NCBI GenBank assembly: GCA_964619725.1
Contig: CAZUFC010000092.1
Location: forward strand, 1 to 35,287
Direction of reading: 5' to 3'
DNA from: an uncultured bacterium
GTDB lineage: Bacteria; CSSED10-310; CAZUFC01
DNA length: 35,287 nt
Part shown: one piece after another, positions 1 to 35,287 of the stretch
Position numbering within the stretch: position 1 is the first letter of the stretch
Layout: each line of letters starts with the position of its first letter
Translations under genes and position numbers: made by a program
The notes under the pieces: generated by a model
The model's input: the letters and a program-made list of their open reading frames with translations, nothing else
Told to the model about the DNA's origin: nothing
The model's database searches: none

Positions 1-133
1 TAATTGTGAAGTTTTTTGCCCCCCCTATATCCCCCCGCAGGCGGGGGGACTTTGTATTTACAAGAGTTTTTTCGAACGTCTAAAGTTTTTTTCGTCAAAC
101 ATTTCACAATTTTTTATTAGCGAATGTCAGGAG
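1..133. repeat. Right part of a small palindromic dispersed element (CCCCCCGC-AG-GCGGGGGG hairpin) cut by the window start
   Basis: Hairpin at 30-49 lies inside an inverted repeat, aattgtgaa (2-10) and ttcacaatt (103-111). tgtcaggag (125-133) is the reverse complement of ctcctgaca (35207-35215). Bases 1-16 equal 35272-35287. Confidence 0.55.
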
Positions 134-143
134 ATGTGAAATT

Positions 144-389
144 GGCGCTGATCAAAAATGGCCATGTCAGTGTTACAATTTCTCAGTTTGAATCCTCCGC
201 TCTCGTGCTCAGTGCAGCGGTAATCGTAATCGAACCATTGGTCTGATCTGTACAGTCGTTTGAAAGCAAAGCAGGGCTATTATTTGAATCGATCGATTAC
301 GATTACGGGCACGAGCGCCGCTCCGCTGAGCGCGATAGTTCTGGTTGATTATCGAGATCACAATTTGTAACCCCTGTTTGATCAGTCCC
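144..389 (-). mobile_element. MITE-like element, interior type 1 (gattac/gtaatc hairpin interior)
   Basis: Imperfect terminal inverted repeats ggcgctgatcaaa and tttgatcagtccc. The interior is a close reverse-complement match to 27265-27488 and a partial match to 28580-28686. No transposase is encoded. Confidence 0.7.
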
Positions 390-500
390 GAAAAATTTTT
401 CCAAATGTAGCACATAGGCAGCATCAGACTTTTGCGACCATTAAGAGGCGCAACCGTTTCCTTTTTGTTATCCATTCACTATCAATAAATTAATTCAATA

Positions 501-545
501 CAGCCGGAAGGACTTGAACCTTATACCTCATGATCCACAGTAAGC
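501..545 (-). pseudogene. Degenerate tRNA 3'-half remnant (tRNA-His-like, GTG loop)
   Basis: Minus strand reads ...ttactGTGgatcatgaggtataaGGTTCAAGTCCttccggctg: a T-arm (aagg/cctt around TTCAAGT) and a CT-GTG-GA loop. There is no D-arm or acceptor-stem partner. Confidence 0.35.
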
Positions 546-639
546 GAAGAAAAATTCCCGGAAAAAACAAATCCATCCCCAGTGCGACGGCGATAATTTT
601 CAATCAACTAAAAATCCTGTAACTCGTAGAATATACTAA

Positions 640-713
640 TGCGCCCAGCAGGATTCGAACCTGCGGCCTTCGGATTCGTAGTCCGACGCTCTATCCAGCT
701 GAGCTATGGGCGC
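640..713 (-). tRNA. tRNA-Arg (ACG)
   Basis: Minus strand gcgcccatagctcagctggatagagcgtcggactACGaatccgaaggccgcaggttcgaatcctgctgggcgca forms a canonical cloverleaf. CCA is not encoded. Confidence 0.97.
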
Positions 714-735
714 TTGTTTTTTTGAGGCGGGTAAC

Positions 736-828
<93 letters not shown>

Positions 829-898
829 GCTTGTTATATTTTTATTCTGTTATCAAGGTCATGATGAAGCCTTTTCCGGCTTCTTCCTGTCCTTTTTA

Positions 899-981
899 CG
901 GAGGGAGTAGGATTCGAACCCACGGTCCTTTCGGACTCCGGTTTTCAAGACCGGCGCCTTAAGCCACTCGGCCATCCCTCC
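899..981 (-). tRNA. tRNA-Ser (TGA)
   Basis: Minus strand ggagggatggccgagtggcttaaggcgccggtctTGAaaaccggagtccgaaaggaccgtgggttcgaatcctactccctccg, with variable-arm hairpin gtcc-gaaa-ggac. CCA is not encoded. Confidence 0.97.
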
Positions 982-993
982 AAGTCCTCGTTA

Positions 994-1021
994 ATCATAA
1001 TGCATTTCGGTAGGATTTCAA
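994..1021 (-). promoter_or_regulatory. Putative sigma70 promoter of the tRNA cluster
   Basis: Minus strand TTGAAA-16 nt-TATGAT just upstream of tRNA-Ser(TGA), with an A/T tract (UP-element-like) at 1029-1039. Confidence 0.55.
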
Positions 1022-1044
1022 GCCTTTAATAAAAAAAAAGTGAT

Positions 1045-1178
1045 ATTTTGTTTTCGATTGCGATACCAGAGCCGATTACCGGAACAGACTGCCGGATCAA
1101 AAATAGGACGCTGAGTCTGTTTTGGACAATGATCAGTTTTGCTTCGGGAGATTCTTTGATCCCTGCCTGATCAGTCCC
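1045..1178 (-). repeat. Degenerate remnant of the MITE-like element (interior type 2)
   Basis: tttcgattgcgatacc...gccgattaccggaacagac resembles the reverse complement of 28366-28544, and the stretch ends in ctgatcagtccc. Confidence 0.45.
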
Positions 1179-1190
1179 GGCTTCTTTCGC

Positions 1191-2462
1191 TCACGGAAAT
1201 TCAACCGCTCCGCCCAGGTAGGGTTTCAACGATTCCGGAATTCTTATTTTGCCCTCTTTCGTCTGGCCGTTCTCCATCAGGGCGGCCATGGTTCTGCCCA
1301 GGGGCAGCGCCGGGGAGGTCAGTACGTGAACGTATTCGGGTTTATCAAAAGGCTGGTTTTTAAACTTCACTTCCGCCCTGCGGGATAAGAAGTCCTCCGT
1401 GTTGCAGCAAACCGCAATCTCCTTGTATTTGTCCAGGCTGGGTATCCAGGCTTCTATGCAGAATGCCTTGGCTGCAGTCAATTTCAGTTCCGGCGCGCAT
1501 AATTCCAATACCCGGTACGGCACTCTTAATAACTCCAGGATATGTTCCACCTCATTCACCATGACGTCCAGCTCATCATACGAAGTTTCCGGAGAAACCA
1601 GTTTCAGAAGATCGATCTGGTCGAACTGGCGGGTTCTTATCAATCCCCTGTTTTCCTTGCCGTATGAACGAAACTGCCTTCTGAAGCACGGCGCGTAGGC
1701 AGCGTATTTCAACGGCAGGTCCCTGTCGTCCAGTATGCGTCCCGCATTCAGGTTCAATAAACCCACTTCCGCACCGGGCACCAGGATATGACGTGAATCC
1801 CTGCACGCAAAAAGCTCATCCGAAAGAAACGGCAACCATCCCGCATTCTTTATCGCCTCGCTCTTGACCAAAAGCGGCGTATCCGCCTCCTTATACCCAT
1901 GCATGCCGGTATGCACGTCCATCATGAAATTCATTAACGACCGCTTTAATCTTGCCCCGTTTCCCTGGAAAACCACGAAATGAGCTCCCGACATCTCGGC
2001 AGCGCTCTCAAAATCAAAAAAATCCAGCGCCTCACCAAGCTCCCAATGCGATCTTACTGGAAAATCAAACTCCGGCCTGCTTCCCCACTCCTTCACAAGA
2101 TCGTTCTTTATATCCGGCGGACCCGCCGGCACTGTATGATGATGAATGTTCGGCAAATCCAGCAGTATCTCGTTTATCCTCTCGTCAAGCCGCTTTAAAT
2201 CCTCCTCCAGCCCCTTGATCTTCGCTGACGCGTCCCGCACTTTTTCCCTTAAATTCGGCGCATCCTCGCTTTTCATCACAATCTCACCCACTCGATCCGA
2301 TATCCTGTTCCGGTAACTCCTCAACTCTTCTACCTGCTGAAGCACCTTCTTCCTCTCCGCATCCAACTGAATGAATTCATCAAGATCAAGCTTCCGTTTT
2401 CTCTCCTTCAACTTCTTCTTGATCGCCTCTATGTTCTCCTTGACGAACCTGGGACTGAACAT
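1191..2462 (-). CDS. serS: Seryl-tRNA synthetase homolog with remodelled/degenerate serine-binding pocket
   Basis: 423 aa colinear with bacterial SerRS: N-terminal coiled-coil arm, LPN..H..VP, PCFR, GLIR.QFD, GRT.AAL.EN.Q..G.I.IPE.L.PY. The TAE, KVE, EISSCSN and TLNGSGLA motifs read GAE, QID, EIAVCCN and VLTSPALP. Confidence 0.9.
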   Translation of the reverse strand: MFSPRFVKENIEAIKKKLKERKRKLDLDEFIQLDAERKKVLQQVEELRSYRNRISDRVGEIVMKSEDAPNLREKVRDASAKIKGLEEDLKRLDERINEILLDLPNIHHHTVPAGPPDIKNDLVKEWGSRPEFDFPVRSHWELGEALDFFDFESAAEMSGAHFVVFQGNGARLKRSLMNFMMDVHTGMHGYKEADTPLLVKSEAIKNAGWLPFLSDELFACRDSRHILVPGAEVGLLNLNAGRILDDRDLPLKYAAYAPCFRRQFRSYGKENRGLIRTRQFDQIDLLKLVSPETSYDELDVMVNEVEHILELLRVPYRVLELCAPELKLTAAKAFCIEAWIPSLDKYKEIAVCCNTEDFLSRRAEVKFKNQPFDKPEYVHVLTSPALPLGRTMAALMENGQTKEGKIRIPESLKPYLGGAVEFP

Positions 2463-2644
2463 ACAAGCCGCCCTCCTCTTTCAGGGTTGATTCTCAATCG
2501 TTACATTAGCGCTCCTGATCATTCAAGGCAAGTCTTGTTGAATCTGCCGCATGTTCTGCGTTGCTGCCGCATGTGATCACACCGGCAGGCGCCGGGACAG
2601 TAAAAATAAAACGACACGATAACCATAAATTTTTACAAAAAAAT

Positions 2645-2673
2645 TTGAATACGGGAAAAGAGGGCGCTATAAT
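2645..2673 (+). promoter_or_regulatory. Putative sigma70 promoter
   Basis: TTGAAT-17 nt-TATAAT, ending 77 nt upstream of the ATG at 2751. Confidence 0.6.
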
Positions 2674-2750
2674 GGTTATGAAGTTACCGCCTGGGGAATG
2701 GTGGCGATAGAGAAGCGAGCGAATAGACATTTATCGGTTGCAGCGGGGGC

Positions 2751-3872
2751 ATGTTTGATATGGAAAAAGATGGAGAATGGTCCGTTGGAAAGCTGAAAGA
2801 GGGTGAGATATTCTGGAGTCCTGACATAGGGGGACTGCTGGATCATGAATTGAAGCCCGGTTGGACTGGTGTAACGACATCATGCGATGCGACGAAGAAT
2901 TATATCAACGACTTTTTTATCAGAGCGTCATATTTAAGGAGCGGAACGTTAGAGGAGGCGGGAAAGAGTGAACTCACGTACAGGGATACGATATATTCGA
3001 GGCCGTTGAAGTTGTGTAACATAACGGTAAGAGACGAGGAGACGGAATCCGACTGGTTATCTGTGGACGGACGGAGTTTCATTGAGGTCAGAATGGATGA
3101 ATTGCTGGCAGAAACAGTTCCGAAGGCGCTGATAAATTTACCGGGATTCCGGGAGTACAAGGGTTTTTCTCATACGCGAATAATCTACAAATCGAGTTGC
3201 GGCGTCTTCCGAATATCGATCATAAAGGAAAGGCATAAGACATTGCTGGAGATAGAGGATTGGACGGGTTGTTATTTTGACGGGATGACGGCGATGTCGA
3301 ACATACCGTTTTATTTGCCGTATTTGATCGAGCCGGGAGACCAGAATATTTTTCATACGATAAAGTTAAAGGGGCATGTGCCCGTGCAGAAGTATTTCGG
3401 GGACATGCTGCTTGAAGCTTACGAGAATAAGGGTTACAAGCTTGTTTTCATCCCGACGTCTCATCAGTATTTAGCTTATTATTGCATGAAAGAGGCCACA
3501 TTTTCAGGCGACTGGCGATCCGACAAGACCGATACGCAGACCTTTACGGATTACAAACTGTTCATACATCCTTGCCGTCTGTCGGCGGGCGAGGAGATAA
3601 AGCTGTATGTATTTTCTGCTCCGCAGACTTACAAGCTTGAATCAGGGGCTTCCTGGACATTGATGCGTGATATTCCCCAGAAGAACCAGAAGCCGCTAAC
3701 GGTATTCCTTCGAAACCTTTTCGCCTGCATGCCGTTCAAGGATGAATTCCTGAATCAGAAGCAGATAGTATTCGTATACAGGGGAAGAAACATAGTAACG
3801 GCAATGGGAATGGCTGATACTCTTTACGGGACGTTCATAGCGGTATCGTTTCCCGATATGGGCGAGATATAG
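2751..3872 (+). CDS. Hypothetical protein (373 aa, no recognised family)
   Basis: Long ORF with a near-consensus promoter upstream and protein-like composition. No motif recognised. Confidence 0.75.
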   Translation: MFDMEKDGEWSVGKLKEGEIFWSPDIGGLLDHELKPGWTGVTTSCDATKNYINDFFIRASYLRSGTLEEAGKSELTYRDTIYSRPLKLCNITVRDEETESDWLSVDGRSFIEVRMDELLAETVPKALINLPGFREYKGFSHTRIIYKSSCGVFRISIIKERHKTLLEIEDWTGCYFDGMTAMSNIPFYLPYLIEPGDQNIFHTIKLKGHVPVQKYFGDMLLEAYENKGYKLVFIPTSHQYLAYYCMKEATFSGDWRSDKTDTQTFTDYKLFIHPCRLSAGEEIKLYVFSAPQTYKLESGASWTLMRDIPQKNQKPLTVFLRNLFACMPFKDEFLNQKQIVFVYRGRNIVTAMGMADTLYGTFIAVSFPDMGEI

Positions 3873-3976
3873 AGCTGAAATGGATCTCAACCGCTTCGCA
3901 GGCGAGGAAAAGGAGTTCTTTCCGGCGAAGATGAGGCTGGAGCAGATTATGAGGAAAACCTGGAGACGTACGAGCA

Positions 3977-5134
3977 ATGAAAAATTTTGAAGGAATAGAG
4001 TATCTAATATGGGCGAAAGCTGCGGATGAAAAGGCGCTGGGAAGGCAAGGGAGATACAATCTTCACGGGAGTTATATTGAGTATCCGGCGGAGTTGCTTC
4101 TGGAGGATATACGGCATCGTTATTTCGACGAATTGATGTCGTTGATCCGGGCATCGAATCCGTGGGGGCATCCGGAGTTGATCAAATCGATCAAATCCTG
4201 TTACGGCGTTTCAGAGAGGGAGATTCTGACGACGCAGGGAGCATCATCGGCCATTTTTCTGGTCTGCATGTCGTTTCTTTCTCCCGGTGATCATGCTATC
4301 GTCGAAAAACCCGTGTATGAACCTTTATATGCGGCGCCTGTTTATGCCGGGGCTGAAACGGATTTCATCCAGCGCAGACCGGACGATTACGGGATTGACC
4401 CGGATGAGCTGCGAAGGCTGATGAAGCGTGAGACCAGGCTTATCGTCCTGACGAACATGCATAATCCGAGCGGAAGAATGTTGAGCGATGAAAGGTTGCT
4501 GGAGCTTTCGGAGGCGGTGCGCGAGCAGAACGGCGACATAAGGATACTGGTTGATGAGGTATATCATGATTATGCGATGGAGCTGCAGAAACCTTCGGCG
4601 CTGCTGGATGGGCCGTTCATTTCGATAAACAGTTTTTCGAAAGTTTACGGATTGAGCGATTTACGTTGCGGCTGGATCATCGCCGGGCATGAAGATATCG
4701 AGAAGTTCAGCCGGCTGCAGGTCCTGGCATCCAATATAGGCTCGCAGTTGAATGAATCCCTGGCCGTAATCGTGCTTCGCAATCAGAAGCGCTATCTTCA
4801 ATATGCCGGGGATCGTCTTGCGACGAACAGACGAATCCTGCAGGAAGCGATCTCTCCCCTGGCTGATGAAGGTCTTATAGAAGGAAGCATCCCCGAGCAC
4901 GGCTGCATTTATTTTCCCAAGCTTTGCGGCATTGGAGATACGCATGAATTCGCGGCCCGCCTGGCTGCCGAACGGGGCGTATATGTCGTTCCCGGCCGGT
5001 ATTTCCAACAGCCTGACGGCATCAGAATAGGTTTCGGAGGCAATCCGGAAAAATTGAAAACAGGCCTGAGTCTTCTGTCTGAGGCATTAAGAGAATCGCC
5101 ACGGTTTGAAGAAGCGTTGCCTCAATCTGATTAA
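3977..5134 (+). CDS. PLP-dependent aminotransferase, class I/II
   Basis: Motifs TQGASSAI, NMHNPSG, VDEVY and SFSKVYGL.DLRCGW (PLP lysine), plus the C-terminal IRIGFG arginine. RBS ggag lies upstream. Confidence 0.93.
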   Translation: MKNFEGIEYLIWAKAADEKALGRQGRYNLHGSYIEYPAELLLEDIRHRYFDELMSLIRASNPWGHPELIKSIKSCYGVSEREILTTQGASSAIFLVCMSFLSPGDHAIVEKPVYEPLYAAPVYAGAETDFIQRRPDDYGIDPDELRRLMKRETRLIVLTNMHNPSGRMLSDERLLELSEAVREQNGDIRILVDEVYHDYAMELQKPSALLDGPFISINSFSKVYGLSDLRCGWIIAGHEDIEKFSRLQVLASNIGSQLNESLAVIVLRNQKRYLQYAGDRLATNRRILQEAISPLADEGLIEGSIPEHGCIYFPKLCGIGDTHEFAARLAAERGVYVVPGRYFQQPDGIRIGFGGNPEKLKTGLSLLSEALRESPRFEEALPQSD

Positions 5135-5174
5135 TCCTAATACTTCAATCAATAAATCAATTTCCGGCCAGTCG

Positions 5175-7130
5175 TCAATTTACGATAATTTTTATTCCGG
5201 CTCCTGCGGTTCCGACGAGTATTCTATCCGGGTCATCGGGGTCGACGGCCAGAGCTTTAATGAACTGGTCTTCGAATTGATCGGAAACCAGCTCGAAGTT
5301 ATCTCCTTTATTCCGTGAAACGAAGATGCCTGCATTCTGGACAGCAGCGTAAAGACGCGATCCGTCCTGCGAAAAAGCCAATCGGAAGGGCGTGGAGCCT
5401 GTTAAGCCTGTAATGCATTTTTCCCAGTCATCGCCGGCGTTCCAGCTTCTGAAAACTCCACTTTCTGCAGCCAGGAAGACCAGATTAGCCGTTTGAGGAT
5501 GAAATTTGATCTCAAAGACGGGTTTATAAGCGCATGTTCCCGGTAATGCAATTTTGTTCCAGCTTTCGCCGTAATCCGTGCTTCGATACAACTCTGAGCA
5601 GTATGTACCGTAAAGGATGTTAGAGCTGTCTGACGGATTGACGGCGATGTATGAGCAGGCTTTTTCGGGCGAAGAGGCCATGTGCTGCCAGGTTTCGCCT
5701 TTGTCTGAGGTTTGAAAGAGGCCGTCGCTGAAGCCTGCGGCGTATCCGTAGCCGGGATACTCAAGCTGCATGAAAAAATCCCGTATGTTGTACCAGCCGC
5801 ATCCGCCCTGGAGTGTTGCGGTGCGCCATGAATCGCCCAGGTTATCCGAGATGACCACGCCGTCTCCTTTGGGCGAAGCGAATAAGCGTGAGCCGTCTGA
5901 ACTGAATTCGACAGCCACGACGTCAATGCGTCTGCGGTCGATGCCGTAAACCGCCGGCGTCCAGGTAATTCCTTTATCGTCTGAAATATAAACGCCCCCG
6001 CCGGTCAGCGCGGCAACTGCTATATCGGAATTAACGGGATGGAAACAGATGTCGTTGACACAACCGGCCGGTATGTCCACTTTAAGGAAAAGACCGGTTT
6101 GAGGGTCCCGACTGTAAAGCCCGTCATCCGTTCCGGCCAGGACTACGCCGTTTCGCGATAGAACCGAGTGAACCCGGAGCGAGAGTATGCCGGGGCTATT
6201 CTTGGAAAAAGTCTCTCCCCCGTTTGTGCTGGCGTATAAACCGCCGTAAAGCGTGGCCACATAGCATTTTTCCGGGTCCTCATCGTCGTAATCGGCAGAC
6301 GAAAGGACAGCCCAATCATCCCCATACGTCCAGGAAGAGCCTCCGTCAACGCTTAAATAGGTCCTGACGCTGTTTATCAGCCACTGCCGGTATTCGTCAT
6401 GCGCCAGTACCAGAATACGATCGGGATCAACCGGCGAAGAGGTAATGTCGCGGATATAATTCAAGCCCACAGCGTCGACATGCCGCCAGGTTATTCCTCC
6501 GTTGCCGGAAACATAAAGTCCGTCGCCTTTCGTGCCGATGAAAATTTTACTTCCCGTCGCCCCCGCCGTTTCAATACAATTGACGATCGTACCCCGGGGA
6601 CTCAGATTCGACGTCAAATTGGTCCAGGATTCGCCAAGATTCTCACTCGCCAATAATCCGTAATGACCTCCGATGTAAAGCTTTTCCGTACCCGACTTAC
6701 TGAAACAGACGTCATAGGTGATCTGACGGTTGATCATCCGCCATTCGTCGTCCTGCCTGACGGCAGCGCCCTTATCGCCGACGACGACTAATGTCCCCTG
6801 TTCCGAACATGCCATAGCATAAATGGTTGCGCCCACGGGAGACTCGCTTAGCTTCTCCCATTCCTCGCCGTCTTCAGACATGAAAATGCCCTGGCCCTGG
6901 AAACCCGCATAAAAGCGCACCGTATCCAAAGAATCAGAGGTCAAAGCCGTTATCTTGCCCGAATACAACATTGCTTCCGTTTCCTGCGCCGCAGACGTCT
7001 CAGCCCAGACCGACCACATCATCAGCCCGTAAATCAGACATACGGCATAACGGAACGTCCTGCTCTTCGGTCCGTTAAAAAATTCGCAAACTATACTGTT
7101 AGAACTTCTATTGCTGTTTTTTGTTGTCAT
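5175..7130 (-). CDS. Secreted Asp-box/BNR repeat beta-propeller protein (YCF48/VPS10-like)
   Basis: About a dozen S.D.G..W repeats (SEDGEEW, SENLGESW, SVDGGSSW, SDDKGITW, STDYGESW and others). Hydrophobic signal-like N-terminal segment ending VWA; the exact start is uncertain. Confidence 0.88.
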   Translation of the reverse strand: MTTKNSNRSSNSIVCEFFNGPKSRTFRYAVCLIYGLMMWSVWAETSAAQETEAMLYSGKITALTSDSLDTVRFYAGFQGQGIFMSEDGEEWEKLSESPVGATIYAMACSEQGTLVVVGDKGAAVRQDDEWRMINRQITYDVCFSKSGTEKLYIGGHYGLLASENLGESWTNLTSNLSPRGTIVNCIETAGATGSKIFIGTKGDGLYVSGNGGITWRHVDAVGLNYIRDITSSPVDPDRILVLAHDEYRQWLINSVRTYLSVDGGSSWTYGDDWAVLSSADYDDEDPEKCYVATLYGGLYASTNGGETFSKNSPGILSLRVHSVLSRNGVVLAGTDDGLYSRDPQTGLFLKVDIPAGCVNDICFHPVNSDIAVAALTGGGVYISDDKGITWTPAVYGIDRRRIDVVAVEFSSDGSRLFASPKGDGVVISDNLGDSWRTATLQGGCGWYNIRDFFMQLEYPGYGYAAGFSDGLFQTSDKGETWQHMASSPEKACSYIAVNPSDSSNILYGTYCSELYRSTDYGESWNKIALPGTCAYKPVFEIKFHPQTANLVFLAAESGVFRSWNAGDDWEKCITGLTGSTPFRLAFSQDGSRLYAAVQNAGIFVSRNKGDNFELVSDQFEDQFIKALAVDPDDPDRILVGTAGAGIKIIVN

Positions 7131-7178
7131 GTACCCTACCCTTATGTACCCTACACTTTAAGGGATTTTCCCTAATCC

Positions 7179-7207
7179 TTTATAACTGAAAAAAAAGTCG
7201 TTGTCAA
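7179..7207 (-). promoter_or_regulatory. Putative sigma70 promoter of the BNR gene
   Basis: Minus strand TTGACA-17 nt-TATAAA, about 50 nt upstream of ATG 7130. Confidence 0.55.
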
Positions 7208-7248
7208 AAATGGATTGCAGATGCTGATCGGCTGACGGCAGATGTATC

Positions 7249-8026
7249 GGTTGATGTTTAAAGTACAACATACAGGGGATGCGCCATGACCATAAGCCTT
7301 GCCTCGTCAGCATATGGAGCGGCATAAAGTTGTACGGAACGCGGCAGGATGCCGCGTCTACTTTCGAAAAAAATCTAAAGATTCACGCCGAAAAACGGCA
7401 TCAAAGAACGAAGGAAAGCAGAATCGGCATCCTGCCGCTTTCAAGCCAGGTTTCTGACCACCCTGAACGGCAAAAGGCGAAATAAAACTCAACGAAATGC
7501 CGAAGTTATCCCCCGCAAACATACGGCATTCAGAAACCAGGCTTTCAGGATCAAGGTTGATGTTAAAAGGAAGGCATACTGGGCTTGCATTATGACCATA
7601 AGCCTTGCCTTTTCAGCATATGCAGCGGCATAAAGTTGTACGGAACGCGGCAGGATGCCGCGTCTACGTTCGAAAAAAATCTACAGATCCACGCCGAAAA
7701 ACGAAATCAAAAAACAAAGGAAAGCAGAAGCGGCATCCTGCCGCTTTCAAGCCAGGTTTCTGACCACCCTGAACGGCAAAAGGCGAAATAAAACTCAACG
7801 AAATGCCGAAGTTATCCCCCGCAAACATACGGCATTCAGAAACCAGGCTTTCAGGATCAAGGTTGATGTTAAAAGGAAGGCATACTGGGCTTGCATTATG
7901 ACCATAAGCCTTGCCTTTTCAGCATATGCAGCGGCATAAAGTTGTACGGAACGCGGCAGGATGCCGCGTCTACTTTTCGAAAAAAAATCTATACGGTCAT
8001 GCCGAAAAACGTCATCAAAGAACGAA
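7249..8026. repeat. Tandem repeat of about 2.5 x 306 bp with five alternately oriented GTAG-type REP hairpins (BIME/REPIN-like)
   Basis: Units start (ggttgatgtt) at 7249, 7555 and 7861. REP acgcggcaggatgccgcgtctac (reverse complement GTAG-acgcggcatcctgccgcgt) at 7339, 7645 and 7951. Opposite-orientation gcagaa(t/g)cggcatcctgccgctt at 7418 and 7724. Confidence 0.88.
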
Positions 8027-8153
8027 CGCAGTAAATCTCATCTTCTAGTTTTCCGATGACTTTGATCATTTTGACAACACTCGTCAATACCAATTCTTCT
8101 CTCATGATCCGAATGATTCGCGTAATTCGCGATTAAAAAACATACGATATTCT

Positions 8154-9746
8154 TCATAGCCCGGCGGATTTCAGATTCTCCAGGTCATATATTTTTATCA
8201 GGTTGAGATAGGGGTCTCGTTTTTTGAGATACTCAACGTCATCCGGGAGGTGATTCTCGTAGAGAATGGAGAAAAAATCCACGTATGGATTCTGAATGAC
8301 TTTAACCGGCAGGGCATTGGCGTCGATCAGTCTTGTTGATTTGTGGTCCCAGACGTATTTTTGCCAGTCCATCATGAGGTACCTGATATTTTCGGCGTCA
8401 GCCAGCTTTAAAACCTGTTTTAATTCGGGCGGCGGATAAATAGCGTTTCCGCTTCCCATGTATAGGGCCATAATCGGTTTCATTGTGGTCATTACCCTGG
8501 TCTGGTTTTCTTTTTTCAGAAATTCTGCGCATTGGCGGTAACCTGATTCCAGGTTCAATATTTGAATCATCCTTCCTGCTGAAGCTAATGGAATCGAAAT
8601 CAGAATCGCCAGGGATAGAATAACGGGCCAGGGCTTTTTTATTTTCATCTTTAACAACGAAGAGGCAAAAACAGCGCAAGCCAAAGCTGCGAAAGGGGAT
8701 ATGATCGTTATTGTCCTGGCGAGCCGGGTGCTTAGTATCGAAAAAAATGCCAGAGGGGCCAGGATTGACGTCAGAATGATCAGCGAACTTGTATTTTTTA
8801 TTTTTTTGATCAGTATGAGCATCCCCCCGGCCAAAGCCGTCATAAATACCGGACCGTTAAATCGATACAAAATGTTCAGATAGAAGAAGGGATGCTGAAA
8901 GTTAAAACCGGCCTCCCGGTCCATTTTCTGAAAAAACAGCGGCAGATAATGAGGAGAAGCGAATTTGACGTAATGGGGAGAAAAAAGGATGTAGTAAAAA
9001 GCATCCAGAATAAGCAGCGATAAAATAAAACCCACTCCGAAACAAATGATAACGGCGGCATTTTTTTTCAGACCTCCCCAACTGCGATCACTCATGACCT
9101 CCTTGAAGATGACGACGGCAACCAGGGCCAGGGGAAAAGGCAAAACGCGATAGGAGCAGCCTATAGTCCATCCGAAAAAGAGGCCGGCGACTATTACTCT
9201 TGAAGGCTTCAGTCCGCCTGTTGCTGCATGAGCCAGCAGAAAGGCTGAGAGAATAAAGAAAAATTCTGCGGCGATTTCGTGCAGCCCGGTCCTGGCGTAA
9301 AACAGGTGATAATTGGAAAACCATAGAATAAAAGCGGCGGCAGCTCCTGTAAACCGGTCGTAAAAGCGTTTTCCCCAGAAATAGAGCATGAATCCTGCGG
9401 CCAGCGAAAAGAGCAATGAAGCGATATGCCCGGAATTTTCCATCTTACCCGTCAGTTTTTGAACGACAGACAGGGCCAAGACGAATCCGGGCTTCCCCAG
9501 CATGACGGGTAAACCTTCAAATTGCGCGGGATCGGCGCATGGAGTCTGCCCGATAGTTTCACAGAACCATTGAGGCAACCGCCACGAAACGAATCGAGCG
9601 CCCATGATGAATAATCCCTCATCCCAGAAAAACAGCCCTTTACCGGTGATGTTGTAAGACCAGAGAAAGATGTGAGCGACACAGGCGATGATCAGTATGA
9701 ACCGCGCTATTGCATCGTTTTTATTCTGAAAAAAGGATTTTTCCAT
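8154..9746 (-). CDS. GT-C membrane glycosyltransferase (ArnT/PMT_2, GT39/GT83-like)
   Basis: First TM helix followed by FWDE (acidic motif), then KPG, many TM helices and YARTGLHE. The probable start MEKSFF at 9746 overlaps the 3' end of the dnaE-like gene by 26 nt. Confidence 0.87.
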   Translation of the reverse strand: MEKSFFQNKNDAIARFILIIACVAHIFLWSYNITGKGLFFWDEGLFIMGARFVSWRLPQWFCETIGQTPCADPAQFEGLPVMLGKPGFVLALSVVQKLTGKMENSGHIASLLFSLAAGFMLYFWGKRFYDRFTGAAAAFILWFSNYHLFYARTGLHEIAAEFFFILSAFLLAHAATGGLKPSRVIVAGLFFGWTIGCSYRVLPFPLALVAVVIFKEVMSDRSWGGLKKNAAVIICFGVGFILSLLILDAFYYILFSPHYVKFASPHYLPLFFQKMDREAGFNFQHPFFYLNILYRFNGPVFMTALAGGMLILIKKIKNTSSLIILTSILAPLAFFSILSTRLARTITIISPFAALACAVFASSLLKMKIKKPWPVILSLAILISIPLASAGRMIQILNLESGYRQCAEFLKKENQTRVMTTMKPIMALYMGSGNAIYPPPELKQVLKLADAENIRYLMMDWQKYVWDHKSTRLIDANALPVKVIQNPYVDFFSILYENHLPDDVEYLKKRDPYLNLIKIYDLENLKSAGL

Positions 9747-12171
9747 CGTTGATATGGGTCGCGCCTTCGGCTTCCGGATTACCCTCAAACTTTATCCGGT
9801 TAATTTCCAGATACTGCCTCAGGTAATTCTTCAAAACCTTTTTGCGATTTTCAGGGGTAATTTTAGTGATTTCCTGTTTGAGCGCCGCGCAGGTTTCGAG
9901 GGGATGCCTGACAGAGAGAGAGGCCAGCCGGCAAGTAAGTTTCGCTTTTGCCAGATAATGAGCTTCTGAGAGTAAAAACGGAATCATAACGATCAACATC
10001 GAGAGCAATTTTGCGGCAGTATCGTTTTGAATATTTTTCGTTGCGCATCTTTTCAGGAAAATCGTCCGCAGACGGTTACGCAAGTCCGCATCTTTAGCAG
10101 TCTCTTTCATGTATAAAGCGGCATGAGCGGCGTCCCAATTCATTATTTTCATTAATATTCGTTGCACCTGTTCCCGAAAGATAAAAACGTCGTCAGTATA
10201 TTGAATGATGTTTTTGAACCAGGCGGGCATTTCATTGGTTAATTCCGAGAAACGCTTTGGAGCGAGAGGCAATTTGGAGACCGGATCAATATCGTTTAAG
10301 GCCTCGGCATAAGCCACTCTTTTTAAATCCAGGGTTTCGGACTTGTGCAGGGGCATAGTTTGTGACTCATCCAGGTGTAAAAGTTCCCAGGCGTATTTTC
10401 GAGTCAAGGCTTCCAGGTTCTGTGAATCATTTTCCGGTGTCCGTTTAAAGGAGAATCCCGGTTGTTTGTTTCTTATTTTAGTTACGATATTTTCCAGAAG
10501 GTCCATCTGCGCAGGCGTATATATGTTGAAACCCAGGAAGCCGATGGATTTCAGGTCCTTAAAAGTCCAACCGGCAGCAGTGCGTCCATCATGTGCAGAA
10601 GAGAGCGGCAATGTTTTCTCCATGTATCGAGGCAGCACGATAAGCCCCGTTTCATCATGAATTATTTTCGTCGGAAGGTTCTCGAGTTTTCGAGCATTCC
10701 TCAGGGCCCGCCGGCTTTCTTCAGAGCTGTCGCTGATTTCCTTCAGAACATCGTTTTCTTCAAGCGCGGTTTCCAGAAAAGTGACGTCGGTATCCGGAAC
10801 AGCATCAAGCATTCTGGATTTCAATTCTTCACCGAACTCAGAATTTTGAAATGACAAGAGCAGGCATTCTCTTGTTTTTAATCTTTGAAAAGATGCAGAT
10901 TTGATCAATTTCTCCGTGGAATACAATAGCTTCAGCAACTCATGAAATTCTTTTCTTCCTTTGCGGCTCAGGACGAGAGGGATATCCGGCGAGGTCAGGT
11001 AGGGGACGTCGAGCTTGTTGATGAAATTCTCAAAGAAGAGGTCATTTTCAATCGGATTCACACCCGTCAAACCCAGGATATAAGCCATAAGACTTGAAGG
11101 ACAATCGCTGAATGAGGGACCTGCAACGACGCCTCGTTCTTCCAGGGCATCCATAATTTCTGAAACGATCAGGAAATATTCCGTACCGCCGGATTCTTCT
11201 ATCTGTTTCAACTCGTGCCGGCGTCTTGCGACGAATGCCGGGTCTTGTCCCATTTCATATTTTGAGGCTAACTCTTCAATTTTATTTTGAAGCATGCGGT
11301 AAGGTTTCGGCAGGCGCATAGCTTCTGTTCCCGGCCAGCATTTTTTATCGAATTCAAAAAAGTTGAGACATTTATCCGCTATTGTCTTCGAATATTTAAG
11401 GGCATCCTTAATATCGTTGAACGTTTCCTGCATTTCGCGGGAGCTTTTAAACCAGGCGTTTTTCCATGGGACAGGAGCGTTATCCGGATGCGATTCATGA
11501 GTTGAGTTTTCTGAAAGTATTTTAAAGGCTTCGCAGTCTTCCTGCATAAGGAAGCGGCAATTATTGGCGGCGACCAGGGGTATGCCGAGCTGCCGGGCGA
11601 AATCAGAAAGCACCGAGTTGATCCAGGATTCGGCGGGATGTCCTATGCGCTGCAGCTCAAAAAAGAAGAAATCTTCACCCATGATGTCCCGCATTTCCGA
11701 CACGACGCCGAATAATTCTTCGACTCTTTGCGAAATAATCATTCTGGAAACGACGCTGTTATGGCATCCTGACAGAGCGATCAAACCGTCGTGATTTTCC
11801 TGGAGCTGATTCACGCTGATGATGGGCAAATTCATTGAATTGGAGCAGTCGCCTTTTCCGAGGAGTGCGATGAGATTTCTGTATCCTGTGGGGTCAGCGG
11901 CCAGCACGGTCAAATGGAAAGGATTGTCGGCGACTTCCTTAAGATGGGGATAGCAGGAAACGTTAATGAGCAATTCGCAGCCCGGAATAGGCTTAATGGA
12001 ATGGTTGCGGGCTTCCCGTGCGAATTTGACCAGGCCGTTGACATTCGCCAGGTCCGTTACGGCGATGGCTTCCATGCCGAATTCATAAGCTCGGCGAATC
12101 AAATCGGGTATTCTGATGGTGGAATAACTGAAGCTGTATTCGGTATGAACATGCAAATGAACGAAATTCAA
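9721..12171 (-). CDS. dnaE: DNA polymerase III alpha (DnaE) homolog, truncated and predicted catalytically inactive
   Basis: N-terminal PHP domain (HLHVHTEYS, AVTD, KPIPGCE, HLTVLA) followed by palm/thumb/fingers-like regions (EYFLIV, SLMAYILGLT, FREQV). PDIDxDF reads PDIPLVL and KxDFLGL reads GFNIY. It ends at 816 aa with no HhH/OB/C-terminal domains. TTG start with GGAGG RBS. Confidence 0.88.
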   Translation of the reverse strand: MNFVHLHVHTEYSFSYSTIRIPDLIRRAYEFGMEAIAVTDLANVNGLVKFAREARNHSIKPIPGCELLINVSCYPHLKEVADNPFHLTVLAADPTGYRNLIALLGKGDCSNSMNLPIISVNQLQENHDGLIALSGCHNSVVSRMIISQRVEELFGVVSEMRDIMGEDFFFFELQRIGHPAESWINSVLSDFARQLGIPLVAANNCRFLMQEDCEAFKILSENSTHESHPDNAPVPWKNAWFKSSREMQETFNDIKDALKYSKTIADKCLNFFEFDKKCWPGTEAMRLPKPYRMLQNKIEELASKYEMGQDPAFVARRRHELKQIEESGGTEYFLIVSEIMDALEERGVVAGPSFSDCPSSLMAYILGLTGVNPIENDLFFENFINKLDVPYLTSPDIPLVLSRKGRKEFHELLKLLYSTEKLIKSASFQRLKTRECLLLSFQNSEFGEELKSRMLDAVPDTDVTFLETALEENDVLKEISDSSEESRRALRNARKLENLPTKIIHDETGLIVLPRYMEKTLPLSSAHDGRTAAGWTFKDLKSIGFLGFNIYTPAQMDLLENIVTKIRNKQPGFSFKRTPENDSQNLEALTRKYAWELLHLDESQTMPLHKSETLDLKRVAYAEALNDIDPVSKLPLAPKRFSELTNEMPAWFKNIIQYTDDVFIFREQVQRILMKIMNWDAAHAALYMKETAKDADLRNRLRTIFLKRCATKNIQNDTAAKLLSMLIVMIPFLLSEAHYLAKAKLTCRLASLSVRHPLETCAALKQEITKITPENRKKVLKNYLRQYLEINRIKFEGNPEAEGATHINDGKILFSE

Positions 12172-12211
12172 TAGAATCGCCTCCCATCAGCAAAGCCGTT
12201 ACGGCGGGGGT

Positions 12212-12240
12212 ATAGTACATAATTCAATCATTCTTGTCCA
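12212..12240 (-). promoter_or_regulatory. Putative sigma70 promoter of the dnaE-like/GT-C unit
   Basis: Minus strand TGGACA-17 nt-TACTAT, about 40 nt upstream of the start codon. Confidence 0.5.
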
Positions 12241-12491
12241 TAAACGGCACATTCTAATATTGTTCTGCGTCGAATAAATCGTTGTCGTCGTCATTCCCGC
12301 GGCGCAGAAGGGTCGGCGTGATCATTCTCCTTGTTGATATCCGGTTGCGATACCGTTACCGACCACGGTTGCCGAAAATGGCTTATCAAGCTGCGGAATT
12401 ACCCGGTCAACGAATAAGCCTCATGTCTTCTTCACAAATCATTATTCTATTTGTCTTTACAAAAAAAAACCATTTATGGAACAGAAATTCG

Positions 12492-12531
12492 AAAAAAAAA
12501 ACGGAGCCGACAGCGATCAGCTCCGTTTTTT
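12492..12531 (-). terminator. Rho-independent terminator after the C25 peptidase gene
   Basis: Stem acggagc/gctccgt flanked by A10 and T6 tracts, about 40 nt downstream of the stop at 12569. Confidence 0.8.
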
Positions 12532-12568
12532 ATTTTTCAGGACTGTCTTCAGACAGGGCGCTGAATGA

Positions 12569-15500
12569 TTAACGCCTGTAACGTCTCATAACGGGTATCC
12601 CCATCAGCAACGACAGGCATGCGACGAGCAGACCGGCGCCGAAACTTCCGACTGCAGGTACGGGCGGCAGCGGAGGAGTTGTGGTGGCGGTCGGCGTTCT
12701 CGAAGGTCTTATAGTAGCGGTTCTGGTCGCAGTGGGCGAATATGTCGCAGGAACATCCGTGGGCGTAGAAGTAAGCGTAAACGTCGGAGGGACTCCTGTG
12801 GGCGTTCGAGTGGGCGTATGCGTCGGCGGAACATCAGTAGCGGTTCGAGTGGGCGTATGCGTCGGCGGAACATTTGTGGCGGTTCGGGTGGGAGAATACG
12901 TAGGCGGGACGTCTGTCGGCGACATCGTGGGACTTCTTGTGGGCGTTCTGCTGGGCGGAACATCGGTAGGAGTATTCGTAGGAATATTCGTGGGCGAAAA
13001 TGTCGGTATTTGCGTCGGCGTGGAAGTGGGAGGAACAGGAGAGGGAGTATCAGTCGGTAAGGGGGTGAAGGTGGAAGTAGCTGTCGGCGTAGGTTCCTGC
13101 GAGGGGCAGAGGAAATCGAGCACGGCCTGCAATACAGCGTTTCCATTGGCTGCATCAGCGTTATAAATAGGAACCCAGTCGGTGGCGAAGAAGACGGTTC
13201 GCCAGGTTCCTCCGTCGGTGTCGATGTTTGTAGGCTGGTTATTGCCGTCGACAAAGGCCGCTGACACGGAATTTTCGACACTCGGCGACACCAGATCAGG
13301 ATACTCCGAAAAATCCGAAGGATATTGCAGTTCCAGTTGTCCGAAGCCGTCCCCAACAGGATCGCCCGCCTGTCCTTCCAGGGGAGATACGGCTTCATCG
13401 CCGCCGTACCCGCTCAATCCCAGGTAATTTTCTCCGAAATTCGTTATTCCCATATCGTAAAGATAATCCTGGCTGCTCAGGAAAAGCCGTCCGCCATTGT
13501 TCAGATACGTAGTCAAAGCGGCTTCGTCAGTCGAATTGGGTCCGGCCATGGGATCGTTCCATCCGAAGGCGTATTTATCACCGGAGAACCAGATAACCAC
13601 ATCATAGGGGGCCATTTGAGCCGCCGTAGGTCCGTCCTGCGAACCTGTTCCGACGTTAAAGATGTCGTAACCGTAGCCCAGGTCGTCCAAGGCTGCGGTG
13701 AAGTAGCCGCGCACTCCGGGATTATTGTTATCGTCGTCGACCAGGAGAATGGAGCAGTCATTCGGCAGGGGCGTAGGCGTCGGTGAAGGTGTGCCGGTGC
13801 TTGTCGGCGAGGTAGAAGTAGGCGAAGGCGTCGGCGGGGAAGTTCCGGTAGGCGATGTGCCCGTGGGAGTTGACGTCGGCGTAGTCGTTTCCGTAGGAGC
13901 CGTGCCCGTGGGAGTTGACGTCGGCGTAGTCGTCGGAACGTCAGTCGGCGTATTGGTCGGCAGTGAGGTATTGGTCGGCGTATTGGTCGGCAGGGGCGTG
14001 AAGGTCCTGGTAGGCGTATGGGTCGGAGTTAGCGTGGGACCTAAAGTCGGCGTACGGGTCGGAGTATACGTTAAAAGAGCAGTCGGAGTCCCGGTCGGCG
14101 TAGAGGTTAAAATGGCGGTAGGGGTTCGAGTCGGGGATTGAGTCGGAGTGCGCGTGGGCGTCCTGGTCCTGGTGAAAGTGGGCGGTACAGTGGGGGTTTT
14201 CGTAGGCGTGCGCGTCGGCGTTCTTGTAGCTGTCGGAGGCGGCGTATAATTGCAGTCGCCGTAAATTCTTACCAACTGATATCCGTTACGGGCTGAATTG
14301 CCGCTGGTTGTGAAGGTTCCCGCCCCTGCGACGTCGCCTTCATAATACAAGAGGTAATCGCCGCTTCCGTTCAGACCGACCGAAGCGCTGCCGGTCGGAA
14401 AATAAATGGCGGCCAGATCGCCGGGGTGCACCTGGATATTCAAAGTGTCCGGAAAATCATTCACGCCCGAACTCACATATACCTGTGAAGAGCCGCCCAC
14501 GTAGCTGTACTGATTGTTGCCCAGCGGACGGATGATCCTCAAGGCTATATAACCCGCATCGACTGCGCGGACCGTCCATCCCGTCAATGTTCCGTATTCG
14601 TTGACCGACCCGGTTCCGGAACCGTCGTCGTAATAGTAGGTGGTGTCGTCGTAACTATTGGTATCGTTATATGATTCGTAAGGGTTGAACCCGGCCCAGA
14701 TGCAGGGCGTGGGAGTGTAAGTCGGCGTAACTGTAGGCGTACTTGTAACGGTCGGCGTTCCCGTTCGGGTGGGCGTATAAGTGGGCGGTCCCTGCGTGGG
14801 AGTCGGCGTGGCGGTTCCCTGGATGCATTGCAGCCATAAGTCGGGGTTACCCCATAGGTTCCATTCGCACATTTCATACGTCACGTCGTCCCAGCCGTTG
14901 TTCTGGTATACGGTTTTCATGGCCAGTTGATGCGCCGCTCCCTGACTGTAATTTCCCGACGTCACGTTCGTCGTGAAATAATAATCCAGGGATTGACTGG
15001 AACCGTCTCCGGGATCGGACCATGCATGAGTCCCAAGCGCTACCTTAGTGGCGCCTACGAACCCTACGGCTCCCTGTTGCAGCATCCTCATACCGATATT
15101 CGTATAATCCGTATCCGAATTGCTGCAGGCATCAGCGAAAACAATGGCCGGATAATTGTCGTTCAAACTGCTGCAATCGGCCGAATCGATAAAACTGGGC
15201 GAACCGTTACCCAGGATGTGGCTGGCATGGTAAGACCCATGCCCCGCCCAGTTCACGAAAGCGAATGTCCCGTTCGACCACTGATTGACCACGTTGCTCC
15301 GCGTCAAGTTATAATCGCAATCATAAGAGGACCAGTAATCTGAATTTTTCTCGTACATCCTGGTCTTCGACCATTCGAACATATACCAGGGACTTACTTT
15401 CTCCTCCATTAAAACAGCATTATCCGTATCGGCCCAGAAATATGAACCCAGCAAAAGAATGTTCTTCTTGAATGAAGGATCATTGTTCATCTCATAAGCC

Positions 15501-16657
15501 TGGGACTTGGAGCAGATACTTTGCACTGTAGAAGAAGTACTCCAGGGAATGCGCCCCACATTAACCTCATAATAATAAGTCACGTTGTCGGAATCCTGCC
15601 CGAAATATCCGTTATTGTTGCTGTCCCACGACTGATTGTCAGGCTGGGATAATTCAGCGAAATAAAAATCCGTCCTGGGATTTCCGTAACCTAAATCCTG
15701 GTAAACTTCCCGCATAGGCACATCGCTGTGATGCCCCACGAAAAGCACATCCTCTATCCCCCATTCCGCAGAAGGATATTTATCCCTTAAAAAATTGCGC
15801 ATCTTCTGCGCCAGGTCCACGCCCGAATAATTCGAATTGATCCAGCTCGTCGTCACAACCTGTACGGTGTGTCCCTTGCTTGTCTCCCAGTTTACCAGCG
15901 TATCTACCGAAGAGGAGAGCGAACTCGTGGTTATAATCACGAAATCGTACAGTCCCTTGCGAGCCGGCGCTTCCGGATACATCTCTTTTGCCTGGTCGTA
16001 ATTCAGTATCAGTTCCGCAGCAATCTTCTCCATGCGGGGCGAATGATCGGAAAGAACAGCCGAATCGATTTTCTGCTCATTAATCGTATACTCGATTTTT
16101 ATAGTTATGTCCGTATGATGGATGAGTTTCCCGGATTGAGGCCTGTATTGAAAAGGAGTGATTCGCACGTCCGCCAGGTTGTAACGTCTGAATCCCGTCT
16201 GTATTAAGTATTCGCCGATCTCGGCCGGATACGCCTTATCCGTCCCGTAAACCTCCTTATAGTTCTCCTGGTACCTCCTGGTCTGCTTCGCTTCCTCCTC
16301 TTGATTGCGCACAGAAATAATCCCCACCTTCGGACAGGGCTTGATCTTAAACCGGCCTTCCAAAACTTCCGTTTTTCCCGATTCCGCCTTCACCGATTCG
16401 ATTGCAGCCCCCGGAGGTATCGCAACCGCAAATATCCTGGACGGCAACTTCGGTTCTCCCGGCTGATTGGTGAACCCGAAATCGTCTATCCTGACATTAT
16501 GAAATTCCGCTTTTTCCGTGATCGAATATTCAAAATCAGGCAAAGAAACCTCCATTACCTCGGCGCCGGCCTGAGACGCAAAAAAGAAAAAAGCTGCCGC
16601 AGTGATCGTAAACAATGTGCTGAAAAGTCTGTATCCTCTATTGTTATCGCATTTCAT
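12569..16657 (-). CDS. Secreted C25 (gingipain-like) cysteine peptidase with propeptide, Pro/Thr linkers, two accessory modules and C-terminal membrane sorting tail
   Basis: Signal peptide (..AGA/E), propeptide GEPKLP and ITPFQY, C25 core VLFVG, TDFYF, VGRIP, His in WAGHGS and Cys in ADACSN, WNLWGNP. Tail [16 protein letters not shown]. Start MKC at 16657 is supported by GGAGG; the ORF track starts at 16684. Confidence 0.9.
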
Positions 16658-16800
16658 CCCATAAAACCTCCCCGCTTGAGACAAGCGACATAAGAAACTA
16701 AAAAAAACAGGAATGATTAAACACTTAATTCATCATTCTCGCCATTACCGTTTTAATCCTATTTCAAAAAAAAATCAAAATCGCAGTTCAATTTATAAGC

Positions 16801-16836
16801 AAAAAAAAGCGGAGGAAAAAATCATTTCCTCCGCTT
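16801..16836 (-). terminator. Rho-independent terminator after the metallopeptidase gene
   Basis: Minus strand aagcggaggaaa-loop-tttcctccgc followed by T8, 11 nt past the stop codon. Confidence 0.85.
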
Positions 16837-16847
16837 ATTTATCTCCG

Positions 16848-19800
16848 TTATTGAGTTTTTTTACGCCGGATAAGCGGCGCGCCCAGCAGTAAGGAGAGGC
16901 CCAGGATGAGAACACCGAGCCCGAAAGTACCTGCTGCAGGAACCGGGGGAAGCGCATAGGTGGGTGAAGCAGTGGGAGTTCTTGACGGTCTTCTGGTTTC
17001 AGTAGGAGTAAGAGTTTCTGTTGGCGGAACGTTTGTAGGTGTTCTGGTGGGGGTATAGGAAGACGGTATGCCGGTCGGGGTCCTCGTGGGAGTTAATGAC
17101 GGCGGTACGGCGGTCGGGGTTCTCGTGGGAGTCAATGACGGCGGTATGCCGGTCGGGGTTCTCGTGGGAGTTAAAGTAGCGGTGTTTGTGGGAGACTCGG
17201 TGGGTATTTGCGTGGGAGTTCGTGTGGGTGAAGAAGTCGGAGGAACCGGTGAGGGCGTATTCGAGGGCGCCGTGGTAGGAGTGAAAGTAGGAGCGGGGGT
17301 CGGTTCCTGAGAAGGACAGAGGAAATCGAGTACAGATTGCAGCAAGGCTTCTCCATTAGCTGCATTAGCGTTGTAGATCGGAACCCAGTCAGTACCGAAG
17401 AATACTGTGCGCCAGTCGCCGCCGTCGGTATCGATGTTTGTCGACAGACCATTGCCGTCGACAAATGCGGACGACACGGTTTCATTTGAGCTGGGCGACA
17501 ATACATCCGGATATTCTGAAAAATCGGCCGGATAGCTGAGGGCCAATTCTCCGAATCCGTCTCCAACGGGATCGCCGGCCTGACCGTAAATCGGGGATAC
17601 TGCAGCATCGTTATCGAAACCGGTAAGACCGAGGTAATTTTCTCCGAAGCTTGTAATCCCCATATCGTAAAGGTAATCCTGGCTTGACAGGAAGAGCCTT
17701 CCGCCGTTGTTCAGGTATGTAGTGAGCGCTGCTTCATCAGTCGAATTCGGTCCTGCCCTGGGATCGCTCCATTGCGGGGCATATTTATCGCCTGAGAACC
17801 AGATGACCACGCTGTAAGGAGCCATCTGGGCCGCTGACGGACCGTCCTGGGAACCCAGTCCCACGGTGAAAACGTCATAAGAATATCCCAGGACGTCGAG
17901 AGCGTTGCTGAAGTATGTGCGTACGCCGGGATCATCATTGTCGTCGTCGACCAGCAGTATGGTGCATTCTCCCGGTAAAGGCGTCGGCGTGGGAGTGCCG
18001 GTATTGGTAGGTGAGGTGGAAGTGGGCGTGGGCGAGGGTGATTGAGTGCCTGTAGGTGATGTTCCCGTTGGGGTTGACGTTGGTGTCGTCGTTTCGGTAG
18101 GCGCTGTTCCTGTCGGACTTGCCGTGGGCGTATCCGTGGGAAGCCCGGTCGGCGTATCTGTCGGTATGGAGGTGTTTGTCGGCGTGTTTGTAGGTAAGGA
18201 AGTAAAAGTCCTGGTCGGCGTTCTCGTCGGCACTGACGTGGGCGTTCTTGTGGGACTCAGAGTCGGCGTTAGTGTCGGTCCTAGCGTAGGCGTTCGGGTG
18301 GGAGCGTTCGTCGGCGTTCGGGTCGGCGACAGAGTGAATGTAGCCGTTGGAACCAGGGTGGGAGTTCGGGTCGGCGTGTATGTTAAAAACAGGGTCGGCG
18401 TTCGGGTGGGAGTGCGCGTCGGAGTTCGAGTGGGCGTGAGAGTTCTCGTAGGCGTCAGTGTCGGCGTTCGGGTGGGAGTACGAGTCGGAATCAATGTCGG
18501 CGTGAAGGTGGGGACCAGAGTGGGAGTTTTTGTGGGCGTCCTCGTGGGGGTACGCGTCGCCGTGGGAGCAGGCGTATAGTTGCAATCGCCGTAAATTCTT
18601 ACCAGTTGATAGCCGTTACGGGACGAATTGCCGTCGGACGTGAAAGTCCCGACTTCCGCTACGTCGTTCTGATAATACATCAGATAATCGCCGCTGCCGT
18701 TTAAAGCGACCGAGGCGGTTCCTGTCGGGAAATAAATGGCCGCCAGATCGCCCGGATGTACCTGAATATTCAATGAATCAGGAAAATCGTTGATTCCTGA
18801 AGAGACATAAACCTGCGATGAACCGCCCACATAACTGTATTGGCCGCCGCCCATAGGACGGATTATTCTTAACGCGATATATCCTGCGTCAATCGCACGG
18901 ACCGTCCAGCCGGTCAATGTTCCATATTCGTTGACCGAACCCGTTCCCGAACCGTCGTCATAATAATATGTCGTGTCGTCGTATCGGTTTGAGTCGTTAT
19001 AAGACTGATAGGGGTCAAAACCGGCCCATATGCAGGGTGAAGGCGTGGGAGTCGGCGTTCTGGTGGGCGTTCCTGTTCTGGTGGGAGTATAAGTGGGCGG
19101 GCCCTGCGTGGGAGTGCGCGTAGGCGTGGACGTAGGACCTTCCGAAATGGTTATGGAAAGGCAATTGGATGCAGCGCTTCGACAATCCGAATCAGAACCG
19201 ACAGCCTGAACTATATAATAATACGTCGTTCCTATGGCGACTTCCGAGTCGGTCCAGTTTGTAGAAGAAGTTGTATCCATGGGTATCCAACCGAAACCGC
19301 ATCCGATGTCGTTCCGGAAAATTGCATAGTAAGAGGCATTGCTGGTCGGAGACCAGCTCAGGTATGCCGAACCTCCCGGGGATGAACCGCTGATTGACGG
19401 TGTGCCTATCGTCGGACATTGAGAATAACAACTCGGCGACAAGCCGCAGGCAATCCCGTGATTATTGAAATGCTGCCATAACCGGCAACCGTGAGGCGTA
19501 CCGTTGGAAAGATTGCCGTCATCGTCGTCGATTCCAAGTATTACATTGTAATAACTGTCGCTGTTGCATCCGTTGACGTTGGCCGACGGATTGCACTGAC
19601 CGCCTGAAACCACCTGGTATGCCGCATCCAGAGAATTTATTCCTGAATACCACATAAGATCGGCCCACAACCAGCCGCCGTTGTCGCCGATAACCCCTCG
19701 AACCGCCGCAATGGCATCCCACCACGCCTGGCTCGCTATCAGACTCTCGCAGTGTCCTTCATATCCCATAGGACCCATGTAACCGTAATAGGGACAACTC

Positions 19801-21464
19801 CAACGGTCGCAATCGGCCGGATAGGATGCGATATTGGACACCGTTACATTCGATGCCGTGTTGACGTCTCTGACGCCGCTGCAACTGGAATCGCAACCGA
19901 AATCGCAGGGCGTTCCGGGTCGAAAATTATGCCCGATGCATGATTCGTGATTGAACAGAAATGCGCCCGTATCCGCATAAGCCTCTCCTGATCCCATGTC
20001 CGCAGAAAAACCGTTGCCGTCGTAGGTGTCCAGCCCATGCGCCGCTTCATGTAAAATTACCGAAGCAACTTCACCGGTGTTTGAACAACCGCCTCCCGAT
20101 TTGAAAAAATTAATCGTTCCCGAACTCCAGTAAGCATTGCATGTATCATTGATATTAACGTTCGAAGTCAAATTACCGTTGATCCATGATATCCCCGTGT
20201 TGTATCCCCTTATCTTCTCCTTCAGCCAGTTAACCTGGTAAAACACTGTCCGGGTCGCATGCGTATTTCCGGAACCTCCATATCCGGGCGTCGTGCAGTC
20301 GGTTCCGCCGCTGGAACCGAAAGACAAATCGCCGGGAGACGAAGACGTGCTGCGATAAATAGAACCGCAATTGTCGTCCAGATTTACGTATGCTCCGCTC
20401 AAAGAACAGGACGCCGTGCCTCCGGAATAATTGTAATTGCCGCCCTTATCAGTCTGCTTCGTTCCGCCGTTGCTGACGTTCGCAAATGGGAACGGCCTTA
20501 CAACCTCAGTTCCCGACAGATTCGTCACAGGATAAATCCCGCCGTCTACCGTAGCGAATTTACGACTGTCCTGCAAAACCAGAATCTCTCCAGTGTTCGC
20601 ATCAACCAAAGCCTGCCAAACAACTGCGCTGTTCGGACTCCTTACGTATAACTCATAAACCAGCCTGTGATCGTATCCCGTTCCGTCCTCTCCTTTGTAA
20701 GGCTCGCCTAACTCACATTTTTCGCCTTCAGCCGCCGTCGGTATGATTAACAATTCTATCCCCTGCGTGATCTCGAACTCCCCGGGAAATTTCTTGCTCA
20801 AATATGACGAAACTTCATTGAATGCCTCTTCAGGGCCCTTCTGAGGCTTCGTCGATATACTCACGTTTTCATAAAAATGCGTCCCGAACTGAATTAAATT
20901 GCCGTTGTTGATCCTGAAAAAAACGTGACTTTTCCTTACTCTTACTCCATCAACTTCCTGTATGAATCTTATCGAACTGTATCGATCGCTTACATACGAT
21001 CCTTCCCTGTCCAACGTCAACTGATTCTGGTCCACATTGAATAATTCTTCATGCTCCGCCATAAATTTGCGCCCCAGGAATCCATAAAAATCAACGTCGA
21101 TCGGATCGCCCAACGTCAATCCATACTCCCTGAGGTATTCAGAGCCTAACGAATTTCCGTCGCCCGGAACCCAGGGTATGCCTGAACCCTGTATAATATC
21201 GGGACGCCCGCTGCGGTGATCTATCGCTATGTCCCATTTCATGCCGTGCTGAGCCTGAAATTCCGCCCACGACGGATCGTTCCAGCTCGCGCCTTCCTTA
21301 TAAGAATGATAATCCGCAATCGGTCTTACCAGAACCGACGGATTGTGAATCTGGGCCGCACGTATCTGTTCATACTCCGATCCCTCTGGAACCGTCACGG
21401 CCTGAACGCCTGAAATTAAAATCAGCAACGCCCCCAGAAGAACTCCGCCTTTCCATATTCTCAT
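16848..21464 (-). CDS. Secreted zinc metallopeptidase (M4/M36-like gluzincin) with FTP/PepSY-like propeptide, FN3-like domain, Pro/Thr linkers, two accessory modules and C-terminal sorting tail
   Basis: Signal peptide (VQA/V), propeptide QEVDGVRV and [18 protein letters not shown], third ligand in GEAYAD, FN3-like [18 protein letters not shown]. Tail [23 protein letters not shown]. Confidence 0.9.
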
Positions 21465-21681
21465 TTATTCAACCTCCTCATCGTCAACCTCTGAAAAGCT
21501 TTCATTAAAGTCTCATTCGACAGACTTTTTTCCTTTTTTGTGATTTCCCTACCCAGGACCGCAAAGTCTCTTTTTTTATAACTGTTCTTTCCGGCTAATG
21601 CAAATTATTCCTCATCAACCTACCATTTCACCTTTCTAAAAGCAGAACCTTTCGATCCTTCAAAAGGCATTTCATTCATAC

Positions 21682-21697
21682 AGCAAATTTAATGCCT
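21682..21697 (-). promoter_or_regulatory. Putative sigma54 (-24/-12) promoter
   Basis: Minus strand AGGCATTAAATTTGCT = GG-N10-GC in a GGCA..TTGC context, about 220 nt upstream of the metallopeptidase start. Confidence 0.45.
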
Positions 21698-21802
21698 TGT
21701 TGGTCCTTTTGATGAAAACATTTTCATTCCTTCTTTATCAAAGTGTTCCGTCAATACATTTTTCATTCCAGGCAGCGCCTTTTCAGTGGACATCCGAAAA
21801 AC

Positions 21803-21817
21803 GTGCAATTATTGCAC
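21803..21817. promoter_or_regulatory. Palindromic operator / candidate enhancer-binding site
   Basis: Perfect dyad GTGCAAT-T-ATTGCAC, about 105-120 nt upstream of the putative sigma54 box. Confidence 0.4.
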
Positions 21818-22067
21818 ACAAGAGGTTGAATGTTTTGCGATTATTAGGGGCAACGGATGAGATTGGCTGCCATGAGAATTTTCAGCCGTCAAACTTGCAT
21901 CGGGAAAAGCCCCGCCTGGGAGTTTATTCTTTTGGACAGATTGAACAGAAGGGACCAGTTGTTCGGCAGGAACAACAGAGAATGCCGGCTGGTTTCCCGG
22001 GCTTCGGTTTCAGTTTGTTTTACTTTATTTCGCCGCCACGCGTCAGGGACGTCGGAGATGTCATGGA

Positions 22068-22090
22068 AAGCGGCAGGATGCCGCTTCTAC
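22068..22090 (-). repeat. Single GTAG-type REP copy
   Basis: aagcggcaggatgccgcttctac belongs to the same family as the 7339-7973 REPs and lies downstream of spoVR. Confidence 0.75.
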
Positions 22091-22178
22091 TTTGCTTCGT
22101 TCTTTTAGGGCGTATTCCGATTTGAATTTTATGTTTTTAACAGACGCTGCATTTGCTGTCGGCCATCCGGCATGCTCT

Positions 22179-23639
22179 TCAACAGGCTGCGGCTATTCTT
22201 ACCTTCTGTTCGTCTCTTCCGAATATCACGTGAACGGGTTTGGCTTCCAGATGTGTTTTCAATATGACGGGTCGTCGCCATAGCGTGTGTATGTTCTTCA
22301 GGGTATTTTCTGCATATTGCATATGAAGTTCTCTGCCGTCGTATTCATGCTGCAGAAGCAGCGAACCTTCATTATTGTAGTTGGCGTCCAGGATTTTAAT
22401 GACCGGGAAAGTATTCAATCCTACGTTCATCAGCAGTGTTTCCTTGATTTTTTTCCATCCTCTTTTGTCTGCCGTTTCGCTGATGACGTAGGTTTTCTGT
22501 TGTGCATTTTTATTCTGTTGAGCATCCCGGACATATTCGAAAAGGTTGAATTCCCTGATGAGCTCTTCAGTAAGGTATTGTCTGATGAACGAAACATCCC
22601 TGTCGACTTCCCTGACGTGGAAAATCCTCTCCAAGCCCTGGCCGCCGGTTCTTCCGAAAGTATTTTTTTCTTCTGATGAGGGATCGTTCCATCTTTTTTC
22701 GATGTCTTCGAATATTTTGAAACCCATGTGATAGGGGTTTAATCCTCCGACATGAGGCCTGATGACCTGATTGTGCCTTTTCAGGAATTCGACGTGGAGT
22801 CCCTGAGTCAGATCAAGTTCATTAAGGATTCTATAGTGCATGTAGCTGGCCCAACCTTCATTCATTATTTTAGTTTCGATTTGAGGGATGAAGTATCGTG
22901 AAGTTTCATGCACTATCGTCAGCAATTCTTTTTCCCATTCTTCCATGTAGGGGCAATAGTCCCGGATAAACAGCAGGAGGTTTTCTTCGGGTTCAAGCGG
23001 TATTCGGTTCAGGTCCAGGACCTGGCTTTCCGGTTTTTCATGAAGTTCGGCGAATTCATCTTTTCCGGTTTGCATTTGTTCCATTATTTTATTTTTAGTT
23101 TCTTCCGTGGTGAGTTTTTTAATGTGCGGATATCTTTCGCAATTGAACATAATGGAATGAGCGGCATCCAGGTTTTTTTCCACGGATTCGAGTCCTATGC
23201 TGGGGTCTTCGCTGAATTCTCTTATTCTGTCGGCATGATTTTTAAAACGACTGACTACGTTTTGAGCTTGCGTGAAGGCGAAATTACAGTTGTTTTTAAA
23301 GAAATCGTTATGTCCGTAGACGTGCGCCATGGTCAGAATCTGCAGCAGCAGCGAATTGTCCTTCATGAGGTAAGCGATGGAGGGATTGGAATTGATGACC
23401 ATTTCGTATGGCAACCCCGTCAATCCGTGATCGTACAGGCTCCTGGTACGTTCATAGGCTTTTCCGAAGGACCAGTGAGGGTAATGACTGGGCATGCCTG
23501 AATAAGACTGGTAGCTGATCATTTCATCGTAATCGATCAATTCGAATTCCTGTTCATAGAAATCAAGTCCTATTTCCAGAGCTTTTTCCCTTATCTTTTC
23601 TTCCCATTGTTTCAGCGTTTCTACATCATAATCGTTCAC
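22179..23639 (-). CDS. spoVR: SpoVR/YcgB family protein
   Basis: YPHWSFGK, YEMVINSNP, MAHVYGHNDFFKNN, PQIETKIMNEGWASY and NPY..GF..F.DI motifs. Third gene of the prkA operon, with a 4-nt overlap. Confidence 0.95.
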   Translation of the reverse strand: MNDYDVETLKQWEEKIREKALEIGLDFYEQEFELIDYDEMISYQSYSGMPSHYPHWSFGKAYERTRSLYDHGLTGLPYEMVINSNPSIAYLMKDNSLLLQILTMAHVYGHNDFFKNNCNFAFTQAQNVVSRFKNHADRIREFSEDPSIGLESVEKNLDAAHSIMFNCERYPHIKKLTTEETKNKIMEQMQTGKDEFAELHEKPESQVLDLNRIPLEPEENLLLFIRDYCPYMEEWEKELLTIVHETSRYFIPQIETKIMNEGWASYMHYRILNELDLTQGLHVEFLKRHNQVIRPHVGGLNPYHMGFKIFEDIEKRWNDPSSEEKNTFGRTGGQGLERIFHVREVDRDVSFIRQYLTEELIREFNLFEYVRDAQQNKNAQQKTYVISETADKRGWKKIKETLLMNVGLNTFPVIKILDANYNNEGSLLLQHEYDGRELHMQYAENTLKNIHTLWRRPVILKTHLEAKPVHVIFGRDEQKVRIAAAC

Positions 23640-24883
23640 GCGACTTCCTCCGCTTTTTCTTTGCTGAGAAATTTTTTAAAAACAGGCCAGATATCCGATT
23701 TATCCCGTATGGTCAGCGTATGAAAATTTTCAGCTTTGATTTGCTTGAAAACCTGTATCATTGACGATTCCCAGGACCTGTAAGGGCTGTCCGGCTTAAT
23801 TTCTCCGTAACCGAAAAGATTGGATATCCCGGCCATTTTCTCTGCAGCCCTAACGGCCTTTTCGTTATCGGAATCCCAGTTGTCTCCGTCCGAGCAATGG
23901 AAAATATAAACGTTCCACATACTGGGATCGAACCGCTCTTCGATCACTTCCAACGCTTTCAGATAACCGCTGGATATAAACGTCCCGCCGCTTTCTCCTT
24001 TATGAAAAAAGGTATTCTCGTCGACTTCCTTCGCTTCGGTGTGATGAGCGATGAACACTATTTCCACATGCCTGTATTTAGTCTGAAGAAACCGATAAAG
24101 CAGGAAGTAAAAAGTGCGCGCCAGGTATTTTTTCGTTTTATCCATACTGCCGGAAGTGTCCATAATGCAGAAGCAGACCGCATTCGAATGCTTTTTGATC
24201 GTTTCAACGACCCGCTTGTACCTCAAATCCTGTTCATGGAAAGGAAATCTTTCTTCCTCTTCTTGGTCGTCCCGGGGCTTCGCAGCCGCTTCGTCATTTC
24301 CCGTCGAACAAACCTTTTGCGGCGTATTGGGATTTCCGTTGAAATCCTGTGCAGCCCTTAGCGTACCCTGCTTTCTTTTGATTTTCTGTATCAGCGACTT
24401 TTTCTTATCGAGCCGGTGCCTTAAACCGTGCTGCGAATAACCTTTCCTCTTCGCCATCCTTTCCGACAAAACTTCACGGAACTTCTTGCGTTCGTTGAAA
24501 GGAAGCTCCAGGTCTTCGAAGAGGTAATCGATCAGCTCATCAATGGTTACTTCAGTTTCGTATATCTCCTCCCCCGGACTATCGCCGGCGCCCTGTTTTC
24601 CTTTTTTGCCGGTGTTCTGCGCAAACTTGTCGCCTCTTTTTTCCTTGCCTGTTCCCGTAGCGGTTCCTCGAGCATTCGATCCGTAGACGAACCGGTATTC
24701 TTTTATGCCCTTGATGGGAATTTTGACTTTCTTTTTTCCATCGCTGCTTATGATGGCTTCTTCGGCCACAATGTCGCCCAGGTTTTCCTTGATGGCCTTC
24801 TCCACTTTTTCACGGTGGCGGCGACGGTCCTGGGCGCTCCTGTCGCTTCGATGGTATGGATCGTATTGTCGAAATACCGCCAT
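23636..24883 (-). CDS. yeaH: YeaH/YhbH family (DUF444) vWA-like protein
   Basis: DRRRHREKV, IPIKGIKEYRF, IMDTSGSM (MIDAS-like), HKGESGGT, HCSDGDNW and FGYGEI motifs. Probable start MAVFRQ at 24883, just after the prkA stop. Confidence 0.93.
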   Translation of the reverse strand: MAVFRQYDPYHRSDRSAQDRRRHREKVEKAIKENLGDIVAEEAIISSDGKKKVKIPIKGIKEYRFVYGSNARGTATGTGKEKRGDKFAQNTGKKGKQGAGDSPGEEIYETEVTIDELIDYLFEDLELPFNERKKFREVLSERMAKRKGYSQHGLRHRLDKKKSLIQKIKRKQGTLRAAQDFNGNPNTPQKVCSTGNDEAAAKPRDDQEEEERFPFHEQDLRYKRVVETIKKHSNAVCFCIMDTSGSMDKTKKYLARTFYFLLYRFLQTKYRHVEIVFIAHHTEAKEVDENTFFHKGESGGTFISSGYLKALEVIEERFDPSMWNVYIFHCSDGDNWDSDNEKAVRAAEKMAGISNLFGYGEIKPDSPYRSWESSMIQVFKQIKAENFHTLTIRDKSDIWPVFKKFLSKEKAEEVA

Positions 24884-24887
24884 CGTC

Positions 24888-26840
24888 TCAATCCCGCCAC
24901 AAATGATTGGCTGCATACCTTAAAACCAGCTCGCAGCAATGCCTGCAGTATCCGTTGTTGTCGATCATTTCACTCACCATGGCGTCATACTTTTCTCCCT
25001 GATCCTTGTCTCGAGTCCTGGCCTTGGTTATGATCCGCGATAAATCCCTCACGCTCGACATCAGCTTCTTCTCTATCGCCTCTTTCAAAGGCTCATAGGA
25101 GGTATAATCCAGTTTCTCTCCCCTTCTGACCAATGAAAACATGAAAGATGCCACATCATGACGGAATCCTTCGGCCGCCGACCCCGATATTCCTATTTGT
25201 TCCTCTATGTTCTTCAAGAAATCCGTGTCCGGTTCCATCTCCTCTTTCGTGTTTGAATCCTTCAACTTCGTCTTATTGACGTAAGCCTCCGCATGGTCCA
25301 GATAATTATGGAAAAGAGTCTCCGCCTGCTCCTTGTAGGAATGAACGAAAGCCTTGGTTATCTCTTTTTCCAGTATTTCCAGATACTCCTTGTGTATGGT
25401 GTCGCGGAGGAATCCCAGGTATTTCTGTTTCACTTCATCCGACACCGCCATGTTCTTTACCATGTGAATCATCGACTCTCTGACCGAAATAGGATTGATG
25501 CAATTATCCTCGCTCTCGCTTAAAGCATTATCCAGCGATTTCATCACGAAACGGGTCGATATGCCGGACATCCCTTCATCCGTCGCCTCCTCCTTCAATT
25601 CGCTCACGTCCAGACGCCGCGTCTGTCCTTTCTCGATTATCTCTTCTCCGTTATACAGTTTGAGCTTCGTCATGGGATCGCATTTATCGTTCGGTTTTAA
25701 TCTGGTTAAAATGGCGAACATGGAGGCAATCTCCAGCGTATGAGGCGCAATATGAGCCTTAAAATTGCTTCTGTCGATGATCTTTTTGTATATCTTGACT
25801 TCTTCGCTCAATTGCAGCACGTAAGGAACGCAAATCGGGGTTATTCTGTCCAGAATGGCTTCATTGGTGTGGTCCGCCTTGAATTTCTTCCATTCAGCTT
25901 CATTGCTGTGCGCCAGGATGACTCCGTCAAAATAAACCATCGCATGCTTGCCCGGCGATGGGATTCTTTTTTCCTGGGTCGCGGTTATCATGGCATGAAG
26001 GTATTCCGTCTCATTCTTGAATACTTCTATAAACTCGACGATTCCCCGGTTGCCCTGGTTGAACGCGCCGTTGAGCGAAAGCACGCGGGGATCGTCTTCG
26101 GAATATCTGTCAAGTTTGGATATATCTTCCGAACCTATGAGCACGCTGGTATCCTGGTTGTTGGGGTCGACCGGAGGAACAACGCCTATTCCCTTTTTCG
26201 ACCGGATGGAGAAATCCGTCGTCACCACCGGGAATTTTTCATATTCCTTGTTATACTCATTGATCAACCGCCACTTGCATACAGGACAAAGGTCTCCTTC
26301 TATCTGAACACCCAGCTCCTTAGAAAATTCCTCCCTTAAATGAGTCGGTATCAGATGCAGAGGCTCCTCACGCATCGGACACCCCTTTAAAGCAAAAACA
26401 GGATCAAACGTCGCCAGTCCCATCTTTAATTTCTCCAGCAAACTCGATTTTCCCGCTCCCACAGGACCCACAAAATACAAAACCTGCCGGGATTCCTCAC
26501 CACGCATAGCAGCCGAATGAAAAAAACGCACTATCTTGTGCTCTACATCCTCGATCCCGAAAAATTCATCCTGGAAAAAACGATACCTTTTCCGCGGCTC
26601 ACTCCCGTATAATCGCCGTCGACGCTGGTCCTCCTTCGGTTCGATCTTCTCAGTGCCGTCTCTCGTCAATACGTCGTACACTCTCGCATGCGCTAACTCG
26701 GTCGATCTTAACGCCAGCTCGTGCAGCTCGTGATTCGCATCATCAAGAATATTTAAATAATCCAGAAATATGCCTTCCCACTTCGATTTTTGCCTCCTGG
26801 CCCTGTCTGTCTGAATTTTTTCGAGGAACTTTGTGCTCAT
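24888..26840 (-). CDS. prkA: PrkA/YeaG family serine protein kinase (AAA+)
   Basis: Walker A GPVGAGKS, CPMREEPL, NRGIVEF.EVFK, AHSNEAEW, NEAILDR, IAPHTLE and EGMSGISTRF motifs. Confidence 0.96.
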   Translation of the reverse strand: MSTKFLEKIQTDRARRQKSKWEGIFLDYLNILDDANHELHELALRSTELAHARVYDVLTRDGTEKIEPKEDQRRRRLYGSEPRKRYRFFQDEFFGIEDVEHKIVRFFHSAAMRGEESRQVLYFVGPVGAGKSSLLEKLKMGLATFDPVFALKGCPMREEPLHLIPTHLREEFSKELGVQIEGDLCPVCKWRLINEYNKEYEKFPVVTTDFSIRSKKGIGVVPPVDPNNQDTSVLIGSEDISKLDRYSEDDPRVLSLNGAFNQGNRGIVEFIEVFKNETEYLHAMITATQEKRIPSPGKHAMVYFDGVILAHSNEAEWKKFKADHTNEAILDRITPICVPYVLQLSEEVKIYKKIIDRSNFKAHIAPHTLEIASMFAILTRLKPNDKCDPMTKLKLYNGEEIIEKGQTRRLDVSELKEEATDEGMSGISTRFVMKSLDNALSESEDNCINPISVRESMIHMVKNMAVSDEVKQKYLGFLRDTIHKEYLEILEKEITKAFVHSYKEQAETLFHNYLDHAEAYVNKTKLKDSNTKEEMEPDTDFLKNIEEQIGISGSAAEGFRHDVASFMFSLVRRGEKLDYTSYEPLKEAIEKKLMSSVRDLSRIITKARTRDKDQGEKYDAMVSEMIDNNGYCRHCCELVLRYAANHLWRD

Positions 26841-27264
26841 GGAAATCCTCTCTTTCCTTTTTTGGTGATTGCGAAAGGGAGTCCCTCCCGGAATTTATTT
26901 TATTTCATTTTGTATTTGTCTTTAGATAGGCAGAAGAGCCGGAAGACTCTTTCCTTTATGTCCCCACCAGGTTACTTAATTACCCCCGGCGATTCATACG
27001 AATACGGCAATTCCGCTGGAACGCGGCAACAACCGTTTTGCGCTTTCTTTTAAACCGCCGTTAATTTTTAAAAGATTTTTCAATGAAGAATCCGGGGATA
27101 GTCAACCCACCATTTTCGCTGAAAATTCTTCCACGTCAACACTGGGAAGAATTTCGCTCCCTTCCCCTCCAACTATTATACGAACTTTTTTCCGCAACGC
27201 AAATTTTTGAGGTTACAATTCTTCCGATTTTCGGCGCTGATCAGATATCCGCGTTTCGAGATTT

Positions 27265-27506
27265 CAAATTGTGATCTCGATACTCAAAAAGAACTTTCGT
27301 GCTCAGCGGAGCGGCGCCCGTGCCCGTAATCGTAATCGATCGATTCAAATGATTGCCCTGCTTTGCTTTCAAACGAATGCGCAGATCAGACCAATGTTTC
27401 GATTACGATTACCGCTGCACTGAGCACGAGGACGAAGGATTCAAACTGACAAGTTGTAATCCTGAAATGGCCATTTTTGATCAGCGCCACTTTTTTGATC
27501 AATGCC
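27265..27506 (+). mobile_element. MITE-like element, interior type 1, with duplicated right end
   Basis: Reverse-complement match to 144-366. Ends tttttgatcagcgcc (27488), followed directly by a second end ttttttgatcaatgcc (27506). A possible left end ggcgctgatcaga lies at 27233. Confidence 0.7.
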
Positions 27507-27559
27507 AATAATTAAGAACCTTTGAAAATATGATCAGGACAACACCTATCTCCTCGTAA

Positions 27560-27656
27560 TTATTTTTTTGCGATCCCGATCCCGACCCCGACCCCGTTTG
27601 CTGAAACAAACCGCCGAAAATTTTGAAAGAAGTGTAACCCCGATTTGATCAGTCTC
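27560..27656 (-). mobile_element. Partial MITE-like element, interior type 2
   Basis: cgatcccgatcccgaccccgacccc...gtaaccccgatttgatcagtctc is the reverse complement of the left half of 28366-28544. It abuts the dciA stop codon. Confidence 0.6.
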
Positions 27657-28185
27657 AAGAAAGTCTGCCACTCTTCTTCATTATATAGTCACGCCGTATC
27701 ACTTCACTTACCAAATGCCGGAGTCTCCTGTCCTCGATGCAACTCACCATGCCGGCCACTTCGGCTTCTTCATTCCCGCTCAGTTCAAACTGTTTCTCCG
27801 CCGCTCCATCGTGCCCCCTGTCTCTGTCCTTCACAACTCCAAACCGCGCATTGAAATTTTTCACTTTCTTGAATTCAATATCCTCGATTTCCAGTTCGTA
27901 ATCATTCAATTTTTTTATTATGTGCGCCTTGACGTCATTCAAAACCCGAAACCATTCCGGAGACGCGCAAACGGTCAGGATGGAGTTCTTAAGAGCCGAA
28001 GGAAAACATTTGCGACAAAGGAGAGGACCCACAATATCTTCCCAGTCAAGGAAAATTTCGACCGGCATCGATCTACTATACTCCGGCAAACCGGACAGCA
28101 TCCCCTTCAAGACCTGTTTGGTCGATTGAAAGCGATTTGAACCCCTTCTTTTTGATTTTCCGTTTCTGTTGACGAATCCATCCAT
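27655..28185 (-). CDS. dciA: DciA / DUF721 family protein (replicative helicase operator)
   Basis: W.DIVG....KCFP..L....LTV..SPEW...L......IIKKLN pattern typical of DUF721, with a charged C-terminal tail. Confidence 0.72.
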   Translation of the reverse strand: MDGFVNRNGKSKRRGSNRFQSTKQVLKGMLSGLPEYSRSMPVEIFLDWEDIVGPLLCRKCFPSALKNSILTVCASPEWFRVLNDVKAHIIKKLNDYELEIEDIEFKKVKNFNARFGVVKDRDRGHDGAAEKQFELSGNEEAEVAGMVSCIEDRRLRHLVSEVIRRDYIMKKSGRLS

Positions 28186-28365
28186 TTTTCAACTCAGTCA
28201 CTTAAAAAAAAATCAAAAATCGATCAAAACTAAAATGACAATCGGATGTCGCTCCTTGCACCCTCGCGGATATTAGATTAAAAACTCGGCGCTATGTCAA
28301 TCCTTCCGTTCTCCTTATGCCCGCATTTGAAGGAAAAGGGAGGGAAGGGGGGAGATTGGAAGATT

Positions 28366-28544
28366 GGGACTGATCAAACAGGGGTTACACTTTTTTCAAA
28401 ACGTTTGACGATTTGTTTCAGTAATCTGGCCCGGGGTCGGTATCGGGATCGGGGTCGCAATCGGGATCGCAATCGAAATCGAAATAAAATGACGGCATAT
28501 TCTGGAAAATTGTAACCCCAAAAAACCCATTTTTGATCAATGCC
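28366..28544 (+). mobile_element. MITE-like element, interior type 2 (atcggg hexamer tract)
   Basis: Left end gggactgatcaaacaggggttac, right end ttgtaacccc...tttttgatcaatgcc. Homologous to 32370-32530. Confidence 0.7.
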
Positions 28545-28579
28545 GGAAGATTTGATGGGTCTGGATGGATGTTTGGTTG

Positions 28580-28686
28580 GGGATTGATCGAATAGGGGTT
28601 ACAAATTGTGATCTCGATACTCAGCAGGAACTTTCGTGCTCAGCGCAGCGGCGCGCGTTCTCGTAATCGTAATCGATCGATTCCAA
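28580..28686 (+). mobile_element. Truncated MITE-like element, interior type 1
   Basis: gggattgatcgaataggggttacaaattgtgatctcgatactc...gtaatcgtaatcgatcgatt matches 27265-27345 and the reverse complement of about 287-389. Confidence 0.65.
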
Positions 28687-28703
28687 AAATAAGGGTATTC
28701 TGA

Positions 28704-30842
28704 TCATCGCCGTTTTTTAAATATCAAAAACAAACTCATCAGGAAAACAGCGCATCCCAGACCGGCGGGATGGAGCGACGGTACCGGCGCCGGGGTAATC
28801 TCTGCAGTGACGGTCGGCGTCAGGCTGGGCGTCATGGTCGGCGTCTCGGTCGGCGAAAGTGTCGGAACGTTGGTCGGCGCCGTGGTAGGACGCGATGTCG
28901 GAATAAGAGTCGGGGTATTCGTCGGAACTGATGTGGGCGTCTCTGTCGGGGTATTCGTCGGCGTCAATGTAGCGGTCGGAACATCGGTAGGAGAGTTTGT
29001 CGGGATATTTGTCGGCGTTTCGGTCGGGACCGGGGTGGGAGAGAACGTCGGCGTTTCGGTCGGCGTATCCGTAGGGACGGTAGTCGACGTCAGCGTCGGG
29101 GATAGTGTGGGCGATTGCGTTACGGTCGCCGTCGGCGTGGGAGTCGGCTCTAGGTATTGGTAATGAAAACCCATGTCCACAATCCCGCTGTCTGTAATCT
29201 GGTCTGTCCGCGTCGTAAGTTGATCCATGCAGACAGCGCCCGTCTGCGTCTCAAAACAGACATTCGATGCTGCATCGCTGCCGGCATCCAGGCACGGGCT
29301 GTTCTGTGACTGCCCGGCGGCAGTGCAGCTCAGGTAATAATCGCCCTCTGGTCCCTGAACCAGTAACGGATCGGCATTGATGTTTCCCGTTCCCGGATAG
29401 GTTCCTGAAGGCTGCTGAACATCGGAGTATTCGACTGTCGTATTTCCTGTGTAGAGGTCTTTTATTTCTTCAGGAGAATCATTCCACAAAATGCTGTTGA
29501 TGATGGAAGGTCCGAACCGGCTGTCCCTGTTGTAAAGGGCGCCGCCGAACAATCCTGCCGTATTGCCGATAAAGAGACAATTCTGGAAATCGGGCCTGCT
29601 CATCGAATTGCAGTATGCGCCGGCTCCGTAACTGTCCGCTTCATTGTTGATGATGAGGGAATTGACGATCAGAGGCGAAGCGGAGCTCTGGCAATAAAAT
29701 CCGGCTCCGTTGACGGCGTGATTGTCTTCTATGATGCAATCCGATATGGTTGTATCTGAATAGCCGAGGAAATAAAAACCGCCTCCCTGGAATTCCGCAC
29801 TATTGTCCAGGATGCGGCATGACGTTATGAATATGCTGCATTTAGTGAGCCAGAAGCCGGTATTGCCGTGCGTTACGGTGAGACCTGAGATTTGAGCATC
29901 GCCGTCATCATATCCGGCAATAACCGGATCAGTGGATTCAGCGTCGAGAACGCAGTCATCTTTTGACGAGCCGATGATTGAAACGTGATTAACCAGCGGC
30001 AGCGGATATTCTTCGGCGGTAAGAGAGGGAGAATATACGCCTTCGTCCAGGTAGACGGCTACGGGATCGGTTTCTGTTCCGTAAACGACGCTGAGCGCGT
30101 GCTGGATTGTTTTAAAGGCATTCGCCCAGCTTAAGCCGTCATTATCATCATCCCCTGCCGGAGAAACGTAGACGTCCTGGGTTACAGGCGTCAGCTCTGC
30201 GGTACAGCCTGTAAAATCGAAATTATCGAAAGGATGAACGTAATAATCTGAAGGGTAATATCCGGCAAATGTACTGTAAGACACATCAACATCGTCGGTT
30301 GAATAGAGGTCGGCTCCCGCCCAGGCGAAATTATCCGTGAAGTGATTTCCGCTTCCGGCAGAGCCTCCCAGGATTACATTACTGTTGTTGAAAGCATAGA
30401 AAGCTCCCCCATAACGGGCGCTGTTGCCGGTAAAAGAAGAATTGGTCACGACAGAGTCAGCGCTCTGAACAGCCAGGCCGCCCCCTGATGAGGCGATGTT
30501 GCCGCTGAATTCACACTCTGCGACGGATGAAACGGAATCACCCGTATAATAAAGTCCGCCGCCTGTCTGGGCCGAATTTCCGGTGAACTCGCAGCCGGAG
30601 AAGTCTGTACCCGTTCTGTAGCAGAGCGCGCCGCCCCCGATCGAACCGGCGTCGTTGTCGTTGAAAATACAATTCGACACGGCCTGATCAGGACAATTAT
30701 CGTAGTAGATACCTCCTCCCTGATAGGCCGAACCGCCGGTAAAGCAGCAATTGGAGATGCTTGTAGAGGCGTCTTTGAGATATATGCAGCCTCCCTTTTC
30801 GATGCCCGAAGCATAACCGGAGGCGACGGTAAAATCCGACAA
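28704..30842 (-). CDS. C-terminal fragment of the beta-helix/DUF1565 protein with Pro/Thr linker and sorting tail
   Basis: FxGNxA..GGG repeats, [36 protein letters not shown] and VDMGFHY motifs. It has no signal peptide of its own. Confidence 0.6.
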
Positions 30843-30855
30843 GTTGAGATCATGG

Positions 30856-32118
30856 TCAAAGTATCCGATCCAGCCGTGATTCGTCGATTCTGCATCCTAT
30901 TATGCTCGTCGACCGCCCCGCTCCGTCGATGGATACCCAGTCCATTAATGCCAGCGGAAAAACTTCTCCCGTTGCAGACGGAGAATATGTCCCCTCCGCC
31001 AGGTGAACTACGACTGGTGTTCCGCTTGTCCCGTACACGCGGCTAATCGCATGCCTGACGGTCCTGAATGCCGTCATCCAGGACAATCCGTCATTCAAAT
31101 CTGAACCGGACGGTGAAACATATACGTCTGAAGTAACGGGCGTTAAACCTGAAACGCTGGAACTCAGATTAAAAGCTTCCTGGGGAGAAACATAATAGTC
31201 GGACGGATAATAACCCGCAAAATCATTAAACCGCGCATCTATCGTCGGGGAAGGAATATTCTCGCTGAAAAGGTCCGCGCCGCTTCCCGCATGGTTCCCC
31301 TCAAAATAATTGCCGTTCCCTGCTGAACCTCCTATTGTCGGGTAAATGTCGTTGAAACACCCGATGCCGCCGCCCAGTAAACTGAAATTATCAATAAAAT
31401 CATTGCCGATAATGACAGCCGTCGTATCTGACGTAATTACTGCGCCGCCGGCCATGGACGACGAATTTTCCGCAAAAGTCGACCCGGAAATGACCGGCGA
31501 ACCATACAAAATTGTTACAGCGCCGCCGTAAGTTCCGGAAAAATTCTGCGAAAAAATGCAATTCGTTATGGACGGACTGGAATCATCCGTGCAAACCGCC
31601 CCGCCTTCCACGCGGGCAGAGTTTCCCGTGAAAACGCATTCCGTTATCGCCGGAGAAGCTTCATAACAGTATAGTCCGCCTCCCCAGTTGTAGGCGCTGC
31701 ATCCCGTTATCGTACAGTTCATTATCGTGGGAGTCGCCTGAAAAACAAAGATACCTCCGCCTTTTTCATAAAGGCCGGGATCACCGTTGAGAATCGTCAC
31801 GCCGTCCAGAACAGAACTTGAACTCTCGCCATCTACAAACTCAAATCCTCTACCCTCATCCTCGCAATCTATCACGCAAGCCCCAGCTCCGTTTTCGGAC
31901 TTTACGGTAATTGATTTTCCCTGAAAACTTAAATCCTTGTTGTCCGTCCCTGTGTAAGTCCCGTCAGCGATCAGAACCGTATCGCCGTTTCCCGCTGCGG
32001 TTATTCCCGCCGATATCGACGGTTGATCCGATGGTACGCTGATAACGGCCGCTCCGGCAATACCAACGCAGAATAAAAGAACGCTCAATACCACGACAAC
32101 ACTCCATTCCTTGTGCAT
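30856..32118 (-). CDS. N-terminal fragment of the beta-helix/DUF1565 protein
   Basis: Signal peptide, [27 protein letters not shown] beta-helix repeats and a DUF1565-like [10 protein letters not shown]. The last ~12 aa are out of frame. Confidence 0.6.
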
Positions 32119-32369
32119 TTTTTCCTCCTGTTTCAAGTCATTCGGGTAGTTCAAGGCGTATTGATACTCCTCTTCGTCCGGGAACGAACAAAAGATCGAA
32201 ATCTTCCTGAACGCCAATCAGTATAAGAAGTGAAAACAGAAAATCAAATTTCAGCATCTTTCTATCGACTGACATTGTTTTCGTCCTCATGCGCCTACTC
32301 GTAAGTGCAATGTTCATTGGGCGCGAGCTCGAAGGACCGTTAAAACTGTTGCCTTTTATAAGCTTATTT

Positions 32370-32530
32370 GGGTCTGATCAAACCGGGATTGCAATTCTTT
32401 AAAAAATTTTGACAGTTTGTTTAAGTAATCTAGGTCGATATCGGGATCGGGATCGCAAACGAAATCGAAACAAAATTATGGGTTATTCTGTCGAATTTTA
32501 ACCTCAAAAGACCTGTTTTTGATTAATGCC
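32370..32530 (+). mobile_element. MITE-like element, interior type 2 (diverged)
   Basis: gggtctgatcaaaccgggattgcaa ... atcgggatcgggatcgcaaacgaaatcgaaa ... tttttgattaatgcc is colinear with 28366-28544. Confidence 0.65.
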
Positions 32531-32627
32531 GGAATTCTGCATATTGTGAAAGTCCCACGGTAAACGTTTCCTTTGCCAATTGCCGGATGTTGTGTTAAAT
32601 ACGCAACGAGAAACGAGGAATTCAGGA

Positions 32628-35162
32628 ATGTTTTTATCTTTCATGCGGAAATATTCAAACATAACGGGTTGTCTATTCGTCGCAGTCGCTTTAATACTTC
32701 TGATGACCGACATCGAGGCGGTTTTTCAAAAATCGGGACCGCATAACTTTGCGCGCCTGCTGCCGACGCCGTCTCTTGTTTTATGCTTATCCGGGATATT
32801 ATTAATCGGATTGAGCCGTTTTCTCAATCCCGGAAATAACGGCCGGCAATGCCTTTCGGCATCAGCGGGGCTTTTTGCGGTATTTGCCGGTCAGAGAACC
32901 ATGGGGCCGGATAACCGTTTTCTGCCCTTATCGTTATTGATAGCGGGATTGTTGCTGTTTCTGATATCCGTTAAAAAGAACCTTTCAGACGACCGTAAAG
33001 CGAGGCTGCCGGGACGAAACTTGTTTATTTTGATCCTGATCATAACGATCTCAGGGGGTATCCTTCGTTTTCAAAAACTGGATCAATACCCCAGGGGATT
33101 GCTCGGCGACGAAACCTTGAATCTGGAATCGATGCTGGAATTGCACACGGGCCGACCCTTCAGCGCTTCGGTCGGCTCCAAAGAGTTTCTGTTTTATTTT
33201 CTGGGAGATTTATGGTTATACCTTGCCGAACCTGAGGTCATTTCAATCAGGATGCTGGTCGCTCTCATAGGCACGCTGACAATACCCCTTATTTTTTTAT
33301 TAGGTCGCGAACTTTTCAACGACATAACCGGCATGACGTCGGCGTTGATCCTGGCCTTATCTCCCTGGCATACCGCTGCTTCCCGTTACGCTCAACGGGT
33401 CAACCTGTCCTATCTTTTTATAGCTTTATGTTATTACTTGTGGTTGCTGAGTCGTAGAAAAAACAAAACTTCCCTTTTTCTCACTGCCGGTTTTCTTACG
33501 GGTTTGGGTTTCCATACCTGGCCCGTTTTTAAAGTCGTTCCGTTTACCGTTTCGTACCTTTTTATCATCGACATGATCAAAAAAGAGGGTCGGTTAAAAA
33601 GAGCCACGCAATACTGCGTCGCTCTCGTTATGTTTACAACGGCCCTGCTCGGACCATTTCTGACTTCCCGGGAAAACCGCCGATTGATCAAGTATGCCGT
33701 GGTGGCGGAATGTTCAGGAAAAGGGGCAGAAGATATTCATAACATCATTGAAAACGGAAAAGTGATCGTCAATTCCATATTCGGACGCATGGGACGGGGC
33801 AACTGGTACCGGCCGGTTTACGGCATTGAAACGCCCTTCAATGCTGTTCTGATAATCACCGGAATATTCCTGGCCTGTGCTGGAATCAAAAAACAATCGA
33901 ACAGGCTCCTTATCGTCATTGTCGCAGTGCATGCCCTGCCTCCTCTTCTCTGCGATTATCCGCATCAACGAAGAATAACCAGCCTGATGATTCCTTTCAC
34001 CCTCTCTGCAGGCCTGGCTTTGACATACTGGTTCAGGACTATCTCGAATGATCAATCCCGGAAAACCGGAGCTTTATTTCTCATCATCGGCATTCTGATT
34101 GCCATACGATGTTTCAGCATTACAACGGCAAGCTATGAATACCTGCCCTATGAATTCGATGAATGGCACGCGCATATCGCGAAAACGGAGAAAAACAGGT
34201 CCCTGTTTATCGAAAGCCGCTCTTTTCAGCAGGCCTGGGCCAGGGTAATGTCTTATAAAAGGACAGGACGCTCCTTCGACTATTATTGGGGAGAACTCCC
34301 CGAATCATTGCCCTTGTATGTCCGCTCCGACAGGGACGTCTCTGTTTATTTTAGAAAGACCCCTTTAGAGGAAATGAAAGCGATGACGCGACGCTGCTAT
34401 CCTCATGCGGAAATAATAGAAATAAAGAATATGGAAAATGACGGCATCCTGGGTTATGAAGTCCGTATATCAAAATCCGATCTTAAGGCAGCCCAAAGAG
34501 AAGGTTTATTCTCACTCCAGCAAGATGAAACGAAAAATAATGAATTCACTTTTCAACCCGGAAATGTCATTGAACTGCACGATAAAAAGTTTCTTCCCCT
34601 CGACTTGAGGAGCAGCGGCTCCAGATGGAATGACGGCCACGCCTGGGATTTAAACTTTAAAGCTCCCTTTTACGGCGATCACAGCGAATTCCGGCTTGAT
34701 GATACGGCGTCAGGAATGACAGTCATCAAAGACGTTCCTTTTTTTCTCATCCCTGAATCGCCTGTCCTGACTTATTCTGTCGCATCTCCCCTTAAAAATG
34801 AACTCCTCCGTTCCAAACGCATAATCCTGGAACAGCCCTTCACAGCGGAAAAAGTTCATGTGCTGGGACTCACATCAAAATGGATAAAAAAGAAATTGCG
34901 ACCCTCAGCGGTTATTACCCTGGATCATCCCGACGGAACGCAATATCCCATTAAACTTTACGCCAAATACTGGACCATGGCCGCCCGTCAGCTGCGGCAA
35001 CCCGCCTACAAAACTGAACTCGCTTTCCGGCACCGATCCGTCTATCTGGACAAAGCTGAATTCAGCCTGGATAAAAATTTCGTCGTGCACAGCATAACGC
35101 TTTCAAACCTCGACGACTTCGAATCAATGATTATCGCCGCTATTACCCTGGAAAGCCCCTAA
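32628..35162 (+). CDS. GT-C membrane glycosyltransferase (ArnT/PMT_2-like) with extra N-terminal TM block and C-terminal soluble domain
   Basis: LRFQKLD..P.GL.GDE, IRML.ALIGTLTI..IFLLGRELF, LALSPWH...SR and GLGFHT motifs, with many TM helices. Probable start at 32628 after GAGGA; the ORF track starts at 32580. Confidence 0.87.
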   Translation: MFLSFMRKYSNITGCLFVAVALILLMTDIEAVFQKSGPHNFARLLPTPSLVLCLSGILLIGLSRFLNPGNNGRQCLSASAGLFAVFAGQRTMGPDNRFLPLSLLIAGLLLFLISVKKNLSDDRKARLPGRNLFILILIITISGGILRFQKLDQYPRGLLGDETLNLESMLELHTGRPFSASVGSKEFLFYFLGDLWLYLAEPEVISIRMLVALIGTLTIPLIFLLGRELFNDITGMTSALILALSPWHTAASRYAQRVNLSYLFIALCYYLWLLSRRKNKTSLFLTAGFLTGLGFHTWPVFKVVPFTVSYLFIIDMIKKEGRLKRATQYCVALVMFTTALLGPFLTSRENRRLIKYAVVAECSGKGAEDIHNIIENGKVIVNSIFGRMGRGNWYRPVYGIETPFNAVLIITGIFLACAGIKKQSNRLLIVIVAVHALPPLLCDYPHQRRITSLMIPFTLSAGLALTYWFRTISNDQSRKTGALFLIIGILIAIRCFSITTASYEYLPYEFDEWHAHIAKTEKNRSLFIESRSFQQAWARVMSYKRTGRSFDYYWGELPESLPLYVRSDRDVSVYFRKTPLEEMKAMTRRCYPHAEIIEIKNMENDGILGYEVRISKSDLKAAQREGLFSLQQDETKNNEFTFQPGNVIELHDKKFLPLDLRSSGSRWNDGHAWDLNFKAPFYGDHSEFRLDDTASGMTVIKDVPFFLIPESPVLTYSVASPLKNELLRSKRIILEQPFTAEKVHVLGLTSKWIKKKLRPSAVITLDHPDGTQYPIKLYAKYWTMAARQLRQPAYKTELAFRHRSVYLDKAEFSLDKNFVVHSITLSNLDDFESMIIAAITLESP

Positions 35163-35206
35163 CCATGAAGTCGCTTCTATACACACTTGACACAATAACT
35201 TCTGAA

Positions 35207-35287
35207 CTCCTGACAAGAATGTCACAATCTATTGAAAAAGTGTGATTTTCTTGCATTGCAAATCGGCATAATAATTGTGAAGTTTTT
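35207..35287. repeat. Left part of the palindromic element whose right part starts the window
   Basis: Begins ctcctgaca, the inverted partner of 125-133, and ends in the 16-mer taattgtgaagttttt identical to bases 1-16. Confidence 0.5.

Follow-up and report, generated by a model that had tools for sequence, protein, structure and literature searches.

A seryl-tRNA synthetase homologue with replaced serine contacts at a tRNA-Ser locus: a candidate displaced serS kept under selection beside a canonical second copy

The window, meaning the whole stretch of DNA analysed (35,287 nucleotides, contig C92 of a metagenome bin of a microbial-mat bacterium), carries near one end a gene for a seryl-tRNA synthetase (SerRS) homologue, protein P0001, which precedes tRNA-Ser(UGA) by 208 nt and is followed further on by tRNA-Ser(GCU) and tRNA-Arg on the same strand. 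The contig stops 1.2 kb past the gene. The features are as follows.

2471..2480, minus strand: Shine-Dalgarno-like AAGAGGAGGG, 8 nt before the P0001 ATG, by direct sequence reading
1191..2462, minus strand: SerRS-like gene, protein P0001, 423 amino acids plus stop, from the ORF list and translation
2145..2462, minus strand: N-terminal coiled-coil tRNA-binding arm, residues 1-106, PF02403 (Seryl_tRNA_N), 85 bits
1764..1778, minus strand: TxE serine-binding loop P-G-A-E-V, residues 229-233, Thr replaced by Gly230, Glu232 retained
1605..1688, minus strand: motif 2 CFRRQFRSYGKENRGLIRTRQFDQIDLL, residues 259-286, from the homologue alignment
1383..1469, minus strand: strands 332-360, KAFCIEAW ... 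KEIAVCCNTEDFL, from the homologue alignment
1293..1328, minus strand: motif 3 HVLTSPALPLGR, residues 379-390, from the homologue alignment
898..982, minus strand: tRNA-Ser(UGA), ARAGORN and Rfam tRNA (61.5 bits), the genome's only copy, no encoded CCA
736..828, minus strand: tRNA-Ser(GCU), ARAGORN and Rfam, the genome's only copy
640..713, minus strand: tRNA-Arg(ACG), ARAGORN and Rfam, last gene in the conserved cluster

The original prediction of an intact 423-residue SerRS homologue with a coiled-coil arm is borne out by a frame that opens with ATG and contains no internal stops, and by profile matches to PF02403, to the class II core PF00587 (Pfam, residues 223-398, 103.6 bits) and to NCBIfam serS TIGR00414 (residues 1-416, 403.6 bits, equivalog cut-off 301.65); the methanogen-type SerRS profile gave no match to P0001 at E<=0.001. 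The AlphaFold model has a mean pLDDT of 93.1 and a pTM of 0.89, is low in confidence only in the motif-2 loop 265-270, and forms the arm from helices 27-63 and 69-102, with the near-invariant Asn52 of the arm retained. It superposes on E. coli SerRS 6r1m_A with a TM-score of 0.96 and an rmsd of 1.7 Å, and hardly any gaps interrupt the alignment of the protein with solved SerRSs (Aquifex 2dq3_A, 379.7 bits). The motif changes described below are not an assembly slip: three more runs of the study yielded contig pieces that agree with parts of the gene at every position (0 differences), and one piece (X2 record 10, 1217-1754) spans motifs 2 and 3. Among the sequencing runs listed, the locus occurs in four DNA runs, all from one microbial-mat study, and in no RNA run; for pN/pS, the pieces listed over the gene, at low depth, show 0 differences and so yield no variants to count. 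A search of window positions 1-4000 for an upstream leader RNA (T-box, riboswitch) returned only the three tRNAs at the Rfam gathering score, and a promoter and terminator scan gave counts no higher than in shuffles. The weaker Rfam matches in the same interval overlie the three tRNA genes.

The departures of P0001 from other SerRSs are concentrated in its catalytic motifs. The motif readings first reported, VPGAEV for PTAEV, FRRQFR for FRxEAG, RQFDQID for HQFDKVE, EIAVCCN for EISSCSN and VLTSPALP for TLNGSGLA, are all present, as are the residues said to be kept, namely the motif-2 Arg (R261) and Phe (F280), the Glu of EI (E348) and the motif-3 Arg (R390). Measured against 65 sites conserved in at least 90% of 269 homologues, P0001 is altered at 16, every one of them within the catalytic motifs, where 18 conserved sites are retained; outside the motifs, all 31 are retained and none is altered (Fisher p = 3.9e-6). 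Motif 2 keeps R261, F280 and the SYGK..RG loop and carries E263Q, A264F, G265R, H278R, K282Q, V283I and E284D. Strands 332-360 keep E337, E348 and N354, with D335C, S350A, S351V, S353C and Q359L, and motif 3 keeps H379, L381, G389 and R390, with T380V, N382T, S384P and A387P.

These changes fall unevenly on the two sides of the active site. The seryl moiety is contacted in E. coli SerRS by T237, E239, R268, E291 and S391 (preprint 10.1101/586255), which map to G230, E232, R261, D284 and P384 of P0001, so that three of the five (G230, D284, P384) are replaced; the TxE loop was mapped to T237 and E239 through the 6h9x_A alignment. The Gly at the TxE Thr, the Gln at the motif-2 Glu, the Asp at the HQFDKVE Glu and the Pro at the motif-3 Ser occur in none of the 39 nearest relatives listed, and the genome's second SerRS, on contig C58, likewise lacks them. 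Retained are the adenine-stacking F280, the Mg-binding E348, G389-R390 and both class II 'arginine tweezers' (as described in excerpts of PMC5919687). The class II ATP-binding set (R261, R390, F280, E348) is complete, with the Glu of fRxE read as Gln (E263Q) and Ser350, Ser351 and Ser353 replaced. When 16 changes are scattered randomly over the 34 conserved sites in the motifs, the retention of all five ATP/backbone contacts together with the alteration of the three other contacts has a chance of 0.005, a post hoc figure. Serine recognition by P0001 has very probably been altered or lost, and its pocket looks roomier and less polar (Thr replaced by Gly, Glu by Asp, Ser by Pro or Val, Thr by Val), with what look like two new arginines at its rim. 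The second Ser of EISSCSN is presumably a helper in metal binding; E263Q and S350A/S351V/S353C touch the ATP/metal side, so that adenylate formation may be crippled, which favours a non-catalytic protein.

The two arginines raised the idea of phosphoserine on tRNA-Sec. The genome has SelA (480 bits), hence the ordinary bacterial route, and SepSecS is unmatched in the 90.9% complete bin; the idea finds no support.

The own-genome search found exactly two SerRS genes, 33% identical. The check for a second, canonical serS, proposed when the gene was first noted, came out positive: C58:49135-50382 encodes 416 amino acids with all canonical motifs (TIGR00414, 525.4 bits) and a retained arm (PF02403, 99.3 bits), so P0001 is not the genome's sole SerRS and therefore need not make Ser-tRNA-Ser. 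The two proteins do not form one clade, a grouping rejected by the AU test (p-AU 0.0002, lnL difference 107). The C58 SerRS is of foreign type and belongs to a clade with 99-100% support, whose members are 57-64% identical to it, against 41-45% for same-phylum SerRSs. P0001 pairs with the SerRS of G001, a genome of the same phylum, in both trees (SH-aLRT 81 and 67), a sister grouping whose support is weak on a long branch. In G004, also of the same phylum, the only SerRS groups with the foreign clade, and a search for a further copy turned up nothing. The P0001 gene has a GC3 of 0.634, at the 99.5th percentile of 2412 long ORFs, and the C58 copy lies at the median; the high value is easier to reconcile with a foreign or otherwise unusual past of the window copy than with plain vertical inheritance.

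The sole serS of G001, which is canonical, is followed by tRNA-Ser(tga), tRNA-Ser(gct), tRNA-Arg, tRNA-Ser(cga) and tRNA-Ser(gga), and G016, from another phylum, has the order serS-tga-gct. The G001 order is split in the present genome, with the serS-like gene, tga, gct and Arg in the window and cga and gga on contig C56. It had been considered notable that P0001 lies directly upstream of two co-directional tRNA-Ser genes; the genes are there, but the arrangement is shared with the canonical serS of G001 and G016, and because the canonical gene of G001 occupies the same slot, the adjacency is inherited synteny and gives no functional clue. No serS remnants were found beside the tRNA-Ser clusters of G002, G003, G004 and G005 (tblastn E>1). 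The 14 large ORFs of the 35-kb window include no biosynthetic, carrier-protein or antibiotic-type cluster, and the divergent 373-aa neighbour has no Pfam match and only sub-threshold Atlas leads. The aminotransferase adjoining the 373-aa gene is generic.

P0001 has diverged far without losing its frame. Its end branch measures 1.74 substitutions per site, where the median is 0.34 and its sister has 0.59, and is still 1.44 versus 0.67 once the motif columns are removed. With 4.6% of point changes in the gene creating stops, neutral evolution over the excess branch alone would be expected to leave some 31 of them (P of none 5e-14), and neutral change as large as that observed would leave 20-46; 0 are observed. 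An open frame on so long a branch argues against neutral decay, and because the predicted stops are absent and the alignment is nearly gap-free, P0001 is considered to be under selection. Orthologue searches for conservation and dN/dS gave no orthologue above 45% identity in about 15 billion proteins: the best non-self match is 45% identical (5.8 billion clusters), P0001 stands alone in its cluster when 1.84 billion representatives are grouped at 50%, a contig-level genome scan found 4 loci only, at 37-39% identity, and the ESM Atlas returned ordinary SerRS clusters only.

Composition and single-copy counts are the grounds on which both serS genes are placed in one cell. The bin is an estimated 90.9% complete with 6.5% contamination; the tetranucleotide make-up of C58 and C92 is typical (ranks 41 and 95 of 211 contigs), and the 43 tRNA species found are all single-copy except the usual three tRNA-Met. 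Five PF00587 matches make up the class IIa synthetase cores, two of them SerRS, with ThrRS, ProRS and Gly/HisRS-type cores not duplicated, and single-copy housekeeping genes lie on C58, among them those for aconitase and ribosomal protein S1. Aconitase matches are patchy across phyla and uninformative as to the kinship of C58.

Synthetase paralogues with new roles are well established and include HisZ, PoxA, SLIMP and amino acid:carrier-protein ligases. The best reading of the present gene is a displaced ancestral serS, kept under selection, in which amino-acid recognition has changed. The gene would be the lineage's inherited serS, still standing before tRNA-Ser(UGA), tRNA-Ser(GCU) and tRNA-Arg; the gain of the canonical, other-clade SerRS on C58 would have freed it from the duty of making Ser-tRNA-Ser, with the C58 copy presumably taking the housekeeping role. 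Selection would then have retained P0001 as a folded SerRS-type protein while the serine side-chain readers were replaced, leaving what may still be an ATP-using, tRNA-docking class II ligase whose pocket would select a substrate other than serine. From the loss of serine-recognising residues, P0001 probably does a different job. That it is specifically a changed-substrate ligase is given a probability of about 0.35. Weighing against this reading are the uniqueness of the changes, which no orthologue shares, the substitutions on the ATP/metal side, a neighbourhood lacking biosynthetic or carrier-protein genes, the unusual GC3 of the gene, the weakly supported pairing with G001 and the 6.5% contamination estimated for the bin. 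A narrower version, doubtful at present, would make it a dedicated mis-acylating synthetase that arose through xenologous displacement of the original serS, charges long-variable-arm tRNAs (tRNA-Ser, perhaps tRNA-Sec) with a non-serine amino acid, and feeds a tRNA-dependent pathway or a recoding route. The choice first offered, between a pseudo-synthetase and a ligase for another substrate, stands in part, favoured by the co-resident canonical serS, the three replaced seryl contacts, the retained ATP residues and the open frame.

The first half of that choice, a non-catalytic pseudo-synthetase, is possible if rather unlikely. Such a protein would form no aminoacyl-adenylate and would be kept because its arm and core bind tRNA-Ser, either as a homodimer or as a SLIMP-like heterodimer with the C58 SerRS; the homodimer roles that come into question are chaperone, sequestration or sensor. 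The canonical partner in the genome, the retained arm with Asn52, the selected frame and a fast-evolving catalytic domain, as in SLIMP (excerpts of PMC10570016), all suit this explanation, as do the substitutions of E263 and of residues in the Ser-rich strand EISSCSN, which may impair ATP/Mg binding. However, R261, F280, R390, E348 and most of the motif-2 loop are retained, where SLIMP, by the same excerpts, lost the Arg and the Phe, and the survival of all five ATP/backbone contacts has a chance of about 0.03 under random placement. The C58 partner also retains its arm, unlike SerRS2-alpha, and a heterodimer is no given between two proteins that are 33% identical and belong to different clades.

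Alternatively, P0001 could still be a seryl-tRNA synthetase, working as a low-affinity, condition-specific or inhibitor-insensitive back-up like the protective second SerRS of albomycin producers. The equivalog score, the conservative Glu to Asp exchange at the hydroxyl-binding position and the selected frame agree with this, and the identity of the coexisting pair matches the roughly 30% of resistance pairs (excerpts of PMC9437257). It is nevertheless unlikely: P0001 has lost three of the five residues that contact the seryl moiety, with replacements seen in none of the 39 nearest relatives listed; an alanyl analogue at 1 mM did not inhibit bacterial SerRS (preprint 10.1101/586255), which gives the hydroxyl contacts weight; and no antibiotic-type cluster was found in the 35-kb window.

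Improbable is a redundant relic under relaxed selection, in which decay set in after a second serS took over, the active-site changes being its earliest damage, and the open frame reflects luck or a recent state. Changes unique to P0001, an evolutionary rate of the whole protein two to five times that of its relatives, and the state of G004, where replacement looks complete, speak for such a relic; against it stand the absence of the predicted stops, the nearly gap-free alignment, the 31 of 31 conserved positions retained outside the catalytic motifs, the intact strong ribosome-binding site and the predicted fold at pLDDT 93. A binning artefact, with C58 and C92 from two organisms and P0001 the only, working SerRS of its cell despite a very odd pocket, is very improbable, since the contamination estimate and the atypical GC3 of the gene are outweighed by two compositionally typical contigs, a single-copy tRNA set whose only tRNA-Ser(UGA) and tRNA-Ser(GCU) lie in the window, the unduplicated synthetase cores and the single-copy genes on C58.

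The displacement of an ancestral serS, as the preferred reading, would outline a possible route by which the task passes to a foreign serS while the resident gene in the old tRNA operon stays selected, only its amino-acid pocket being rewritten. Should P0001 prove to load tRNA-Ser with an amino acid other than serine, it would be a naturally occurring case of synthetase respecification, relevant to code evolution and to orthogonal-pair engineering. Pipelines would label it 'serine--tRNA ligase', because the equivalog cut-off is passed. The excerpted parts of a 2022 review name only SerRS2, SLIMP and amino acid:carrier-protein ligases as SerRS paralogues (PMC9437257), and a full-text literature search, at the level of titles and abstract openings, found no full-length SerRS from a bacterium in which the pocket had been rebuilt.

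Compared with canonical bacterial SerRSs (E. coli 6r1m, Aquifex 2dq3), P0001 has the same length, both domains, the fold and the ATP-site residues, and in relatives the canonical gene occupies the same slot before the tRNA-Ser genes; it differs at 16 of 65 near-invariant sites and in three of five seryl contacts. SLIMP, from invertebrate mitochondria, resembles P0001 in being full-length and armed, with a fast-evolving catalytic domain, an altered active site and a catalytic SerRS alongside. However, SLIMP has N297 for R240 and T316 for F258 and cannot bind ATP (excerpts of PMC10570016), whereas P0001 retains the corresponding motif-2 Arg and Phe. The partner of SLIMP, joined to it in an obligate heterodimer, has no arm and the putative partner of P0001 has one, and SLIMP is eukaryotic, organellar and duplication-born, whereas P0001 and the C58 SerRS come from different clades.

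The albomycin-producer SerRS2 is an active, resistance-type second SerRS linked to the producer cluster, and it offers a parallel in that two distinct SerRSs about 30% identical share one bacterial genome (excerpts of PMC9437257). P0001 has replaced serine contacts, and no such cluster was seen in the window.

Other degenerate SerRS-like proteins, with many active-site residues replaced, are P0137, P0151, P0181, P0193, P0196 and P0242, five of which have 419-434 amino acids (P0193 has 355); those that carry a name, one from a Latescibacterota MAG among them, are annotated simply as serine--tRNA ligase. As kin of P0001 they were rejected, since at 33-38% identity they are no closer than canonical SerRSs (45%). 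In several of them the Mg-binding Glu or the motif-2 Glu/loop is gone, a loss pattern unlike that of P0001.

Amino acid:carrier-protein ligases are generally described as descendants of methanogen-type SerRS that lack the N-terminal tRNA arm. P0001 differs from them in being bacterial-type, in having the arm and in lying in a window with no carrier protein gene. They are listed as SerRS-like proteins in excerpts of PMC9437257. Both their amino acid and their acceptor have changed, and changed substrate use is the theme that they would share with P0001.

The SerRS-like gene occupies a single open frame:

Window 1191..2462, minus strand: SerRS-like gene, 423 codons, ATG start

Upstream, a purine-rich ribosome-binding site, AAGAGGAGGG, stops 8 nt short of the ATG. 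According to Pfam, the encoded window protein consists of a SerRS N-terminal arm (residues 1-106, 85 bits) and a class II core (residues 223-398, 103.6 bits), and it scores 403.6 bits against the NCBIfam serS equivalog, whose cut-off is 301.65. In the same microbial-mat study, three further runs yielded contig pieces identical to parts of the gene, and no sequence variants were present in the pieces from other samples; since one difference-free piece covers motifs 2 and 3, the odd motif residues are not an assembly slip. None of the sequencing runs searched that contained the locus was an RNA run.

The observation of a full-length SerRS homolog with a rebuilt amino-acid pocket was confirmed: in the alignment, the five motif readings of the original prediction (VPGAEV, FRRQFR, RQFDQID, EIAVCCN and VLTSPALP) are all correct, and the four residues it described as kept (the motif-2 Arg and Phe, the Glu of EI and the motif-3 Arg) are all in place. 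Among 269 homologues, comprising the best 119 non-self matches of one search, 149 of another and the second SerRS of this genome, 65 positions show conservation of 90% or more. Of these, 49 are unaltered in the window protein and 16 are changed; the median for the other homologues is 2 departures from the consensus. The changes are as follows:

Changes 1-8: T230G, E263Q, A264F, G265R, H278R, K282Q, V283I, E284D
Changes 9-16: D335C, S350A, S351V, S353C, Q359L, N382T, S384P, A387P

All 16 lie in five catalytic stretches, namely the TxE loop, motif 2, the E-x-W strand, the EISSCSN..FQARR strand and motif 3. Of the 34 conserved positions that fall within these stretches, 18 are kept and 16 changed, whereas all 31 beyond them are kept (Fisher p = 3.9e-6, with the stretches, which are the standard motifs, picked after the data were seen).

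In E. coli SerRS the seryl moiety is contacted by T237, E239, R268, E291 and S391, F287 stacks on the adenine, a Glu binds Mg and G396-R397 closes motif 3; an alanyl analogue at 1 mM caused no inhibition (10.1101/586255). These residues were mapped through alignment to 6h9x_A, a 430-residue enterobacterial SerRS (offset 7 after residue 221).

Counterparts of E. coli SerRS residues in the window protein
T237: G230, changed
E239: E232, kept
R268: R261, kept
E291: D284, changed
S391: P384, changed
F287: F280, kept
Mg-binding Glu: E348, kept
G396-R397: G389-R390, kept

The class II "arginine tweezers" are two Arg grasping the adenosine phosphate (PMC5919687). Because the mapped Arg residues are kept, both tweezers are intact in the window protein. 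Under random placement of 16 changes over the 34 conserved motif positions, the probability that the five ATP and backbone contacts are kept and the other three changed is 0.005, a post hoc value. The SYGK..RG part of the motif-2 loop, a loop that touches the acceptor stem in the Thermus enzyme, is also kept. In that enzyme, the Glu and Thr/Ser changed here are presumably the residues binding the serine hydroxyl, and we take the second Ser of EISSCSN to help in metal binding.

A search of the whole genome with the window protein returned two matches, itself and, at 33% identity, a 416-aa protein at C58:49135-50382, on another contig of the same metagenome bin. With the motifs TSEV, FSTCYRKEAGSYGKDTRG, HQFDKVE, ELTSCSN and TLNGTAVAIGR, this C58 copy reads as a canonical SerRS; it scores 525.4 bits on NCBIfam serS and has an N-terminal arm of its own (99.3 bits). 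The second canonical serS whose absence would have counted against the original prediction is thus present.

The window protein is very likely not performing canonical serine activation. We assign a probability of about 0.35 to a protein that still binds ATP and tRNA but differs in its amino-acid specificity; in favour of this reading, the ATP and backbone contacts have been selectively retained, as has the motif-2 loop. A non-catalytic tRNA binder or heterodimer partner, as in SLIMP, is possible but doubtful: E263Q would suit such a role, as would the three serines lost from the EISSCSN strand, whereas the Arg and Phe lost in SLIMP are kept here, and the prospective C58 partner retains its arm. 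It is unlikely that a protein with these pocket changes is still a SerRS, weak or inhibitor-insensitive.

That the gene is a relic is improbable. The terminal branch of the window protein measures 1.74 substitutions per site (median 0.34; sister 0.59) and, without the motif columns, still 1.44 against 0.67; therefore the whole protein is fast-evolving. Stop-creating changes make up 4.6% of point changes in the gene, or 0.063 per amino-acid replacement, so that neutrality would predict about 31 stops over the excess branch alone (P of none 5e-14) and 8 at 0.3 substitutions per site (P 3e-4). Alignment to solved SerRSs leaves core gaps of only one or two residues, and the structure model, in which the flexible motif-2 loop is the one region of low pLDDT, has a mean of 93.1 and matches E. 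coli SerRS with a TM of 0.96 and an rmsd of 1.7 A. Open frame, alignment and predicted fold together clearly point to continued selection for a folded protein.

A binning artefact as the source of two SerRS copies is very improbable, even though the genome is a metagenome bin of 90.9% completeness and 6.5% contamination. Several observations suggest that the window contig and C58 belong to one genome: in tetranucleotide distance C58 and the window contig rank an ordinary 41 and 95 among the 211 contigs that reach 10 kb, and in the ARAGORN calls for the whole genome (45 tRNA genes and one tmRNA) every tRNA except three tRNA-Met is single-copy, with tRNA-Ser(tga) and tRNA-Ser(gct) encoded nowhere but in the window. 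Only five PF00587 cores occur genome-wide, two in the SerRSs and three in frames of 593, 624 and 460 aa; therefore no class IIa synthetase other than SerRS is doubled. A kinship test of the C58 aconitase gave matches patchy across phyla.

The tRNA-Ser(tga), tRNA-Ser(gct) and tRNA-Arg(acg) genes lie on the same strand as the SerRS-like gene, 208 nt downstream, in a cluster conserved across the phylum:

Window 640-982: tga-gct-Arg cluster of this genome
G001:C91:1751-2365, G002:C378:1533-1769, G003:C58:37701-37976, G005:C25:21468-21754: tga-gct(-Arg) cluster in same-phylum genomes

No serS or serS remnant stands beside the cluster in G002, G003 or G005. In G001 all four tRNA-Ser stand in one array behind the sole serS, in the order tRNA-Ser(tga), tRNA-Ser(gct), tRNA-Arg, tRNA-Ser(cga), tRNA-Ser(gga); in this genome the series is split, with the serS-like gene, tga, gct and Arg in the window and cga and gga on contig C56. 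Flanks fetched from 22 relatives' serS loci contain tRNA-Ser genes in four, those of G001, G014, G020 and G016 (the last from another phylum). Given this synteny with ordinary serS genes, the adjacency is inherited and gives no clue to a new role, so that this part of the original interpretation falls and the interpretation as a whole is partly supported. The tRNA-Ser(UGA) gene (window 898-982, minus strand) lacks an encoded CCA end in the ARAGORN call; CCA is encoded in the neighbouring tRNA-Ser(GCU) and in the G001 counterpart.

This genome is the only one of 14 species genomes of the phylum with two SerRS genes, and none of 40 other genomes searched contained a second full-length match to the window protein, their second matches (E 4.5e-10 or weaker) lying nearly all in 570-690-aa frames of other synthetases. 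Several results point to a foreign type for the C58 copy: its closest relatives, at 57-64% identity, include named Actinomycetota, Wallbacteria, CSSED10-310 and Acidobacteriota bins, against 41-45% for SerRSs of its own phylum. In a 68-sequence tree it falls within a clade of 99-100% support, and the AU test rejects the two copies as sisters (p-AU 0.0002). The window copy may be the old one. It pairs with the G001 SerRS on a long branch with weak support (SH-aLRT 81; 67 without catalytic motif columns), and the gene order shared with G001 agrees. The single SerRS of same-phylum genome G004 (G004:C140:12818-14056) attaches in that tree by a long branch (1.52) to the base of the foreign-type clade; a search with the window protein found no trace of a further SerRS in this 9.2-Mb genome, similar in size to the present one. 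In G004 the phylum's own serS may have been replaced completely, the placement of the G004 SerRS being unsure.

Base composition weakens a simple ancestral account and leaves the functional reading unaffected. The GC3 of the SerRS-like gene (1194-2462) is 0.634, which places it at the 99.5th percentile among the 2412 ORFs with 400 aa or more (median 0.526, sd 0.048) and above all 14 neighbouring ORFs examined (0.51-0.59), whereas the C58 copy sits exactly at the genome median (0.526). The codon score is at the 24th percentile for the window gene versus the 84th for the C58 copy, the former preferring AAG/GAG and the latter AAA/GAA. Because the highly expressed S1 gene has a GC3 of 0.485, the high value is not an expression effect. 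The G001 serS has a GC3 of 0.67; the window copy, rather than the C58 copy, could be the later arrival, from a G001-like donor, or its third positions could be held by something else.

The neighbourhood, which includes an orphan gene, a generic aminotransferase, a BNR-repeat protein and a PrkA/DUF444/SpoVR operon among others, is no help toward function, and no leader RNA was found at the locus. Neighbouring features include:

Window 2751-3872, plus strand: orphan 373-aa gene, divergent, 288 nt from the SerRS-like gene
Window 8154-9788, minus strand: 544-aa PMT_2-type glycosyltransferase ORF
Window 9721-12171, minus strand: 816-aa ORF, its end overlapping the glycosyltransferase ORF
Window 12569-21464, minus strand: two very large ORFs, 1371 aa and 1538 aa
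Window 22179-26840, minus strand: three-gene operon of PrkA kinase, DUF444 and SpoVR-like genes, frames overlapping or abutting

The 373-aa gene has no Pfam family, only Atlas leads below 0.9 to phage tail/baseplate clusters. Of the DNA polymerase III alpha subunit, the 816-aa ORF contains just the PHP and NTPase parts; a dnaE-like gene that has been truncated or split is one possible reading. The 1371-aa protein carries a C25 (gingipain-type) peptidase with its propeptide, and the 1538-aa protein has no Pfam match.

Six further degenerate SerRS-like representatives occur among the 150 listed (P0137, P0151, P0181, P0193, P0196 and P0242). At 355-434 aa they are near full length except for the 355-aa P0193, their active-site motifs are heavily replaced, and the Mg-binding Glu or the motif-2 Glu is missing from several of them. 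A Latescibacterota MAG protein that belongs to one of the clusters carries the annotation serine--tRNA ligase. None shows special kinship with the window protein, itself a single sequence from one bin for which the searches returned no orthologue. Degenerate paralogues of SerRS may turn up repeatedly among uncultivated bacteria. The text reached by full-text literature searches contained no bacterial full-length SerRS with a rebuilt pocket. A 2022 review of duplicated synthetases names three SerRS cases: the albomycin-resistant SerRS2, SLIMP and the aa:CP ligases (PMC9437257). The window protein lacks a defining trait of SLIMP and of the aa:CP ligases; SLIMP, for instance, is without the Arg and Phe, whereas the window protein has both. 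It appears to differ from SerRS2 as well, since no antibiotic cluster is seen among the 14 large ORFs of the window. It is best called a member of the synthetase paralogues of altered active site.

Follow-up and report, generated by a model that had tools for sequence, protein, structure and literature searches.

Does an open frame that resembles the α subunit of DNA polymerase III (Pol III), yet has lost catalytic residues, encode an enzyme, a relic or a protein retained for another role? The question is raised by a gene in a 35,287-nt stretch of DNA (the whole of contig CAZUFC010000092.1 of assembly GCA_964619725.1, hereinafter the window) from an uncultured bacterium. We conclude, with a probability of roughly 0.6, that the gene encodes a non-catalytic DnaE1-derived paralog that is under purifying selection, belongs to a small, deeply diverged family and may serve as an adaptor centred on its PHP domain.

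An intact gene for a shortened Pol III α-like protein

The DnaE-like coding sequence lies at 9721..12171 on the reverse strand, with a TTG start at 12171 and a TAA stop at 9723-9721, and comprises 816 codons with no internal stop, the intact frame that had been proposed from the DNA letters alone (hereinafter the original prediction). Its longest open run of 816 codons compares with a maximum of 233 across 1000 shuffles, the two remaining forward frames contain 43 and 49 stops, and its codon usage follows that of neighbouring genes in frame (r=0.68) rather than out of frame (0.18 and 0.11). The open reading frame is a real coding gene. The database copy of the protein, P0002, starts only at residue 33, an ATG codon, and so lacks the conserved HxH strand.

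The product contains the PHP, palm, thumb and fingers of Pol III α. PF02811, PF07733 and PF17657 all score over the Pfam gathering threshold (PHP 3e-35, DNA_pol3_alpha 3.5e-32 and DNA_pol3_finger 1.5e-05), and phmmer comparisons with the Taq and E. coli α subunits give 1e-53 to 1e-57 (7.7e-57 for Taq); homology to Pol III α, as judged from these scores, is far above chance. The AlphaFold model is confident (pLDDT 85.6, pTM 0.87), with core pLDDT mostly above 85 except at residues 601-637, and superposes on 2hnh, 2hpi and 7pu7. Foldseek returns TMq values of 0.65-0.76 to α structures, the best quoted being E. coli α (2hnh, 0.76), and E values of about 1e-41 for Taq and Mtb α, showing that the predicted model retains the Pol III α fold. 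Profiles and model alike place the protein in the C family, with PHP followed by a palm, thumb and fingers core.

Among NCBIfam models the best matches are DnaE1 equivalogs (PRK06826, 341.9 bits, cut-off 1260), with lower scores for the TIGR00594 superfamily model (326.4 bits, cut-off 434.35) and the DnaE2 model NF004225 (174.8 bits, cut-off 939), all scores falling under their cut-offs. The gap between DnaE1-type and DnaE2 models (342 versus 175 bits) agrees with the original view that this is not a normal DnaE2, an assignment also rejected on the loss of the catalytic triad and the lack of an imuA/imuB-like neighbour among 14 ORFs.

The protein extends to a point near E. coli residue 835, immediately ahead of the HhH/β-binding domain. 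Its C-terminal tail (residues ~799-816, ending INDGKILFSE; 9724..9777, reverse strand; low pLDDT at 798-816) is, by local alignments, homologous to the hairpin that precedes the first HhH in E. coli (~826-834). The Pfam scan gives three domains only, with no PF14579, PF01336 or PF20914, whereas full-length database matches do carry PF14579 and PF01336; an end after the fingers, with the HhH, OB and C-terminal domains missing, is what had been predicted. By comparison, PHP, Pol3 and (HhH)2 are described as "nearly universally present" in DnaE1 (PMC3919608). Assignment as a DnaE1 replicative α subunit was rejected, as the (HhH)2/clamp motif, OB and τ-binding C-terminal domains are absent and the score lies under the equivalog cut-off.

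A new transcription unit among surface and envelope genes

A Shine-Dalgarno sequence, GGGAGG (12180..12185, reverse strand), is placed 8 nt before the TTG. Upstream, the gene for a C25 peptidase ends in an intrinsic terminator (12490..12539, reverse strand; -25.2 kcal/mol, z -5.88, then U10), as stable as which none of 200 shuffles was found. Because of this strong terminator, the DnaE-like gene opens a new transcription unit. The claim of an own promoter and ribosome-binding site holds for the latter, while the former is represented by a consensus match only: a σ70-like candidate, TGGACA-17-TACTAT (12212..12240, reverse strand; 9/12). Such sites are not enriched in the upstream region (2 found versus 4.6 ± 2.4 in shuffles).

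Downstream lies a gene for a PMT_2-family membrane glycosyltransferase-like protein (8154..9788, reverse strand), which starts at ATG 9746 or TTG 9788 and so overlaps the 3′ end of the DnaE-like gene by 26-68 nt; owing to this overlap, the two genes are probably co-transcribed. The neighbourhood consists of surface and envelope genes, the nearest replication or repair gene being dciA, about 15.5 kb away. No polymerase, lexA-type or repair neighbours were found near the gene, nor an operator-like inverted repeat upstream, and a scan of 14 large ORFs around it found neither imuA nor imuB, in keeping with their reported absence next to the gene. This setting lends no support to a replisome role. 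A known anti-phage defence system was considered and rejected, since PADLOC assigned no family to the protein or to five neighbours.

The polymerase active site is dismantled

In a MAFFT alignment to E. coli DnaE, whose MPDFDVD corresponds to residues 399-405, D401 is retained, D403 is replaced by P, D405 by V and D555 by N. PDxDxDF reads PDIPLVL (residues 395-401; 10969..10989, reverse strand), and the nucleotide-binding loop GRGSxAGS reads PSFSDCPS (residues 352-359; 11095..11118, reverse strand), with F/S/D at E. coli R362/G363/S364. The palm-2 hairpin is remodelled to WTFKDLKSIGFLGFNIY (10519..10569, reverse strand), where G replaces K553 and GFNIY spans residues 547-551 (10519-10533). Like GRGS, the FERFLNPER (here FENFINKLD, residues 380-388), RPGP and NKSH motifs are degraded. 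The motif reads and coordinates in the original prediction, including TDL (39-41) and NNCR (203-206) in the PHP domain, are all correct, and its count of two missing catalytic aspartates out of three stands: D/P/N occupy D401/D403/D555, and the three palm carboxylates that would have spoken against it were not seen in the alignment.

The losses extend beyond the metal ligands. Positions 390, 709 and 764 carry N, M and K, with similar residues lost in both relatives described below, so the nucleotide-binding set of a C-family enzyme (GRGS loop, R390, R709/R710, K758, Y764) is incomplete; motifs contacting the triphosphate or template are dismantled at R362, S364, R390, H511, K553, R639, R709 and Y764. 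Within the degenerate core (residues ~271-797; 9781..11361, reverse strand), supported by Pfam DNA_pol3_alpha and finger matches, AlphaFold and Foldseek, the protein keeps 22/45 of the canonical columns conserved at ≥90% in palm-1, 4/7 in the thumb, 4/17 in palm-2 and 12/51 in the fingers, compared with 36/51 in the PHP domain; control polymerases keep 44-51/51 in PHP, 15-17/17 in palm-2 and 45-51/51 in the fingers. Structural Gly, Pro and aromatic positions are conserved despite the motif losses. Judged from the aligned residues, a two-metal polymerase site cannot form, and we infer that the protein would be unable to polymerise.

These losses also bear on the idea that the protein is the N-terminal half of a split DnaE, whose HhH/OB/C-terminal piece is encoded elsewhere and assembles with it into a working enzyme. 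Its length resembles that of the cyanobacterial N-terminal piece (PRK09532, 876-aa model, 8.4e-51), and other short DnaE-like proteins with an intact triad exist; however, the catalytic and dNTP-binding residues belong to the retained part and are nonetheless lost, Pfam detects no intein or Hint domain, and the downstream gene is membrane glycosyltransferase-like. We regard such a split enzyme as very improbable. The specific case of a cyanobacterial split-intein N-piece was rejected, there being no N-intein and no triad.

Distant relatives with intact frames share the losses

An exhaustive HMMER search of 1.84 billion representatives ranks P0122 (806 aa, 2e-82) and P0123 (820 aa, 1.9e-80) directly below the self match. 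Both are single-sequence metagenome clusters and, with the window protein, make up a known family of three members from uncultivated bacteria. Identity to the window protein is about 30-31% (28-41% across the three), and that between P0122 and P0123 is 41%. The three form a clade with 100% support in a 79-row tree, the branch of the window protein being very long (1.26 changes per column). They share a length class and the tails of the two relatives finish 1-2 residues from the end point of the window protein. At D401/D403/D555 the window protein has D/P/N, P0122 S/Q/E and P0123 D/Q/E, so that none of them carries the full triad; D405, which every DnaE group conserves, is replaced by V, G and I. 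At the palm-2 hairpin they have a signature, WT[FL][KN]D[LI]K..G[FHY]LGF[NE], that none of the 455 proteins fetched has outside the clade.

Could the protein be a still-active polymerase with non-canonical metal ligands? D401 persists in two of the three members and E stands at D555 in two, but no triad position is a carboxylate in all three, D403 reads P, Q and Q, and R362, S364, R390, K553, R709 and Y764 are lost as well. The triad is, moreover, absolutely conserved in sequences accepted as C-family polymerases (Timinskas et al.). We give this reading almost no weight. Published C-family surveys, as represented in excerpts of PMC12926913 and PMC3919608, left out triad-less sequences by design.

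A relic of a duplicated dnaE, decaying and still open by chance, would account for the very long branch, the degradation of every functional motif and the extreme rarity of the family. It is at odds with a run of 816 open codons where shuffles reach 233 and the other frames hold 43 and 49 stops, with the ribosome-binding site and native codon usage, with the conserved structural Gly, Pro and aromatic positions and family motif set, and with P0122 and P0123, both intact with the same end at 30-31% identity. Because three frames remain intact at 28-41% identity, a decaying pseudogene is excluded for practical purposes. Orthologs elsewhere, whose frames are intact and which have lost matching residues, including D403, D405 and D555, point instead to a retained pseudoenzyme; the neutral pattern and lack of orthologs that would have undermined the original prediction were not encountered. 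Alignment, orthologs and intact frames thus favour its central claim of a dead C-family pseudo-polymerase that has been retained and is neither a pseudogene nor a DnaE2, and we consider it very likely that the window protein is a dead paralog of this retained kind.

Metagenomes contain further DnaE-like proteins of reduced length (~760-880 aa; P0125, P0129, P0138, P0149, P0193, P0233, P0253 and others); 14 such clusters lack at least one triad aspartate, and further short ones keep the triad. Like the window protein they are short, long-branched and DnaE1-like, but they fall outside its clade, keep 13-23 of 24 basic core columns compared with 6-8, and mostly finish about 40-50 residues earlier, just past the AYLKAHYPxEF helix.

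Loss of basic residues disfavours a role on DNA

The three family members keep 6, 7 and 8 of the 24 conserved basic core residues, compared with 22-24 in controls, and their thumb net charge of -3 to -4 corresponds to the 1st-7th percentile of canonical polymerases. Since 16-18 of 24 such residues are lost, canonical DNA binding is unlikely, and the protein probably does not hold primer-template in the canonical manner. The DNA-binding or decoy role originally suggested is accordingly disfavoured.

The more specific proposal, an ImuB-like decoy or scaffold on primer-template DNA or the sliding clamp that recruits or blocks polymerases, draws on the overall cleft architecture kept in the model and on inactive Y-family paralogs with scaffold roles (ImuB; PMC12926913, in excerpt). 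Besides the charge losses, it is opposed by the missing β-binding/HhH domain with its internal clamp motif, by a C-terminal tail homologous to the pre-HhH hairpin rather than to a QLxLF clamp motif, and by the lack of imuA, imuB, lexA-type and repair neighbours and of an upstream operator-like inverted repeat. A decoy of this kind is quite unlikely. The analogy with ImuB survives as a concept, though not in its clamp motif or mutasome context.

Conservation within the family is highest in the PHP domain

The PHP domain (residues ~1-270; 11362..12171, reverse strand; Pfam 3e-35) is of the "variant" type, and nowhere else in the protein is the family better conserved. Identities for the three pairs are 43/42/56% in PHP, 26/28/35% in palm-1, 29/23/34% in the thumb, 35/29/49% in palm-2 and 16/20/39% in the fingers, and 15 of 22 family-specific invariant positions fall within PHP residues 49-194. 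The nine-ligand motif reads HHYLEHCNR in the window protein, compared with canonical HHDHEHCDH, so that six of nine ligands survive (1, 2, 5, 6, 7 and 8, taking N at 8), matching the partial loss (TDH to TDL, NDxH to NNCR) originally described. P0123 has HHRYEHCDR and P0122, whose N-terminus is missing, ---MEHCDH. Positions 1, 2, 5, 6 and 7 are kept wherever readable and position 8 is D, D or N. Positions 3/4/9 read Y/L/R in the window protein, R/Y/R in P0123 and ?/M/H in P0122; 3 and 4 are lost in each readable member and 9 in two of three. We take ligands 3, 4 and 9 to be grouped in one metal site.

On the pattern of kept ligands and the high conservation of the domain, a dead polymerase could still bear a PHP domain that works as a two-metal nuclease or phosphoesterase, while the core would serve to hold the substrate. 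The N at position 8 is permitted by the consensus H H D/H H E H C/H D/N H, in which Arg is the commonest replacement (Barros et al. 2013, PMC3666897, in excerpt), and a PolX that lost its polymerase site and kept its PHP exonuclease provides a precedent (excerpt of PMC12926913). Against this stand the losses at positions 3, 4 and 9; HHDHEH[C/H]DH, the motif of an active PHP proofreading exonuclease in excerpts of both papers, is not intact in the window protein, and any departure from it is counted as inactive in both surveys (PMC12926913, in excerpt). In E. coli α, Arg at position 9 fills a metal site and no metal is bound (Table 1 of PMC3666897, in excerpt). A PHP hydrolase is improbable, although less so than the alternatives above.

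We therefore return to the non-catalytic paralog. Its ancestor would have been a DnaE1-type Pol III α, cut exactly where the HhH/β-clamp-binding domain would start; with the clamp-, τ- and ssDNA-binding C-terminal domains gone, the protein would not ride on the clamp. Selection appears to preserve the PHP domain, whose conservation comes close to that in real polymerases, together with the rebuilt family-specific palm hairpin, and because these are the parts preserved, the protein may be an adaptor or scaffold centred on PHP and engaging a partner protein or a ligand. Its PHP is of the variant kind, ligand position 9 being Arg just as in E. coli α, where PHP is structural and docks the ε exonuclease. 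Taken by itself, this adaptor function is a plausible proposal that falls somewhat short of even odds. Counting against it, variant PHP domains have a structural role (Barros et al. 2013, PMC3666897, in excerpt), and the high conservation of PHP could reflect its part in folding the protein instead of a binding function.

The window protein represents a rare pseudo-enzyme form of a replicative polymerase family, kept as an unbroken frame by at least three distantly related, uncultivated bacteria. More tentatively, it may found an undescribed class of C-family pseudo-polymerases, with a stand-alone PHP and dead core exapted as non-catalytic partners, offering, for instance, a surface on which an exonuclease acting in trans could dock, or some other factor tied to genome maintenance or to the envelope. 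If so, together with the 14 triad-deficient short clusters, it would mean that catalysis was lost and the α scaffold kept repeatedly in uncultivated bacteria, and the textbook universal conservation of the C-family triad would be overturned.

Comparison with α subunits and other inactive polymerases

Compared with DnaE1-type α subunits (E. coli, T. aquaticus and M. tuberculosis), the window protein is homologous across PHP, palm, thumb and fingers at 25-29% identity, but lacks D403, D405, D555, most nucleotide- and DNA-contacting residues and the (HhH)2/β-binding, OB and C-terminal domains. Its PHP resembles the variant, metal-free PHP of proteobacterial α in the loss of positions 4 and 9, the Arg at 9 and the retention of the domain for structure and docking (PMC3666897, in excerpt); unlike the E. 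coli PHP, which supports an active polymerase and binds ε, it sits on a dead one.

With ImuB it has in common the concept alone, a polymerase paralog kept without its catalytic residues: ImuB is of another fold and family, has a clamp-binding motif and lies alongside imuA and dnaE2 in an SOS cassette, features not present at the window, and neither the clamp motif nor the association with an active translesion polymerase that would mark an ImuB-like scaffold is apparent from the sequence. Closer in architecture is the bacterial PolX1 with a dead polymerase site, as excerpted from PMC12926913, where polymerase and PHP are likewise combined and PHP is the better conserved; PolX1, however, is an X-family protein with an intact nine-residue PHP motif, whereas the window protein belongs to the C family and has lost three ligands. 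In eukaryotic Pol ε, an inactivated polymerase-exonuclease module is similarly kept as a structure (Tahirov et al. 2009, PMC2669801, in excerpt), but that module belongs to the B family and is joined to an active polymerase, whereas the window protein stands alone.

A complete reading frame for a DnaE-like protein

The DnaE-like gene occupies 9721–12171 on the reverse strand and reads without interruption for 816 codons from a TTG at 12171, in agreement with the intact 816-aa frame of the original prediction, whose motif readings and coordinates all came out correct when recomputed from this start. In 1000 shuffles the longest open run was 233 codons, against 816 here; stops number 43 and 49 in the gene's two other forward frames, and its codon usage correlates with that of the 14 genes around it at r = 0.68 when read in frame and at 0.18 and 0.11 when shifted. 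This is a real gene. The database copy of the protein (P0002, 784 aa) begins at the ATG of residue 33 and misses residues 1–32 (window 12075–12171), including the FVHLHVH strand that carries the conserved HxH of the PHP domain. Because an ATG start removes this strand, which is present in the window protein and also in its relative P0123 (820 aa), the TTG is the better start call. A second relative, P0122 (806 aa), begins about 25 residues 'late', like P0002. Judging by these N-termini, the non-ATG starts of the window protein, P0122 and P0123 (hereinafter designated the three-member family) seem to be missed by gene callers.

The gene had also been credited with its own promoter and ribosome-binding site. 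The latter is supported by a GGGAGG 8 nt upstream of the TTG; the promoter comes down to a single sigma-70-like match (12240–12212) within the 330-bp spacer upstream of the gene, in a region showing no enrichment of such sites (2 found versus 4.6 ± 2.4 expected). No inverted repeat or operator-like element was found in the 360-bp upstream region, and the preceding C25-peptidase gene is followed by a strong intrinsic terminator (-25.2 kcal/mol, z -5.88, then U10). At the other end, a gene for a PMT_2-family membrane protein (8154–9788) starts inside the DnaE-like 3' end, at an ATG at 9746 or a TTG at 9788, and the two genes are probably co-transcribed.

Domain composition and truncation

Pfam detects a PHP domain (residues 5–175, 3e-35), the Pol III alpha NTPase/palm domain (residues 299–548, 3.5e-32) and a weak fingers domain (1.5e-05, 24.8 bits versus a cut-off of 22), and the scan finds no domain beyond these three. 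The full-length DnaE proteins returned in our searches carry PF14579 (HhH) and PF01336 (OB). NCBIfam DnaE1-type equivalogs match over model positions 3–783 of 1151 with 342 bits against a cut-off of 1260, and the DnaE2 subfamily model reaches only 175 bits against 939, consistent with the earlier statement that this is not a normal DnaE2. By homology, the window protein belongs to the C family and derives from DnaE1.

MAFFT placed the tail of the protein (…DGKILFSE) at the extreme C-terminus of full-length DnaE, which suggested a C-terminal clamp or tau motif. Local alignments rule this out and assign the tail to a hairpin that precedes the first HhH (E. coli 826–834) and follows a G[IL]K[IV]LPPD segment, the E. 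coli counterpart, NDDGEIVYG, starting at residue 826; the tail of P0123 likewise aligns to residues 761–822 of P0059, another fetched database protein. This puts the end of the window protein near E. coli residue 835, the start of the first helix-hairpin-helix of the beta-binding domain. The absence of HhH, OB and C-terminal domains noted originally is thus seen both in Pfam and in the position of the end, and the protein comprises the complete PHP and polymerase core, with the clamp-, tau- and ssDNA-binding parts all absent.

An AlphaFold2 model, computed from a 100-row alignment built only from proteins gathered in this analysis, is confident (mean pLDDT 85.6, pTM 0.87) except for segments 601–637, which has lost the canonical RPGP motif of the fingers, and 798–816, the tail. 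Foldseek against the PDB matches it at E about 1e-41 to the Pol III alpha subunits from E. coli (2hnh, TMq 0.76), T. aquaticus and M. tuberculosis, ahead of PolC (about 1e-24) and then free-standing PHP enzymes. Phage DnaE models (BFVD) are no closer, at 15–21% identity. In the ESM Atlas, look-alike clusters of 631–856 aa occur in Uroviricota, Verrucomicrobiota, Bacillota and Pseudomonadota; we regard these as leads only.

Erosion of the polymerase active site

The catalytic triad of C-family polymerases is D401/D403/D555 in E. coli DnaE numbering, the first two being the leading aspartates of MPDFDVD (residues 399–405). Aligned to E. coli DnaE with MAFFT, the window protein keeps D401 and carries P, V and N in place of D403, D405 and D555, so that its three palm positions read D/P/N; two of the three catalytic aspartates are missing, as had been claimed. 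P0122 reads S/Q/E and P0123 D/Q/E at the same positions.

The losses extend well beyond the triad. We compared the protein with 301 full-length triad-bearing DnaE sequences (hereinafter designated canonical) at columns with a conservation of 90% or more in that set, using 10 random canonical sequences as controls. The window protein keeps 36 of 51 such columns in PHP (controls 44–51), 22 of 45 in palm-1 (35–45), 4 of 7 in the thumb (5–7), 4 of 17 in palm-2 (15–17) and 12 of 51 in the fingers (45–51). Replaced residues include R362/G363/S364, R390, R396, H511, K553, L557, F609/Q610, R709, F751, Y754 and Y764, among others, and R639/P640/G641 fall in an alignment gap. Membership as a polymerase thus breaks down on the triad, the nucleotide-binding motifs, (HhH)2 and the curated score cut-offs. 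Polymerase chemistry is, by all indications in the sequence, gone, and the clamp and tau contacts with it.

A rare family of three divergent members

A word-indexed search (2409 matches at E<=0.001 among 8000 scored candidates) returned, in the best 120 matches, the window's own protein and then canonical DnaE at 25–29% identity. Exhaustive HMMER over 1.84 billion cluster representatives gave 18,113 matches at E<=0.001, and among the best 150 of these P0122 (30% identity, 2e-82) and P0123 (31%, 1.9e-80) stand directly below the self match. They share 41% identity with each other over 796 columns, and their tails (…DGRLLLES and …GDTIVFS, respectively) stop within 1–2 residues of the end of the window protein. 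The search for orthologs proposed in the original prediction therefore yields two, both lacking D403 and D555. In a 79-row FastTree phylogeny covering all non-DDD proteins, all proteins shorter than 900 aa, 45 random full-length sequences and E. coli, and built on alignment columns as far as E. coli 790, the window protein and its two relatives group as one clade on a long branch with 100% local support. Three signature motifs, GVV[ST]EMR.I[LM]G, W[IV]NSVL[SF]D[FL] and WT[FL][KN]D[LI]K..G[FHY]LGF[NE], are restricted to this clade among 455 fetched proteins.

Further searches added no members. A search from P0123 found only P0123 and P0122, then canonical DnaE at no more than 29%, and the three-member alignment, used as a profile in a word-indexed search, retrieved canonical DnaE only, missing P0122 and P0123 themselves. 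GTDB species-representative genomes scanned with the window protein gave 46 pattern matches and no relative, and a degenerate DNA pattern for WT.xD.KxxGxLGF[NED] gave no match in the same set; the family is therefore not found in GTDB species representatives at that sensitivity. P0122 and P0123 are single sequences, from contigs of 38,956 and 4,128 bp, respectively; the name of P0123 is 'PHP domain-containing protein [bacterium]' at NCBI and '[candidate division …' in nr. Taken together, the homology evidence describes a real and very rare family, with three known members so far found only in uncultivated bacteria. PADLOC gives no match for the window protein, PHROGs matches are generic phage DnaE families only, and phage and plasmid records hold nothing above 26% identity to it; none of these results suggests that the gene came from a mobile element or a defence system.

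Retention is uneven along the protein

The three lineages differ at 59–72% of residues, and in each the frame is open over about 810 codons and begins and ends at the same points. Without constraint, sequences this far apart would have filled up with stops and frameshifts; the alternative frames of the window gene contain 43–49 stops. From the intact frames and this general expectation we infer purifying retention of the family, in line with the original view of a retained pseudo-polymerase and not of neutral decay.

Identity between family pairs is 43, 42 and 56% in PHP, compared with 49% for random canonical pairs; the corresponding values are 26, 28 and 35% versus 54% in palm-1, 29, 23 and 34% versus 44% in the thumb, 35, 29 and 49% versus 57% in palm-2, and 16, 20 and 39% versus 49% in the fingers. 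All three members have a residue at 665 columns, of which 117 are invariant in the family. The canonical majority residue occupies 84 of the invariant columns; another 11 are 'switched', differing from a residue that 80% or more of the canonical set share (as in K553 to G, N757 to S and R443 to Q); and 22 are family-specific, 15 of the latter lying within PHP residues 49–194. Family-specific residues also occur at 535–548. The parts preserved by the family appear from this pattern to be the PHP domain and a rebuilt palm-2 hairpin.

Binding of DNA in the canonical manner looks compromised. At 24 core columns that are basic (K or R) in 80% or more of the canonical set, family members keep 6, 7 and 8 basic residues, compared with 22–24 in controls and 13–23 in other short homologs, and the net charge of the thumb (-4, -3 and -3) lies at the 1st to 7th percentile of canonical proteins.

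Barros et al. 2013 (PMC3666897), in the text available, give H H D/H H E H C/H D/N H as the consensus of the nine PHP ligands. By their account, loss is commonest at ligands 4, 6 and 9, with Arg as the usual replacement; metal sites of E. coli alpha are filled by R203 and R10, and variant PHP domains have a structural role and are linked to a separate epsilon exonuclease. The corresponding strings are HHYLEHCNR in the window protein, HHRYEHCDR in P0123 and ---MEHCDH in P0122. Ligands 3 and 4 are lost wherever readable and ligand 9 in two of the three members; together these ligands presumably form one of the three metal sites. Ligands 1, 2, 5, 6, 7 and 8 are kept, which would favor the main rival explanation, a residual two-metal PHP hydrolase attached to a dead polymerase, for which PolX proteins that have no polymerase site yet keep PHP activity offer a precedent (PMC12926913, in the portion available). 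The loss of ligands 3, 4 and 9 weighs against such a hydrolase, and the best reading of the sequence remains that the window protein would serve as a PHP-centred, non-catalytic adaptor.

Genomic neighbourhood

The window spans its whole contig, and by gene content the surroundings are ordinary chromosome. No repair cassette occurs among the window neighbours, and the sole replication-related gene is that of a DciA-family helicase loader (dciA, 27655–28185, Pfam 1.4e-07), about 15.5 kb from the DnaE-like gene. Upstream of the latter lie the C25 (gingipain-like) peptidase gene (12569–16684; 1371 aa), whose product has long linkers rich in Pro/Thr and, at its C-terminus, a hydrophobic helix ahead of RRYRR, an end that we take to resemble a PEP-CTERM-type sorting signal, and a gene for a 1538-aa protein with no Pfam domain at all (16848–21464). 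The genes prkA, DUF444 and spoVR (22179–26840) have overlapping ends and form a conserved PrkA/YeaH/YcgB-type stress operon. On the same transcriptional side as the DnaE-like/PMT_2 unit, a tandem repeat (7286–8023; 306-bp unit, 2.4 copies, 94% matching) sits in the gap of about 1 kb between the PMT_2 and BNR-repeat genes and contains only short repeated ORFs of 45–68 aa. Within 640–982 and 1191–2462, genes for tRNA-Ser (GCT, TGA) and tRNA-Arg (ACG) lie directly beside the seryl-tRNA synthetase gene serS, a second PMT_2/STT3-like membrane glycosyltransferase-family gene is found at 32580–35162, and further neighbours encode an aminotransferase and BNR/sortilin-repeat and PMP-repeat surface proteins.

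Other short DnaE-like proteins

At least one triad aspartate is lost in 18 of the 33 fetched proteins shorter than 900 aa, compared with 1 of 306 longer ones; P0141 (1113 aa) is a triad-deficient protein of this longer class. Four of the 18 short rows belong to the window's clade. The other 14 (P0125, P0129, P0138, P0145, P0149, P0153, P0161, P0162, P0170, P0193, P0233, P0253, P0255 and P0321; 759–882 aa), drawn from the best 150 of 18,113 HMMER matches, have most often lost D403, and in the 79-row tree they fall outside the clade on separate long branches near the DnaE1 base. They keep most other key residues, and several end right after the AYLKAHYPxEF helix. These proteins may be part of a broader group of DnaE copies, shortened and inactivated, that is not yet described; if they are complete genes, loss of catalysis in shortened DnaE copies would be broader than the three-member family.

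Relation to known inactive polymerases

Timinskas et al. 2014 (PMC3919608), in the text available, required an intact active site and removed all other sequences. The 2026 NAR survey (PMC12926913), to the same extent, recognises only PolC and DnaE1–3 and set aside 'strongly diverged or truncated sequences' ahead of its tree inference; a keyword search over part of its supplement finds inactive domains only for PolA1 and PolX1. Because both surveys, in these parts, filtered such sequences out, the statement that the triad is 'absolutely conserved' is partly circular. An inactive or truncated C-family homolog is nowhere described in the literature covered.

A conserved, truncated and apparently dead DnaE would show that the scaffold of Pol III alpha lends itself to uses beyond synthesis, and the window protein offers a concrete test object for what a PHP domain does alone. 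It also sets an annotation trap, its domain content inviting the label 'DNA polymerase III subunit alpha', by which replicases would be miscounted in metagenome-assembled genomes.

Three polymerase families are known to include inactive paralogs that have real functions: Y (ImuB), B (Pol epsilon and archaeal PolB relatives) and X. We know of no functional inactive polymerase paralog in the C family. Since such sequences were filtered out of the surveys, as far as their available text goes, and the literature search found none, we rate the three members, on their sequences, as a putative inactive polymerase paralog seen for the first time in family C.
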